From Promethearchaeota archaeon (lineage in GTDB: Archaea; Asgardarchaeota; Heimdallarchaeia; Hodarchaeales; Hodarchaeaceae): 64,000 nucleotides of DNA. The notes under the pieces are model-generated. The model saw only the letters and a program-made list of their open reading frames with translations, ran no database searches and had not been told where the DNA came from. The translations under genes and the position numbers were made by a program. The DNA is taken from contig JBHLMN010000002.1 in the NCBI GenBank assembly GCA_048938105.1, positions 64,001 through 128,000 on the forward strand, read 5' to 3'. This document shows, piece by piece, positions 1 through 64,000 of this stretch; positions within the stretch are counted from its first letter, which is position 1, and each line of letters begins with the position of its first letter.

Positions 1-1
1 G

Positions 2-1081
2 GATATCATTATTCTCTTAGAAAATTCCAATTATTATATGTTGGTAATCTTTTGGATTCGTGATAACAATGTTATAGATTACGAAGTAAAATTTTTGGGA
101 ATCCTTAAAGCTCTACCAAAAACAGAAATCATTAAGTCATTTATTACTCATTATTACTTAGAAACAGATTTCATTCCTGATATTATTGAAGTTTCAAGCA
201 AATTAGATAATGAAATAGAGATTTTAGAAATCTGGTTATCTAAAAAACAGGGAAGCAGTGTTAAAATCAATATCAATCCAGAGATTTTAAATTCTGATAT
301 TCTCAGGAAAAACATTTACAGTTTACAATTGGAACTCAGTGAAAAAGTTCTGTCAATTCAAAAGAAAGAACAACTGAAAAAGGACGCCCTTGTTGAGCTT
401 CAAAGTCATCTCAGCCTCTCGGGCTTACCACGACGTATAGAAACATTTGATATTTCAAATATTCAAGGAGCTTTCCCAGTTGGCGCTATGTCTGTATTTG
501 AAGATGGACTGCCTTTAAAATCGCAATATCGTCGTTTTAAAATAAAATCAATTAAACCTGAACCTAATGATGTTGCTATGTTACAAGAAATGCTAAATCG
601 AAGGCTTATGCATGATGATGATCGTTTTGCTTCCTCTTTACCAGATTTATTGTTGATTGATGGTGGAAAACCTCAGGTTAATGCTGCTTATAATGTATTA
701 CAGAAATATAATCAAAAAATCCAGGAAATTCCTGTCATTGGTTTAGCAAAAAAAGAAGAAAAAGTCTTCTTACCCAAGAAAAAGGATCCTCTTTCTATTC
801 CCCAAGAAAGTGCAGCATTAAGATTACTTAAACAATGTCGGGATGAAGCCCATCGATTTGCGGTCACATATCATAAAAAAAGACGGTTGTTAGAGCCTAA
901 ATCACAATTAGATCAAATTGAAGGTGTTGGTGCTAAGCGTAGAAATTCATTACTTCAATATTTCGGAGATTTAAGCAGAATTCGTGAAGCTCCTGTTGAA
1001 GAATTAGCTCAGGTTGAAGGAATTAGTCGTGTAATAGCAGAAAGAATCTACTTATTTTTTAGAACTAAGAAACAGCAATAA
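2..1081 (+). CDS. uvrC: Excinuclease ABC subunit C, C-terminal part (5' end lies outside the window)
   Basis: RIETFDISN, GAMSVF, YRRFKIK, PDLLLIDGGKPQ, IGLAKKEE and RDEAHRFA motifs, plus a C-terminal HhH pair. The frame is open from position 2. Confidence 0.95.
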   Translation, partial: DIIILLENSNYYMLVIFWIRDNNVIDYEVKFLGILKALPKTEIIKSFITHYYLETDFIPDIIEVSSKLDNEIEILEIWLSKKQGSSVKININPEILNSDILRKNIYSLQLELSEKVLSIQKKEQLKKDALVELQSHLSLSGLPRRIETFDISNIQGAFPVGAMSVFEDGLPLKSQYRRFKIKSIKPEPNDVAMLQEMLNRRLMHDDDRFASSLPDLLLIDGGKPQVNAAYNVLQKYNQKIQEIPVIGLAKKEEKVFLPKKKDPLSIPQESAALRLLKQCRDEAHRFAVTYHKKRRLLEPKSQLDQIEGVGAKRRNSLLQYFGDLSRIREAPVEELAQVEGISRVIAERIYLFFRTKKQQ

Positions 1082-1151
1082 TTTGAGAATTAAATTCAAT
1101 ATACCAAAATTTAGAGAAAATGAATGTTTGACCTTTAAAGGACATATCTAG

Positions 1152-3806
1152 TTAATTGATGTTAGTTATTCGGGCTCCAAGTTGACATATTGTCTCCTTG
1201 ATTGTTGTGTTAATTATAGTTCTTGGGATTTTTTTCTCGCTCTTGACATCTATTTTAATTTCCAAAGAAATCTCAGCTTTTTTTGATTCTAAGGGAACTA
1301 TAACTCCCCGATAAAAAGCAGGGAGATATTTTGATTCAAGATCCTTTACCTCCACAGATAATGAATAGACCTCCTGAGGTTTAATCCAGATTTTAGAAGG
1401 TGTTTTGAATATTAATTCAGAAGGAGTAGTAGTTCCAAGGTCTTTTGGAATAATTACTTCCTGAATTTCAGGATTATTAGCTATTTGACTTGCAATTGTT
1501 TTTGCAATTTCCTTCCCAAGGAGAATTTCATTTGATGCAAATATGATCTGTATTGGGGCAAGCTCAACTGAAAAAAAGAATGTATTCGGTTGGATCTTGT
1601 TACCACTTATTATTGCTCTCCCAAAGGCTCCTTCTTTGACTCCCCAACAAATAGCTTGTTGAATTACCTCTGATGATGTAATTTTAGGTAAATTAGGATT
1701 AATTAAGAATTGTTCAAGAAGTAATTGCGTCGAAATACGTTGGCCAGAGGTAAAAAATTCTTCTAATAGCTTTCGATAGTGGAGAGTAGAAACAATGAAT
1801 TCACGTGTAACCAATTCACGATGATACCATTTTGTAAGAGGTTCATAATTGAGCGTAGGAAGTCCTAGCGAAATCGTTCTTCTTCCATCGTTAAGAATCG
1901 AATAAGTTTTTCTAACGCTATAAGATATTGAATCCATAATTCTAACTTGTCGCTGTCTAATCTCTGAACTGAAATCATGTGTTTTTGAGTAAAATTTTTT
2001 TTCTAATTCATTTAAAGCAAGTTTTGTTTGCACAAGATTTTGTAAGTCCGTGAGATGAGAGTCATTTGGTATAGCATAAACGATTGTGTTTTTATATCGA
2101 CGGAAAGTCCTCCCTTTATTTTCTAGCCAGTCTTCCAATGATTTTTTAGGAGTTGCTGGATGTATTAATACGATCTTTAGCTTTTGATTGTCAGGAATTT
2201 CATTTGAAGAATTTGGCCATATAATTGTTTTAAATTCTTTACCAACGTGCTTTATAATTTCCTTTTTCATTTCTTCTTCGAAACCCTCTTGAAATAAGTC
2301 TTTAATATCTTGAATTTTGCGATTTAGATTTGGTTCATGGCTGAAATAATAACGTCCATCTTCAAAATGCAAGTGATTGAGATTTCTAAGGAGATGATGA
2401 AGAATCTCAGAGATCAACGAGATATGAATGTGTGGATTCAAGACATTCAATTTAAGTTCAGAAAGAGCTAATCCTACTGGTTTTTCTTCAAGTGTGAATG
2501 AATTTAAAAAAATGGTTTGAGAAATCCCCAAGGCTAGATTATGCCATTCTGGGTACTTTTTATCTAGAAAATTAGCTTTAGAACCTGACCCAACTATATC
2601 TGAATAAATAATTGATTCAAATTGACCATTAATATGCTGTAAAAAATCATTTCTTAGAAAAGGCTCTTGAAGATTCACATTCATTGGGAGAATGAGGTCC
2701 AATTTCTCTTTGGAAGACCATAAGCTAGAAAGTGTGCGTGATAATATTCGTAGAATAGCTCTTGTACCCTGAAATGATGGAAAACTTCCCCACTTATCGT
2801 AAAGTACATCAATGAGTTCCGGATGGAAGGGGTATGAGTCTTTCATTCGTATAATAAAATTGGGCTCTAGGATCTTTTCAGGAAGGTTTTTTCGTTGTTT
2901 CTGATACATTTGCAAATATTTTAAGACAACTTCCTCAAGATTTTTATCTAGAAGCACTTTTTCAATTAACCTTTTTGTTACTAAAGGGTATATTTCTTCC
3001 TGCTCAATTGGTGTCTCAATTGTTTCCACACGTCCTAGGATATGGTTCAAACGATTTAATGTATCTAAAGATGTCTCTGAATGGTCCTCATATTTGTGAG
3101 ATGGAAGTGTTATTATTAATAAACCTCGCGATAACGAATTTATTGCTTCAGTTAATTCTTGAAAGAACAACAAGGATTGAATTCCTAAATTAGATTCGTT
3201 TACTGATATTCCTTGAGCTTTAACAATATATTCTGCAATTTCATCAATGAGAAGTAGAAAAGGTTCATGTTTTGAAAGAAAATTTCTTAGTTTGTCCTTT
3301 CCAGGACTTATACAGTTGATATCATTGTCTGAGAATTCTTTATACCCTTCAATTCCTGCTATCTGGTACGCAATGTCACCCCAAAGTGTGTGGATACATA
3401 TATCATGTTCTTTTCGCCCCTCTAAAGGATTTAAATTCGTTCCTATAAGTGTAACGACTTTAGTTTTTAAAGGCGGGAGATTTTTTGGCAGATACTCTTG
3501 AATTACAGTTCCATTTGTGGCATAATGATAAATAGCGATCAATGCATGAGTTTTCCCCCCTCCAAATGGCGTTTGTAGTTTAATTACTCCAGTGCCTTCT
3601 TCATTACAGAGTTTCATCTGAACAGATTGAAGAAGGTTAAGTAATCCTCTAGTTAGAAAGGTTTTTTGAAAGAATTTTAGAGGATTAGAGTAATCTATAG
3701 ATGCTGATCCTAGTATAATGTTACTAAGATCAGCAACAAAAAAATCTTTTATTTGACCAGATTGAATCATTTTATGAGGAACAACAATATCATACCATGG
3801 TTTCAT
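1152..3806 (-). CDS. DUF499-family AAA+/P-loop ATPase
   Basis: Starts MKPWY..VVPH; Walker A LQTPFGGGKTH; TLWGDIAYQ; Walker B LLIDE; SYPFHPEL; FQGTRAILR. Confidence 0.88.
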   Translation of the reverse strand: MKPWYDIVVPHKMIQSGQIKDFFVADLSNIILGSASIDYSNPLKFFQKTFLTRGLLNLLQSVQMKLCNEEGTGVIKLQTPFGGGKTHALIAIYHYATNGTVIQEYLPKNLPPLKTKVVTLIGTNLNPLEGRKEHDICIHTLWGDIAYQIAGIEGYKEFSDNDINCISPGKDKLRNFLSKHEPFLLLIDEIAEYIVKAQGISVNESNLGIQSLLFFQELTEAINSLSRGLLIITLPSHKYEDHSETSLDTLNRLNHILGRVETIETPIEQEEIYPLVTKRLIEKVLLDKNLEEVVLKYLQMYQKQRKNLPEKILEPNFIIRMKDSYPFHPELIDVLYDKWGSFPSFQGTRAILRILSRTLSSLWSSKEKLDLILPMNVNLQEPFLRNDFLQHINGQFESIIYSDIVGSGSKANFLDKKYPEWHNLALGISQTIFLNSFTLEEKPVGLALSELKLNVLNPHIHISLISEILHHLLRNLNHLHFEDGRYYFSHEPNLNRKIQDIKDLFQEGFEEEMKKEIIKHVGKEFKTIIWPNSSNEIPDNQKLKIVLIHPATPKKSLEDWLENKGRTFRRYKNTIVYAIPNDSHLTDLQNLVQTKLALNELEKKFYSKTHDFSSEIRQRQVRIMDSISYSVRKTYSILNDGRRTISLGLPTLNYEPLTKWYHRELVTREFIVSTLHYRKLLEEFFTSGQRISTQLLLEQFLINPNLPKITSSEVIQQAICWGVKEGAFGRAIISGNKIQPNTFFFSVELAPIQIIFASNEILLGKEIAKTIASQIANNPEIQEVIIPKDLGTTTPSELIFKTPSKIWIKPQEVYSLSVEVKDLESKYLPAFYRGVIVPLESKKAEISLEIKIDVKSEKKIPRTIINTTIKETICQLGARITNIN

Positions 3807-3939
3807 GACCTTTCATCTCTAACAAGATACATCGATTTATTATTTAGATTTGTTCACTCTTTGTTTTAGTCATCTTGTTTAGGAACAACTATGCAATGAT
3901 TTTTGAAGAGTACCGATAATTATCTTTTAGGTATGGACT

Positions 3940-4131
3940 TTGAAGAAAATTACTAAGAAAATAGTGAAAGGTGCTACCAAAGAAGCATTGAACGTAACAA
4001 CACGAGCAGTTAGTGGGGCTGCGGCTGATATTGCTAAAGAATCTATTAAAGAAGAACTGGAGAAGAGTGGAGTTACTGATATAGTTAAGGATAAGATTCA
4101 CAAAACTACCAAGAAATTAACTGAAAAATAA
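3940..4131 (+). CDS. Small basic hypothetical protein
   Basis: 63-codon ORF with a TTG start, predicted helical composition, co-oriented with the downstream cupin gene. Confidence 0.5.
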   Translation: MKKITKKIVKGATKEALNVTTRAVSGAAADIAKESIKEELEKSGVTDIVKDKIHKTTKKLTEK

Positions 4132-4179
4132 GTTTCTTTCTTAAACATAATTCTCAAATAGACAATTGAAGGCAGTAAG

Positions 4180-4524
4180 ATGAATTTAAAGAAAGTTGGT
4201 AATATCTCTTCTGAAAATGTAACCATGTATGGATCCTCGGGTACAACAATTCAATGGTTATGGTCTAAAGAGGAAGCACCTCATTTTGCTCTTAGAAGAT
4301 TTGTAATTAGACCAGGAGGTGAAATTGGGCTACACAGTCATGTAGAAGAGCATGAGATTTTTATTCTCTCAGGAGAAGGGATTGTGTTCAACGATTCTGA
4401 GGAGTTTCATATCCAACCAGAAGATACTCTATTCGTCCCCTCAGATGAACCTCATGGTTATCGGAACATGGGTGAAAGCGATTTAGTTTTCCTGTGTATT
4501 ATTCCAAATTTAAAAACAACTTAG
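4180..4524 (+). CDS. Cupin domain protein
   Basis: HSHVEEHEIFILSGEG and PSDEPHGYRN cupin metal-binding motifs. Confidence 0.9.
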   Translation: MNLKKVGNISSENVTMYGSSGTTIQWLWSKEEAPHFALRRFVIRPGGEIGLHSHVEEHEIFILSGEGIVFNDSEEFHIQPEDTLFVPSDEPHGYRNMGESDLVFLCIIPNLKTT

Positions 4525-4556
4525 ATTAAAAAAATACCATACGGACGTAGGAGACC

Positions 4557-5900
4557 ATGTCGAAAGAGATAAGAAAAGAATGGATGGCTACTTATCACGA
4601 AGGTGATTCACGATTACGAGAGAAACGTCATGGTATTTTACGACTGAATAATACAAAACAACGGATCGAGTTTGCAGTACAAACAGCAGAAAAATCTCCT
4701 TTAATAATTGTCAACTATCCTCTTAAGCATCTTCGAGATGTCATCATCATTGATAAACGTCAGAAAATGAAAAAACAACACTTTCTGAAATTAAAATTAG
4801 GTGAACCACCAAATGAGATGACTCCTCTCTTTTCTTTCAGTTTAGCTGATTTAAAATCTGTGAAGAATGAAATTCTAACATTTCAAGAAGAAATCCGAGC
4901 GTTAGAATCTGAGGATGTTGAACATTCAGAAGTAGATGTCATTCAAATGTTTGCTCAGTTGCTAATGACACCTGTTGAGCAATTTCAACAGTTTATAGGG
5001 GATGTGACTTCTCGATTACGCGCCCTAACTATTAAACCTGCGAAAACCGTAGTTTCAAAATTGGAACCAACATTTCCTTACCAAACCCGCGAGATAGAGC
5101 TTAATGAACGGAAAATTTGTTTTTATAGCACTTCTTATTCCCATAAAACCGTTTTATTATTACTTTCCCCCATTGGCGGGCGAATTGAGGATTACTATCC
5201 ATTAATCTCATCGTTGCTTGGCCAATATCAAATATTTATCTTAGGACTTCGAGGATTTATTGAACCAATTTCCCAGGATATAGATTTTAAGTTAAAAGAT
5301 TATATACAAGATATTAAAGATTTTATAGAATATATCGGCCCTGAAAAAGAAATTGTCCTTGGAGCTCATTCATTATTTTCTGCAATTATTTTAGAGGAGT
5401 TCTTGAACCCAAAGTATTCAAATATCAAAAAATTTGTATTAGTGTCAGGTGCCCATCGTGCTCCAGATAATTTCAGAAAGGGAGTTAAATTTTTACCTCC
5501 AACTCAAGTCTGGGGTTCATTTAGGGGACAAGTTAAGAAGATTGCTCCTAAAATACTTTATTCTAGAAATACCGAAAAGGAGATTATAAATTCATTTATT
5601 CAACACGCATTTAATGTACCAGATATAGTTTATTATGAAATATTTAAGGACTTTATACCAAAAGATTATACTAAAAAGCTCCAATCATTGGAAAAACCCC
5701 TTTTAATAATATGGGGCAAAAGTGATCAGCTTATTCCTGAAGACTTAAGAGAAGAACTGATTGAATGCGTTCCTAGTAACCTATTAACTCTCAAGGAAAT
5801 CCCTGGAAGTCACATGGTAATTTTTGAAGAACCAGAGAAAGTAGCAGATGAAATTAACAGATTTATAACGAAAGAATGGAGTCAAATTAAAATTGAATGA
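4557..5900 (+). CDS. Alpha/beta-hydrolase-fold protein with an N-terminal PH-like domain
   Basis: C-terminal half has GLRGF, LGAHSLF (degenerate GxSxG), PLLIIWGKSDQLIP and GSHMVIFEEPE. The N-terminal ~115 aa show a beta-rich pattern ending in a helix. Confidence 0.75.
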   Translation: MSKEIRKEWMATYHEGDSRLREKRHGILRLNNTKQRIEFAVQTAEKSPLIIVNYPLKHLRDVIIIDKRQKMKKQHFLKLKLGEPPNEMTPLFSFSLADLKSVKNEILTFQEEIRALESEDVEHSEVDVIQMFAQLLMTPVEQFQQFIGDVTSRLRALTIKPAKTVVSKLEPTFPYQTREIELNERKICFYSTSYSHKTVLLLLSPIGGRIEDYYPLISSLLGQYQIFILGLRGFIEPISQDIDFKLKDYIQDIKDFIEYIGPEKEIVLGAHSLFSAIILEEFLNPKYSNIKKFVLVSGAHRAPDNFRKGVKFLPPTQVWGSFRGQVKKIAPKILYSRNTEKEIINSFIQHAFNVPDIVYYEIFKDFIPKDYTKKLQSLEKPLLIIWGKSDQLIPEDLREELIECVPSNLLTLKEIPGSHMVIFEEPEKVADEINRFITKEWSQIKIE

Positions 5901-6219
5901 TAGTCATGTACATAAAGCATTTAAAATCCGGTTTCTTGATAAAACAGTCTGGAATGATATCAAGGTAGATTTGAAAGCAAAACTCCGTGAGAATGATATA
6001 TTGTTTCAATATTCTGAAAAGACTCCAACTTTTCATGTTCTCTATAAAAGTGACATGATTGAAATACGAGTTACTTGGGAGGAGGAGATACTCCTTTTTA
6101 ACTTATTAACGAAAAAGAGTATAAGCTCTGAGCAAATAAAAGCATGTCGAGAAATTTATGACTTACTCATTCTCTTCTCTGGCGAATTGGTAAGTGGAAA
6201 TTCTCCATATAACTGGTAG
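5893..6219 (+). CDS. Hypothetical protein
   Basis: 108 aa ORF overlapping the upstream stop codon (translational coupling). Confidence 0.7.
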   Translation: MNDSHVHKAFKIRFLDKTVWNDIKVDLKAKLRENDILFQYSEKTPTFHVLYKSDMIEIRVTWEEEILLFNLLTKKSISSEQIKACREIYDLLILFSGELVSGNSPYNW

Positions 6220-6227
6220 TTTTGAAC

Positions 6228-6398
6228 CTAAGTGCCATAGTCTTCTTCTAAGTGTTTGATGAATTCCTTGAGATGCTTATAAAACGGACGCAGCTTACCT
6301 TGTTCCCATTCTTGAGCAATTTTTCTGTACATTTCTCCATCTAGGTTAAGTTGAAGCCCTTTTCCAGTATCTTTTACAGATATTCCTGCAATTGTCAT
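6228..6398 (-). CDS. Small hypothetical protein (56 aa), absent from the ORF track
   Basis: ATG at 6398 preceded by GGAGAG. Translates to MTIAGISVKDTGKGLQLNLDGEMYRKIAQEWEQGKLRPFYKHLKEFIKHLEEDYGT*. Confidence 0.65.
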   Translation of the reverse strand: MTIAGISVKDTGKGLQLNLDGEMYRKIAQEWEQGKLRPFYKHLKEFIKHLEEDYGT

Positions 6399-6608
6399 TA
6401 TTTTCTCTCCAAAATAATCTCAGATAATAGAAAATATAATATAAAATTAAAAGATTTTTCAATCTTCTTTAATTCTATAGATTAATCATGATTGTGATTA
6501 ATAAAACTGGGCTCTTGACAAGAAAGAGGTACTTCTCACTAAGTTCAATTTTTCTTCGGAAAAATCTAGCGGATTATCTGAAGTTGGATTTGAAATTAAA
6601 GACGATTG

Positions 6609-6640
6609 AAAAGGAAAAAAGAAAAGAGGTTATGAAAAAA
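6609..6640 (-). terminator. Archaeal oligo-T terminator after porB
   Basis: Several T-runs on the minus strand immediately after the porB stop codon. Confidence 0.5.
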
Positions 6641-7606
6641 CTAGAATCCTGCTTTTTTAAGTAATTCTTCCCAGCGTTTATCCACTTCCGCTTGAAACTT
6701 TTCAATAAGGTCTGTTTTTTCAGTAGGTCTAAATAGGTGCCGCCATCGCCCTTCCTTCTTGAGAAATTCTACTAAAGGCACTTTCCTGGAGGGATCTTTA
6801 GCAATTCTTTCACTAGGGCGGCTGAGTGTGTATTCGCCCTCAATTACGGTGTATAAGGGGTGTAAACAAGTTTCCACAGCCATTTTAACATATTCAATTG
6901 ATTTCGCTGGATCAAATCGCTGGCCTCGGTTGCAAGAAGCTTCAATGTGCATAAATGCAGGACCATCTACATCAAGTCCAGCTCGAACTTTTGCAATTAG
7001 GTCTGCTGGGTAGCCTGGGGCTGCTGTCGCTACAAAAGGAATTCGATGAGCTACCATGATATCAGTTATAGGTTTTCGAAATTGAGTTTTTCCTGGAATT
7101 ACAGAGCCAGCAGGAGAAGTGGTTGTGGAAGCACTGAATGGAGTACCTCCAGATCGTTGGATTCCTGTGTTCATGTATGCTCCATTATCATACAATATGT
7201 AAAGAAGGTCATGACCTCTTTCAAAGGCTCCAGATATGGCTTGAATACCAATATCATAGGTGCCACCATCCCCACCAAAAACTACAATGTCAGTTTTTCC
7301 TGCAGTATAGGTACCTTTTCTTGTCATTGCTTTGATTGCTGCTTCAACACCACTAGCTACTGCTGCTGAGTTTTCAAATGCCACATGGAGCCATGGTACT
7401 TCCCAAGCGGAGAATGGGTATATAGTACTCGCCACTTCGAGGCATCCAGTCGAATTAAAAATCATAGTCGGCTTATTAAAGGCCATAGTTACTTGACGTG
7501 CCATTGATCCAGCAGCACAACCAGCACAGAGGCGATGGCCACCAGTGAAGTATGTAGGCTTATCTACTAGATCTTTTAATTTATATTTAGGAACATTGAT
7601 TGTCAT
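6641..7606 (-). CDS. porB: Pyruvate/2-oxoacid:ferredoxin oxidoreductase beta subunit
   Basis: GHRLCAGC, TGCLEV, TPP motif GGDGG..DIG, YDNGAYMNTGIQRS. Start moved to ATG 7606, which follows an AAGGAGG RBS. Confidence 0.95.
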   Translation of the reverse strand: MTINVPKYKLKDLVDKPTYFTGGHRLCAGCAAGSMARQVTMAFNKPTMIFNSTGCLEVASTIYPFSAWEVPWLHVAFENSAAVASGVEAAIKAMTRKGTYTAGKTDIVVFGGDGGTYDIGIQAISGAFERGHDLLYILYDNGAYMNTGIQRSGGTPFSASTTTSPAGSVIPGKTQFRKPITDIMVAHRIPFVATAAPGYPADLIAKVRAGLDVDGPAFMHIEASCNRGQRFDPAKSIEYVKMAVETCLHPLYTVIEGEYTLSRPSERIAKDPSRKVPLVEFLKKEGRWRHLFRPTEKTDLIEKFQAEVDKRWEELLKKAGF

Positions 7607-7619
7607 AATAGTGCCTCCT

Positions 7620-8795
7620 TTATTCACGTACCCCCCACCAGGAAATAGGTAAATTTTTACCTTCTTCAAAAGCTTTCTTAGCTCTATTATACATTCCGTG
7701 ATAGCCACTAATGAGAGTGTCTCGGCCACCTAGTCCAATAGTGTATTCAGCTAGTAAAGGAGAAATCCCACTACCAAATAGGGCTGATTTAATGTCCTGA
7801 CTAAGAATGGCACCAGGACCACCAAATGAGTGGGCTCGTTCAACTGAGATTAATCCTTTTAGGTCTCTGCAAAGGTCTACAATACGATCACCCCAAAAAG
7901 GGCGGTAAACTCGGATCTTGATTAGACCTACTTTTTCTCCTTTCGCTCGAAGCTCATCGATCGTTGTTCGAGCATTACCAGCTGAAGATCCCATAGTAAT
8001 AAATGCATATTCCGCATCATCCATCAAATAGGATTCAATAGGCTCATATTTGCGTCCAGTTTGTTTTTCCCACTCGCTAAAAACCTCAAGGATGACTTTT
8101 CTCGCTTTTTCTTGAGCATCTTTGATTTGGGCGCGAGCTTCCATGTAATAGTCCTGTAAATGGAGAAGACCAATACTGAATGGATTTTCTGTGTCTAGTT
8201 TTAGATCTGCTTTTCTTTCACCCCCAATGAACCTCATTGCTTCTTCACGAGAGACCGCTTCAATTCCCTCAATGGCGTGAGATAGAATAAATCCATCAAG
8301 ACCCACTGCTACTGGTAATAAGACCTCAGGATTTTCGCCAATCTTGAAAGCCATAATGGTTTGGTCATGAGCTTCTTGATTATCCTCACAGAAAAGACTA
8401 ATCCAACCAGAGTCTCTTAAAAGCATTTGATCAGTCATTTCACCATGGATGTTTATGGGACCACTTAACGCTCGGTTGGCAAGTGCCATGACAATGGGTG
8501 TGCGAGAAGAAGCTGCGATAAAAACTATTTCGTACATAAGCATGAGTCCAGCGCTAGCAGTGCTAGTAAAAACACGGGCGCCAGCAGAACTAGCTCCCAC
8601 GCACGCAGACATCGCACTGTGTTCTGATTCAACTGTGACAAATTCAGTGTCGACTTCACCATCAGCAACAAAATCAGCGAATCTTTCTACTATAATCGTT
8701 TGAGGTGTGATAGGATAAGCAGCAACCACATCAGGATTAACAGCTTTTGCCGCGAGTGCTACTGCATCATCACCAGTGACTGCGATTCTTGCCAT
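7620..8795 (-). CDS. porA: Pyruvate/2-oxoacid:ferredoxin oxidoreductase alpha subunit
   Basis: AAYPITPQT, VESEHSAMS, NRALSGPINIH and GLGGRD motifs. Confidence 0.95.
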   Translation of the reverse strand: MARIAVTGDDAVALAAKAVNPDVVAAYPITPQTIIVERFADFVADGEVDTEFVTVESEHSAMSACVGASSAGARVFTSTASAGLMLMYEIVFIAASSRTPIVMALANRALSGPINIHGEMTDQMLLRDSGWISLFCEDNQEAHDQTIMAFKIGENPEVLLPVAVGLDGFILSHAIEGIEAVSREEAMRFIGGERKADLKLDTENPFSIGLLHLQDYYMEARAQIKDAQEKARKVILEVFSEWEKQTGRKYEPIESYLMDDAEYAFITMGSSAGNARTTIDELRAKGEKVGLIKIRVYRPFWGDRIVDLCRDLKGLISVERAHSFGGPGAILSQDIKSALFGSGISPLLAEYTIGLGGRDTLISGYHGMYNRAKKAFEEGKNLPISWWGVRE

Positions 8796-9143
8796 TTAAA
8801 TTTCCTCCATAACTATTGCTTTCTTTCCTTTTCTACCAGGACATTCATTCGCACAGACACCACACCCCTTACAATAGAAATAATCAAACTTTGGACGTTT
8901 TTTGCCGTCATCATCGGTTTCCATTTTGATTGCATTATCTGGACAATAAAAATAACATTCCAAACATGAAATGCAATTTTCGGCAATTAAGACTGGTCGC
9001 ATTGAAGCCCAATCACCAGTACGGAAAAATTTTGCGCTCCCTGCTGGTGCGCTGCCAGCCATTGGAAGTTTTTTATACCCCCATTTTTCTTTTACCCATT
9101 GTTTGAATTCTTCATCTGACACATCTGTTGGAAGAGTAGGCAT
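8796..9143 (-). CDS. porD: 2-oxoacid:ferredoxin oxidoreductase delta subunit (2x[4Fe-4S])
   Basis: TGDW..MRP, CISCLECYFYCP and YCKGCGVCANECP. Confidence 0.93.
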   Translation of the reverse strand: MPTLPTDVSDEEFKQWVKEKWGYKKLPMAGSAPAGSAKFFRTGDWASMRPVLIAENCISCLECYFYCPDNAIKMETDDDGKKRPKFDYFYCKGCGVCANECPGRKGKKAIVMEEI

Positions 9144-9715
9144 TAGATTTTAACCTCCGCAAAAGAACGGTTTACAGCATTAATGTTCTTCTTAGCTGGT
9201 TCTTCTCTGAATCTAGCCATAATAGCTTTCTTAATTGAGTCAAGTTTTATCACTCCTTCACTAGTAAGTTTAATCAAGGCTCCTAAAATGGCCGTATTGG
9301 TCTGCTTAATTCCAATCTCATCTGCTGCAATTTTAGTAGCATTTACTGTAGCATATTTCGCATCAGGGCGAGATTTCCTCAGGTTATTAACTCCTTCGGA
9401 ATTAGGGTCATCTGTATTAATAATTACAAGCCCTCCTTCTTTTAGGCCTGCAGCCACATCCACTTGCCCTAATAGCGTGGGATCCTGTACAATAACGATG
9501 TCTGGTTCGTAGATCTCCGTCTTAACATAAAAACGTTCATTAGAGATACGTGCAAATGCTGCAATAGGTGCTCCTGAGCGTTCAGGTCCAAATGAAGGAA
9601 AGGCATGCACATATTTATCTTCAAGAAGGGCAGCTTCAGCAATCAGATAACTACTGGTCATAACTCCTTGACCCCCGCGTCCGTGGAGACGTATATCAAT
9701 AATATCCGCTGTCAA
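9143..9715 (-). CDS. porG: 2-oxoacid:ferredoxin oxidoreductase gamma subunit
   Basis: IRLHGRGGQG and FGPERSGAP. Likely TTG start at 9715, after GGAG. Confidence 0.93.
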   Translation of the reverse strand: MTADIIDIRLHGRGGQGVMTSSYLIAEAALLEDKYVHAFPSFGPERSGAPIAAFARISNERFYVKTEIYEPDIVIVQDPTLLGQVDVAAGLKEGGLVIINTDDPNSEGVNNLRKSRPDAKYATVNATKIAADEIGIKQTNTAILGALIKLTSEGVIKLDSIKKAIMARFREEPAKKNINAVNRSFAEVKI

Positions 9716-9983
9716 AGAAATTACAACTCCTAGTTTTTTGTTCAATAATGTTAAAAATATATGCTAGGCTAATCCTCCTATTTTATGATTGTTTTTTAGT
9801 GGTGTTGCTTAACAATGGTAAAGATATTTACTCTCAAATAAAAGGTCATTTAGAAAGAAAAAAAAACATAAGCAAAAAATAAATTATAATGTATCAATAT
9901 AGTCAATGATGCAAAAAAAATCAATTAATGTTGTATTAAGCTATTTCGTGCGAAATTGTCTCTGAGAGTGAGGTTATTCTCTC

Positions 9984-19900: not shown

Positions 19901-20558
19901 GAGTCCAGCGTTCTGCATCTTCTTTTTCTTTTCGTAATGATTCAACGCGTTTAGCAACTTCATTTACTAATAATTGAAGTTCATCCATTCTTCGTTGGGC
20001 TTCATCTAGCTCTATAAGAGCTGATCTCTTTTTTTCATCAAATTGTCCCACTCCTGCTAGGTTCTCCATCAATTCTCGACGTTGAATAGGATTCATCCCT
20101 ACAATCTCTCCCACCTGACCTTGAGCGATGATGTTGTAAGAATTTATGACATCTATTCCAGCAATACGAAGTTTATCTAAGATATCTGTGCGGGTAGTTC
20201 GTTTTCCATTTAATCTGTAGGTTCCTGAACCATTCTTTTTTAATTCACGGCTGACAATTACTTCCTCTTCTTTGAGAGGAATCGCATAATCAGAATTATC
20301 GAATATGATCTCAACTGTAGCCTTTTCTGCTGGTTTGCGACCTCCAATCCCATTATAGATAAGTCCAACCATCTTTTCTGCTCGCATCGACTTCTTAGAT
20401 AAGGCCCCTAAACAAAAGTTGACGCCATCTATGCTATTTGACTTCCCACTACCATTAGGTCCTACAATTACTGTAAATCCCTTGGCTAGAGGCATTCTGA
20501 CAGTACCAGGTCCATATGACTTCCACCCAGTCATTCTTATCTCCTTAATATGTACCAT
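16971..20558 (-). CDS. smc: Chromosome segregation protein SMC
   Basis: Walker A GPNGSGKSN; Q-loop IIAQGQV; hinge GDVFYSNGIIYGG; signature MSGGEK; Walker B/D-loop LDEIDAALD; two coiled-coil arms. Confidence 0.97.
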   Translation of the reverse strand: MVHIKEIRMTGWKSYGPGTVRMPLAKGFTVIVGPNGSGKSNSIDGVNFCLGALSKKSMRAEKMVGLIYNGIGGRKPAEKATVEIIFDNSDYAIPLKEEEVIVSRELKKNGSGTYRLNGKRTTRTDILDKLRIAGIDVINSYNIIAQGQVGEIVGMNPIQRRELMENLAGVGQFDEKKRSALIELDEAQRRMDELQLLVNEVAKRVESLRKEKEDAERWTQLDQEILQLKALLISYSFHNNQQNASKFDEEIASIRTDQESMVNNRQQIDGNIEEITEKIRSLEDQTIRLETSLSEIRSSAEEKNIEKTKIEEKTEYNKKTIDSNEKRIKQLKERLDQIKRKTEEDIKTKEKLEETRKELQNKIEETQNQRTSIETELEQKNRQYEEIKNEYDDAERRYKVENDRLTKTQVSFEVSQNMVTAFQNNVNEYERRQKELEEQIQTSQLKSQELSRSLEEDNIKIEEARSKVGEVDQKKLNLESRIESLETESRELNDKYLVLKARIDTISSFMKSEEGKENPAVSFISTKTNDNEIQGILGEFQNLSSEGESLPTEVGHLSDAIITDTIDSALNCIQILKDNAVGAANFIPLEKFKLKTTDKFSNIVKKIREQNEVVNDLKQAANTWRKRGQTVSTVEGDVFYSNGIIYGGFHLAAAQETVDELRTEMNTTHEQRDIINRQLKEEQENKKRLHDLEKVINQSIDNLEKQIRDATIQLTQQENEISLYQNNMEKNKQELEPLQKQLQDRLKSREEQQKEMEFYEENVEKIATETKEIEERLEAADTRPLLEKMNQVEQQLGKIQGKLTGVESRIEALETSKGEKEQRSTETSNEINSVEVENANLTGELQVLEEQRLQLEEQLIKILENEEEVSKEMKDVKSDLGTQKKYQGQLIKDKEKLNEKIAKFEEKITEIKLQRERLTVELENLQNEALENNIEILPPDAEELKEVNESKITKEIDQKSDEKKRLEPVNMRALKEFQEENARYIELLDRRDILIEERQVILDFIEEIETEKYSVFMKVYRSVNKHFGLIFHELSGGDARLILEKDPKKGEDIFEGGMFIEAHPAGKKVASLESMSGGEKALTALAFIFAVQTVDAQPFYILDEIDAALDPMNVRRVAKLLHSMSRSVGQDEPDGKEVKKSIKSTPRAQFLVISHRDILMAWADRLYGCTNVKGLSSVFSIQMSEEKQLERAEGF

Positions 20559-21124
20559 TGGCTTTACCTCAATGTAAGTGAGAATTGGTAGTTGTTTTTT
20601 ATATTGTTTTTCAATTTTACATTTTAAATAGCAGTATTTACTTTAAAAAAAGCATCTCAATGAGAAATTGAGGAGATGCTGGCGATTTATACTATTATGA
20701 TTTAGTGATTAAAGCCATTCCTTTTAAATCTTCATAAGTTTCTGGAATTAGCTTCATTCTCCTCATTATAAAAGTATTCAAACATATTATCACAGAGGCT
20801 TAAGCTTCAAAATTGGCTTAGTAGAGGGATTATGTAACTTTATCGTTATTAAAGTAATCTCATGGATAGAGAGTAATTTGAACCGACATCTAAGGTTTAT
20901 CTTAAATACAATAACATTGATGATGTGCACTTCTTGTCTTAATATATGAGAAATAATGATATTATTTTCACCTTATTTTTTAGCCTAATAACCGTTCAGA
21001 AAACATAGATCGCATTGATATCAAAGAAATTCCGATTAATTTGAATAAAGAAGAATTAATGAACTTTTCTGAAGGATGGCTAAAAAACGAAATTAGATCC
21101 AAAAAATGATCAGAGTAACATGAA

Positions 21125-22597
21125 GTGTCGCAAATGGATCAAGAAAAGTCTAAAAGAAAATATAATTTCCTCACAACTGAAAAATTAAGAGAGTCGCGAT
21201 TCTTATCTCAAAAAATCAGGAATATCGTTGCTCTAGGCGTTTTTGGGATGGCTAACGCTATCATTATTGCATTTATTATTGCTTACTTCAATCTCTCCTA
21301 TTTACAAGGATCCGATGCCTTTGGATTGGGTTTATCTCCAGAGCTTGCAGAGACTATCTTTAGTTATTCAATCGCTGCAGGTTCAATTGGATTTTTAGGA
21401 ACCGTGATCATTGGGGGAGCTTTTTCTGATGATTATCGCTCAAAATATGGAGCTCGTGCGCCTTATATTTTGGGTGGATGTTTAATTGCCGGGATAATGC
21501 TCCTTCTCACTCCAATTTTTGCAGGGACAGTCGACGAGGACTTGATGGTAATTATTTTTCCAATGTGCTTTTTCCTAATATATGTAGGATTAGGATTAGC
21601 CTCCTCCCCTAATGGAGCCTTATTATCAGAGTTATTTACCAAGGAACAGCGAGGATGGGTGGGTTTGATTTTAGCTGGATTTACAATCTCGGGTAGTTTA
21701 ATCGGATTAGTATTTTTCGATTTTTTTACAACACTTCTCTTAGATTTTGGCCAATCTCTACAGATTCCATTTCTAGCAGAATTTAGTTTATTCTTATTTC
21801 CTGCTTTAGTAATAATAATAAGTGGATTTCTAGTGTTTTTCTTAGTAGAAAAAGCAAATCCCCCATATCCACCCATTGACTCTCCTATTACCGATATTCT
21901 ACAAACACCTCGGTATCTTTTAAATTTTTCTGGATCAGATTTTGGTAAGATGTTCTTTGTGCAATCATTTTGGGGTTTTGCAAGTGAGGCTGTTGCATTA
22001 TATCTAATAATCCACTTAGTTGCTGCAGGGCTTCCAGAAGATGATGCCCCCATTGCATTACTAGTGACAGGTGTGGTTTCAGCTATTATGGCAATTCCAG
22101 CTGGGCTTTTCATTCAAAAGTTTGGGAAAGTGAAAACAGCTATCGTTGGTTCGTTGATTTATTCTGGATTCTGCTTTTTGCTTGCAGGTATTGAAATTGG
22201 GAATTATTCTAATATATTCATAATAATTATTGCCATTGGAGGTTTTGGAGCGGTTTTCATTGAATCTGTTCGTGCATCCTTACCTGCTGATCTTGTTCCT
22301 GAAGGAAAAGAAGCCCAATTCATGGGGATCAACAAATTTGGATCGCTCTGGACACAACCTTTTGTAGCAATTTTAGGTGGTTTTTTACTCACAGCTTTAG
22401 TTGATTGGGACTATTCTTTCACTGCTATCATGTTTATATTAGCTGGTTTTGCTTCCCTAATTGCAACATTTCTTTTGTTCCTCATTTCATACGAAAAGAT
22501 GGTACGTAATGAGTACAAGAAGTTTTACAAACGCTATTTAATGGCCAAAGGCTTTTTTGAGGAAAAGATCAACGGGATTCTTGATGCTATTATCTAG
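21125..22597 (+). CDS. MFS transporter
   Basis: About 12 hydrophobic segments; GAFSDDYRSKYGARAPY motif A; second-half KFGKVK. Confidence 0.9.
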   Translation: MSQMDQEKSKRKYNFLTTEKLRESRFLSQKIRNIVALGVFGMANAIIIAFIIAYFNLSYLQGSDAFGLGLSPELAETIFSYSIAAGSIGFLGTVIIGGAFSDDYRSKYGARAPYILGGCLIAGIMLLLTPIFAGTVDEDLMVIIFPMCFFLIYVGLGLASSPNGALLSELFTKEQRGWVGLILAGFTISGSLIGLVFFDFFTTLLLDFGQSLQIPFLAEFSLFLFPALVIIISGFLVFFLVEKANPPYPPIDSPITDILQTPRYLLNFSGSDFGKMFFVQSFWGFASEAVALYLIIHLVAAGLPEDDAPIALLVTGVVSAIMAIPAGLFIQKFGKVKTAIVGSLIYSGFCFLLAGIEIGNYSNIFIIIIAIGGFGAVFIESVRASLPADLVPEGKEAQFMGINKFGSLWTQPFVAILGGFLLTALVDWDYSFTAIMFILAGFASLIATFLLFLISYEKMVRNEYKKFYKRYLMAKGFFEEKINGILDAII

Positions 22598-22635
22598 GAT
22601 CGCTAATCATCTAAAATTATTTAGATTATAAGCAT

Positions 22636-23196
22636 TTACGATATTCTTTGGCGTTTTTTACCTTCAACAATAAGGATTCCTAAATGAGAAAATGGTGCTT
22701 CTATACCTTCACCAGATTTTGCAGAGCATAAATAATAACCTGAAAGATTATTTTTTTTTGCAAAATTGTTAGCAACCTCCGCTACTAGGTCTCTTGTTTC
22801 CATAGATACTGAGTCCAATTTATTTCCAAGTAAAACGATTGGAATGTCGGATTTATTGTGTTCTCGAATCATTCTTAACCATTCAGGCAATTCTGAGAGA
22901 GTTTGGATTCTTGATGTGTCAAAAGCCACCAATGCCCCAGATGATCCTTGACAATAACCTGGAAAGAGTGATCGAAACCGATCTTCTCCTGCGTAATCCC
23001 AGTATGCAACTCGTAAAATTGTTTCCCCAACTTCCTGATCTCTGACTAAAAAATTAATACCCACTGTACTGACCGCAGGAATAAAATTATTTGTTTCATA
23101 TCGTTTTAATAGTGTGGTTTTGCCCACTCCTCCAGGGCCTGCTACCACAACTTTAACTGTAAGAGTACTTGCGTCAGCGATAAATCTTGTTTTCAT
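22636..23196 (-). CDS. Rab-like small GTPase
   Basis: GPGGVGKT, STVGINF, WDYAGEDRFRSL, NKLD, SAK. Confidence 0.92.
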   Translation of the reverse strand: MKTRFIADASTLTVKVVVAGPGGVGKTTLLKRYETNNFIPAVSTVGINFLVRDQEVGETILRVAYWDYAGEDRFRSLFPGYCQGSSGALVAFDTSRIQTLSELPEWLRMIREHNKSDIPIVLLGNKLDSVSMETRDLVAEVANNFAKKNNLSGYYLCSAKSGEGIEAPFSHLGILIVEGKKRQRIS

Positions 23197-23231
23197 TTGA
23201 AAAGAAACCTCTTAAATTCATGATTCAATTG

Positions 23232-23771
23232 TTATTTCTGCTGCTGTTGGATAATAAAGATAGCAATTCGTTGAAATACTCTTTGAGTGTTTTCTCCTGT
23301 TACCGCACTTGTTTTAACATATTCTACAATACTTGGATATCTATTCCTGAATGCATTGATCTTTAACGGAGATGTTGAGATTCCTAAGTCTGCTTTTGTA
23401 GACACCAGAAAGTTAACACTTTTCTTTTTTTTCGTTTGATGTGTTCTTTGTTCGTAGACTCTTATCCAGTCATGAAGAGCGTCTAACGTTTCCTCTCGCG
23501 ATGGATCGAAAGCAAGAATCAAACCATCACAATCAGATGCATATTGGGGGAAGATTTTCCTGAAACTCGGCTCCCCTCCAAAATCAAATAGATGAATCAC
23601 TACTGTTGATCCACTGTCCAAAGTTAATGTTTTAATTGTGAAATCAAAGCCAACAGTGGAGTATAAACCCTTCAAAGGGAACTGATTGTGAATAAACCTA
23701 TGTACGAGGGTTGATTTGCCAACATGTTTCTCTCCTGCAATCACTATCTTAAGAGGTCTTTCCATCGTCAC
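23232..23771 (-). CDS. Rab-like small GTPase, divergent G motifs
   Basis: GEKHVGKS, STVGFDF, DFGGE, STKAD, TSAV. Confidence 0.85.
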   Translation of the reverse strand: MTMERPLKIVIAGEKHVGKSTLVHRFIHNQFPLKGLYSTVGFDFTIKTLTLDSGSTVVIHLFDFGGEPSFRKIFPQYASDCDGLILAFDPSREETLDALHDWIRVYEQRTHQTKKKKSVNFLVSTKADLGISTSPLKINAFRNRYPSIVEYVKTSAVTGENTQRVFQRIAIFIIQQQQK

Positions 23772-23886
23772 AGCTGTTCACATCACGTCTATTTTGATTC
23801 CATCCTCTGATTAAATACTTTCTTTCTAAGAAGAATCTTCCTATTTTGACTTCACCCCATTCATTTTGATGGGTTCAAGTTTCTCA

Positions 23887-25269
23887 TTATTTATCTTCAT
23901 TCGTAAAGTTCTCAACGGTGTTAGTTTCAACTGGCTTTTTGGATATATTATCAACATTTTTGGAAGATGTCTGGTTTTTTTGAAAGGTAGAACTTGGTAT
24001 TTGAATTTCAGAAGTTTTGATGAGTAGTGCGATTTCTTCTGCTTGAACTGCGACCTTAGATAACAAAGAAAAGACTACCTCATATTTTTCATTAACTTTC
24101 CGATCAATAATTGCCAGAATTTCATCTTGAAATCCTTCTAATTGCTGTTGATAATTCTTAATACTCGTATTTTGCTCCTCCATTATTGTTTCGTATTCTT
24201 GAACATTTTTCTGGAGTCCTTCCACCAAATCGTCTCGAGTTTTCTGAGCCTCAGTTCTTAATTCATTTGCCAAATCAGCGATTGTTTGTTGAAGTTCTTT
24301 ACCTATCTTTTTAGGTGTAAAACTGGCTGAAACTTCATCAAGGATCTGTGTATCTGATTCTTTCAAGGACTGTGCCATAATCGTCAATTCAGTTCGGATA
24401 TTCTCGTTATAGCTTTCAACAATTCGTGAAAAATTATCAAAAAGAGCTTTTTGATCTTCCTTTGCTAAACTAATTAATTCTTTTAATTTATGTTTAAATT
24501 GACTTAAACTTACCCTCAGCTCCTCCAGAAGAGTAGCATGATTTTCTTTATGCTTTTCAAGCTGCTCTAATCCATCCCCTACTAATTCTATAGTTTTTGC
24601 TAAAGTATCAAACCGTTCTTGAGTTTTTTCAGCATGATCCTTTAATTCCGATTGAGTTGTTTCTTGATCTTGATTTAAATTGGAAATTCTTTCATTGATG
24701 CCCTCAATGGTTGTATTGAACTCTTCTTTTTGAATACGATGTTGAATTTCTGTATCTTGCTCCTTAAGGGCCTGTTGTTGGGATAAAATTAAATTTTTTT
24801 GATTACTCTGAATTTTTTCAATCTCAGTAAATTGGGTTGAGATTTCCTCAAATTTCTGTTCAATAGCTGAGGTCTGTTGTTCCAATTTTTCTTCTAGATT
24901 GCCGAATTGGGTCGAAACTTCTTCAAATTTCTGTTCTATAGCTGAGGTCTGTTGTTCCAATTTTTCTTCTAGATTACCGAATTGGGTCGAAACTTCTTCA
25001 AGATTTTGTTCTATATTTGAGATTTGTTGTTCAAATTTTCCCTCTAAACGACTAAATTGGTTTTCTGTTTCATCAAATCTTGTACCTAGGTTCAAATCCC
25101 AATCCTGTAATTTCTTTTCCCACTCCTCTATCTTTGAACTAGCTTGTTCTAAGTCGGTTGTGATCTTTTCGATCATTGCCTTATTTTGTTCTACAACTTT
25201 TGTCAAATCAATGATTCCTTGGGCAAGTTGTAGATCAATTTCATCTTGAGGGTTAGAGTTTTGAGTCAA
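23887..25269 (-). CDS. Long coiled-coil protein with internal 25-aa tandem repeats
   Basis: Q/E/K-rich helical sequence containing the repeat FGNLEEKLEQQTSAIEQKFEEVSTQ. Confidence 0.85.
   Translation of the reverse strand: MTQNSNPQDEIDLQLAQGIIDLTKVVEQNKAMIEKITTDLEQASSKIEEWEKKLQDWDLNLGTRFDETENQFSRLEGKFEQQISNIEQNLEEVSTQFGNLEEKLEQQTSAIEQKFEEVSTQFGNLEEKLEQQTSAIEQKFEEISTQFTEIEKIQSNQKNLILSQQQALKEQDTEIQHRIQKEEFNTTIEGINERISNLNQDQETTQSELKDHAEKTQERFDTLAKTIELVGDGLEQLEKHKENHATLLEELRVSLSQFKHKLKELISLAKEDQKALFDNFSRIVESYNENIRTELTIMAQSLKESDTQILDEVSASFTPKKIGKELQQTIADLANELRTEAQKTRDDLVEGLQKNVQEYETIMEEQNTSIKNYQQQLEGFQDEILAIIDRKVNEKYEVVFSLLSKVAVQAEEIALLIKTSEIQIPSSTFQKNQTSSKNVDNISKKPVETNTVENFTNEDK
24830..25062. 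repeat. 75-bp coding tandem repeat, about 3 units
   Basis: AATTGG(G/T)T recurs at 24830, 24905, 24980 and 25055. Two units are nearly identical. Confidence 0.9.
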
Positions 25270-25720
25270 AATTAATTTTCTCCTTCAAAATTGTCGTTGT
25301 ATTGCTGAGTGCTATTCGAATATCTTCCAATCGGTTGACCAGTTTTGTTTCGATACCTTCTTGACGTATAAACTCTTCTATATTGATTTGTTTTTTGACT
25401 ACAGGTAGGAAACGTTTCCAATGTGATGCTACTTCTTGAATATTTTTTGGTGCAGTAAGAATTACTATTTTCGTCTGATCATTCAGGAAGTCTACCAAAG
25501 CACCAACTTTCCTATCGTCTATTTTTACTTCCGAAACGCCAGCTTGGAGATCAGGGTACCTTTTGAGTACTAAAAGAGAATCAGCTCTTTGTTGGATTAT
25601 AGGGAAGACTTCTTGGGGAGTTTGTAGAAATATCCCATTAACAGAAAATCCTTCTGCAAATTTCTGAAGTACTATTCTGAGACTCACTATAAATCCCAAG
25701 CTATTAGCAAAAATACTCAA
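25253..25720 (-). CDS. Hypothetical protein, possible roadblock/profilin-like fold
   Basis: Apparent helix-strand-strand-helix-strand-strand-strand-helix pattern; overlaps the next gene. Confidence 0.55.
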   Translation of the reverse strand: MSIFANSLGFIVSLRIVLQKFAEGFSVNGIFLQTPQEVFPIIQQRADSLLVLKRYPDLQAGVSEVKIDDRKVGALVDFLNDQTKIVILTAPKNIQEVASHWKRFLPVVKKQINIEEFIRQEGIETKLVNRLEDIRIALSNTTTILKEKINFDSKL

Positions 25721-26018
25721 ATTTATCCAATTTTCTGAGTTTAATAGTAAATTTATTAATTTAAAAACTTTATTTGTTATTCTTACAATCCAAGTACTAT
25801 TTGGTTTACATACTAATGGCTTAGTATTTTTGTCTTATTATTTAAAGAAAATTATAGAACAACAATTGAGAGAGTAAACTTAACAGAGCTTTTAATCCAT
25901 TACAATCCCTTTAGTAAAAAAGAAGACTTTTGGTATTTAAATGAACATTACCCCCTATCGTCAGTGGACATAAAGATTATTGTTAAATTAATCAACAAAA
26001 AGTTCTATAAAAACTCAC

Positions 26019-26741
26019 TTGGATGTAATATCTATGAATAAAAATACTCCTACAGAACATTTAACGGTGATTATTCCCACATTAAATGAAAGTAGTAATA
26101 TTAGCAAAATGGTACCTGAATTACTATCATTATACCCTCAAGTTTCGATTATTATTTCTGATGACGGATCGACCGATGGAACCGATGAAATTATTCTGAA
26201 TTGGAGCAAAAAAAATCCGAAAGTTCGTTTTTTGGATCGGAAAAATGAATCAGTCAAAGGCTTAACAATATCCCTTGTTGATGCATTGAAAACAACAACA
26301 ACTGATTATTTTATCGTTATTGACTGTGATTTCCAACATCCTCCTGAACGAATTGCAGACGGACTTCAGTTACTGTCAGAAGGATATGAATTAGTTATTG
26401 GAACCCGTTCAAGTGTCGAAGGATGGGGTTTTCGTCGTAAGATGATTTCTTGGGGGGCACTTACTCTCGGGAAAATCTCATTGTTGATAAGACGGCGGCC
26501 ACGCCCTAAAGACATAGTGAGTGGTTTCTTCGGGGGGAAAACTCAATTTATACTGGAGCTTATCGCTCAAAATCCCAAAACTATTTCCCCAAAAGGATAC
26601 AAACTGCTGTTTGATCTACTTAAGGTAATGCCAAAGAAGACTTCAATTGGGGAATTTCCTTATGCTTTCCAAACACGAAAAGCGGGAGAATCAAAGATTA
26701 GCATGAAACATATCTTGGTTTACTTTAGGTCGCTTTTTTAA
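26019..26741 (+). CDS. GT2 glycosyltransferase, dolichol-phosphate mannosyltransferase (DPM1)-like
   Basis: VIIPTLNE, DDGSTDGT, IDCDFQHPPE, VIGTR and R.AGESK motifs. Confidence 0.9.
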   Translation: MDVISMNKNTPTEHLTVIIPTLNESSNISKMVPELLSLYPQVSIIISDDGSTDGTDEIILNWSKKNPKVRFLDRKNESVKGLTISLVDALKTTTTDYFIVIDCDFQHPPERIADGLQLLSEGYELVIGTRSSVEGWGFRRKMISWGALTLGKISLLIRRRPRPKDIVSGFFGGKTQFILELIAQNPKTISPKGYKLLFDLLKVMPKKTSIGEFPYAFQTRKAGESKISMKHILVYFRSLF

Positions 26742-26843
26742 ACTCTAACAAATTTTACTACAATTTTCAAGGATAAATTCTTTCCCAAAAGGAGTTCATG
26801 AAGACAATACTTGAGTAGTTAAAAGTAAAAAAAAAGAAAGAAT

Positions 26844-27473
26844 TCAGTATTGCCTTGAGACACGTTGAGCTCGTTGTTGAGCTGCTGCTCGCAATCGACT
26901 TGTTGTAGTTCGACTTGTTTTTCGTTGTTTATCAACAAATCTCATGATATTTTCTCCAAGTAGAGAAAATGCAGCTTGAATGTTAACCCCCGTCTTGGCA
27001 GATGTTTCGATGAAGTAACAATCAAATCCTTCCGGTCTAGTCAGCTTTGTAAGACGATCTGTGAAAATCCTTCCTTGTTCTGGAGAAATTGTATCATCAG
27101 ATAATTCACGCATGTCAATCTTATTAGCGACAACGACAATGGGTACTCGACCACGACCATTATTAGTCCACAGTTCGTTGATCCATTTAGGAGTGTTGAA
27201 GTAGGAATCAGGACGGGTCACATCATAGACTAATAATGCTCCTACACTGCCTTTGTAGTAGACTTCTCGAACCGCATCAAAGCGTTGTTGTCCTGCTAAA
27301 TCCCATATTTGGTATCGGATGGGTTCACCTTTGACAGAATCATCTCTCATAGCGAAATCTGCGCCAATTGTCAGAAGATATTGGGCTTTGAAACCTTTAC
27401 CAAGATATCGCTCTCGGATAGCAGTTTTACCGACTCCACCATCGCCAATTAATACGATCTTAAGAACAGTCAC
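26844..27473 (-). CDS. Rab-like small GTPase with a polybasic C-terminal tail
   Basis: GDGGVGKT, TIGADF, WDLAGQQRF, NKID, ETSAK; Arg-rich tail with no CAAX. Confidence 0.95.
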   Translation of the reverse strand: MTVLKIVLIGDGGVGKTAIRERYLGKGFKAQYLLTIGADFAMRDDSVKGEPIRYQIWDLAGQQRFDAVREVYYKGSVGALLVYDVTRPDSYFNTPKWINELWTNNGRGRVPIVVVANKIDMRELSDDTISPEQGRIFTDRLTKLTRPEGFDCYFIETSAKTGVNIQAAFSLLGENIMRFVDKQRKTSRTTTSRLRAAAQQRAQRVSRQY

Positions 27474-27693
27474 GAGCTATCTCTCTTCAATGTTTTTTCA
27501 AGCTTTCAAAGACAGGTGAAATATTTGTTGAATTTTAATATGCTTTACTCGAGAGTCTATCCGAAAGTTTTGAATTTAATCGTTCAAAAAGTCTCAGTTT
27601 TAATAGCTTTTCCACATTAAGAAAGCGATTTTCTTTTTCTTTTTCTGATTTGCTATATTGATTTCCCAATTTAATACCTAGCATAAACGATCT

Positions 27694-29013
27694 TCACATA
27701 AAAATTATTTCAAAGAACCAAATAATATCTTTTAGAAGAGAATATCCAGAATTTATTCCTCTAATTGTTTTGGGAACCTCAATTTTGTATTCTATCCCTC
27801 TATTGGGTTGTCCCTCCACTATTGCCATAATTTCACCCGTATTTGAAATCCTATGAGCAATCCCTGTTCTAACGTGTAATTTTGCAACAATATCTGGTGG
27901 GCCAGATATAGAAATATCTTTCCATGAGTCACTCCAATCTGTTGATCGAGCTTTTTCTTGAAATTCAATCTGGAGTTTAAATACTTCTGATGGGGATTGG
28001 CCAGTTAGAGTAGTGAATAAAGCACGGTCATTTTCAGGAAAAGTAACAATAATTTCTTGAGCAGCTCCCGAAAAGGTTAATATTTTAACTGAATTGGATT
28101 GATATTCAATCTTCTTAGCTTGATAGCTAATAGAGCTAAAAAGGGGTTTATATGGGCTTTCGACAACTTCTCCTAGATCGTGAACGGTATGTGACTTTAT
28201 ATTATCAGTTGAAGTCCAACTAAGGATGGGTTTTTCTGGTTTCGATATAATTTCCTCTTGGGCAGTGGTGGCTATCAATTTTGTATCTAGTTCTTTTTTC
28301 TCTACTACTTCATCTATTGTTAAAGTTGGTTTTTCTGGAAAAATGTGAACTTCGGGTTTTATTATTTTTCCGATACTTCGAGTTAGAAAGCCTTTCTCAG
28401 AAAGTGCACCAACAGTTCCAAGAAGTATGTTAAAAGCTTGAATGAAGCTATTAGAAGTCATTGTTTCCATGCGTACCTGAACAACAGGATTCTCGGGTAA
28501 CCATCTAATAAAATATCCCTCTAAATCAAAGCTTTTCTGCATGAGGGCCCCTAAATCTGTTTGTGTCAATAAATGACGCGGAAAAAAGGCATCATTAGAA
28601 GAAATGATAAATTTTCGATCTATCTGGGGTATTCCTATTTCAATATCGCGAACGTTTCGATTCCATCGGTATTGGGGATCTAAAGAGAGGTTAATTGATC
28701 TTTCTCCTTTTTTAAACTTCTGAGGATCAATTTCTCCTCGTAAAATTAAATCACGATCAGTCTTTTTCGCTTCTTTTTCAGTAATAACTTTGACTTCAAT
28801 GAGCTTAAATGGACCAGCGTTACGAGAATGAATGATTGGATCAGATGAAATCCCTCCATAATCAACAATGACAGTCGAAGGATATCTCCGGCTGAGATAC
28901 CGGTAAACGTCCCGAGCGAAATCCTTTTCTTCTTTAATTGAAGAGTAAATCAGAAAGAAAAAGACATAAATAGCACCAAACAGGAGTAGGCCGATAAAAA
29001 TTAATTCAAACAT
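27694..29013 (-). CDS. Membrane-anchored hypothetical protein
   Basis: One N-terminal TM helix, then two globular regions joined by a charged linker. Confidence 0.75.
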   Translation of the reverse strand: MFELIFIGLLLFGAIYVFFFLIYSSIKEEKDFARDVYRYLSRRYPSTVIVDYGGISSDPIIHSRNAGPFKLIEVKVITEKEAKKTDRDLILRGEIDPQKFKKGERSINLSLDPQYRWNRNVRDIEIGIPQIDRKFIISSNDAFFPRHLLTQTDLGALMQKSFDLEGYFIRWLPENPVVQVRMETMTSNSFIQAFNILLGTVGALSEKGFLTRSIGKIIKPEVHIFPEKPTLTIDEVVEKKELDTKLIATTAQEEIISKPEKPILSWTSTDNIKSHTVHDLGEVVESPYKPLFSSISYQAKKIEYQSNSVKILTFSGAAQEIIVTFPENDRALFTTLTGQSPSEVFKLQIEFQEKARSTDWSDSWKDISISGPPDIVAKLHVRTGIAHRISNTGEIMAIVEGQPNRGIEYKIEVPKTIRGINSGYSLLKDIIWFFEIIFM

Positions 29014-29240
29014 GTAAATATCACCTGAAGGGGGAAATGATCATTAATATTAGAAGAACCACTTCTATTAACCTTAATTAATACTCCAACTTAATTATAT
29101 TGTATAAAGGGAAAAATCTTTTTTTCTGGAAATGATTTCTTCAATAATTTCTTTAATCAGACGTAAGTTAATTTATTGTACCAAAATAAGTTTATAAACT
29201 AGCAGACACATTGAACTACTGAATAATGTAGGAGTTCTGA

Positions 29241-29618
29241 TTGAGGATGGAAAATCAATCAACATTAAAGGAAAACCTCCATGGAAAGTCTTCAACGGTT
29301 AATTTGATAAAATTAAGCATAATTTTGGTTTCAACTTTTTCTATATGTTTATACTTTCTATTTGTTTTCTATAATCCGACTGAATTCTTAAAAATTACAC
29401 CAGGGTTCATTTTCATTATTATATGTTTTTTATGGGGGCCATTACTAATTGTAATTGGAGGATCTTCCTATATTGCCCGAATGTCAACTTTATCAAGAAT
29501 ACCTACTAGCAGCTCATTATACGATGCAATAGTGTTACCCACAATTCAATATGGGCCATTAAAAATAATTCTACCTGTGATTGATGAAGCAAACTTAGTT
29601 GAGGAGAAAGAAGATTAA
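29241..29618 (+). CDS. Two-TM hypothetical protein, possibly truncated
   Basis: Two hydrophobic segments; a decayed zinc-ribbon-like sequence follows in another frame. Confidence 0.55.
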   Translation: MRMENQSTLKENLHGKSSTVNLIKLSIILVSTFSICLYFLFVFYNPTEFLKITPGFIFIIICFLWGPLLIVIGGSSYIARMSTLSRIPTSSSLYDAIVLPTIQYGPLKIILPVIDEANLVEEKED

Positions 29619-29798
29619 GGAATAAGTCCTCTTTTAGATGTAAAGAAGAGAAATCATACAGTACGTCTTGTATCGTTTGTCCTTCATGGAAGAAAATAGA
29701 TTTACATGATTTCAATTTTTGCCAAAATAGATACAATCCTCTTCCTGGAGTACGTATTACTAGAACTAGCAACATCTTACCTAGAAAAGAGTTGAGAA

Positions 29799-30092
29799 TT
29801 GATGAAAACACGGAGAGAAAAGATTATCGAGCTTCTTTCAAAGCATGAAGAAATGACTTTGTTAGAATTAGCTGATTTAACAAATGTTCCTGTAAAAGTT
29901 ATAGTTCAGGATTTAGATTCAGTCAGAAAAACAATTCGTTCCGAAAAAAAACGAATAGAAGTACGCCCTGCAATTTGTATGAATTGTAACTATACTTTTT
30001 CTGGTAGATCTCGAATATCTGATCCTCATAAGTGTCCTGAGTGTCATTCCGAGAGGATTTTACCACAAAAATTCCGAATTGCCTCTTCTTAA
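29799..30092 (+). CDS. Archaeal HTH + Zn-ribbon transcriptional regulator (COG3357-like)
   Basis: TRREKIIELL HTH, then PAICMNCNY...PHKCPECHSERI. Confidence 0.88.
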   Translation: MMKTRREKIIELLSKHEEMTLLELADLTNVPVKVIVQDLDSVRKTIRSEKKRIEVRPAICMNCNYTFSGRSRISDPHKCPECHSERILPQKFRIASS

Positions 30093-30160
30093 CCTTATAA
30101 CTGAAGTTAATGTCTTGAGGAAGTGTACACTCTAACCTTATCCTTTTTCTGGGCTTAAAT

Positions 30161-30658
30161 CTAATCTGAAGTGGGTTGGTAGTTTCCCTTGTAAACCGTC
30201 TTATCATCGACTGCACTGATAAAAATCATCTGAGCAATAGCGACAGAAAGATGGATTTGAAAAGGGAGAGAAGTATGTAATAAAATCCGTCCATGATTGT
30301 CACCCACTCCCTGAAAACCTTTATCCCATATTCCAGAAAATACTGTTGCTCCCATCCGAATCAGAGTTGAACGAGGCGCAACAAATCCAATGGCATTTTT
30401 AGGAATCATGATTTCCTCCGCTACCTCAACAAGGTAAGATCCAGGGACTAAGTGCCAAAAATTATCATGAGGCATTAATTCAATGAGCTTTGGATATTGA
30501 CGATTTTCTTTCGTAGAAGTCAACCTGACTTTCCTAGTTAATTGAAATAGTCGTCCAATTGATATATCAATACCATTAGGCTGGACATCTCCGTGTGGTA
30601 TACATTTCTGCATTTCTGAGCCTGGCCAGACTGCTGGCCGTAAGTCTTTCCAGTTCAT
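30161..30658 (-). CDS. dUTPase / dCTP deaminase family protein
   Basis: VQPNGIDI, PRSTLIRMG, WDKGFQG, AQMIF and YKGNYQ. Confidence 0.88.
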   Translation of the reverse strand: MNWKDLRPAVWPGSEMQKCIPHGDVQPNGIDISIGRLFQLTRKVRLTSTKENRQYPKLIELMPHDNFWHLVPGSYLVEVAEEIMIPKNAIGFVAPRSTLIRMGATVFSGIWDKGFQGVGDNHGRILLHTSLPFQIHLSVAIAQMIFISAVDDKTVYKGNYQPTSD

Positions 30659-30800
30659 ATTGTATTACGATCCTTATTATGTTGATAGTCTCTTACAATC
30701 CAATAATTGAAAGGATTATAAAGCAATTTTGGAAGCAAACAGAAATACATTAAAAGAAGAGATAAACTGCTGAAAAAAAAACTAAGGATAGTCATGAGCT

Positions 30801-31454
30801 ATGGCAAATCGAAAGTGGCATTTAATAACTGCAATAATCATATTTCTTATTTATATCGTGATCTACTGGTTTGTTGATACGAATTATATATCAGAACTAA
30901 TAGACATTTCACCATTATGGGTGGTTACCGCCTTTCTAATGACATTAGTTGGAGCTGAAGCTCCTGATTGGGATTTACTTCTGAACTGGATGCATCATCG
31001 GGATATAGCTACTCATAGCATATTCATTCCCCTATTTATTACTATCACATTTCTCATCCAGAAATTTATGGCTATTCCTGATGATCAGAGCCTTATATTA
31101 GCACTAGTTTTCACACCATTTTTACTAGGATTTGCTTCTCATTTATTACTAGATCTATTTCCAAATGTCGATCCTGAAAAGGAAGTAAAGGAAAAAGGAG
31201 TGACCCGTACAACTGCAATGTTAGTAGGTGGTTTTGTTTCTGGACTTACTGGAGTAGAGACCATCAAAGCACTTAAAGGGACATATCTCATCCATCTACC
31301 CTTTAAAATGCCTGTTAAAAGTGAAAAAGAAAGGGAGGCTTGGGAAATGAGGAGGACACTACCGTTACACGCGTCTAGATGGTGGTTGTTCTTTAATGGA
31401 CTAATAACTGGTGTTTTAGGGGTTCTTCTACTTATAATACTGCAATGGGGATGA
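30801..31454 (+). CDS. Membrane-bound metal-dependent hydrolase (YdjM/DUF457-like)
   Basis: H...PDWD...HRDIATHS...SHLLLD motifs within TM helices. Confidence 0.75.
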   Translation: MANRKWHLITAIIIFLIYIVIYWFVDTNYISELIDISPLWVVTAFLMTLVGAEAPDWDLLLNWMHHRDIATHSIFIPLFITITFLIQKFMAIPDDQSLILALVFTPFLLGFASHLLLDLFPNVDPEKEVKEKGVTRTTAMLVGGFVSGLTGVETIKALKGTYLIHLPFKMPVKSEKEREAWEMRRTLPLHASRWWLFFNGLITGVLGVLLLIILQWG

Positions 31455-31501
31455 AATCCATTATCTCTTCTTTCTTGTCGATTTAAATAATGATAGCCGT
31501 C

Positions 31502-32701
31502 TTAGGATCCAAGGATTTTTTTGATTATTCCTAGAGCCCAGTCTAATTCCTCTTTTGTGATAACAAGAGGAGGAGCAAATCGAATAGTAAAGTCGTGGGT
31601 TTCTTTAGCTAATATTCCTTCCTCAATAAGTTTTTCTGTGAGTGGCCGTGCTTTTTCATGTAGTTCCACAGCTGTGAATAATCCCTTTCCTCTAACTTCT
31701 TTAATACGTGAATGGTTGATTTTCTTCAGTTCTTCAAGAAAATATGTACCTAATTCTGCTGATCGTTCAGCTAGCTTCTCCTCTACTAGAACATCTAGCG
31801 CAGCATCTCCAACTGCACAAGCTAAAGGAAAACCACCAAATGTAGAACCGTGAGATCCAGGAATAAAGACTCTCATAATTTCCTTTCGGGAAACGACAGC
31901 AGAAACGGGAAGTAATCCTCCTCCCAATGCTTTACCTAAAGTCATAACATCAGGAATAATCCCTTCATGTTGATGGCAAAACATTTTTCCAGTCCGACCG
32001 AATCCAGTCTGTATTTCATCAAGTACTAGGAGGACATTATTCTTAGAACAGATTTCTCGAACCTTCTTCAAATATCCTTCTGAGGGGACAATGACCCCTG
32101 CTTCTCCTTGGATGGGTTCAACTAAGAATGCAACGGTGTTAGGAGTAATTGCTTCCTCTAAAGCTACAGGATCATTGAAAGGAATAATTTTGAACCCAGG
32201 AGTGAAAGGACCAAAGTTTGTATTGGCAAGAGGATCAGTAGAAAAACCTACAATGGTTGTTGTCCTACCATGGAAATTGTTAGCACATACAATTATCTCT
32301 GCCTTGTCTTGCTCAACTTTTTTAACCTCATAACCCCAACGCCGAACCATCTTTATGGCAGTCTCAACAGCCTCGGCACCAGTGTTCATAGGAAGTGCCA
32401 TGTCGAATCCTTCCCCACAAACATCAAGTAAATGCTTCAAATAAAGCCCCATCCGATCATTATGAAAGGCACGAGATGTTAATGCCACGCGATCAAGTTG
32501 ATCAATCAGTGCCTTTACAATCTTAGGGTGTACATGGCCTTGATTAACGGCCGAATAAGCAGATAAGCAATCTAAGTACTTTTTTCCTTCAGGATCGTAT
32601 ACCCAGACACCTTGAGCTTTCGCTATAACAACAGGAATGGGATGATAATTATGAGCACCGTATTTAGAGTCAATTTTCATATATTCCTTTGAGCTAGTCA
32701 A
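31502..32701 (-). CDS. rocD: Ornithine--oxo-acid aminotransferase
   Basis: [44 protein letters not shown] lysine in [15 protein letters not shown]. Confidence 0.95.
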
Positions 32702-32941
32702 TTCTAGAACCTCACAAATTCACTAAACAAAGTATAACCTCTATTTATCATGTAATAACAAGAAGTAAATAAAATTTACTACAATTACAATTATATATGA
32801 AAAGAGATCAACACAATGTACTTATAATTCAATTATTCCGAAGGTATTCAAGTTGATAATATTATATATTATCGATTAATACTATTGAATTTTTATATTA
32901 TTATTCTATTTTATATTCTGAATTAGGAGGTGTTCACAATC

Positions 32942-33637
32942 ATGTCTACTCCTATTGAAAAGTTATTTTCATTACCAATAGAAAAAAATGAAATAGCTTT
33001 CATCTTTTTTGGTTATTCAAGTATCGTGTTTAGAACGACAGACAAAGCCATTGCCGTTGATATGTGTCAAATGTCTTTAGATAGCAATGATCAGATAAAA
33101 GCTTTAAAGAACCTTGACTTACAATTAAATACCCATACCCATAGAGATCATTTTGATGCTGAGACAACTTCAAAGATTTTCGAGGTATCTGGGGCTTTAA
33201 TTATCGCGGATTCTCAGGTAGCCAGAGAATTAGAAACAAAGGTTCCTGCTGATAAAGTGAAAGCTTTAACATCAACTGAATCATTATCCATTGATAATCT
33301 TAGAATTACGGCTGTTAGTGGTGTCCATCCTGGGTCAATAACCCTTTTCAGGATGAAGTGGCCTGATTTTAGTGTTTTTCATGGGGGTGACTCCGGATAT
33401 ATTTCATTGGAGGATTATTCTGCAGATCTAGCTTTTCTTCCCACTGGTGCCCCTTCTCCGAGCTGTTCTCCAGAAAATGCACTCAAGATGACTTTGGATA
33501 TCAGACCGAAAGCTGTTGTAACGATGCATGGTAACCAAAACGAAATGCAGAAGTTTAAGGCCTTGGCAATAAAAGAAATGCCTGACTTAAATGTGGTAAT
33601 CCCTAAAAAGAAGGAACTGATGAAAATTACTCTGTAA
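32942..33637 (+). CDS. Metallo-beta-lactamase-fold hydrolase
   Basis: THTHRDH, GVH, HGGDS and TMH. ATG 32942 follows GGAGGTG. Confidence 0.88.
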   Translation: MSTPIEKLFSLPIEKNEIAFIFFGYSSIVFRTTDKAIAVDMCQMSLDSNDQIKALKNLDLQLNTHTHRDHFDAETTSKIFEVSGALIIADSQVARELETKVPADKVKALTSTESLSIDNLRITAVSGVHPGSITLFRMKWPDFSVFHGGDSGYISLEDYSADLAFLPTGAPSPSCSPENALKMTLDIRPKAVVTMHGNQNEMQKFKALAIKEMPDLNVVIPKKKELMKITL

Positions 33638-33701
33638 TAGGAGCTTCTTCAAAGAATTCTCCTGGGTTCAGAGTAATTAACATGCTTGAATGTGGTGATA
33701 A

Positions 33702-34895
33702 CTAATAGAATGAGGGATCTCGTTCTTGTACACCCTTTGGGGGCTCAGCTTTCATTGTTTCTTCTGGAGGTAAGACCTCAATTAGCTCGTACTTATCTGT
33801 CCCTAATCCAAGTTCTTTCGCGAATTCAACAGCTAAATATGGACTCTTCATTCGCCCATGAAGGCGTTGGAATGGATGAAGGTTCACATTAGGGTCTAAA
33901 TTAGCATGCTTAAAATGTGGGGGGATGTTTTTCTCAATAAGTCCTTCTTGTGCAATAAGATCAAGAGCTGCTGTTTCAATCGCTACTATGTCTCTACTGC
34001 CTAAGACTCCTAAATCATTTACAACACAAGGTTGTGCAAAACCCCAACAATCGCATAGAGCGGTAATTTCAAGTAGGAAACTTATGAAAAATATCTTATT
34101 ATCGCTAAATGTATTCAAAACCTGTTTAGCAGCTATTGCTAACAATTCTTGAAAAGCTGAAAAATGCTCTTGCCGATATTCTAAACATCCAACCTCTTTA
34201 TCCGCTTCTAAACACTCATCGCATTGATTACACATATCAAAGGGAAAAGTGAGTTTGTGCTTTTCTTCATCGTACTTTATTTGTTTGTAAGGGCATGAGA
34301 GAACCAATGTCTTAGCATGTTCAGGAGAGCATTTTTCAGGATCCCAATAAGGAATGTATTGTTCTACGCCATGGATCTTATTCCAACGGGTTTGCGCTGC
34401 ATATCCCCCGACAGCGATGTTTTTTATGGCTCCTCCAAATCCACACGAGTTATGGCCTTTGATGTGACTCACATCAACTAGTACATCTGCATCATGTAAG
34501 ACCCCAGCCATGTCCATTGTATCTACATTTTTGTAATCAACACGTTTCTCAACAGTATAACCATCTTTCACCCCACTAATAGGAATGATTGGACATCCAC
34601 AGGTTTCTTGTGTATAGCCACGATCGACAGCATTATAAACTGCTGTTGGGTTATCAGTAATAAATGGCCATCCCCCAGCCTGTTTGATTGCTTTTACAAT
34701 ACGGCGAATAAAAAAAACTGGAACTGTTTGATAGACATCTTGGAACCCAAGGTGCATTTTGATAGCAACCTTATCGTGTTTTTCAATTGTTGATAAATCA
34801 AGTAATTCAACAATTTTGTCCACTTTCGCGGCGAAAGTAGCAAATTTCTGATTTGTGCCATGTTGTAAAGAACCGTAATAGACTTTAGCAGACAT
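33702..34895 (-). CDS. DUF362 Fe-S cluster protein
   Basis: VAIKMHLG, SHIKGH..GFGGAIKNIA.G, an internal ferredoxin-like Cys cluster, CDC, and D.VAIETA. Confidence 0.88.
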   Translation of the reverse strand: MSAKVYYGSLQHGTNQKFATFAAKVDKIVELLDLSTIEKHDKVAIKMHLGFQDVYQTVPVFFIRRIVKAIKQAGGWPFITDNPTAVYNAVDRGYTQETCGCPIIPISGVKDGYTVEKRVDYKNVDTMDMAGVLHDADVLVDVSHIKGHNSCGFGGAIKNIAVGGYAAQTRWNKIHGVEQYIPYWDPEKCSPEHAKTLVLSCPYKQIKYDEEKHKLTFPFDMCNQCDECLEADKEVGCLEYRQEHFSAFQELLAIAAKQVLNTFSDNKIFFISFLLEITALCDCWGFAQPCVVNDLGVLGSRDIVAIETAALDLIAQEGLIEKNIPPHFKHANLDPNVNLHPFQRLHGRMKSPYLAVEFAKELGLGTDKYELIEVLPPEETMKAEPPKGVQERDPSFY

Positions 34896-35047
34896 TTTTT
34901 TTCTTTCCTAATGTTTTTTGTCGTAATTCACTTTTTACTTTTTAAATTTGACTAATTTGGCATATTATGCGCAATAATTGTAGTTATAATTGATCTATGA
35001 TTAAAATTGGATATTTAATTCCTTTTTAGAGGTTAAAAAGCTTATAA

Positions 35048-35512
35048 TTAGACATTAAAATTCAGAATTTGATTTTGCTTAATTTTTTTCAGAGTAATCG
35101 AAGTATAGGTTTTATTTACCCCGGGAATTGTTGATATCTTTCTTTCAACAATATTGTGTAGATTTTCAATATTCTGGGCATTCCCTATACATAAAATATC
35201 ATGGATCCCTGTGGTTATTTTAATTATATGTATTTCATCGATTTGTTTTAGTACAGTAAGTACATCATCCATTACGCTAGCGTTGATATCTAATTCACAA
35301 ATAAATTCAATTGGATAGTTCACTTTTACAGGATCCACATCAATTGTGAATCTGGTTATTATGTCTTTGTCCTTTAGTTTTTTTACACGATCTGAAATAG
35401 TTTGTGCCGTGACTCCACACTCATTAGCTATATTCTCGTACGATTCTTTTCCATTCTTACTTAATACACGAATTATCGTCTCGTCAATATTATCTAATGT
35501 TGTAGTAACCAT
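35048..35512 (-). CDS. Lrp/AsnC family transcriptional regulator
   Basis: LDNIDETIIRVL..NGKES..IA..GVT.QTISDRVKKL HTH, followed by a RAM domain (TGIHD). Confidence 0.92.
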   Translation of the reverse strand: MVTTTLDNIDETIIRVLSKNGKESYENIANECGVTAQTISDRVKKLKDKDIITRFTIDVDPVKVNYPIEFICELDINASVMDDVLTVLKQIDEIHIIKITTGIHDILCIGNAQNIENLHNIVERKISTIPGVNKTYTSITLKKIKQNQILNFNV

Positions 35513-35550
35513 TTTACTGAACTCCCTGAATCGAATTAGGATAAATTAAC

Positions 35551-36390
35551 TTAGCTAGATACGGATTGTCTATTTAATCTCCAAAGTAACCAGTAGCGAT
35601 GTGCTATACTTGCAGGGAGGAGAGCTGGTAATAAGACCAAGAATCCTAATACAATAAAAGAGCTAGAAATTTGATTAATTTCCAGGAATTGAAGGAAAAA
35701 ATAAATTCCAATTGCAAATAGAGTATACACACCAACGAAGACGATATAATCAGCTAAAGTATCAAAAGCGCCTTTAGCAAACCCAAAGAGTCCATTTATT
35801 ACAAGTAAAAATAATTCAGCTATTCCTTGTATCATGAGAGATATGAATTCAAAAAAGCCACGAAAGATTGCTATTGCTGTTGTAGTTCCTCCTTTAATCA
35901 CGGATCGTGCACCTGCAAATATAGCATCAAGTCCAAGGTATGCTCCAGGGATTGCAATAAGAATCGCATAGAGGAATAACAAAATTATAGCCAATATTTC
36001 ATTGAAATCTGTAAATATAATTAACGCACCAATGAGTAATGCAAAGGGAGCTATAAGAATTGAAAAACTTACAAGTCCATCAATTCCAGGATTCATTTCC
36101 TTTTTATCAGGATTACGTGAGAAAAATTGAACTGTACGGTTTGCTTGCGTATAGGTCTTTGTTGGACGGGCACGACGAGTGAAGTGAACAACTGACTCGT
36201 TCTTTGGTCGTTCTGTAGGTTTTACTACAATATTTCCAACATCAAATTCTTTGAATTCATCTCTAGCTATTTTTCCTGCTTTTCTAATCTCTCTATCAAT
36301 AATATGTCCAGCATCAACCGCTTTTTTCCCTAAAAATCTCCCTAACTTTTTTGTGGCACTTTCTTTTTTCTCGTTCATTGCGGTATTCAT
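35551..36390 (-). CDS. Membrane hypothetical protein
   Basis: Basic N-terminus followed by 4-5 hydrophobic segments. Confidence 0.75.
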   Translation of the reverse strand: MNTAMNEKKESATKKLGRFLGKKAVDAGHIIDREIRKAGKIARDEFKEFDVGNIVVKPTERPKNESVVHFTRRARPTKTYTQANRTVQFFSRNPDKKEMNPGIDGLVSFSILIAPFALLIGALIIFTDFNEILAIILLFLYAILIAIPGAYLGLDAIFAGARSVIKGGTTTAIAIFRGFFEFISLMIQGIAELFLLVINGLFGFAKGAFDTLADYIVFVGVYTLFAIGIYFFLQFLEINQISSSFIVLGFLVLLPALLPASIAHRYWLLWRLNRQSVSS

Positions 36391-36776
36391 CCTCCAAGAT
36401 TAAAATAAGTAACGATTTTTCTTGTTTTTAAGCATTCTTTTTGCGTTAGCTTAATTCTATTGTCGAACTAAAAAAATGAAAATAAGAAAAAAAGATTATA
36501 GGGGTGGAACTATACTTCAATCAATCGCTTTGAGAAAGAAAAATTTAAAATAATGAGAAGTACCATTTATCAGTTCAAACAGGCTTTTGATGGTTTTCCT
36601 AAATAATTCTTTTAATCCTGTGAAAAATGAACCTTTTTTAGTTTTTCAAAAGTTCTTAAAGTGAATCCACATGATCAGGATGTTAAAGAACAGTATATTG
36701 AGGCTAATCATCGTATCAGGAGTTATTATTAGTATTTTAGTAATAGAATACAAGAGTTTATGGCTTTTATCATTGA

Positions 36777-37634
36777 ATGGTTCAACACTCAATTCCTTGG
36801 GTGCTTTTTATAGCTCAAAATCTAAAAGATTTTTGTGAACTAGAGTTATATAAGATGACAAGTCAAAAGAAAGTACAAAAATCACAAAAGAATATTTTAT
36901 CTTTTGGTAGAGATATACGGAGCCAACAATTGGCGTTTTTTTCTAAAGCTCTAGTTGAATGGTTTGTACAGAACGGTCGTGATTTACCTTGGCGCCGTAC
37001 TCGAGATCCTTACAAAATCCTTGTAAGTGAAATCATGCTTCAACAGACTAATGTAGAAATTGTCATTCCAATATACAAAAGATTCTTGCATAAGTTCCAA
37101 ACTATTCAAGATTTAGCTCATTCTCCTCTCAAAGAGATTAAAGAAATCACTGATCAATTAGGATACAAACGAAGAGGTGAATACTTGCATGAGATTGCTA
37201 AGCAAATTACAGTTGAAAGAAATGGACAGTTTCCAAGTAACTTGGATGACCTTTTAACCCTCAAAGGTATTGGCCGCTATACTGCAGGCGCAATTCTTAG
37301 TTTTGCTTTTGAGAAGGAGGATAGAACTGCTGCGATTGTTGATGTAAATGTAGAACGTGTCCTGGGCCGTATTTTTGGTTTATGGAAGTGGGAAAAGAAT
37401 GCAACGTTTGAGAAAGAGATTTGGAAGCTTTCTGAACTAATTATTTCCAAAGGGAATGTTTGGTCAATTAATCAGGGCATTTTAGATCTGGGGGCAATGA
37501 TTTGCACAGCACAGAAGCCAAAATGTTCGTTATGCCCAATGACTGAGATATGTGAATATTACAAAATTGAGGTACCGAAGATAGTTCCACTGGATTCATT
37601 TTTTCCTATTGATCATCAGGAAAAAAACCAATAA
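36777..37634 (+). CDS. mutY: A/G-specific adenine glycosylase, short MutY-type (HhH-GPD, [4Fe-4S])
   Basis: RDLPWRRTRDPYKILVSEIMLQQT, LKGIGRYTA, VDVNVERV and C-x6-C-x2-C-x5-C. No C-terminal Nudix-like domain. The start may be ATG 36856. Confidence 0.85.
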   Translation: MVQHSIPWVLFIAQNLKDFCELELYKMTSQKKVQKSQKNILSFGRDIRSQQLAFFSKALVEWFVQNGRDLPWRRTRDPYKILVSEIMLQQTNVEIVIPIYKRFLHKFQTIQDLAHSPLKEIKEITDQLGYKRRGEYLHEIAKQITVERNGQFPSNLDDLLTLKGIGRYTAGAILSFAFEKEDRTAAIVDVNVERVLGRIFGLWKWEKNATFEKEIWKLSELIISKGNVWSINQGILDLGAMICTAQKPKCSLCPMTEICEYYKIEVPKIVPLDSFFPIDHQEKNQ

Positions 37635-37789
37635 AGAGAAAAATACCTTTTTCTAAATTGTCAGTATAATTATGAGGAGATGTTAAATTTAATAAATTTT
37701 CATAGTCAAATAATCACCTCAGATTTATTTAACCCTGTAAATGAAAACGTTTTTAAGAAAAAATCGGAGAATAAATCATTAGAACCTAT

Positions 37790-38045
37790 GACTAAGACGG
37801 GTCTAGTCCCAACGGGTGCAAAACCTCGCTTTTCGCATTCGTCCCATTAATGGGAAATGGTCAGGCAAGCAAATAATTTTGGTCTAGACATCCCAACCGA
37901 ATCATTGCAAGTCATGATTGAAAAAGGAGACATATTAACACGCACTCCTGAAAAGTTATCTGGCAGATGGACAGGATAGAGGGCATAGGGTTATGCCCCA
38001 TATGATGGAGGCTAGCATCGGTAACGAGCTAGTTGATGACCTCAT
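37790..38045 (+). ncRNA. Candidate structured non-coding RNA or long leader RNA of unknown family
   Basis: About 45% GC by hand count, against ~24% in the preceding 150 nt. No long ORF, at least six hairpins, one capped by a GNRA (GTAA) loop. Confidence 0.55.
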
Positions 38046-38055
38046 GTGAACACAA

Positions 38056-40665
38056 ATGACTCCATTTGATAGCGTTTGTGATAACCTAATGAAATCAACT
38101 GATCTGTTATCAATTGAGAAAATTCAACCACAATTATTTGTGGATTTTTCTCAAAGTTCTAGCACTTTAGTGGAAACTCATATACATAACCAGCTCATCA
38201 ACCAGCTTCCCCTTCAGGAAAGGATTTCTGCGGTTTTAGATGAGATTTCGTGGAATGAATGGCAAACTAAATTAGTTCAACTAGTTAAACCATTATCTAA
38301 AATATTAATTACTCTCCTTTATGATAAAATTCTACTCACATTGAAGAAGTTAGAAAATACACCAGAGTTAAACTCATTTCTAGAAAAAATCTCTTTATTA
38401 GCCCAGTCTGCATTGGAAGATTCTACGAAATTGAGTGAAGCTCGTAATCAATTTATCAATCAATTGGAAGATATTTGGAAATTAGCGAATAATTCTGAAC
38501 CTAAAACGCCTATTTTGGATTACGAGGGATTTTCTCTAAATAAACTCCTTACTTTCATATTTATGGATTGGGATTTTTGCCTGGAAATCATTGATCTAAT
38601 TCATAAAATTAACAGGGATATTAAAGGGGGAACCCAGCTATTATTACCATATATATTTGAAATAGGAATCCCAGAGCAACAAAAACAGCTGCAAGGGCAA
38701 GTTTTCACTCCATCACCTGTTGTAGATTTCATCTGTAAACAGAATTTGACAGACAAAACCACCAGAATTATCGATCCCGCATGTGGGACAGGATTATTTC
38801 TTTTAGGTGCTTTAAAAGTTCTAGTTGATTCCAAAACGATCCAATGCAATCAGATTGAGCTTATTGGCATTGAAATAGACCCTGTTTTAGCAGATATTGC
38901 AGATAGTGCAATCAATTACTTTCTTTTAATAAACCCAATCTCCATGATTGATTGGCAGGTTTATCGTACTGATTTTTTCAATTGTGACTCATCAACGTTG
39001 AGATTTTCAGTTAAAAACTCTGGAATGACTACATTATTAATGAATCCTCCCTATACTCGCCATGAAATGCTCACAACAGAATATAAAAAGTTCTTAAAAG
39101 AAAAAATGGAGTTTGATCTCCTAAAAATCAGGCAATCCCCCCCCTATAACAGAAGCTCATTCTCAGGAAGATCAGGTTTATACACTTATTTTTTAGTACA
39201 TGCTACTAGCCTCTTGAAAGAGGATGATAATGTAGGACTAATTATTCCTAATTCTTGGTTAGATGTAGATTACGGCCAACACCTCCAACAATTCGTTTTA
39301 AAAAATTATTTAATTGAATCAATCATTAATTGTAGATTAAAAAAAGTCATTCCAACCGCAGATGTGAACACAGCTATCCTGAAGCTTAAACGTAAGAAAA
39401 TGGATGCATATCATGAAAATAATAACCTAGTTAAATTTGTTTCAATTAACAATGTAAGAGACCTCGACCTACTGGTTAATAAAGAAGTTTCTCAGATCAA
39501 AAGTTCCTCATCAAGGATTCAAGTAGTTTCTGTGAAACAAAAAGCGCTTTTCTCGAAATCTAAATGGGGAATATATTTTCGTGCTCCACTAGACTACTTC
39601 AAATTATTAGAAAGACTTGATAAAAAACTAGTAATGTTGGGTGAAATAGCCCACGTCCGAAGGGGGTTTACAAGCGGAGCGAATGACTTTTTTTATGTTG
39701 GAAAACCAGGTGAGTCTAATACATTCTTTATATCGAATTGGGATTCAGAAACTGGCGATTTAATGTTATCTCTAAAAGCTGAGTTAGTAGTCAATCGATT
39801 TAAAGCCCAAGGATTTCAGCCAAGTGAACCGATGTTCGTCATTGAAAAAGATTATTGGATGCATCGTGTTAATGCTGGGCAAGAGGAATATACATGGGAA
39901 TATTCTTTTAGAGAAAGTGATGGGTTTATTTGGGTTCCCAATTACTTAGTCAAATCCCCTCGTAGTCTTACAAGATATGAGATTCATGAAAAAGACCTAA
40001 AATATGTTGTTATTTTAATACCTCCTCATTCTTCAATTAATCAACTAAAGACAGGTATTAAGAAATACATTCGTTGGGGAGAAGAATGGATTCCTTCTGC
40101 AGGGAATAAATTCCACCAAAGGCCTACATGTAGTTCACGGAAAAACTGGTATAGCTTACCTTCAAATGAATATGAATCCTATAACATTCTTTGTCTCATG
40201 ACTATAAATGACCGATTTCCATTTTTCTATAATCCACGTGATTTTTATTTTGATGCTCGTTTATATGGTATCCAATTTATTAAAGGCAAATTTCAACAGA
40301 ATAACCTCTTATTTGCAAGTTATTTCTTGTATCTTAATTCTATTCTTACCACTTTACAATTAGAACTTTTGGGACGTAGTAATTTGGGTGAAGGCGGATT
40401 AGATATCAAAGTTTATGAATATGAGTTGCTTAAAATACCTAACTACGATTTTTTAGTCAAAACTTGCTCAAAAGATACAAATTGTGTCTTTTCACAGCTT
40501 TTGGATTATTCTCCGTACTCTATTCTCCAAGGAACTCCAAAAACAATAAAGCTTATTACTGATGATCACGCCATTTACTTGTTTTCACTTTCACAGACAT
40601 TAATTAATAGTTTATCTAACGAATTAAAGAATCTAGTACAAATGCGTATTGAAAAAGCTAAATAA
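38056..40665 (+). CDS. N6-adenine-type DNA methyltransferase (gamma class, Eco57I/type IIG-like MTase+TRD)
   Basis: GQVFTP, motif I IDPACGTG, motif IV MNPPY, and a long C-terminal TRD. Confidence 0.88.
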   Translation: MTPFDSVCDNLMKSTDLLSIEKIQPQLFVDFSQSSSTLVETHIHNQLINQLPLQERISAVLDEISWNEWQTKLVQLVKPLSKILITLLYDKILLTLKKLENTPELNSFLEKISLLAQSALEDSTKLSEARNQFINQLEDIWKLANNSEPKTPILDYEGFSLNKLLTFIFMDWDFCLEIIDLIHKINRDIKGGTQLLLPYIFEIGIPEQQKQLQGQVFTPSPVVDFICKQNLTDKTTRIIDPACGTGLFLLGALKVLVDSKTIQCNQIELIGIEIDPVLADIADSAINYFLLINPISMIDWQVYRTDFFNCDSSTLRFSVKNSGMTTLLMNPPYTRHEMLTTEYKKFLKEKMEFDLLKIRQSPPYNRSSFSGRSGLYTYFLVHATSLLKEDDNVGLIIPNSWLDVDYGQHLQQFVLKNYLIESIINCRLKKVIPTADVNTAILKLKRKKMDAYHENNNLVKFVSINNVRDLDLLVNKEVSQIKSSSSRIQVVSVKQKALFSKSKWGIYFRAPLDYFKLLERLDKKLVMLGEIAHVRRGFTSGANDFFYVGKPGESNTFFISNWDSETGDLMLSLKAELVVNRFKAQGFQPSEPMFVIEKDYWMHRVNAGQEEYTWEYSFRESDGFIWVPNYLVKSPRSLTRYEIHEKDLKYVVILIPPHSSINQLKTGIKKYIRWGEEWIPSAGNKFHQRPTCSSRKNWYSLPSNEYESYNILCLMTINDRFPFFYNPRDFYFDARLYGIQFIKGKFQQNNLLFASYFLYLNSILTTLQLELLGRSNLGEGGLDIKVYEYELLKIPNYDFLVKTCSKDTNCVFSQLLDYSPYSILQGTPKTIKLITDDHAIYLFSLSQTLINSLSNELKNLVQMRIEKAK

Positions 40666-40695
40666 TACTCTCATAACGAATTAAAGGAATCTCAA

Positions 40696-42972
40696 ATGCT
40701 TTACAAACACTCTACTCTTGTCAAAAAGAAACAGCACGGACAGTTTTTCACCCATCCTACACTTGCACATCAGATAGTCTATGAAGTATGTGGATTGATT
40801 ATTTCAGAGTGTTTCTGGAAACCATGGCATTCTCTTGAAGACTCTACTAATTATTCAGCTATCGCGGACCTACTTGATAGAGTGCTAACTTTACGCTTTG
40901 TAGATCCAGCAATGGGTGATGGAGTATTTTTAGTTGAAGTGATTCACTTCTTTGAAGAATTCTTAAGCGAATTATGGGAAAAAACTTGTTCTTCCTCCTA
41001 TTTAGATTTTCTTTGTGCTTATTTTCAAAAAAAACTAGCACTAGATTTTAATTTGGTGGGAGAAAAAGATAATCTAACATTAGATGTTTGGAAATTTCAT
41101 ATTATAAGATCGATGATATACGGGGTGGATCTTGATCCAAAGATTGTACATCAAGCTCGTGATAAGATCATAAGAGAACTTTCTACACCTGAAATAACGA
41201 AATTAGCACGGATAGCAGTTCAATTTAACTTAAAAAATGGAAACTCATTAATTTCACCTATTCCTATGAATAACAAAACATTAAATAAGTTATTTTCTCA
41301 ATATTCCTCAGAAATTAGCTTACTTCTTTCTCAACGAAATCAAATGCAAAAGATACATTGGAATGAGACATTTAATAAAAGTGTGGACAGAATATTAAAA
41401 GAAAATGAGAGAAATAAGGCTGAGTTAGCAAATAAACTGTTTAATCAGATAGCTGCAATACCATTTTTTTCTTTTTTAATTGAAGGCGAGAAAAAAGAAT
41501 TGGTTTCATTTTTATGGGAACTAGAATTTCCTGAAGCTTTTTTTTCCGGAGAATATGGATTCAATGCAGTTATCGGTAATCCTCCGTGGGATAAATGGAA
41601 GCTTTATGATCGAGAGTGGTTAGGATCTACTGCGATTGGCAAAACAGATCATGCAGAACAAATCATGGTAATTCGGAAAAAAGATGCTGAATCTCATTCT
41701 AAATACGTTAAACTGAAAGAATATTATAAAAAGACCACAGAATATTTCAATAACTATTTTAAATGGCAACCAGGTGAAAAAAACTCGTTTAAGCTCTTTC
41801 TTGAACGTTTCTATGACCTCTGTGTATCTAACGGATTATTGGGTGTCATTCTTCCTGGTGGGCTTCTGGGAGAATATTATAGTCAACCTTTACGACGTGT
41901 TTTACTTACTAAACTGCAAATCCATTTAATCTTTGAAATAATCTCGAATATCGAGATGTTTCCTGACGCAGAACCTGGACTCAGTATTTTAATCATAATA
42001 GCTCAAAAAAGCACTTCAGGCGAAGTTTTCCCATTTATCAAAGGAATTTCATCAACAGACGCATTATCTAGAATTAGAGTAAAGAACCTATCTGAATTAT
42101 CTGAGAACCTCATTTATTTTACGCCCAAAGATATTCTTAATACTTCTCCTGAATGTATTGTTCCAGCTGTACGAAATAAACACGAATTGAAAATAATTCA
42201 GAAGATGATCGAATTCCCTTCCCTTTCTTCAGAATTATGGGGATGTGAAACGTCACGAGGAGTAGATATGACAAACGATCGTGACTTACTAGTCACTAAT
42301 GTTACTTCTTATCCCCTAATAGAAGGACGTCATTTGGTGCGTTTAGGATTTGATACTACCCATCCTCGCTATTGGATTAGATCATTTAATGAATATCAGA
42401 AGAAGATCTCATTTTGGGATCAGACAATCATTGTTTGGAAAAATTTCTCTGGAAATCATCGACGTAGACGCATGCGAATTGCCATTCTTCCACCAAGATC
42501 CGTTATTTCGAATAGTGTGATTTGTCTTTACAATCTTCCGGACATCACTAATGTTGAATTCTTTTTAGCTGGGATTATGTGTTCTATCCCTTTTGAGTTT
42601 AGAATACGTCAGCTTTGTTATGGGATAAATATCAATCAGTATATTATGGATAGTATGCCTGTTCCTCTTTTCGATCCAGATAAAGAACTTCACCAAAAAA
42701 TGGTGGCTATTGTCAAGCATTTCATTCCACAAGGTAAGGAATGGGCAAGACGAAAAATGGAGGCATCCTCCTCTCTTGCAAAAGCTCGATTAGAAAAAGA
42801 TTACCAAGATTCTATTATTACTATGGATGCTTTAGCTGCCTTGGTTTATGGACTGACTAAAAAAGAATTCATCGTAACTTTGGAAGCTCATCCTCTTTTA
42901 GAACAATGCTACCACAATAAAGCTTTGGAGTGTTTTAATTCATTATCAGCCATTTGTGATAATAAATCATGA
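40696..42972 (+). CDS. N6-adenine-type DNA methyltransferase (Eco57I-like)
   Basis: GQFFTH, DPAMGDG, IYGVDLD, NLKNGNSL, FLWELEFPEAF and IGNPPW. Confidence 0.88.
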   Translation: MLYKHSTLVKKKQHGQFFTHPTLAHQIVYEVCGLIISECFWKPWHSLEDSTNYSAIADLLDRVLTLRFVDPAMGDGVFLVEVIHFFEEFLSELWEKTCSSSYLDFLCAYFQKKLALDFNLVGEKDNLTLDVWKFHIIRSMIYGVDLDPKIVHQARDKIIRELSTPEITKLARIAVQFNLKNGNSLISPIPMNNKTLNKLFSQYSSEISLLLSQRNQMQKIHWNETFNKSVDRILKENERNKAELANKLFNQIAAIPFFSFLIEGEKKELVSFLWELEFPEAFFSGEYGFNAVIGNPPWDKWKLYDREWLGSTAIGKTDHAEQIMVIRKKDAESHSKYVKLKEYYKKTTEYFNNYFKWQPGEKNSFKLFLERFYDLCVSNGLLGVILPGGLLGEYYSQPLRRVLLTKLQIHLIFEIISNIEMFPDAEPGLSILIIIAQKSTSGEVFPFIKGISSTDALSRIRVKNLSELSENLIYFTPKDILNTSPECIVPAVRNKHELKIIQKMIEFPSLSSELWGCETSRGVDMTNDRDLLVTNVTSYPLIEGRHLVRLGFDTTHPRYWIRSFNEYQKKISFWDQTIIVWKNFSGNHRRRRMRIAILPPRSVISNSVICLYNLPDITNVEFFLAGIMCSIPFEFRIRQLCYGININQYIMDSMPVPLFDPDKELHQKMVAIVKHFIPQGKEWARRKMEASSSLAKARLEKDYQDSIITMDALAALVYGLTKKEFIVTLEAHPLLEQCYHNKALECFNSLSAICDNKS

Positions 42973-43032
42973 TTTAATATGTTAAATCCTTGTTTTGTAA
43001 ATATTCTAACAGATAACTGTAAGAAGTTGTAT

Positions 43033-43338
43033 TCACTTTTCCTTACATCTACGAATGAGAATTACTGTTGTGCCTAAGAAAAGTAAAACTGTGAAAAAAT
43101 CTGGAAATGAACCTGATTCTGAAGCCGTTGTTGTGGTGGTGGTAGTTGATTCACTTTGAATAGAAGTGGTAGTAGAAGTAGTACTTGTAGGAATATTTGA
43201 TTTTTGAATCGTAAAAGTATCATCTGAAAAATCCTCTGTATAAACAGAAGGATTTTCTGAACATGTGGCAACAACATTAATAAGACAGTTAGATCCAGCG
43301 GGAATAGCTGTTATGTCCTAATTATAATTGATGATTCC
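43033..43338 (-). pseudogene. 3' remnant of a cell-surface protein (beta-rich domain end, Thr/Ser linker, C-terminal TM sorting segment)
   Basis: Minus strand reads GIINYN*DITAIPAGSNCLINVVATCSENPSVYTEDFSDDTFTIQKSNIPTSTTSTTTSIQSESTTTTTTTASESGSFPDFFTVLLFLGTTVILIRRCKEK*. No ATG start; in-frame TAG at 43318-43320. Confidence 0.7.
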
Positions 43339-43513
43339 TCCTGATCACCGACAAATTTGTATTAGATGTTAAGTAATATCGAAATTTATAATTCTGGTTA
43401 ATATATCATTGATATACTTCAAACAGTAATCAAATCCTCACTAATTTAGTTCAGTTCAATCACAATTAAGTTGTACATTAGTTTGATCTGGTATCACTGA
43501 TAGATGACAAAAA

Positions 43514-45559
43514 ATGAAAACAAATATAGCTTTTAATAACATAGAAATAAAAAAGCGGAAAGAAGAGGGTGTATTTTATACACCAGAATTTATAACAGAT
43601 TTTATGTGTAAAAATTCGATCATTCCTTACCTATCAAAGAAAGGCGCAGAGAATATTAATGAACTGATCTCCGAGTATTATGAAGATATTGAAAAACTCG
43701 AAAGTAAATTAAGAAATATCAAAATATTGGATCCTGCATGCGGATGTGGAGCTTTTCTAATCAAAGCTTTTGATGTGTTATTGGAAATTACTAAAGAAAT
43801 AAGATTAGTCAAAGATTTCAGAGGAATGCGTAAGAAAGATCAGAAAGCAGGAGATATGGATATATGGATAAATGAGGAAGAAGGGAAGCAGATAATCGAA
43901 AACAATCTCTATGGAGTAGATATTAATGAATCTTTAGTAAAAATTACAAAATTAGGCCTTCTTTCCAGGATTACAAAAAAAGATAGAAAATTAATGGATT
44001 TATCACAAAACATTATATGTGGTGATAGTTTATTAGAGGATGCCTCTTTAAAAAGTGATAAAGCTTTCAAATGGTCTTATTTTGAAGAAATATTAAATAA
44101 GGGAGGATTTGACATTATTATAGGAAATCCTCCGTATATTAACATTATTGAAGATTTAGAAAGTAGAAAATATTACAAAGAAAGATTTCCTGAAATATAT
44201 ACAGGTAAGAACGATATTTATTATTATTTTATCAGAAAAGCAATCGAATTAACTAAGAAGAATGGATATATTTCTTTGATTTCTCCAAGATATTTAATGG
44301 AGGCGTTTAATGCAAGGAAGTTGAGAGAGTATATCTTAAAAGAGACTGCTATTCAGAAAATTATTGATTTCTTAGATTTTAAGATATTTGCAGAAGCTAA
44401 TGTTGATACTGCGATTTATATCTTAAAGAGAACAAACACAAAAAAAGAGATTATGGTTCATAAATTAGTTAAACAAATGACACCTCCTCTAAAATTAGAA
44501 CCACCTTTTTTCAAGAATTTTTGTGTTGAACAAAATCAATTAACTGGAAAAAAATGGTATTTTATTGACCCTGAAATTCAATCTATCTTAGATAAAATTG
44601 ATACTAAGTCCACTGGAAGATTAAAAGACTATTCTATTCTAAGCAAAGGTGTTCAGACTGGTAAGGATTCTGTATTTGTATTAACAAAGGATGAAATAGA
44701 AAAATATTCAATTGAGAAAAATATACTTAGAAATTGGGTTAAGAATAGTCAAATCAGACGATTTGGTTACATTGATCCTCAATTATATATCATAATATCA
44801 AATAGAAAAACAATCAAAAAGCTTTCAAGCCATCCAAATTTGGAGAAGTACCTCTTAAAATATAAAGAAGAGTTAATGAACCGAACTAGGGTAAATAAGT
44901 GGTTTCATTGGAGAAAAGGGGATGAAAGATTTACAATTGACTGGAATAAGCCAAAAATTGTGACACCATATAAATCAGCAAATAACAAGTTTACAATTGA
45001 TGATAAAGGATGTTATTTTTCTCAAGACATTGTTCTAATTCTACCAACAGATGGTATTGATATCCGTTATTTACTATCGTATCTAAATTCAAGAATATGT
45101 GAATTCTATTTTAAGATAAAAGGTAAAAGATTGGGAGCTGTCTATGAATATTATCCAAGACAAATTGAAGATTTACCATTTATTAAGATCAAAACTAAAG
45201 AACAAAAAGCCTTTGTAAAGATTGTTGAAAGATTACTTGAATTAAATAAACTATTATCTGAAAATTATTTTAAAATTAAGAATAGGATAATGTCTGCTTT
45301 TAATATTGAAAATCTTAATAAAAATTTTTTAAAATTTAATGAAAAGAACATGATAAAATTCTTTAATGAGAAACTAGAAGAATCTAAGCTTTCGTCAATA
45401 CAAAAAAATGAGATTAAAGAATATATTTTGAATAGATTTAATGAAATTAACTCATTAGAAGAAGAAATTAGCCAAGTAGAGGAAGAACTTAATCATCTGA
45501 TTTATGAATTATATGATCTAAATCAAGAGGAAATTAGATTAATTGAGAAAACTTTCTAG
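43514..45559 (+). CDS. N6-adenine-type DNA methyltransferase with TaqI-C-like TRD
   Basis: RKEEGVFYTP, ILDPACGCGAFL, NNLYGVDIN, GGFDIIIGNPPY and LSYLNS. Visibly more AT-rich than its neighbours. Confidence 0.9.
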   Translation: MKTNIAFNNIEIKKRKEEGVFYTPEFITDFMCKNSIIPYLSKKGAENINELISEYYEDIEKLESKLRNIKILDPACGCGAFLIKAFDVLLEITKEIRLVKDFRGMRKKDQKAGDMDIWINEEEGKQIIENNLYGVDINESLVKITKLGLLSRITKKDRKLMDLSQNIICGDSLLEDASLKSDKAFKWSYFEEILNKGGFDIIIGNPPYINIIEDLESRKYYKERFPEIYTGKNDIYYYFIRKAIELTKKNGYISLISPRYLMEAFNARKLREYILKETAIQKIIDFLDFKIFAEANVDTAIYILKRTNTKKEIMVHKLVKQMTPPLKLEPPFFKNFCVEQNQLTGKKWYFIDPEIQSILDKIDTKSTGRLKDYSILSKGVQTGKDSVFVLTKDEIEKYSIEKNILRNWVKNSQIRRFGYIDPQLYIIISNRKTIKKLSSHPNLEKYLLKYKEELMNRTRVNKWFHWRKGDERFTIDWNKPKIVTPYKSANNKFTIDDKGCYFSQDIVLILPTDGIDIRYLLSYLNSRICEFYFKIKGKRLGAVYEYYPRQIEDLPFIKIKTKEQKAFVKIVERLLELNKLLSENYFKIKNRIMSAFNIENLNKNFLKFNEKNMIKFFNEKLEESKLSSIQKNEIKEYILNRFNEINSLEEEISQVEEELNHLIYELYDLNQEEIRLIEKTF

Positions 45560-45568
45560 ATTTTTCAG

Positions 45569-45967
45569 TTATTTCAAGGATTTTCTTGATTCTTCTGAGC
45601 TATTTTCACGAGATTCACTGATCTTTTTTTTAATTTTCTCTATTCCTTGAAACAACCACTTTTGAGGTTTACTGGGTTCTTCCTCTTGAACAATAATGTC
45701 TCCTTGCTCAATTAATGTTATGAATACTGTTGTAATGTTTTCTGAAACCCAGTTGTCGAGTTCTTTTCGTGAGACGGAAGGAAACGCAGAATTTGACTGT
45801 AATGCTTGCTCAAACACCATCTGATGGATTTTACGGTGATGGTGCTCCTTCAAATCGAACCAGAGGTTACGAATTAATTTCCGCTCTTTTGTTCTTAATG
45901 CTTCAATTTCTAGAAGGATTTCCCAAACTTTAGAAGATACAACAACAGGTTCATTTGATCTGTTCAT
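45569..45967 (-). CDS. Hypothetical protein
   Basis: 132 aa ORF with an ATG start preceded by GTAGGA. Confidence 0.7.
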   Translation of the reverse strand: MNRSNEPVVVSSKVWEILLEIEALRTKERKLIRNLWFDLKEHHHRKIHQMVFEQALQSNSAFPSVSRKELDNWVSENITTVFITLIEQGDIIVQEEEPSKPQKWLFQGIEKIKKKISESRENSSEESRKSLK

Positions 45968-46089
45968 AGTCCTACCACAGATTTTATTAAAAGAGTATCA
46001 AAAGATCTTTTTATTTTAGTGTATTTGATTGAGAGTTCTGATTTAGGAATGTATTATTATTCTATCCTGAAAAGAAAGGAGCTAAAGGT

Positions 46090-46356
46090 TCAATACATAT
46101 AATCCTTTTTACTCCTACGTAAAATAAATCTCTGAATTATTACAAGCCAAACAAAGCACACGATTCCCATTCCGATGAAAAGGAGAGAAATAAGGGTTTT
46201 GATCCATGCTGCATCTTCAAAACCTTGCGGAGAAGAGGGTAGTTGATCAGGGATAAAGAAAGGGAGAATAAGACCTGTAGCAATCATAACTAAAGCAATC
46301 GCCCCAGCAATAATTTCTGTCCTAAATCTTTCTAGTTGACGCGTAAAGAAGGACAT
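46090..46356 (-). CDS. Small two-TM membrane protein
   Basis: Two hydrophobic helices and a basic C-terminus. Confidence 0.7.
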   Translation of the reverse strand: MSFFTRQLERFRTEIIAGAIALVMIATGLILPFFIPDQLPSSPQGFEDAAWIKTLISLLFIGMGIVCFVWLVIIQRFILRRSKKDYMY

Positions 46357-46536
46357 TTCTTAAAATACCCCAAATTATTAGTATTTTCTTCCTCTTTGGT
46401 AATAGATGAAGCTTTAATAAAAGTTGTGAATTAATGAGAAATACTATAGTTTTATCATTCCTGAGCTTGAAGAATAAGTTAAGAAATCCCGTGTTATCCT
46501 TTTAGATAAATATTTTCCATAACCAGATAGGATATA

Positions 46537-48990
46537 TCACTTCATCATTTTTTTTAGGTATGCTATTTCAAGTAAAAGACTCAAATAGATTTCTTGCAGG
46601 AACACTTCATATTCATCCAGAGATTTTAGACCTAATGTATCTAAAACCAAAAGATCTAATCTTTTACGGGGTTTGAATTTTTTTCCAACAAATTTCTCAA
46701 ATTCTGGGAATTGAACCTTCAATAAATCATAATCCTGAATTCTTATTTCTGAAATTGGAATATTCATTGCCAATTGTTGCCATAAAGGAGGAAAAATTTC
46801 GTCCTTTATTTCATCAAATAACTGATAATAAGGGAATTTGTTTTCAGCGGTCCAAGTAAGAATATTAGGCAATTTCAATTCTTCAATGACATATTCATGT
46901 AGCTGCATCCAAGTGCCTCGTGTTTCGACCCTATTTAGGAAAATTTGGAGTATATTGATTATACTATTAAAATAAAGACAAAGAATTTTTGCTTCCTCTA
47001 TTGAAAGATCTAGGATACTCCACATGACTCCAGGGGGAGCTCTTTTTTCTCTACTGAAGAAAGAAAACAGAAAAGTCCCTGAAGCACTGAGGTCAAATCG
47101 ACGTGCAATCATAAGATTAGTAATTCGTTCTTCAACATAGAGTTTCCATTTTTTAAGCTTAGTAGAGGTTAATTTCTCGTTGATCATTCTTCCTTCAACA
47201 AGAAAATCTTTGAGTTGTGGGAATGAAGATATAATAACAAATTCTTTCTTGTTACTAGTATCGAGTCTGTTTTCTCCTGTCATTCGACGTAAATGGGGAA
47301 TAAGGCAATCTTTTGGGATTTTGATTCTAAGGTTTGAGTTTCGATCGATAGCATATATATGTGTGTCAGTTTCACCGTTAAAGATCCAATTGTCCATTGA
47401 ACGCAAATAATTAGGATTAAATTCATTTATAACCATAGTTTGGATTTTAAAACCTTTTGAAGTTTCGATTCCTCGCTTGAAACAAGCTTTTCTTGCTTTT
47501 AGAAACATATTAAATGAAATCATTGTTTTTTGGTCGGAAATTTGATTCCATGTTTTGAGAAGATCAGATTGATGTGTTGCAGCAATAGGTAGAAATAGGT
47601 TATTAGGAGAAAGCTCTTCTCTGGGAACAATCCTAATTTTCCAAGAATCTGAAATTCCTCCGTTCCATTCTTTCCCCAAAAAATCAGTACTTTCTTGATC
47701 TTTGACTATAATATAGATGATCCTCGTTGTACGCTGGTTTTTCGTGGCAATTAACAATACTTCGCGAAAAGCTGTATTTTCTGAAAAATTCGGTTTATCT
47801 TGCTGACAGATGATATATTGAATATCGTACTGTTCCATTAGCCATTTTCTTATTTTATATGTGGTATTGATTCTTAGAAAACTCGCAGGAATGATTGCAG
47901 CTATTTTTCCTCCAGATCTGAGAAACTTATCAGCTAGTAGAAGAAAATAACAATAATAACTTGTTCTCTTGTCAATTAGAAATGAATATTTATAAAAAAC
48001 TTGTCTTAATTCATTTTTATATGATTTCCTGATTTTATTCAAATTTTCATGTCTAACAAAAGGAGGATTCATGATCACGAGGTCAACAAAGTCTAGGTGT
48101 AATTGTTTTGTAAATTTTATAGAGAAAATATTCTCTTTTTTTCCTGAAATCCGTCGAATCTTTGATTTGGGATCGACAAAAGCAGAATCACAGATGGCCA
48201 ATCTATTCTGACGAATTCCCCATATAGGAGCTTGAAGGGCGAGATGAGTGGCCGAAAGATGGACTGCAAAAGGCATTATATCAAGTCCAGTGATATCTGA
48301 AGACAAAAAGCGCTTATGATCCTCGATAGTGAATTTTCCTTTCTTTAATATTAATAATTCTTTTTTACGCTTATAGGAAGAGACCAATAAGGCCCCACTA
48401 CCACATGCAGGGTCAAGAATTGTTACAGAGGGATTATCAATTGCATAATAACTTAAAATATAAGCAGTCTTCATTCCAGAATAATAGGCTCCAATTTTTT
48501 TCCTAAGAGAAGGGGGAATTAAACTATTAAAAATCAGTACTAAGATTTCATATTGAAGTAATTCTGGTTTTAATCCCATAATAATTTTAATTATATCTTT
48601 CAAAAATTTGAAAGAGTAAGCATCCAGATTTTTTAATAAATTCTGTTTAAAAATCGGATCAGAAGTGACTTCCAAAGCTTTCTCAAAATAGTTCGCTAAT
48701 ACTTCTGAATTCTTAAGAGAATTCGTATTAATTTTAGGGAGATCTGCTCGTTTTTCACTCAGAACGAGATAGAAAGTAATTTGAGCGATCAATAAATACG
48801 CAGCACTTGTTTTTAAGGCATTATTTCTCTCCTTCTCACTCTCAATTGGGGTTCCAAGTTCACTACTAAACAAACTATAACTTATAAGCTGCGAGGGGAG
48901 TTTTAAGGATAAACTATTGATTATATTTCTGAAGATTTGAGGCAAATCATCCGGATTACTCTTCAAAGTACCCTTAAGTGAAATCAACAT
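46537..48990 (-). CDS. N6-adenine-type DNA methyltransferase (type IIG-like MTase+TRD)
   Basis: RKKIGAYY, ILDPACGSGALL, GLDIMPFA and VIMNPPF. Confidence 0.88.
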   Translation of the reverse strand: MLISLKGTLKSNPDDLPQIFRNIINSLSLKLPSQLISYSLFSSELGTPIESEKERNNALKTSAAYLLIAQITFYLVLSEKRADLPKINTNSLKNSEVLANYFEKALEVTSDPIFKQNLLKNLDAYSFKFLKDIIKIIMGLKPELLQYEILVLIFNSLIPPSLRKKIGAYYSGMKTAYILSYYAIDNPSVTILDPACGSGALLVSSYKRKKELLILKKGKFTIEDHKRFLSSDITGLDIMPFAVHLSATHLALQAPIWGIRQNRLAICDSAFVDPKSKIRRISGKKENIFSIKFTKQLHLDFVDLVIMNPPFVRHENLNKIRKSYKNELRQVFYKYSFLIDKRTSYYCYFLLLADKFLRSGGKIAAIIPASFLRINTTYKIRKWLMEQYDIQYIICQQDKPNFSENTAFREVLLIATKNQRTTRIIYIIVKDQESTDFLGKEWNGGISDSWKIRIVPREELSPNNLFLPIAATHQSDLLKTWNQISDQKTMISFNMFLKARKACFKRGIETSKGFKIQTMVINEFNPNYLRSMDNWIFNGETDTHIYAIDRNSNLRIKIPKDCLIPHLRRMTGENRLDTSNKKEFVIISSFPQLKDFLVEGRMINEKLTSTKLKKWKLYVEERITNLMIARRFDLSASGTFLFSFFSREKRAPPGVMWSILDLSIEEAKILCLYFNSIINILQIFLNRVETRGTWMQLHEYVIEELKLPNILTWTAENKFPYYQLFDEIKDEIFPPLWQQLAMNIPISEIRIQDYDLLKVQFPEFEKFVGKKFKPRKRLDLLVLDTLGLKSLDEYEVFLQEIYLSLLLEIAYLKKMMK

Positions 48991-49114
48991 ATTATATCCT
49001 TTATCTTCATTCTTTTTTCCAATTATTATGTGATTTCCGACAATAATCCTTTATCTTTGTTTTTTGGAGTTTCTTCAGCTCTTTAGAGGAAATGAAAAGG
49101 TGTTAAAACTGAAG

Positions 49115-49205
49115 TTTATAAAGGCACTTTATAAAGATATATCTTCCTTATAAAAGGTTAGAGGTATCATGTAGCTTTTTAAATCGAAATGTGTCACTTT
49201 ATAAC
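49115..49205. promoter_or_regulatory. Cluster of TATA-like T(T)TATAA elements in the divergent MTase/polB intergenic region
   Basis: TTTATAAA 49115-49122, palindrome CTTTATAAAG 49127-49136, CCTTATAAAAGG 49146-49157, CTTTATAAC at ~49197. Confidence 0.45.
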
Positions 49206-49390
49206 ACTTGATTCAGTAGAGGGGCTTTCTCCAAATAAGTTAATCTTGTATTTCATTAACATCAAGAGGATAATATCACCAAAATATCGTGAATTGAATA
49301 AAAGAACCTGTTTAATTCTCCGAAAATTGATCTTTAAAGAATTCAGCATTACTGTTTCAATTTATTTATTTAATTACTAGAGTAGATCAT

Positions 49391-52300
49391 ATGTCAAATC
49401 AAGGTCGAACGAAGACTTTTTATCAAGGCTACCGATCTTGGTTTCAACCATTTCGTTATAATGAACGAGAGAAGATACCTATTTTTGTATTGGATTATGA
49501 AACTCATAGTCAATGGGAAGATACACATGATTACACATCTCAATACGAAGATAGAGAGTATAGTAAAACGAAATTGATTAATGGGATCCAAATCTACTTT
49601 TTAGATGAAGACTATAAAAAGAGGAAAGCATTTTTAAGACATGAACCCTACTATTACCTATTACTTGAGGATGGATTATCACAGAAAGAAATCAATAAAG
49701 TAATGGCTCAGATTAGACAAGTTGAAGACAAACAAGTAATTAACGTAGAGAAAGGCGATTATTACGATGCAGCTGATCTTACATTTTTAAAAAGAAAGAC
49801 ATTTCTAAAAGTAACTGCAGATCGACCCAGGTCCGTGCCGAATCTACGTGTAAAAAGTGAAGAAATAACTGGAGTACAGGAATGGCGAGAAGCGGATGTA
49901 TTGTTTCATCATCGATGTGCAATAGATCATGATGTTCGAGTTGGAGCTTGGTACCTAGCTGAAATAAACCGAGGAGAAATCATTAATCTTTCTCCATTGC
50001 ATAATAAAACACCTCCTCAACTAAAAATTCTAGCATTTGACATTGAAACAGATTTTGAACAAACACGTGATCCTAATCCTAATAAAGACGAAATTTCAAT
50101 GATTTCACTTTTTACAGGTACTGAAAACAAATTACTTATTAACGCTGGAGTTGTCGAGACAAAGGATGTCAAAAATTTTGATATACTTCTTCGTCAAAAG
50201 GATGATGCTACCTATCCTAAACCATGGGTCGATTGGAAATACTCCAAAACACCAAAGGAAGTTATAGATGTAATTGAGAAATTTCCAATAGAAGTAATCA
50301 TAGTAAAGACTGAAAAAGAACTACTACAATTATTCTATCAATTTATCGATGATTATAGACCAGATGTTATCACAGATTTTTTTGGGGGCCGTTTTGATAT
50401 TCCTTTTCTTGCCATTCGTTCAGAAAAGCATAAAATTTCTTTTGAAAAAGAAACTGGATTTGAAATTAAATTTAGGCTCACAAGAAATCTGAGTCGAAAA
50501 GATTTACACCAGTATTATTCCTCAGCAAACATTGATCATGTTGCAGGAGCAGGCATCATTCATTTGGATGCTTATCTATTTAATGAGAAATATAGTTATC
50601 TCCCCAAAAAAGATCTTGGTTTAAAACCAAGTGTGGAGAAAAAACTGAAAATAATTCCTATCGGGAGAGAAGCTCTGTTAAACATTAAATCAGATCCAGT
50701 TTCAGCTGTTGCTTATTCTGGTAGCGATGGTTACATAACGTGGAAATATGTTCGAGAAATAGTCCTTGATTTTTTCATTTCAATGGGACAAATATTTCCA
50801 GTTCCAGCATCAGAATTATTAACACGGCGAGCAGGATCATTAGATGACCTTTTAATTGATGCAGAAGATTATAAACATCAGATAATAGGGAGAAGGAGAG
50901 TTGGGCAGAATGATATTGTTTCTTTTTCTCCAGGTATTGTCATTGAATCGTTAGCATACACAGGGGGTTTAGTTGAAGCTAAAAGACCAGGAATATGGCG
51001 AAGTGATCTCAATTATAGTTTTAAAGTTAATAAAATCTCGCTAAGAAATCTTAAGGAAGTTATTAGACGAGTAATTGAAAAAGAAAGCAATATTCTAGCT
51101 AAGAAAGTGATTAAAGAAGAATTTGAAAAACATCTTTTAGCTGAATTGGGGGAAGTTAAAGTGGAATACGCTGAAGATCCAGTACAGTTCTTAAAAGAGG
51201 TGGAGGTAGAACTCTTAAGAAATGGAATCCCACATCAGGAACTTAAACGACAACTAGATTCTATCAGGAATATCTTGGAGGAAATATCTTCATATCAACC
51301 CATAAATGTTGAAGAGGTTACTACGGATATTCTAGCACAAATAGAAAAATTATCTTCTTTAGATGGGATAACCCAGCTTAAGGGAGTCCACGTTGACGTT
51401 ACTTCCATGTATCCTTCCCAAATTCGCCAATATAAGTTACAACCTTCAGGAATTGTATCTCTTACTAAGTGTAGAATGTGTGAATTATATGAACCTGATG
51501 ATAGATGTTTCGTTGAAGGTGATTGGGTAATTAAACTTTCAGCGAATCGCCCATGTCGTTTTAAAGATAAAGGAGCAAAGAAATGTGCATCTTCAGTTTG
51601 TAACGCACAGAATGAAGCGAAATGTAAGAAGTATGATCCAATTCAAAATGGTATCACTCGTTCCCGTGAAATATTTACTTTTGATGGAAAAAAGACAGAA
51701 GCTTATATTCTTATAAATGGCTCGAAACTTGAAAAAGTTCCAGTAAGTCGTACGTATCTCGGAGCGAGTATCTTAAAAGATCCATTTGTTACCCTTCAAC
51801 AGTGGCTTCGTAACTCAGTAGAAGCAACCCAGCTCACAACCAAGCTAGCTGAGAATCATTTTGATATTTTTGAGGATACACAAGAAAATATTCAGCTCCC
51901 GAGTAATTCATTTCTGAGTCTAGATGTCAGAACTAAGAAAATGACTATATTATTATCTGTTCATTCACGTGTCTGTCAAAAGGCTTATAATTTTGTTGCT
52001 AGGATTATGGATGATTTCTTTAACACCCGAGTTCGGCATAAAATCGAAGCTAAACGGCTATCACAAATTATTTCTCAAAAATATAAAAATCAGTTCGTCC
52101 CCCCAAAATTATTGCGTCAACAAAAATTCCACGAAAGTACCCAGATTGGTATGAAAGTTCCTTTAAACAGTATCTATGGGCTTCTTGGCATGAAAGGAGG
52201 TGTTAGGAATGCGAGTATGCCATGCGCTGGGATTACAACGAAATTATCAGCTGATCTGATATTTTGGGCTGCGAATCAATTAGATCAAATAGGCTTAGTA

Positions 52301-55075
52301 ACAGAGTTGGATAGTTTAGACTACAATGAACGATTGATTCTAAAAGATCCCAATGATCTCATCAGAGTTCTTTCAATTGGAGAGTTAACGGATCACTGTA
52401 TTTCAGTAAATCAAATACATTCTTCTGATAAAGTGAGGAATGTCGATTACATTGTTGTACCTAAAGGATGGCAAGCTTTATCTGTTACAGATAGGGGAAT
52501 AACCGAATGGAAACCAATCTTAAAATGTGTACGCCAAAAAACCTCAAGAAAATTAACCAAAATAAAAACCCCATTTGGTTCTGTAAAAACAACTGAATCT
52601 CATAGTGTTTTTCATAATTTACAGGATAGAATTGAACCCATTGAAGTAAAAAAGTTAAAATCTGAATATATCACTCATATAAGTAAAATTCCACCAATAG
52701 AAAAAAAGGTCTTATTTATCGATTTTACCAAATTCAAACCTCCAGAACTCGATTTATATGTATTTGTACCTGTGAAAGATAATGTTAAAAGCAATTACCC
52801 AATTTCGAATATTAGGTACGATAGAAATTCGAAGAATAAAAGGACAGATTATTACAAAATTCAATTTAAAGATTTTAACGGAAATATTACGCCTGATACT
52901 ATTGTTGGAACAGAGAAAGGCTACAAATATCCTGCTCGGATTAAATTAGATGAAAATATTGCAGAATTGTGTGGATGGTTTGTAGCAGAAGGTAGTTCAG
53001 GTGTTTATAAAGATAAAATTAGTGTTGGTATCTCTCAGAAGGATGAAAAACGATTAAACCACATTAAAAAAATAATTGAAGATGTCGCTATTCACTTATT
53101 GACGCCTTTCAAGATTAAACCTTCTCTTTCTGACTCTAGATCCAATACAAAAAGACTTGCAATGGATAATATATTCTTCTACCATCTTTTCGAAATCCTT
53201 GGGTGTGGTCACGATGCTTTCGAAAAAAGAATACCTAAATTAATCTTATCTTCCTCAAATAAATTAAAGAAAGCTTTCTTGCGAGGATACTTTGGTGGAG
53301 ATGGGGACTTTCAAGGAAAAAGAAAAACATTTTGGACATCGAGTGATGGTTTAAGAGATGATTTATTTGTACTCGGCAAACAACTAGGATATATCATAAG
53401 TATTCAAGAGACAATATCAAGTTCTTCTGGAAATACAAGTCACATAATAAATTATATGGATAAAGACAATTGGAAAGCGGGTAGTAGATCACATTACGAT
53501 CATCTGGAATTAAATGATACAATTGGAATACAAAATAGATCTTTGAGTCAAGAGAACAAAACATCAAATCATGTCTACGATTTGTCTGTTTTAGATAATA
53601 ATAATTTTGTAGCCGCCAATGGTGGGATTGTATGCCATAATACTGATGGTATTTGGCTGTGGGTTCCTAAATTATTTCCATTAGAATTTTCTGTAACAAT
53701 TACCAACTCATATAGAGAAGATAAATTTAAGGTCTTCAAAGTCAGTCTTATAGATAAAATTCTCAATGAAAAAGTAGCAACATTTTCAAAAAACGATAAT
53801 TACTGGATAAATAATGGAGAAACAATTATACGGTCAAGTAAAAGCCTCATTCAATTTGAGCAAGATGGGCCTTATGATTTCCAATTTGTGATGGGGAAGA
53901 AGAAATATATTGTTTACAATTATAATCAGAAAAACCAAACATGGATAGAAAAGGAATTAACAGGGTTAGAATCAAAACGAGCGGACTTCTCAAAACTGCA
54001 AAAATATTTTCAAGAGAGAATCATTAATACTTTTTTAGATCAGTACAACCCAGATGATCCCATTACAATTGATCAGCTATATGAGAATGCGAATAGAGAA
54101 GCAGATCTAATTCGTACTGAGATGATTAATGGCCGGATGGATTCTAGTTATTTTGTCAAACCAAAGGCAATCAACAAACCGTTGAGAGCTTATAAATCAA
54201 AATTACCTCAAGTTTCTGCAGCATACATTTTGAAAGATCTTGGATATTCCGTGGATCCAGGTACCAGGATTCAGATGCTTAATATCAAAGGAAATCATGT
54301 TATACCTAGACAACTATTGGATTTTGATTTTAAAACAATAAAAAGGGTTCTAGTGAAACACGCTATCGCTAGTCTTAGTTTTATGTTAGGTGAACTCAGT
54401 ACGAAAGATGATTTACAAAAATTAATTGATGTTAATCAATATATTGAAGATATTTTTGGACCTGGACGAATTTACGATCGGATGATTCGATATCCAAAGG
54501 AATTTCAGCAATTAACACCACAAACTCAAAGGAAATTAGACTTAAATGAACTGAGAACAGTACAGCGGCAAAAAGTGAGAGATTACGATCTAAAGTTACC
54601 AAAAAAGAGTTTCAAGAAAAAACGAAGAACTATGAGAGTTAAAATAAAAAATGAAAAACAAGCTATTAATATCAAGACGTTTAAGCAAAAAAAGTTAGGA
54701 ACTCAGAGCTTAGATAATCTTTTTCAAAATGACAAGCAAGTAAATCAGCCTGAATCTGTTCCTATAGTTAAAAGAGTAAGTGATAAGAAAATTACTAGCT
54801 CTAAAAGTGATATTGAAGCTAAAGTATACCATCCGCCCTCTCAAGCCGTATTAATAACGACACCTAAGGGAACAGAAGGAAAAGCTCAGCTGATTTCTTC
54901 AGAAGAGATTCAAGAATTAGAAACAAACGAGATTTTCACAAATGGCAATAATGAATTAGAATTAGATACCCCAAAAGAAGAGCTTATGGTATGTTCGGAA
55001 TGTGGAGCTTTAGTAAATCCGTTGGAAATCACGAGTGAGGGGTGTACCTTTTGTGGAGGACAACGTCTTAGATAA
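49391..55075 (+). CDS. polB: Family B DNA polymerase, Pol epsilon-like, intein-containing
   Basis: ExoI LAFDIET; region II HVDVTSMYPS; region III KVPLNSIYG; region I ELD|TDGIW; blocks typical of Pol2/POLE; C-terminal CxxC..CxxC. Confidence 0.92.
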   Translation: MSNQGRTKTFYQGYRSWFQPFRYNEREKIPIFVLDYETHSQWEDTHDYTSQYEDREYSKTKLINGIQIYFLDEDYKKRKAFLRHEPYYYLLLEDGLSQKEINKVMAQIRQVEDKQVINVEKGDYYDAADLTFLKRKTFLKVTADRPRSVPNLRVKSEEITGVQEWREADVLFHHRCAIDHDVRVGAWYLAEINRGEIINLSPLHNKTPPQLKILAFDIETDFEQTRDPNPNKDEISMISLFTGTENKLLINAGVVETKDVKNFDILLRQKDDATYPKPWVDWKYSKTPKEVIDVIEKFPIEVIIVKTEKELLQLFYQFIDDYRPDVITDFFGGRFDIPFLAIRSEKHKISFEKETGFEIKFRLTRNLSRKDLHQYYSSANIDHVAGAGIIHLDAYLFNEKYSYLPKKDLGLKPSVEKKLKIIPIGREALLNIKSDPVSAVAYSGSDGYITWKYVREIVLDFFISMGQIFPVPASELLTRRAGSLDDLLIDAEDYKHQIIGRRRVGQNDIVSFSPGIVIESLAYTGGLVEAKRPGIWRSDLNYSFKVNKISLRNLKEVIRRVIEKESNILAKKVIKEEFEKHLLAELGEVKVEYAEDPVQFLKEVEVELLRNGIPHQELKRQLDSIRNILEEISSYQPINVEEVTTDILAQIEKLSSLDGITQLKGVHVDVTSMYPSQIRQYKLQPSGIVSLTKCRMCELYEPDDRCFVEGDWVIKLSANRPCRFKDKGAKKCASSVCNAQNEAKCKKYDPIQNGITRSREIFTFDGKKTEAYILINGSKLEKVPVSRTYLGASILKDPFVTLQQWLRNSVEATQLTTKLAENHFDIFEDTQENIQLPSNSFLSLDVRTKKMTILLSVHSRVCQKAYNFVARIMDDFFNTRVRHKIEAKRLSQIISQKYKNQFVPPKLLRQQKFHESTQIGMKVPLNSIYGLLGMKGGVRNASMPCAGITTKLSADLIFWAANQLDQIGLVTELDSLDYNERLILKDPNDLIRVLSIGELTDHCISVNQIHSSDKVRNVDYIVVPKGWQALSVTDRGITEWKPILKCVRQKTSRKLTKIKTPFGSVKTTESHSVFHNLQDRIEPIEVKKLKSEYITHISKIPPIEKKVLFIDFTKFKPPELDLYVFVPVKDNVKSNYPISNIRYDRNSKNKRTDYYKIQFKDFNGNITPDTIVGTEKGYKYPARIKLDENIAELCGWFVAEGSSGVYKDKISVGISQKDEKRLNHIKKIIEDVAIHLLTPFKIKPSLSDSRSNTKRLAMDNIFFYHLFEILGCGHDAFEKRIPKLILSSSNKLKKAFLRGYFGGDGDFQGKRKTFWTSSDGLRDDLFVLGKQLGYIISIQETISSSSGNTSHIINYMDKDNWKAGSRSHYDHLELNDTIGIQNRSLSQENKTSNHVYDLSVLDNNNFVAANGGIVCHNTDGIWLWVPKLFPLEFSVTITNSYREDKFKVFKVSLIDKILNEKVATFSKNDNYWINNGETIIRSSKSLIQFEQDGPYDFQFVMGKKKYIVYNYNQKNQTWIEKELTGLESKRADFSKLQKYFQERIINTFLDQYNPDDPITIDQLYENANREADLIRTEMINGRMDSSYFVKPKAINKPLRAYKSKLPQVSAAYILKDLGYSVDPGTRIQMLNIKGNHVIPRQLLDFDFKTIKRVLVKHAIASLSFMLGELSTKDDLQKLIDVNQYIEDIFGPGRIYDRMIRYPKEFQQLTPQTQRKLDLNELRTVQRQKVRDYDLKLPKKSFKKKRRTMRVKIKNEKQAINIKTFKQKKLGTQSLDNLFQNDKQVNQPESVPIVKRVSDKKITSSKSDIEAKVYHPPSQAVLITTPKGTEGKAQLISSEEIQELETNEIFTNGNNELELDTPKEELMVCSECGALVNPLEITSEGCTFCGGQRLR
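52313..53641 (+). mobile_element. Intein (443 aa) with LAGLIDADG homing endonuclease, at the pol-c site
   Basis: Begins SLDYNE after ELD; block B KTTESHSVF; LCGWFVAEGS and FLRGYFGGDG; ends VYDLSV..NNNF..VCHN, followed by Thr (TDG). Confidence 0.93.
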
Positions 55076-55254
55076 TAATTCACTTGACAATTAACCTTTT
55101 TCTTCAATTTATTTCAGCTACCGCAAAAATAGGGTTTTTAAATATAATAGGTAAAATTCATACACCCGAGTGTAAAAATAACAGGATAGAAATTCTTACA
55201 AGAAAACTACCATTGCTTTTTAAAGACCATATTTATGCAGAGGTTGATATTTAT

Positions 55255-57507
55255 TTGACAGAACAGTATTCATTACAGAAATATAAGTCACTAGAAAGTT
55301 TTGCACTAGATCAAACAGAACAATTTTTCAAACCGAGGACTTTTCTTGATTTAGTATTCTTACTTTTACTAATTTTCTGGTGGATATCAGCTTTTTTTTT
55401 CTCACAAACTGGAGTATTTCGTGCCACTATATTCACTGGTCTAATAGTTCTATTTGTATTTACACCATTATACATTTATCTTAAGGGAGATGATAAATCA
55501 GCAGCTTCTCCTATGAATCGTGCGGGGAAGATACTAATTTTTTATATTATCATTCTAATTTCTACCCCAAGTAGTACAATATCAAATATATGGGGTTCAA
55601 CTATTCCAATTTCTTATGGTGAGCTTGAACGAGCTCTCGTGTGTATTCTCATTCCTTTTACAATATTATTGAATAATTTTTCTCTTAAAATGCTTAAAAT
55701 GGGTTATTTGTTTTATATTCAAAGGATTCTTCAAGGTTTTTGGTTAGCAAGTTTGATTTTTTACATATTTAAGGGGATTCAGCTATACCATCCTATTGAT
55801 ATATTTCCAATAGATTTCGATTTTCTACTATTTATTACATTCTTTATGTTTTTAGGCGGTAGTTTATTTCCAGTAGCTCCCAAACAATTAAGCTTAAGTA
55901 CAACTGATCTTTTTAATCAGTATCAAGCTTTAAAATCACCAACGGAAAGAATTCGTGACGCTTTACTAGCTGGAGCTTTCTGTTTGTTAATCGTTCTTCT
56001 TTTAAAATGGGTTGATTCAGCTTATATTGAACTGTTTCAATATACTGCATTTTTAAGCTTATTAATCGGATTCATCTTGATTTTCACACCAAAAAAACAA
56101 GATAGTCGATTTGGATCTCTCATGAGTGCTATTTCTAGTCAAGGTCAGGTTATTGATCCCTCTAGTAGTCTCGGGAATCGAGTCCAGAATTTTGCTAAAA
56201 CAATTCAAGAAACCGAGTTCAGGAAGTCGGAACGAGTTTACACAATTCCAACTGATCAGATGAAGCTTGTGAGTAAGGGAAAAACATCAGTGAGAGCTAG
56301 TAAAGGAGCTATCGCTGTTCCAACAGTTACCGAAAAAGGAACTGCATTAGTTCTAATGGGTAAATCTGAAATGGAAACACAGACTGAAGATCAAGAAGCT
56401 TCATCTAAAAAAGAAATTAAGGGAACTACCACAATTTGGCTAAAACCGGAAGAATGGAACAAAATAAAACTACAGTTAAATCCTAAAGAAATGAGCGAGC
56501 TGACCGAATTCGATCTGAAAACAGCTGGTATTAATACTACAACAGAAATCTTTGAAAAAACTAGAAAGGCACTGAATGATTTGAAATCATGGCGCGGACC
56601 ACAAGGGATTTTTTCATCAGTTTTAGATTCAACACCATCTAAGTATTCAATAACAGAAACAGAAGATTATTCTTTAGTGAGGTTACCTGGGGTCTATGTT
56701 TTCGAATCTAACATGTTAGAATTGGTCAATGTTTTGGGAGGTCTTGTCAAAGTTATCGAAGTCAAGGGAGTCGGCCAATACGTCCAAGTTCTTGGAGGAT
56801 TTGTAACAGTTCTAGAAACAACTGATTATTCTTTTGTGCAAACTCCTTTTGTTTCCGTTATTGAAACACCAGTTGGGGAAAAAGTCCGAGTTTTTGGAAT
56901 AGATATTCAGGAGGGGGATCCAATTGATTTAGAAGAAATGAGAACGAAAATAATTCAAGATAAACAGAACTTCGATCAGTTATTTACCAAACGAGTAGAA
57001 TCTCTTTTTAAAGAAGATCCTCAGTTATTATTAACTGATTCAAAAGGAGAAAAGACGGGGTTCATTGTAGGGGAAGATGAACTATTGAGTGATGTCCCAA
57101 CGAGAGGTAAAGGTCTAAAAGCTATGAAAGGATTAAAGGGACTAAAGAGTCTCAAAGGAATAGAAGGATATGATTCAAAACATAGACATAGGCATAAGCA
57201 TTCTCCTCGGGCTCCTTCTCCTCCTCTTCCTCCTCCTCCTCCTCGAAAAAGGAAGAAAATTACTGTACGTTTTCCATCAGACCTCAATAGCGAGGAAATA
57301 CCAGTTGATCATCCACAACTTCAAGAAATAGAAGAAGCATTAACTCGAATTGAAGAATCTATTAATGCTACTGATGAAAAATTTCTGAATAACGAGATTT
57401 CCGAAAAAAAGCATACAGAGATAATTAATCGGTTAAACGTAAGAAAGGAGAAATTACAGAGAAAGAAGGAGGAACTTAACGATAATTTGAAACCAAAGCT
57501 GGTTTGA
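55255..57507 (+). CDS. Polytopic membrane protein with a large soluble C-terminal region (basic/His patch, polyproline tract, coiled coil)
   Basis: About 8 TM segments, then a beta-rich region, KGLKAMKGLKGLKSLKG, KHRHRHKH, APSPPLPPPPPRKRKK. Likely TTG start at 55255 after GAGG; the ORF is open from 55084. Confidence 0.8.
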   Translation: MTEQYSLQKYKSLESFALDQTEQFFKPRTFLDLVFLLLLIFWWISAFFFSQTGVFRATIFTGLIVLFVFTPLYIYLKGDDKSAASPMNRAGKILIFYIIILISTPSSTISNIWGSTIPISYGELERALVCILIPFTILLNNFSLKMLKMGYLFYIQRILQGFWLASLIFYIFKGIQLYHPIDIFPIDFDFLLFITFFMFLGGSLFPVAPKQLSLSTTDLFNQYQALKSPTERIRDALLAGAFCLLIVLLLKWVDSAYIELFQYTAFLSLLIGFILIFTPKKQDSRFGSLMSAISSQGQVIDPSSSLGNRVQNFAKTIQETEFRKSERVYTIPTDQMKLVSKGKTSVRASKGAIAVPTVTEKGTALVLMGKSEMETQTEDQEASSKKEIKGTTTIWLKPEEWNKIKLQLNPKEMSELTEFDLKTAGINTTTEIFEKTRKALNDLKSWRGPQGIFSSVLDSTPSKYSITETEDYSLVRLPGVYVFESNMLELVNVLGGLVKVIEVKGVGQYVQVLGGFVTVLETTDYSFVQTPFVSVIETPVGEKVRVFGIDIQEGDPIDLEEMRTKIIQDKQNFDQLFTKRVESLFKEDPQLLLTDSKGEKTGFIVGEDELLSDVPTRGKGLKAMKGLKGLKSLKGIEGYDSKHRHRHKHSPRAPSPPLPPPPPRKRKKITVRFPSDLNSEEIPVDHPQLQEIEEALTRIEESINATDEKFLNNEISEKKHTEIINRLNVRKEKLQRKKEELNDNLKPKLV

Positions 57508-57558
57508 ATGATTTTATGAAGAAAAATGAATCCTTTTAGATTGAAAACATTATTAAAA

Positions 57559-59514
57559 TTATTCTTTGATGTCAGGAGATTTAAGGGATTGCAGTGTCAT
57601 ATTTAAGCTCTCAATCATAGAATCTAATTTGAATTTGGACTCAGCAAGTAATAATAAATCCTTCTTTAACGATAAGCGTGAGACACGAGTGGTAACCACT
57701 TTATTAACTTCATTGTGATTACTTTTCGGATTATTTTCGACCCATTCTATCAATAGCGAAACAGAATGAGCGAATAACGACATCGCATGATTTTCGTCCT
57801 TTTCCTTCAGAATAATAATCGCAGCATTATGATAAGCAGTACTTGCTCTCCGTAAACTAATCAATGCATTCATTAATGCCTTTTTCTTTTGATCTAACAC
57901 AATTTCTGTGGAAGGAAGTGTTGACATTCCTTTGGTTCCGGCGAGAAATAGCTCTGCAGCTTTTTCAAAATCTTCCATTTTAAAAAGAGTATTTGCATAC
58001 TGAATTTGAATAGGAATAAGATCAGATATAGGAGTACTTGATTTAGATAGACACTGAAGAGCGTAATCAAATGAGTCAAGAGCGATAGAACATGTGTTCA
58101 TTTTTTCCTCTATTTTCCCCTTTTCAAATGAAATCAGCCCTAAAAGTCTGTTTTCTCGAATAGTGATCTCTTCTTTTTTTAGTAAGGATAATGCACGGGA
58201 AAGTAGCTCATAAGACCTTTCCCTATCTCTGATCATTCGAGCTCCGTCATATAATGACTTAGCTGCGGAAATATGATCTCCAGCTTCAATAAAAAGTTTT
58301 GTTGCCTTTTCTAAAAGATTTACACCTTTTTCTTTATTTCCTAGTGAGAAGTAAGCGCTCACTGCTAAGATTAAAGATGTCGCTGCTTTTTTGGAGTTTT
58401 TCTCTGTTTGTTGCAATAATCGAGAGGCTTCCTCTCTTTTCTTGGCTGATCTTCCGATTAATCCAATAGTATAAGTAGGATTTTCTCCCCTCTCTTTTTC
58501 AGCTTGAAACATTAACCTACTCGCAAAAGTCGATAGATAATCAGCTGCTGTCTGTTTATCCGATACTAAGTTGACCGCTTTATCAAAGCATACATTAGCT
58601 TCTTCATATCGAGACTGTTCATGGAGAACAATACCCATATCATAATTCAGCGATGCGTTTAACGAAGGATCTTTTATCCATAGGGTCGCAGCTTGAATGA
58701 GTTCAATGGCTTTATCATATTCCTGTAAATGATAGGCGCATTTACCTGCAAAATATGAGGCTTCGCCAGCCTTTTCAAATAATCGAATACGAGAGTAACA
58801 ATTCGTAGCTTTCTCGAAAGCTTCCCCTGCTTCTCTATAGCTGTTTCCAGTTAAAAAAATTCTACCAACCAAAGCAAAAGCATGTCCTGCTCCTTTATCA
58901 TCAACGTTTTCTAGTCGGTTTGCAACTCGTAAAGCAGTCCATAATTGATTTCTGTCCTTGAGATTTTCCCATGCTTCTTTTGCTGTTTCAAGATCTTGTA
59001 AAGCTCGAGGAATGGCATAATCAGAATTTACTTCGAAGGAAATTGCGTCAAACTTCTCTTCTTTTTCTAAAGTATGAAGTGATTCAGCAATTTTATCCCA
59101 AATTTTTTGGGCTGAAAAATCAGCAATCTCTTGTTTTAGGATATCTAGATATTCAAAAATGTTGTTATTCAGATGAGAACTTAAGATTTCAGCTGTAGCT
59201 TGATCTGTCAAAAATGCTAAAAAGAAAGGGCGTTCTTTTCCCCGTAAACTAGTATCTAGCCATGAATCAAAAGCTACCCTAGCTATGACACCCTTGCCTA
59301 AGCTTAATAAAGGAATAGAGAATTCTGTTCTTTGTGAATGACCATGTTGCCCAAATACTGTCACAGATGCAAGATAAATTTGCAAAGCGACAGATTCCGG
59401 GTCATTTAAAGCGGCATGCGGGAAAAGAGAAATTATAGATGGACCTGATATGTCATCCCACCGAACAGCCAGGATAGTGAGGTCCATTCTTGGTTGTTCT
59501 ATAAAATCTTGCAT
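57559..59514 (-). CDS. Longin/uDENN-like domain + TPR/alpha-SNAP-like solenoid protein
   Basis: N-terminal LAVRWDDISGP...RGKERPFFLAFL, then repeated A..F.KA...Y TPR helices. Confidence 0.72.
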   Translation of the reverse strand: MQDFIEQPRMDLTILAVRWDDISGPSIISLFPHAALNDPESVALQIYLASVTVFGQHGHSQRTEFSIPLLSLGKGVIARVAFDSWLDTSLRGKERPFFLAFLTDQATAEILSSHLNNNIFEYLDILKQEIADFSAQKIWDKIAESLHTLEKEEKFDAISFEVNSDYAIPRALQDLETAKEAWENLKDRNQLWTALRVANRLENVDDKGAGHAFALVGRIFLTGNSYREAGEAFEKATNCYSRIRLFEKAGEASYFAGKCAYHLQEYDKAIELIQAATLWIKDPSLNASLNYDMGIVLHEQSRYEEANVCFDKAVNLVSDKQTAADYLSTFASRLMFQAEKERGENPTYTIGLIGRSAKKREEASRLLQQTEKNSKKAATSLILAVSAYFSLGNKEKGVNLLEKATKLFIEAGDHISAAKSLYDGARMIRDRERSYELLSRALSLLKKEEITIRENRLLGLISFEKGKIEEKMNTCSIALDSFDYALQCLSKSSTPISDLIPIQIQYANTLFKMEDFEKAAELFLAGTKGMSTLPSTEIVLDQKKKALMNALISLRRASTAYHNAAIIILKEKDENHAMSLFAHSVSLLIEWVENNPKSNHNEVNKVVTTRVSRLSLKKDLLLLAESKFKLDSMIESLNMTLQSLKSPDIKE

Positions 59515-59523
59515 ATTAGTCGT

Positions 59524-61290
59524 TTAAGTCAGCTCCTTTAATTTTTCTTTTAAACGACGCAAGTCGACCATTTTTTTCTCTGATGTTGTTGTCTTCTCAA
59601 CTAGTTGAAGTTTTTCTTCTTTGGGAAATTCGATCGTAGGTGCCAAAGGGGTGAATGACTCGGATCCATTTATCCTTAAAACTAGGATAGTTCTAACTTC
59701 GTCAGAGCATAATTTCCAAGTTAGAATTTGATGAGTTTTTTCGTTCTTTATGAAGGGGGTCAAATGGAGTGGATCTATCAACGTTAGATTGAAATCTGAA
59801 GGAATTCGATCAGTTATAGTAATGTCGTTTGTTGTAAAATTCTCAACAGAATAGAACCATAGGTACTCACATTGGTTTGTATCTACAACTGGTTGTGATA
59901 TTTTTTCAACTTTAACAGAACCAATATTACACTCATATTCATCAATGTAATGTCTGGTTAGAGGTTTCTCACGAAATTCGTAAAACACGGAAAAATTGTC
60001 GCCTGGTAGTAATGTACTAAAAATCCATCTGAATAAGGTGCTATCGTGGGTTGGAATTGTCACAGGTTTGATTTTTTTATTTGAATTTGAATTTTTTACT
60101 ATTAGTTCACGGGGAATGATATCCTCCACCAAGATTTCGTGAAAAACTTTTCCTGATGTATTTACAAAATCCAAGTTAGCCTCTAAATCTTGTTGAACGG
60201 ACTGGTAAATAGTAACTACAGAAACTTTACTTTCTTTTCTCAAAATAATAGAGCGTTCAACTCGCTTTCTCAAGATATATTCAACAGAAATCTTTTCACC
60301 AGGCTCTATCCTATCTTTTTTCCAAGTGAAAATCAATCCATCATTTGTACGCTTTTTTTCATCTAATTCAAAGTCCGTTATAATATTAACTACTTGAAAG
60401 CTGAATGGAATAGTATTAATTATTTCGATGTCAATCAACTCATCCTCAAATTCATTTGTGATTTCTGTTGTTGCTGTGTAATCTAAATCAAGATTATCAC
60501 TGCTTTTTAAAAATTCAGATGGAATTAATTTTTCTTTAATCTCAGAATCAGGAGGATATCTGTTTGTAAATGTGTCAACAACATCATTTAAGCTTTCACT
60601 AGGTTCTACTGGACTTAAGGTAAACTGAGGTTCAATAACTTGTGACTCACCAGATGTATTCTTTACAAATGCATTTGTTTGGATTTCCTGATTAATTTTC
60701 TCTCTTGTTGCTTGTGAAACGGCCGCAAGGACGGCGTAGGAACCCAAAGTTGATGGTTGTTCCTTCTCGAGTTGAGGGATCATGAATTCTTGCTTTTTTG
60801 GTTGAGTGTCATCATCAATCGAGAAAAAATCATTGTTAAGGGGGATGATCTCCTCTTCCTCTTCAATTGGTAGAATATCAACATCTGGAAGGGCTTCAAC
60901 TACCTTTGTTGACTTTTCCTCTTCCTCAATTTTTGCTTTCTTCTGTCTTTCTAATGTATCTAAAGCAATTCTATATTGATGCATTGATGAGGAAAATCCA
61001 TATTCCTTACCTTTTTCAAGCAAGATTTCAGCTGTATCTATATCATCAATCATTAAATGCCTCATTATTGCTTTTCCATAACAAGATGCCGCTCTTTCTT
61101 TATTATCTAAATCAAGAAAAAAGTCTCCAGCTAAAGTGAGATATTGACCAGCTTTTTTCCGATCTCCCAGTTTGTCATAGCATTTTGCTGCTTCTTCAAA
61201 AATTGTTGCTGAAACATCGAGAGAATGTTTAGAAGCTTCTGTAGCCTCACGTACTAGCTCTTCGCAGTCTGATTGTTGCATTAGAGTCAC
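59524..61290 (-). CDS. TPR/SNAP-like N-terminus + acidic linker + three Ig-like beta-sandwich repeats
   Basis: EEAAKCY..LGD..KA and AASCYGKA helices; three (D/N)xIP...W...(PG)...Y units; no signal peptide. Confidence 0.7.
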   Translation of the reverse strand: MTLMQQSDCEELVREATEASKHSLDVSATIFEEAAKCYDKLGDRKKAGQYLTLAGDFFLDLDNKERAASCYGKAIMRHLMIDDIDTAEILLEKGKEYGFSSSMHQYRIALDTLERQKKAKIEEEEKSTKVVEALPDVDILPIEEEEEIIPLNNDFFSIDDDTQPKKQEFMIPQLEKEQPSTLGSYAVLAAVSQATREKINQEIQTNAFVKNTSGESQVIEPQFTLSPVEPSESLNDVVDTFTNRYPPDSEIKEKLIPSEFLKSSDNLDLDYTATTEITNEFEDELIDIEIINTIPFSFQVVNIITDFELDEKKRTNDGLIFTWKKDRIEPGEKISVEYILRKRVERSIILRKESKVSVVTIYQSVQQDLEANLDFVNTSGKVFHEILVEDIIPRELIVKNSNSNKKIKPVTIPTHDSTLFRWIFSTLLPGDNFSVFYEFREKPLTRHYIDEYECNIGSVKVEKISQPVVDTNQCEYLWFYSVENFTTNDITITDRIPSDFNLTLIDPLHLTPFIKNEKTHQILTWKLCSDEVRTILVLRINGSESFTPLAPTIEFPKEEKLQLVEKTTTSEKKMVDLRRLKEKLKELT

Positions 61291-61298
61291 TCCATGAG

Positions 61299-61682
61299 TT
61301 ATTTTACAACTTTATATTTAGAAGTAATGGTTAACACTTCTGACACGCGAGGATTGTAATCTTCTAGAGGATTTCGGTCATCATACTTAATAGATTGGAA
61401 TGTCCTTGAAAAAATCACCCAAGAAACACGTTTATTTTGACTTTTAGCGAAACGAGACAGTCTTTCAAACGCGTCTTCACCTTTGATACCAAAGGATTGT
61501 TCGCATAGCACACGTATCTCATCAAGAATATTTGGAGTGCGGTTTCTAGAGAAAAGACTCAATTTTTCTAGAAGATTCGCTTCTTTAGGATTAATTTTCT
61601 TCTTTTTCAGCAATTCAATTATAAAAGACGGATCTTGTAAGGATTGACTAGCTTCAGCGAAGGTTAAATTAATAAAAGGCAC
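61299..61682 (-). CDS. Hypothetical protein
   Basis: 127 aa; GTG start after GAGGA; first gene of a tightly spaced three-gene run. Confidence 0.7.
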   Translation of the reverse strand: MPFINLTFAEASQSLQDPSFIIELLKKKKINPKEANLLEKLSLFSRNRTPNILDEIRVLCEQSFGIKGEDAFERLSRFAKSQNKRVSWVIFSRTFQSIKYDDRNPLEDYNPRVSEVLTITSKYKVVK

Positions 61683-61795
61683 TCTTTAAATCCTCAGAAT
61701 AGTTCGCAGATAAAAATCAGGCATGACTAAGACCCATAAAATTTCTAGGAATTAAATACTTAACGAAACAATGAAGTTTAATACTTAACCATAAG

Positions 61796-61809
61796 TTCTT
61801 TATAAAGAA
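61796..61809. promoter_or_regulatory. Palindromic TATA element between divergent genes
   Basis: Perfect 14-bp palindrome TTCTTTATAAAGAA, about 30 nt upstream of the Nudix start. Confidence 0.5.
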
Positions 61810-61839
61810 AGTTTCAAAGGGTTCGCTTGAGACTTTCAA

Positions 61840-62541
61840 TTGCCAAATTTTCAAACATGCCTTGAAGAATTACGTTTAATCCTTCAGAGCGAGTCTCGCT
61901 TAATCATTGATCTTCCAGATGGTTTTCAACGAGCAGCAGTATTAATCCCTTTCATCTGGCGCGAGAAGGGTTGGTCTATTATTTTCACCCGCCGAACTGC
62001 AAATGTGCCTTATCATAAAAATGAAATATCTTTCCCAGGAGGGAGGTATGAGGCTGATTTTGATGAGGATTTAATCCAAACAGCTTTACGAGAAGTAGAT
62101 GAGGAGCTGGGAATTCAAAAGGTAAAAGTCCTAGGATTAATTGATGATCTTTTAACAATAAGTAAATTTGTTGTTACACCAGTAGTAGGCATTATTGAAG
62201 ATACTAAGGAAGTTGATGCTGAAGAGATACCTACACAAGAAATCGAATATATTTTAAACCCCCTGATTTATGATTTGACCAATCCAGAGATTTTTTCAAT
62301 TAAGGAAATGAAATATCAGGATAATTTTATTTTCAAAGTTCCATTTTTTAATTATACAGAAAATGAGGTTATCTGGGGTGCAACAGCTCGGATTCTTGTA
62401 AATCTTTTGAAGAAACTTAACCAATTATCGCTTGATTGCAGGTTAAAGTTGATGAAACGCTATTTATGGGAAGGAAATGGCAAAATTAATAATGGATTAG
62501 ATTATGTAGATAATTTGAAACTTATAAAAAGGAATAGTTAA
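61840..62541 (+). CDS. CoA pyrophosphatase (Nudix, NudL/PCD1-like)
   Basis: AAVLIP, FTRR...H.NEISFPGG, TALREVDEELG, VTPVVG and IWGATARIL. Confidence 0.9.
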   Translation: MPNFQTCLEELRLILQSESRLIIDLPDGFQRAAVLIPFIWREKGWSIIFTRRTANVPYHKNEISFPGGRYEADFDEDLIQTALREVDEELGIQKVKVLGLIDDLLTISKFVVTPVVGIIEDTKEVDAEEIPTQEIEYILNPLIYDLTNPEIFSIKEMKYQDNFIFKVPFFNYTENEVIWGATARILVNLLKKLNQLSLDCRLKLMKRYLWEGNGKINNGLDYVDNLKLIKRNS

Positions 62542-62576
62542 TCAAATAAAATATGAGAATAAACAATTTTAGCTGT

Positions 62577-63902
62577 TTATTCACTTTCCCCTTGTACCTC
62601 ATCATAAATCTCTTTTACAGTGTCATAAGTGACTTTCAATTTCCTTTCAGAGATTTTATCGATAATTTTGTCTATAATTGTCCCTTTTGCTCCCATGGAA
62701 GCAGCTAGATTCCGTGCGTGTAATTTCATGTGTCCAGCTTGGATACCAACAGTAGCTAAAGCCCGTAAAGCACCAAAGTTTTGTGCCAAGCCGACAGCAG
62801 CCATAATTTCTGCAAGCTTTAGAGCTCCTCCTGGAACGCTCAATCCTAAAATCTTGAATGAAATTTGAGCTAATGGATGAATGCGAGCAACACCTCCTAC
62901 TAGACCAATAGCAAGTGGTAGCTCAATTGTACCTACCAAATCTCCATTTCCATCTTTTTCCCATGTCGTCAATGAGGAATATTTACCAGTAACTTTAACT
63001 GCTGCATAAGTATGAGCGCCTGCCTCTATAGCCCTCCAATCTTGAGCAGTGGCAATTGCAACCGCATCTATACCATTCATAATACCTTTATTGTGGGTAC
63101 TACATCGATAAGGATCCGCTTCTGCAAAAGCATATGCGTTGAGAATACCATTGACAACTTCTTCACCTTTCATATTTTCTGTTTCCAATTCATTAGCATT
63201 GAACACTGCTCTTGCTCTTACTAATCGTCTATCAGCTAGGTTCGATATAATTCTTAAAAGAGCTTGACCACCAATGATCTTTTCTAATAGTGGAGCGACT
63301 GCTTCATTCATTGTATTGACAGCGTTTGCGCCCATTGCATCTCGAACATCCACTAATAGTTCAGTAATGACCATAGCTCCTTTCATTGTGTTTGTTAATA
63401 CTTTCACGTTTATTCCTTGACAACCTCCTCCAAATTTCACCAATATAGGATCCTGTTTGTTGGCTAGTTCGACGATCTCCTGTTCATGTTCTAGAATTTT
63501 CTCACGAGCATTGTATGGATCAGGTACATTAATCATCTGAATTTGACCAATCATAATTGGGGGTGTTGTACTTGTAAAAAATCCGCCACTTACACGAGCT
63601 ATTTTTGCAGAATTTGAGGCTGCTGCCACTACTGAAGCTTCTTCAATGGCCATAGGTACCAAATAATCCGTTCCATTGATAGCAAAATTGGTAGCGATAC
63701 CTAAAGGAACCTGCATAACTGCAATAGTATTTTCAATGTAATGTCCTTGTCCAGCCTTATCTAGAATGTCAGTAGAACCCTTTATATAATCTAAATCCTC
63801 TTGATTTAAATTACAAAGTTTCTGAATAATGTTTTGTCTTTCTTCGACACTTTTTTTGAAGAAACCTGCAATTCGAGAATTGATCTTGCTTTCATCATCC
63901 AT
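62577..63902 (-). CDS. mvaA: HMG-CoA reductase, class II
   Basis: IENTI, PMAIEEASVVAAAS, DAMGANAVN, THNKGIMNGID, QDWRAIEAG and GHMKLH. Confidence 0.95.
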   Translation of the reverse strand: MDDESKINSRIAGFFKKSVEERQNIIQKLCNLNQEDLDYIKGSTDILDKAGQGHYIENTIAVMQVPLGIATNFAINGTDYLVPMAIEEASVVAAASNSAKIARVSGGFFTSTTPPIMIGQIQMINVPDPYNAREKILEHEQEIVELANKQDPILVKFGGGCQGINVKVLTNTMKGAMVITELLVDVRDAMGANAVNTMNEAVAPLLEKIIGGQALLRIISNLADRRLVRARAVFNANELETENMKGEEVVNGILNAYAFAEADPYRCSTHNKGIMNGIDAVAIATAQDWRAIEAGAHTYAAVKVTGKYSSLTTWEKDGNGDLVGTIELPLAIGLVGGVARIHPLAQISFKILGLSVPGGALKLAEIMAAVGLAQNFGALRALATVGIQAGHMKLHARNLAASMGAKGTIIDKIIDKISERKLKVTYDTVKEIYDEVQGESE

Positions 63903-64000
63903 TTTAAAGCATCCTATATACTTTCTTATTCATGAGAATCGTTTTTGAACCTAGGTTAATAAAGACTTAAAATTTCTTTAGTCTATATCTTATAAAGAGA

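What the first reader, a model, noticed from the sequence alone, without database searches (positions are those of the whole stretch)
37790..38045. Unannotated ~255-nt GC-rich structured RNA directly upstream of the methyltransferase genes
Seen: GC rises from ~24% to ~45% (hand count) with no long ORF. Hairpins are GACT-A-AGA/TCT-AGTC (37790-37808), ACGGGTGCAAAA/TTTT-C-GCATTCGT (37812-37842, whose G-U pairs favour the + strand), TCCCA/TGGGA (37842-37855), AATCAT/ATGATT (37900-37919), AGGAG/CTCCT (37925-37949), GGGCATA/TATGCCC (37981-37998) and GAGG-CTAGC-TCG[GTAA]CGA-GCTAG..CCTC (38008-38043, GNRA loop). There is an imperfect direct repeat GGTCTAG..TCCCAAC at 37800 and 37881, and a TATA-like TTTTTAAG at ~37750. 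The element ends ~12 nt before the first MTase ATG. It lacks tRNA, SRP, RNase P and group II domain V hallmarks. Inference: a novel ncRNA or cis-regulatory leader, possibly a component or regulator of the nuclease-less methyltransferase pair.
Basis: partly seen in the sequence, partly recalled or inferred. Interest (0 to 1): 0.78.

Follow-up and report, generated by a model that had tools for sequence, protein, structure and literature searches.

The report
Gene-less TnpB transposon carrying guide RNA
The "structured RNA" in front of the methyltransferase genes is real, but it is the body of a 420-base mobile element with no protein gene that carries the guide-RNA module of TnpB transposons and landed there by chance, so it is not a regulator belonging to the methyltransferases.

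Summary
Window 37668-38087 is a discrete 420-bp insertion. The orthologous endonuclease-III/methyltransferase loci of two related Hodarchaeota genomes are contiguous across this point and lack it.

Eight to nine further full-length copies (76-88% identical) lie in unrelated contexts: elsewhere in this genome, in two other genomes of the genus and on two metagenome contigs. None is next to a methyltransferase.

Its 3' ~160 nt match the last codons of 402-aa TnpB genes plus the right end of their insertion sequences, which is where the omega (guide) RNA scaffold lies. This part is now non-coding, yet compensatory base changes preserve its helices: 15 of 34 pairs across 21 copies.

Upstream lie a conserved TATA-like box and a 145-nt structured domain. 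This domain occurs only in such gene-less elements of this one genus and also shows covariation.

This is a PATE-like non-autonomous IS607/IS605-family element: a known kind, here with an extra RNA domain of unknown role. The annotated methyltransferase ATG (38056) lies inside the element, and the native start is 38089. Two earlier follow-ups of this scan reached the same reading on the paralogous copy.

The parts
37665..37667 (+). TAT immediately 5' of the element. It is the conserved target motif and the candidate transposon-adjacent motif (TAM).
   Evidence: TAT precedes the left end in all 9 full-length copies (8 independent insertions) while the sequence further left is unrelated. TAT is also present in the uninterrupted orthologous site of G003.
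37668..38087 (+). The whole 420-bp gene-less mobile element (PATE-like, IS607/IS605 family). Its position is ambiguous by up to 3 nt because TAAT occurs at both junctions.
   Evidence: Empty sites: window 36821-37670 and 38087-38500 are contiguous in G003:C18 and G020:C6. Similarity to the paralogue at G000:C52 is confined to 37682-38087. Full-length copies at 80-88% identity occur in G012 (four) and G005 (one), and two more at 76-83% lie on metagenome contigs.
37668..37775 (+). AT-rich left-end region. It contains a TGATAACCT-like motif (37709-37719 in this copy) that echoes the right-end terminus.
   Evidence: Alignment A1. The consensus has ..AAATGATAACCTCAG.. here and ..TTTGTGATAACCT at the right end. 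No similarity to the left ends of TnpB-encoding copies was detected.
37750..37758 (+). TATA-like box TTTTTAAGA, with a purine-rich BRE-like stretch just upstream. It is the putative archaeal promoter of the element's RNA.
   Evidence: Invariant in 9 of 9 copies within an otherwise variable stretch. A TATA-like box sits at the same distance (about 25 nt) before the structured domain in the divergent G020 copies. Promoter function is inferred, not shown.
37776..37922 (+). The 5' structured RNA domain (~145 nt), specific to the gene-less elements. Its role is unknown.
   Evidence: RNAalifold consensus and pair counts on A1 and A4. On A4, 11 of 39 pairs show changes on both sides, against 3.0 +/- 1.4 in shuffles and 1-3 in slid controls. 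Covariance model R1 finds it only in these elements, in 4 of the 21 genomes of the genus (G000 included) and in none of 61 other genomes of the class. There is no protein-level similarity to anything else in the genome.
37930..38087 (+). Omega-RNA (reRNA) scaffold module, homologous to the 3' end of tnpB plus the transposon right end. Helices: 37946-37950/37972-37976, 37981-37987/37992-37998, 38011-38020/38025-38033 (GTAA loop) and 38051-38062/38070-38080. The terminus is GATAACCT (38080-38087).
   Evidence: 77-94% identical to the tnpB tails and right ends of about 10 loci in this genome and many in the genus. On the 21-sequence alignment A2, 15 of 34 pairs show compensatory changes.
37970..38032 (+). 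Decayed remnant of the last 20 codons of TnpB (DRIEGIGLCPI*WRLASVTS*), with an in-frame TGA at 38003-38005.
   Evidence: tblastn of the six intact 402-406-aa TnpB proteins of this genome gives 65-74% identity, E about 1e-5. The proteins are TnpB by Pfam: PF01385 at 6.5e-25 and PF07282 at 9.3e-13.
38056..38058 (+). ATG listed as the start of the 869-aa methyltransferase ORF. It lies inside the element, in frame, and adds 11 element-derived codons.
   Evidence: The same ATG is conserved in all copies of the element, whatever lies downstream.
38088..38107 (+). Flank directly 3' of the right end. It is the predicted guide portion of a read-out omega RNA and contains the native methyltransferase start, ATG 38089-38091.
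   Evidence: Orthologues in G003, G020 and G012 align from residue 1-2 of the protein that starts at 38089. In G003 the sequence TATAATGAG.. runs uninterrupted across this point. The guide role is inferred from the known TnpB mechanism.

Best explanation
The region is the RNA-coding body of a 420-bp protein-less transposable element (window 37668-38087). The element derives from, or is parasitic on, TnpB-carrying insertion sequences of the IS607/IS200-IS605 group.

Anatomy:
- an AT-rich left end;
- a conserved TATA-like promoter box;
- a 145-nt structured 5' RNA domain found only in these mini-elements;
- a ~160-nt omega-RNA scaffold that ends exactly at the transposon's right end.

Proposed working. 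Everything in this section is inferred from the established TnpB mechanism. What is shown is the anatomy, the homology, the insertion polymorphism and the conserved structure.
- The element's own promoter transcribes a ~310-nt RNA that reads out across the right end, so its 3' tail is the flanking DNA sequence and serves as the guide.
- TnpB proteins made by full-length elements elsewhere in the genome bind the scaffold in trans.
- Whenever a transposase excises the element, TnpB cuts the resealed empty site (TAT followed by the guide-matching flank). Recombination with a sister copy then restores the element.
- A TnpA supplied in trans mobilises it, most likely an IS607-type serine recombinase, because this genome has no Y1 transposase.

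Its position 1 nt before the native methyltransferase start codon is an accident of insertion. A side effect is that the gene is now separated from its former upstream region. It must be transcribed through or from the element, and it has gained an in-frame upstream ATG.
For: - Insertion polymorphism: clean empty sites exist in two related genomes.
- Copy number: 8-9 further full-length copies have unrelated flanks.
- Homology: the 3' part matches tnpB tails and right ends, and the terminus ..ATAACCT is identical. The partner ORFs are TnpB by Pfam, and this genome has 23 TNB-domain hits.
- Closest autonomous relative: the most similar right end belongs to an element with a serine-recombinase TnpA plus TnpB in G013. 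G000 has an IS607-type TnpA at C52:248947-249474 and no Y1 TnpA.
- Conserved structure after loss of coding: 15 of 34 pairs show compensatory changes in the omega module. The whole-element structure has 10 pairs with double changes against 4.2 +/- 1.4 in shuffles. The 5' domain has 11 of 39. G-U pairs are specific to the + strand.
- Promoter: the TATA-like box is invariant and keeps its position in a divergent subfamily that has a different left end.
- Literature: gene-less PATE-like IS605 elements 'often encode omega RNAs' that TnpB must act on in trans (PMC10055086). PATEs are defined in PMC3119063. IS607 elements lack inverted repeats and target duplications (10.1101/2023.11.20.567912).
Against: - No expression data exist. 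The promoter, the transcript ends and the guide are all inferred.
- The element's left end shows no detectable similarity to the left ends of the TnpB-encoding copies examined, so which transposase moves it is open.
- The resident intact TnpB elements are only 77-85% identical in the scaffold. Their left flanks do not obviously end in TAT, so compatibility of TAM and scaffold with resident TnpBs is unproven.
- The two copies in this genome are only 80% identical, which argues against recent bursts of activity.
- The 5' domain has no assigned role.
- The single-sequence fold energy is unremarkable.
- The copies are close relatives, which inflates covariation statistics. Alignment A4 was fitted to the model.
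Confidence: 0.85

Rival explanations
1. Inert relic. The element is a dead, decaying fragment of a transposon with no present RNA function. The apparent structure is inherited from the ancestral omega RNA and from the transposon-end DNA hairpins.
For: - The TnpB tail is broken by a stop codon.
- The copies within this genome are old: 80% identity.
- One metagenome copy (L037) has lost 23 nt of the scaffold, and the G020:C64 copy is heavily decayed.
- The fold energy is unremarkable.
Against: - Compensatory double changes occur among the gene-less copies themselves, for example GGGCATA/TATGCCC, GGATGTA/TACATCC and GGGTATA/TATACCC.
- The promoter-like box and the 5' domain are the best-conserved parts. 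Both are retained in a divergent subfamily with a different left end.
- G-U pairs point to RNA on the + strand rather than to duplex or bottom-strand DNA.
Confidence: 0.12
2. One reading: a cis-regulatory leader or dedicated ncRNA partner of the nuclease-less methyltransferase pair, for example one that senses SAM or SAH.
For: It lies directly upstream of, and co-oriented with, the two methyltransferase genes. After insertion it must form part of, or replace, their 5' untranslated region.
Against: - Orthologous methyltransferase genes in G003, G020, G012 and G011 have no such element upstream.
- None of the other copies is next to a methyltransferase.
- There is no riboswitch or other Rfam match.
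- The unit is bounded by transposon ends.
Confidence: 0.02
3. A miniature IStron-like self-splicing element. The 5' structured domain together with the 3' module would form a compact intron that removes the element from host transcripts.
For: - The architecture (structured RNA at the 5' side, omega RNA at the 3' end) recalls IS607/IS605 IStrons (10.1101/2023.11.20.567912).
- The flanking base before the left end is always U, as at group I 5' splice sites.
Against: - No group I or group II intron match appears even at E <= 10 with relaxed filters.
- The element ends in ..AACCT in all 21 copies, with no terminal G.
- It does not start with GUGYG.
- The 145-nt domain is too small for a group I core.
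- All insertions are intergenic, so splicing would not be needed.
Confidence: 0.01

Closest known systems
PATEs (palindrome-associated transposable elements) and PATE-like gene-less IS200/IS605 elements that encode omega RNAs (Haloquadratum, PMC3119063; Geobacillus, PMC10055086)
   Same: - Too short to encode a protein.
- No terminal inverted repeats and no consistent target duplication.
- A right end with a subterminal hairpin shared with TnpB (IS1341-type) elements.
- Includes a disrupted remnant of the TnpB C-terminal coding region, like HqIRS71.
- Multi-copy, with presence/absence polymorphism between relatives.
- Carries the omega-RNA scaffold.
   Different: - Found in an Asgard (Hodarchaeota) genus.
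- The closest autonomous relative is IS607-type (serine recombinase), not IS605-type.
- The left end is not recognisably shared with the TnpB-encoding copies.
- It carries an additional conserved 145-nt structured RNA domain and an apparent own promoter, which the PATE descriptions I read do not mention.
TnpB omega RNA / reRNA, and the earlier 'sotRNAs' of archaeal IS1341-type tnpB genes (PMC8612924; PMC4615843)
   Same: - The 3' ~160 nt are homologous to the tnpB 3' end plus the right end of resident TnpB elements.
- The module ends exactly at the transposon boundary.
- It has covariation-supported helices.
   Different: It is not embedded in a tnpB gene. The coding frame is broken, and the 5' portion is replaced by an unrelated structured domain. 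Binding and guide function are untested.
IStrons (IS605/IS607 elements with a 5' group I intron and a 3' omega RNA; 10.1101/2023.11.20.567912)
   Same: A mobile element combining a structured RNA at its 5' side with an omega RNA at its right end.
   Different: No group I intron signature, no terminal G, no tnpA or tnpB, and much smaller.

Membership tests
PATE-like non-autonomous IS200/IS605-IS607 element | Too short to encode a transposase, with no intact ORF | tested here: met
   The element is 420 bp. Every frame has stops in this copy, and in the other copies the only candidate frame, the one read through in the alignment, is also closed. tblastx of the left 310 nt finds nothing but the paralogue.
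PATE-like non-autonomous IS200/IS605-IS607 element | Mobile: several copies with unrelated flanks, and empty sites in relatives | tested here: met
   Searches show the copies. Searches show the empty sites in G003 and G020.
PATE-like non-autonomous IS200/IS605-IS607 element | Ends shared with a transposase- or TnpB-encoding IS family | tested here: inconclusive
   The right end is clearly shared. The left end shows no detectable similarity to the left ends of the TnpB or IS607 copies examined.
PATE-like non-autonomous IS200/IS605-IS607 element | No terminal inverted repeats, no target-site duplication, and insertion next to a short conserved motif | tested here: met
   There are no inverted repeats at the ends. 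TAT lies 5' of every copy. The 4-nt TAAT overlap at this copy is not repeated at the other copies.
PATE-like non-autonomous IS200/IS605-IS607 element | Subterminal palindromes or hairpins | tested here: met
   The right-end hairpin, 8 nt from the terminus, has 5 pairs with compensatory changes across 21 copies. The left-end AAATTT..AAATTT palindrome was seen only by eye.
TnpB omega RNA (reRNA) | Derived from the 3' end of tnpB and the right end, terminating at the transposon boundary | tested here: met
TnpB omega RNA (reRNA) | Conserved secondary structure | tested here: met
   15 of 34 pairs are compensatory on A2.
TnpB omega RNA (reRNA) | Transcribed, bound by TnpB, and guides cleavage of a TAM-flanked target | not testable with these tools
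   No transcriptome or biochemistry is available. The role is inferred from the established mechanism (PMC8612924, PMC10055086).
Any Rfam family, including riboswitches, RAGATH-18, HEARO, group I/II introns and C/D sRNAs | Covariance-model match | tested here: not met
   There are no hits at gathering score on the whole window. At E <= 10 on 37500-38300 only chance-level hits appear.
Methyltransferase-linked cis-regulatory leader | Co-occurrence with the orthologous or paralogous methyltransferase genes | tested here: not met
   Orthologous loci lack it. No methyltransferase lies near any other copy.

The most novel reading that the evidence does not exclude
The conserved unit 'own promoter + 145-nt 5' domain + omega scaffold' is a self-contained mobile guide-RNA gene, with the 5' domain as a functional innovation. 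The domain could, for example, protect or process the 5' end in the absence of a tnpB mRNA, recruit TnpB or the transposase in trans, or bind an archaeal RNA-binding protein such as L7Ae. On this reading the element is an RNA-only hyper-parasite of TnpB transposons in the archaeal lineage closest to eukaryotes.
Probability: 0.25. Interest if true: 0.6.

Novelty: new variant of a known kind. Interest (0 to 1): 0.35.

Why it matters
- It removes a false lead. There is no dedicated RNA partner of the methyltransferase cluster.
- It corrects the methyltransferase gene model. The native start is 38089, and the 11 N-terminal codons from 38056 are transposon-derived.
- It documents that gene-less, guide-RNA-carrying derivatives of TnpB transposons exist and have moved within Hodarchaeota. 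This fits the view that omega RNAs and TnpB are modular and can act in trans.
- The extra 5' RNA domain, conserved across two subfamilies with different left ends, is the one part that known descriptions do not explain. It could be informative about how stand-alone guide RNAs are made and stabilised in archaea.

Tried and rejected
- Rfam at gathering score and at relaxed thresholds, and ARAGORN: nothing.
- Single-sequence folding on both strands: not significantly stable.
- Decayed-CDS reading for the left and middle part. Six-frame translation and tblastx against the whole genome found no protein-level similarity. The 20-codon micro-ORF at 37788 changes mostly non-synonymously between copies and is closed by a stop in every copy. 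Only the last 20 codons of TnpB are recognisable.
- Exact 19-mer scans of public genome and metagenome collections. Besides true copies they returned three hits (L034, L036, L038) that share only about 22 nt. I judged these to be chance.
- Search for the element's left end in the left ends of TnpB or IS607 copies: no similarity. An attempt to read a common TAM from the left flanks of the six intact TnpB elements was inconclusive, because they carry heterogeneous and partly nested left regions.
- Co-orientation with the downstream gene (8 of 11 insertions) is not significant.
- The long-range helix 37776-37781/38034-38039 predicted by RNAalifold is not kept in the G020 subfamily. Its 3' strand (TGATGA) is equally invariant in tnpB-linked copies, so I do not rely on it.
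- The K-turn idea (UGAUGA with CUGA) was considered by eye only. It conflicts with the covarying TCCTG/CAGGA helix.

Full report
**Observation**

The stretch is real and stands out in composition. GC is 0.22-0.29 in 37600-37799 and 0.40-0.48 in 37800-38049. No ORF of 60 aa or more lies there, and all six frames carry stops. Rfam finds nothing at gathering score in the whole window and only chance-level hits at E <= 10 in 37500-38300. ARAGORN finds no tRNA. On its own the sequence does not fold better than shuffled versions: z = -1.03 on the + strand and -0.62 on the - strand. The hand-drawn hairpins alone therefore prove nothing.

**It is a repeat with sharp ends**

A search of the window's own genome (G000; the window is C6:64001-128000) found one ~80% identical full-length paralogue at C52:80559-80963. 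It also found about ten copies of only the 3' ~81-120 nt. Between the window and the C52 locus, similarity is confined to 37682-38087, and the flanking genes are unrelated.

In the genus, full-length copies at 80-88% identity occur four times in G012 and once in G005. Two metagenome contigs carry two more. Exact-motif scans name the organisms as Candidatus Hodarchaeota MAGs.

**It is an insertion**

The methyltransferase downstream has orthologues in most genomes of the genus, and they align from residue 1-2 of the protein that begins at ATG 38089. In G003:C18 and G020:C6, window 36821/36960-37670 and 38087-38500/38409 are directly contiguous, overlapping by 4 nt (TAAT).

Read base by base, G003 has ..GATATAATGAGATCC.. 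where the window has ..GTAT|AATTATGAGG...GATAACCT|AATGAAATC... Taken with the register of the other copies, the element is 37668-38087 (420 bp). Every other copy has TAT, then 14 variable bases, then GTTAAATTT at the left, and ..GATAACCT followed by divergence at the right. The element is therefore inserted just after a TAT.

It follows that the ATG at 38056, listed as the start of the 869-aa ORF, belongs to the element and is conserved in every copy. The native start is 38089, one base past the right end.

**What the 3' half is**

At six loci of this genome the shared 3' segment forms the last ~62 nt of an intact 402-406-aa ORF plus ~56 nt downstream. That ORF is TnpB: PF01385 at 6.5e-25 and the Cas12f1-like TNB domain PF07282 at 9.3e-13. 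Its RuvC motifs (..IDIG....QEES....NADVNGAYNI..) are visible in the translation.

The window reads DRIEGIGLCPI*WRLASVTS* at 37970-38032 against DRIEDVGLHPTRWRLAAVTS* in TnpB. It is thus a decayed TnpB C-terminus followed by the transposon right end, which terminates at ..AATAACCT in all full-length copies. This is exactly where TnpB omega RNAs (reRNAs; the archaeal 'sotRNAs') are encoded (PMC8612924, PMC4615843, PMC10055086).

In a 21-sequence alignment of gene-less and tnpB-linked copies (A2), the RNAalifold consensus has four helices, and 15 of 34 pairs show compensatory double changes. Examples:
- GGGCAU/AUGCCC against GGAUGU/ACAUCC;
- the terminal hairpin ACAAAUG../..CGUUUGU against AAAAUUGA/UCAAUUUU against GUUGAAUAG/CUAUUCAAC.

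Such changes also occur among the gene-less copies themselves. The structure has therefore been kept after the coding function was lost.

**What the 5' half is**

The left ~270 nt occur only in the gene-less elements and have no protein-level similarity to anything else in the genome. They contain an invariant TTTTTAAGA (37750-37758). About 25 nt further on begins a multi-helix domain (37776-37922).

On the nine full-length copies the whole-element consensus has 82 pairs. Ten show changes on both sides, against 4.2 +/- 1.4 in shuffles (0 of 500 as high) and 0-1 in slid controls.

A covariance model of the 5' domain (R1) found four much more divergent copies in G020. It found nothing in 61 other genomes of the class.

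With three of the G020 copies added (A4, fitted to the model), 11 of 39 pairs show double changes, against 3.0 +/- 1.4 in shuffles and 1-3 in slid controls. The TCCCA/TGGGA stem carries a 20-nt insertion that forms its own hairpin.

The G020 elements are also gene-less. They keep a TATA-like box at the same distance, together with the 5' domain and the omega module, but they have a different left end. Promoter, 5' domain and scaffold therefore behave as one conserved unit. G-U pairs throughout favour an RNA of the + strand.

**Who could move and use it**

The right end most like the mini-element's belongs to an element in G013:C54 with a serine-recombinase TnpA (195 aa) followed by TnpB (407 aa). 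This is an IS607-type element. A solo 170-nt tail fragment in G002:C58 is 94% identical.

G000 has no Y1 (IS200-type) transposase by PF01797, at 99% completeness. It has 23 TNB-domain hits, and one IS607-type TnpA+TnpB pair at C52:247701-249474.

IS607 elements lack inverted repeats and target duplications (10.1101/2023.11.20.567912), which is what is seen here. I could not find the mini-element's left end in any TnpB-encoding copy. I also could not read a common TAM from the heterogeneous left flanks of the resident TnpB elements. The identity of the mobilising enzyme and the compatibility with resident TnpBs therefore remain open.

**Relation to the methyltransferases**

There is none beyond the accident of insertion. 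No other copy has a methyltransferase nearby. The C52 copy sits between a helicase gene and an unknown ORF followed by an adenine deaminase gene. Orthologous methyltransferase loci lack the element. All insertions are intergenic, and 8 of 11 are co-oriented with the downstream gene, which is not significant.

As a consequence of the insertion, the gene's former upstream region now lies 420 bp away. Transcription must pass through or start in the element. Whether the element's outward-reading promoter now drives the methyltransferase operon is an inference that transcription-start mapping would settle.

**Comparison with what is known**

Gene-less derivatives of IS605-type elements (PATEs) were defined in Haloquadratum, including one with a disrupted TnpB C-terminal remnant (PMC3119063). 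PATE-like elements that 'often encode omega RNAs' needing TnpB in trans were noted in Geobacillus (PMC10055086). The present element fits that kind.

It differs in three ways:
- its host is an Asgard genus;
- its closest autonomous relative is IS607-type;
- it has an apparent own promoter and a conserved extra 145-nt RNA domain of unknown role.

Two earlier follow-ups of this scan on the C52 paralogue reached the same reading. I arrived at it before looking and re-tested it here.

**Verdict**

It is a new variant of a known kind of mobile element, of moderate interest. The one unexplained part is the 5' domain.

Noticed in passing
window 38056-38091: The gene model of the 869-aa methyltransferase probably starts 33 nt too early. 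ATG 38056 is transposon sequence, and orthologues start at the equivalent of ATG 38089. GTGAT at 38078-38082, in the right end, lies 6 nt before that ATG and resembles a Shine-Dalgarno core.
   Followed up: partly
L007 (G000:C6:190354-193434; outside the window): A frameshifted TnpB (two tblastn pieces, 190707-191591 and 191572-191913) with its right end. A second right-end/omega copy lies 1.5 kb further on (193356-193434), with a 191-aa minus-strand ORF in between. This looks like a broken or nested IS.
   Followed up: no
G000:C52:247701-249474: The only IS607-type pair in this genome: a serine-recombinase TnpA (50% identical to the G013 one) next to a TnpB that is 41% identical to the family studied here. 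The genome has no Y1 transposase.
   Followed up: partly
L026 (G002:C58, reverse strand 3410-3586): A solo ~170-nt TnpB-tail/right-end fragment, 94% identical to the mini-element's omega module. It has neither tnpB nor the 5' domain, and it lies upstream of a CBS-domain gene and 2-oxoacid oxidoreductase-like genes.
   Followed up: partly
L037 (metagenome contig SDBT01012223.1) 3503-3893 and 8378-13473: A copy of the mini-element with a 23-nt deletion in the omega scaffold lies 4.5 kb upstream of an archaeal 16S-23S rRNA operon. That operon could be used to place the host.
   Followed up: no
L003-L008, the TnpB proteins of this family: These 402-aa TnpBs have ..SSKCSFLDNE..EHH..GRR..RGLF.. where most TnpBs have two CxxC pairs. 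The zinc finger of the TNB domain may therefore be degenerate, although PF07282 still matches.
   Followed up: no
G000:C4:141979, C4:29792 and C11:140082 upstream regions: A ~110-nt segment (TTGATTTCTTAGGTGG..TCTGGAACCT..) lies directly before the tnpB start in one copy but about 250 nt upstream in two others. The left regions of these IS copies are therefore composite or nested.
   Followed up: no
window 36777-37634: The upstream gene is an endonuclease III-like HhH-GPD glycosylase with an Fe-S cluster motif (Pfam PF00730, PF00633, PF10576). It is syntenic with the methyltransferase in G003, G020 and G011.
   Followed up: partly

Follow-up and report, generated by a model that had tools for sequence, protein, structure and literature searches.

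Three closely spaced genes of a Hodarchaeales archaeon, a close archaeal relative of eukaryotes, raise the question whether they encode an early trafficking machinery or a regulator of small GTPases. The genes, here named C, B and A in their order of transcription, are located in a DNA stretch of 64,000 nucleotides, which is called the window. According to the analysis described below, the operon is a testable candidate for a GTPase-regulator module, while an archaeal vesicle coat is not shown.

Organization and conservation of the operon

The three open reading frames, their lengths and their spacing of 8 and 9 bp on a single strand agree with the preliminary description (Table 1). The database forms of B (585 aa) and A (642 aa, starting at residue 10) begin further downstream, so the true spacing may be 17 and 36 bp. 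A probable alternative start of B is the ATG at 61281, which is preceded by a GGAGTGA motif. By 19-residue hydropathy, no hydrophobic segment was found in any of the three proteins (top values 1.16, 1.31 and 0.43), which supports the earlier reading of an operon of cytosolic proteins without transmembrane segments. Homologues were found for all three proteins (70 for B, 60 for A and 78 for C), and these numbers, together with the same order within the genus, indicate that the operon is not a product of chance.

Table 1. Coordinates of the genes and of the protein regions discussed in the text (positions in the window)
Feature	Residues	Position	Strand	Description or basis
Gene C		61299..61682	minus	127 aa; of no known family; predicted to bind B
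C, C-terminal segment	108-127	61302..61361	minus	Interface in complex model; strand about 116-123
Gene B		59524..61290	minus	588 aa; short TPR, linker and three DUF11-like beta-sandwiches
B, short TPR/SNAP-like helical region	1-115	60946..61290	minus	Pfam SNAP below cut-off; conserved
B, acidic linker	116-178	60757..60945	minus	Two short conserved motifs, LPxIDxLP and FxIPQL (alignment)
B, conserved helix and beta-hairpin	179-228	60607..60756	minus	Conservation, homologues, repeat comparison
B, variable insertion	229-264	60499..60606	minus	Column identity about 0.3
B, three tandem beta-sandwich repeats	265-571	59578..60498	minus	AF2 pLDDT 89
B, third sandwich		59557..59961	minus	Strands 444-455 and 560-578 flank the strand of C in the model
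Gene A		57559..59514	minus	651 aa; GP-motif longin and TPR solenoid
A, longin of FLCN/NPRL2/SMCR8/C9orf72 type	10-155	59050..59487	minus	AF2 pLDDT 89 and fold matches
A, W19-D20 and G24-P25 motifs		59440..59460	minus	Conserved; family-profile alignment
A, Arg91, candidate arginine finger		59242..59244	minus	Beta4-beta5 loop; conservation and profile register
A, TPR/SNAP-like alpha-solenoid	165-651	57562..59022	minus	Pfam above cut-off

The order C-B-A is kept across Hodarchaeales. Gene C immediately precedes a B-type gene in five Asgard families (f1, f2, f12, f23 and f28). The order B-then-A, present in Hodarchaeales, recurs in two f14 genomes, a family that belongs to another Asgard class. 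At the C-B loci of f12, f23 and f28, no A-type gene was present within the stretches read. These loci, and the f14 relatives of A without the arginine described below, suggest that the module does not always include a catalytic A. Locus L051 carries duplicated A genes, one with and one without this arginine. The genes flanking the operon encode a membrane protein, a NUDIX protein, HMG-CoA reductase and PolB. They accompany the operon within the genus and not in family f2, and were regarded as plain synteny.

The longin domain of protein A and its likely link to small GTPases

The N-terminus of A, previously described as a WD..GP longin, was borne out by fold prediction. The model shows the element order beta-beta-alpha-beta-beta-beta-alpha-alpha and was matched to the Loki longin 8yqg (Z 14.0, rmsd 3.0, 131 aligned), to FLCN complex chain 6nzd_H (Z 10.6, rmsd 2.9, 129 aligned), to a GATOR1 chain (Z 9.9) and to C9orf72 (Z 9.1); GATOR1 chains were also found by Foldseek (E 2e-4). 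The longins of the GAP families (Z 9.1-10.6) outranked those of TRAPP, AP-sigma and SNARE proteins (Z 8.6 or less), while the DENND1 uDENN (Z 8.4) and Mon1-Ccz1 (Z about 7) appeared further down the list.

PDB sequence searches with the longin, as a single sequence or with its close family, found nothing, and C9orf72 and SMCR8 were reached only by broadened profiles. These matches are weak (E 0.15-0.27) and give a register, not proof. In this register W19-D20 and G24-P25 align with W33-D34 and G38-P39 of C9orf72 (family profile, E 0.23), and G24-P25 and Arg91 with G68-P69 and the catalytic R147 of SMCR8 (E 0.15 for both). The GP motif precedes strand 2, with G in 65 and P in 60 out of 66 family rows. 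Arg91 is retained in 63 of these rows and, alongside GP and WD, in all 44 close homologues; several longin-TPR relatives in f14 lack it. Five members of the A family match Pfam Folliculin (best E 5.8e-7). In PMC12290439, the GP motif and the arginine finger are tied to GAP longins, both are reported in Asgard longins, and the longins of adaptin, TRAPP and DENND proteins are stated not to belong to this class; the GAP-type class in Asgards is thus already published. The modelled longin fold, the WD and GP motifs and an arginine in register with R147 mark the longin of A as a putative member of this class, and not as a DENN GEF.

The TPR/SNAP repeats anticipated behind the longin were recovered by Pfam above cut-off (TPR_2, TPR_12, ANAPC3 and SNAP). 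A full-length SNAP domain (about 280 aa) is not present in A, as at best profile positions 41-169 of 282 were covered and the TPR models scored higher. No cDENN or dDENN module was found after the longin, where Pfam gave only helical-repeat matches of the TPR/SNAP type, and no match to the Adaptin_N trunk (about 500-600 aa) was obtained in A or B at E up to 1.

Relatives of the A longin either form fusion proteins with Arf-like GTPase domains or are encoded next to genes for GTPases of the GLxxAGK type, and such GTPases are mostly Arf-related or Rag-like and not Rab-like. Other members of the longin family are fused to receiver and PAS domains. Within the operon and next to it there is no GTPase gene; the closest one for a small GTPase that was found in the window lies at a distance of about 30 kb, and about 49 ORFs of the genome carry small-GTPase motifs, many of them Rab-like. 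Among the GTPases of this genome, those most similar to the GTPase fused to the longin family are encoded at C52:460194-460859, C38:100858-101421, C38:101431-101982, C39:3788-4738, C27:267306-268310 and C52:289684-290631. The proposed link to small GTPases is considered likely.

Protein B and its predicted partner C

The regions described earlier for B were retained in part. A short TPR-like region is present at the N-terminus, but its SNAP match is weak (E 0.001, below cut-off, profile positions 49-113). The acidic linker of about 150 aa, whose D+E content (21%) barely exceeds that of its flanks (19% and 17%), is reduced to residues 116-178. A conserved stretch follows at residues 179-228 (column identity 55-75%), which probably forms a helix and the first hairpin of sandwich 1, an assignment that rests on homologues without the following insert and on comparison among the repeats.

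The three beta-sandwiches were confirmed by the AF2 model. With the three-repeat model as query, the best matches were middling (Z 7.8-8.6 over about 100 residues) and tied among unrelated families, and PDB searches with the sandwiches, as a single sequence or with the close family, found nothing. For the sandwiches of B itself there was no Pfam match. Among 93 members of its family DUF11 is the commonest family (22 members, best E 5.3e-8), and six of ten rows of Atlas neighbours are clusters with at least 95% of members carrying DUF11. Judged by these sequence and structure comparisons, the sandwiches are DUF11-like at the family level, an outcome that the preliminary description had itself named as speaking against its reading.

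Mu-homology domains were frequent among the matches of the third sandwich (Z 6.3-8.0), including one lobe of SGIP1 (Z 8.0, rmsd 3.0, 103 aligned of 284). All span a single lobe (about 90-115 of 240-290 residues), and they score no better than chitin/cellulose-binding modules or domains of integrin and macroglobulin type, which makes it improbable that the C-terminus of B is a mu-homology domain of the complete nested form. A Foldseek match to delta-COP covered about 240 columns, but with an rmsd of 23 A and E 0.07, and one TRAPPII chain matched the sandwiches with E 0.057, probability 0.08 and TM 0.10. Neither adaptin ears nor TRAPPC8-11 domains were among the 50 matches listed in two VIA searches (three-repeat model). 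AP mu and delta-COP combine a longin and a mu-homology domain in a single chain, a layout not found here, where the longin is on A and the sandwiches are on B.

Protein C gave no significant match in Pfam, PDB sequences or the Atlas. In the complex model its last strand slots into the third sandwich of B. The model scored 0.77, versus 0.00 for the best of three controls; at least 68% of the contacts are common to the runs, the partner pLDDT is at least 77, and one of the three runs scored just 0.44. Among 80 solved pairs, 58 attained the mark used for this score, as did 2 among 110 mismatched ones; these counts are rough and come from our own alignments. Binding of B and C, as predicted by the model, is therefore considered highly probable, and of the complex of three proteins expected earlier it is this pair that was predicted. 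The possibility that C is the split-off N-terminal domain of 525-aa B relatives from other Heimdallarchaeia was rejected (hhalign probability 0.4%). The adjacency of C and B in five Asgard families and the modelled strand of C in the third sandwich of B are new.

Possible function and comparison with known systems

We infer that C, B and A are co-transcribed and would form a cytosolic module that turns a small GTPase off, with A as the catalytic part and B-C as scaffold; the chances of this overall reading are finely balanced. A single longin chain of A would bear both the WD of the C9orf72 half and the arginine finger of the SMCR8 half, and with both on one chain A is probably a homodimeric GAP. 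Its fold model and conserved residues incline us slightly towards an active GAP, whose target would most likely be an Arf-related or Rag-like GTPase. The TPR solenoid of A may bind partners. B and C would be a stable pair in which the last strand of C is predicted to complete the third sandwich, and this pair could position A or recruit its targets; that A binds it seems somewhat probable. If the GAP activity is true, GTPase control of the folliculin/GATOR1/C9orf72 type would predate eukaryotes. It is quite unlikely that A is, beyond this, a homodimeric precursor, encoded by one gene, of the longin GAPs that are heterodimers in eukaryotes, on a B-C scaffold of mu-lobe-like sandwiches placing it at membranes or actin; in that case the A pair of L051 would represent a catalytic/non-catalytic split arising independently in Asgards.

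Some of the above observations would also suit a non-catalytic A, which binds GTPases or dimerises as an adaptor in signalling while B-C is an independent scaffold sharing its operon. The existence in three families of C-B pairs with no A close by, the f14 relatives that often lack the arginine, and the fusions of the longin to receiver and PAS domains, reported also by Liu et al. (bioRxiv 10.1101/2020.10.19.343400), point in this direction. The invariance of Arg91 in the close homologues and the recurrence of the B-then-A order in two classes argue against it, and we consider this explanation unlikely. Coupling of a GTPase switch to actin, with the B family as a mainly cytoskeleton-linked scaffold, is suggested by B relatives in f14 and f27 with a gelsolin-like domain at their N-terminus (villin E 1.8e-7, Asgard gelsolins). 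B of this operon has no such domain, and the gelsolin-type relatives differ from it in their C-terminus and in having two sandwiches, which makes this coupling highly improbable.

The two trafficking readings put forward in the preliminary description were not upheld. An AP/COPI- or TRAPP-like assembly of longin, solenoid and Ig appendages that sorts cargo or shapes membranes could draw on the mu-homology matches of the third sandwich, on three of the 93 B-family members that match Adap_comp_sub (best E 6.4e-6) and on a weak match to the same family (E 0.007) in the gene just upstream at one f14 locus. These structural matches cover one lobe and are tied with unrelated sandwiches, DUF11 prevails in the B family, the longin is not of adaptin or TRAPP type, and the solenoids are TPR and not Adaptin_N, the helical part of B being just about 115 aa; such a coat is very unlikely. 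A role of A as a GEF of the longin/DENN type, acting on the many Rab-like GTPases of the genome, would agree with the DENND1 and Mon1-Ccz1 fold matches, but A lacks a DENN core and carries GAP-specific motifs, and the GTPases associated with its family are mostly of other types, so there is scarcely any probability left for this role.

Among known systems, the Asgard Vps28-C/adaptin-appendage/longin/TPR proteins (Makarova et al., PMC10936438) are likewise cytosolic and combine TPR with Ig-like and longin domains, although neither Vps28-C nor a steadiness box was observed in A, B and C, and no ESCRT genes adjoin them. B resembles DUF11 (PF01345)/CARDB-like Ig domains in sequence pattern, in the Pfam matches of its relatives and in its nearest Atlas clusters; unlike the usual members, it has no hydrophobic segment, is joined to TPR and, in the model, is apparently completed by the strand of C. 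The superposition of its third sandwich on one mu-homology lobe recalls the mu and delta subunits of AP/COPI, but B has three tandem lobes instead of nested two and no longin on its chain. Through the same lobe B was compared with the Asgard AP-domain homologues (Eme et al., PMC10307638). Other Asgard proteins (595 aa, family f11) match Adap_comp_sub better (E 1e-4).

With C9orf72-SMCR8 (an Arf GAP), FLCN-FNIP2 and NPRL2-NPRL3 (GATOR1), A shares the fold (Z 9-11) and the WD, GP and Arg in register. It differs from these eukaryotic GAPs in having WD and Arg on one chain and a TPR solenoid in place of the DENN-like C-terminal part. The longin fold, GP and finger-position arginine are likewise common to the Asgard FLCN/SMCR8-type GP longins (PMC12290439) and the NPRL2-like Asgard longins of Liu et al., as are the fusions to GTPase, receiver and PAS domains. 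The available parts of these sources contain no account of a longin-TPR protein whose gene is kept in one operon with those for a DUF11-like scaffold and for a small partner that donates a strand. PMC12290439 raises the question whether the GP-motif longins of Asgards truly act as GAPs and on which GTPases. This operon offers a candidate for it: three conserved, soluble proteins of Hodarchaeales for which one residue (R91), a short set of candidate GTPases and a predicted interface between partners can be named.

Operon organization and the longin protein A

The minus-strand ORFs C (127 aa), B (588 aa) and A (651 aa) are separated by gaps of 8 and 9 bp, or of 17 and 36 bp if alternative starts of B and A are used. 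They form a real operon, as the preliminary description had proposed, and it is conserved. The earlier claim that B lacks transmembrane segments agrees with a hydropathy scan, in which no hydrophobic segment was found in A, B or C. Named homologues of the three proteins belong for the most part to Hodarchaeales or Heimdallarchaeota. Among 19 other genomes of the genus, 18 had B and 18 had C; the C-B-A order is kept at the loci read. In family f2, the C-B and B-A junctions were each found on short contigs.

Features of the window and of the compared Asgard loci
Feature	Position	Details
C	61299-61682	minus strand
B	59524-61290	minus strand
A	57559-59514	minus strand
Four Ras/Rab-like small GTPase genes	11042-11581, 22636-23771, 26844-27473	30-46 kb off operon
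Low-GC stretch	38056-48990	several clustered Eco57I/N6-methylase restriction-modification genes
Family B DNA polymerase	49391-55075	LAGLIDADG intein, ~residues 1036-1417 (Pfam)
807-aa membrane protein	55084-57507	convergent; polyproline stretch; weak CdvA-like coiled coil at end (E 0.004); synteny with operon in genus only
Longin-ending open frames, host genome	C52:42076-68649, C52:37454-42079, C28:49987-57777	8857, 1541 and 2596 codons; closed by GP/RG longin
Longin-GTPase-longin fusions	L055:3214-5748; also L056, L057, L062, L065, L066	Arf-like GTPase flanked on both sides by GP/RG longin; PAS domains shown for L055
Five co-oriented genes	L051:967-11918 (G281:C211)	protein with weak Adap_comp_sub match, two B-type genes, two longin-TPR genes
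B relatives with gelsolin-like start, other Asgard class	L051:3476-3850, L070:1465-1845, L042:838-1218	villin E 1.8e-7; two sandwiches, then terminal helical hairpin
525-aa B relative, other Heimdallarchaeia	L033:6143-8318	N-terminal domain differs; separate 201-aa TPR-like gene just upstream

The longin N-terminus described earlier for A was recovered in the predicted model (residues 10-155, pLDDT 89). The structure most similar to it was 8yqg, from a Lokiarchaeota longin (Z 14.0, rmsd 3.0, 131 residues), followed by chains of the folliculin complex (10.6), Lst4 (10.3), GATOR1/SEA (9.9 and 9.7) and C9orf72 (9.1), with VAMP7, DENND1A, TRAPP and AP-sigma longins at Z 8.6 or less; Foldseek agreed. 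In weak family profile alignments (E 0.15-0.27), W19-D20 and G24-P25 of A correspond to W33-D34 and G38-P39 of C9orf72, and Arg91, a candidate arginine finger, to R147 of SMCR8; this numbering agrees with that of the catalytic residues given in the literature. Arg91 is kept in 44 of 44 close homologues. The host genome encodes at least 10 GP/RG longins. The remainder of A is TPR-like, in line with the SNAP/TPR repeats first noted.

Protein B and its predicted complex with C

The C-terminal 326 residues of B were modelled as three tandem beta-sandwiches (pLDDT 89), as anticipated, and its helical N-terminus comprises only ~115 aa. The ~150-aa linker suggested before stands in part; conservation extends over its residues 179-228, which apparently contain the first hairpin of repeat 1. 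No known structure stood out: the best Z values (7.8-8.6 over ~100 residues) were common to carbohydrate-binding modules, integrin, macroglobulin and one lobe of mu-homology domains, and Foldseek with the sandwich model gave zero matches at E 0.001. Matches to DUF11 (22 of 93 family members) far outnumbered those to Adap_comp_sub (3 of 93), and Atlas neighbours were mostly DUF11 proteins. B is read as neither a mu subunit nor an adaptin; its sandwiches may be distantly akin to mu-homology lobes. The family is widespread: 97 of 300 Asgard genomes gave a match, in some cases a weak one to a single repeat.

No known family was found for C in Pfam, PDB sequences or Atlas. Homologues occur in 26 of 300 Asgard genomes and lie directly upstream of a B-type gene in families f1, f2, f12, f23 and f28; one f12 neighbour of C is truncated by the contig end, only its TPR-like start being visible. 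The B-C complex model scored 0.77 (best control 0.00). Of 80 solved pairs 58 attained the mark applied, as did 2 of 110 mismatched ones; with the alignments used here these counts are rough. Runs had at least 68% of contacts in common, with partner pLDDT of at least 77; one scored only 0.44. The last strand of C is placed between B strands 444-455 and 560-578. The model supports binding of C by B, and sequence searches with both proteins revealed no known complex of this kind.

Genomic evidence that A and B may be linked comes from the fixed B-A order in Hodarchaeales and from two loci of family f14 (L051 and L070) in which longin-TPR genes come after B-type genes. Of the two longin-TPR genes in L051, one keeps the arginine loop and the other lacks it. 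No A-type gene was seen in the stretches read of other f14 loci or of f12, f23 and f28 loci, so partnership with A is optional for the B family.

Possible function of the operon

The preferred reading, with about an even chance of being right, is that the operon encodes a candidate GTPase-activating (GAP) module in which two of the proteins serve as scaffold. A would probably dimerise via its longin and speed hydrolysis by an Arf-related or Rag-like GTPase, to which it would present Arg91; the B-C pair would position A. According to PMC12290439, the GP motif marks GAP longins, Asgard longins carry it together with an arginine finger, and adaptin, TRAPP and DENND longins are without it. In f14, which belongs to another class, probably Lokiarchaeia, the A-type longin occurs in fusions with Arf-like GTPase, PAS and receiver domains; Liu et al. 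(bioRxiv 10.1101/2020.10.19.343400) described such fusions for NPRL2-like longins. A role of A as a non-catalytic signalling adaptor is rather unlikely.

The proto-adaptor/TRAPP reading of the preliminary description is improbable, since the longin is of the GAP type, Adaptin_N was not found by Pfam profile search in the remainder of A, and B is not read as a mu subunit or adaptin; unfused AP-type domains in Asgards were reported earlier by Eme et al. (PMC10307638). Its Rab GEF reading is very improbable: the same search found no DENN core, the GP motif with arginine is of the GAP longin type, and GTPases fused to or neighbouring A-type longins mostly have GLxxAGK P-loops, unlike Rab-like GTPases. 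The operon is at least 30 kb away from the small-GTPase genes that were found in the window. As improbable as the Rab GEF reading is an actin-linked scaffold role of the B family, whose N-termini vary and, in f14 and f27, include a gelsolin-like domain. The evidence gathered here holds no tie of the proposed GAP module to membranes.

The operon, the B-C pairing and the predicted interface are not described in the consulted portions of PMC12290439 and other cited Asgard work. The key domain class of A, the GP longin, is already published for Asgard archaea, and neither GP longins nor shuffled TPR/Ig proteins would surprise a specialist there; the value of the operon lies in being a compact, testable system.
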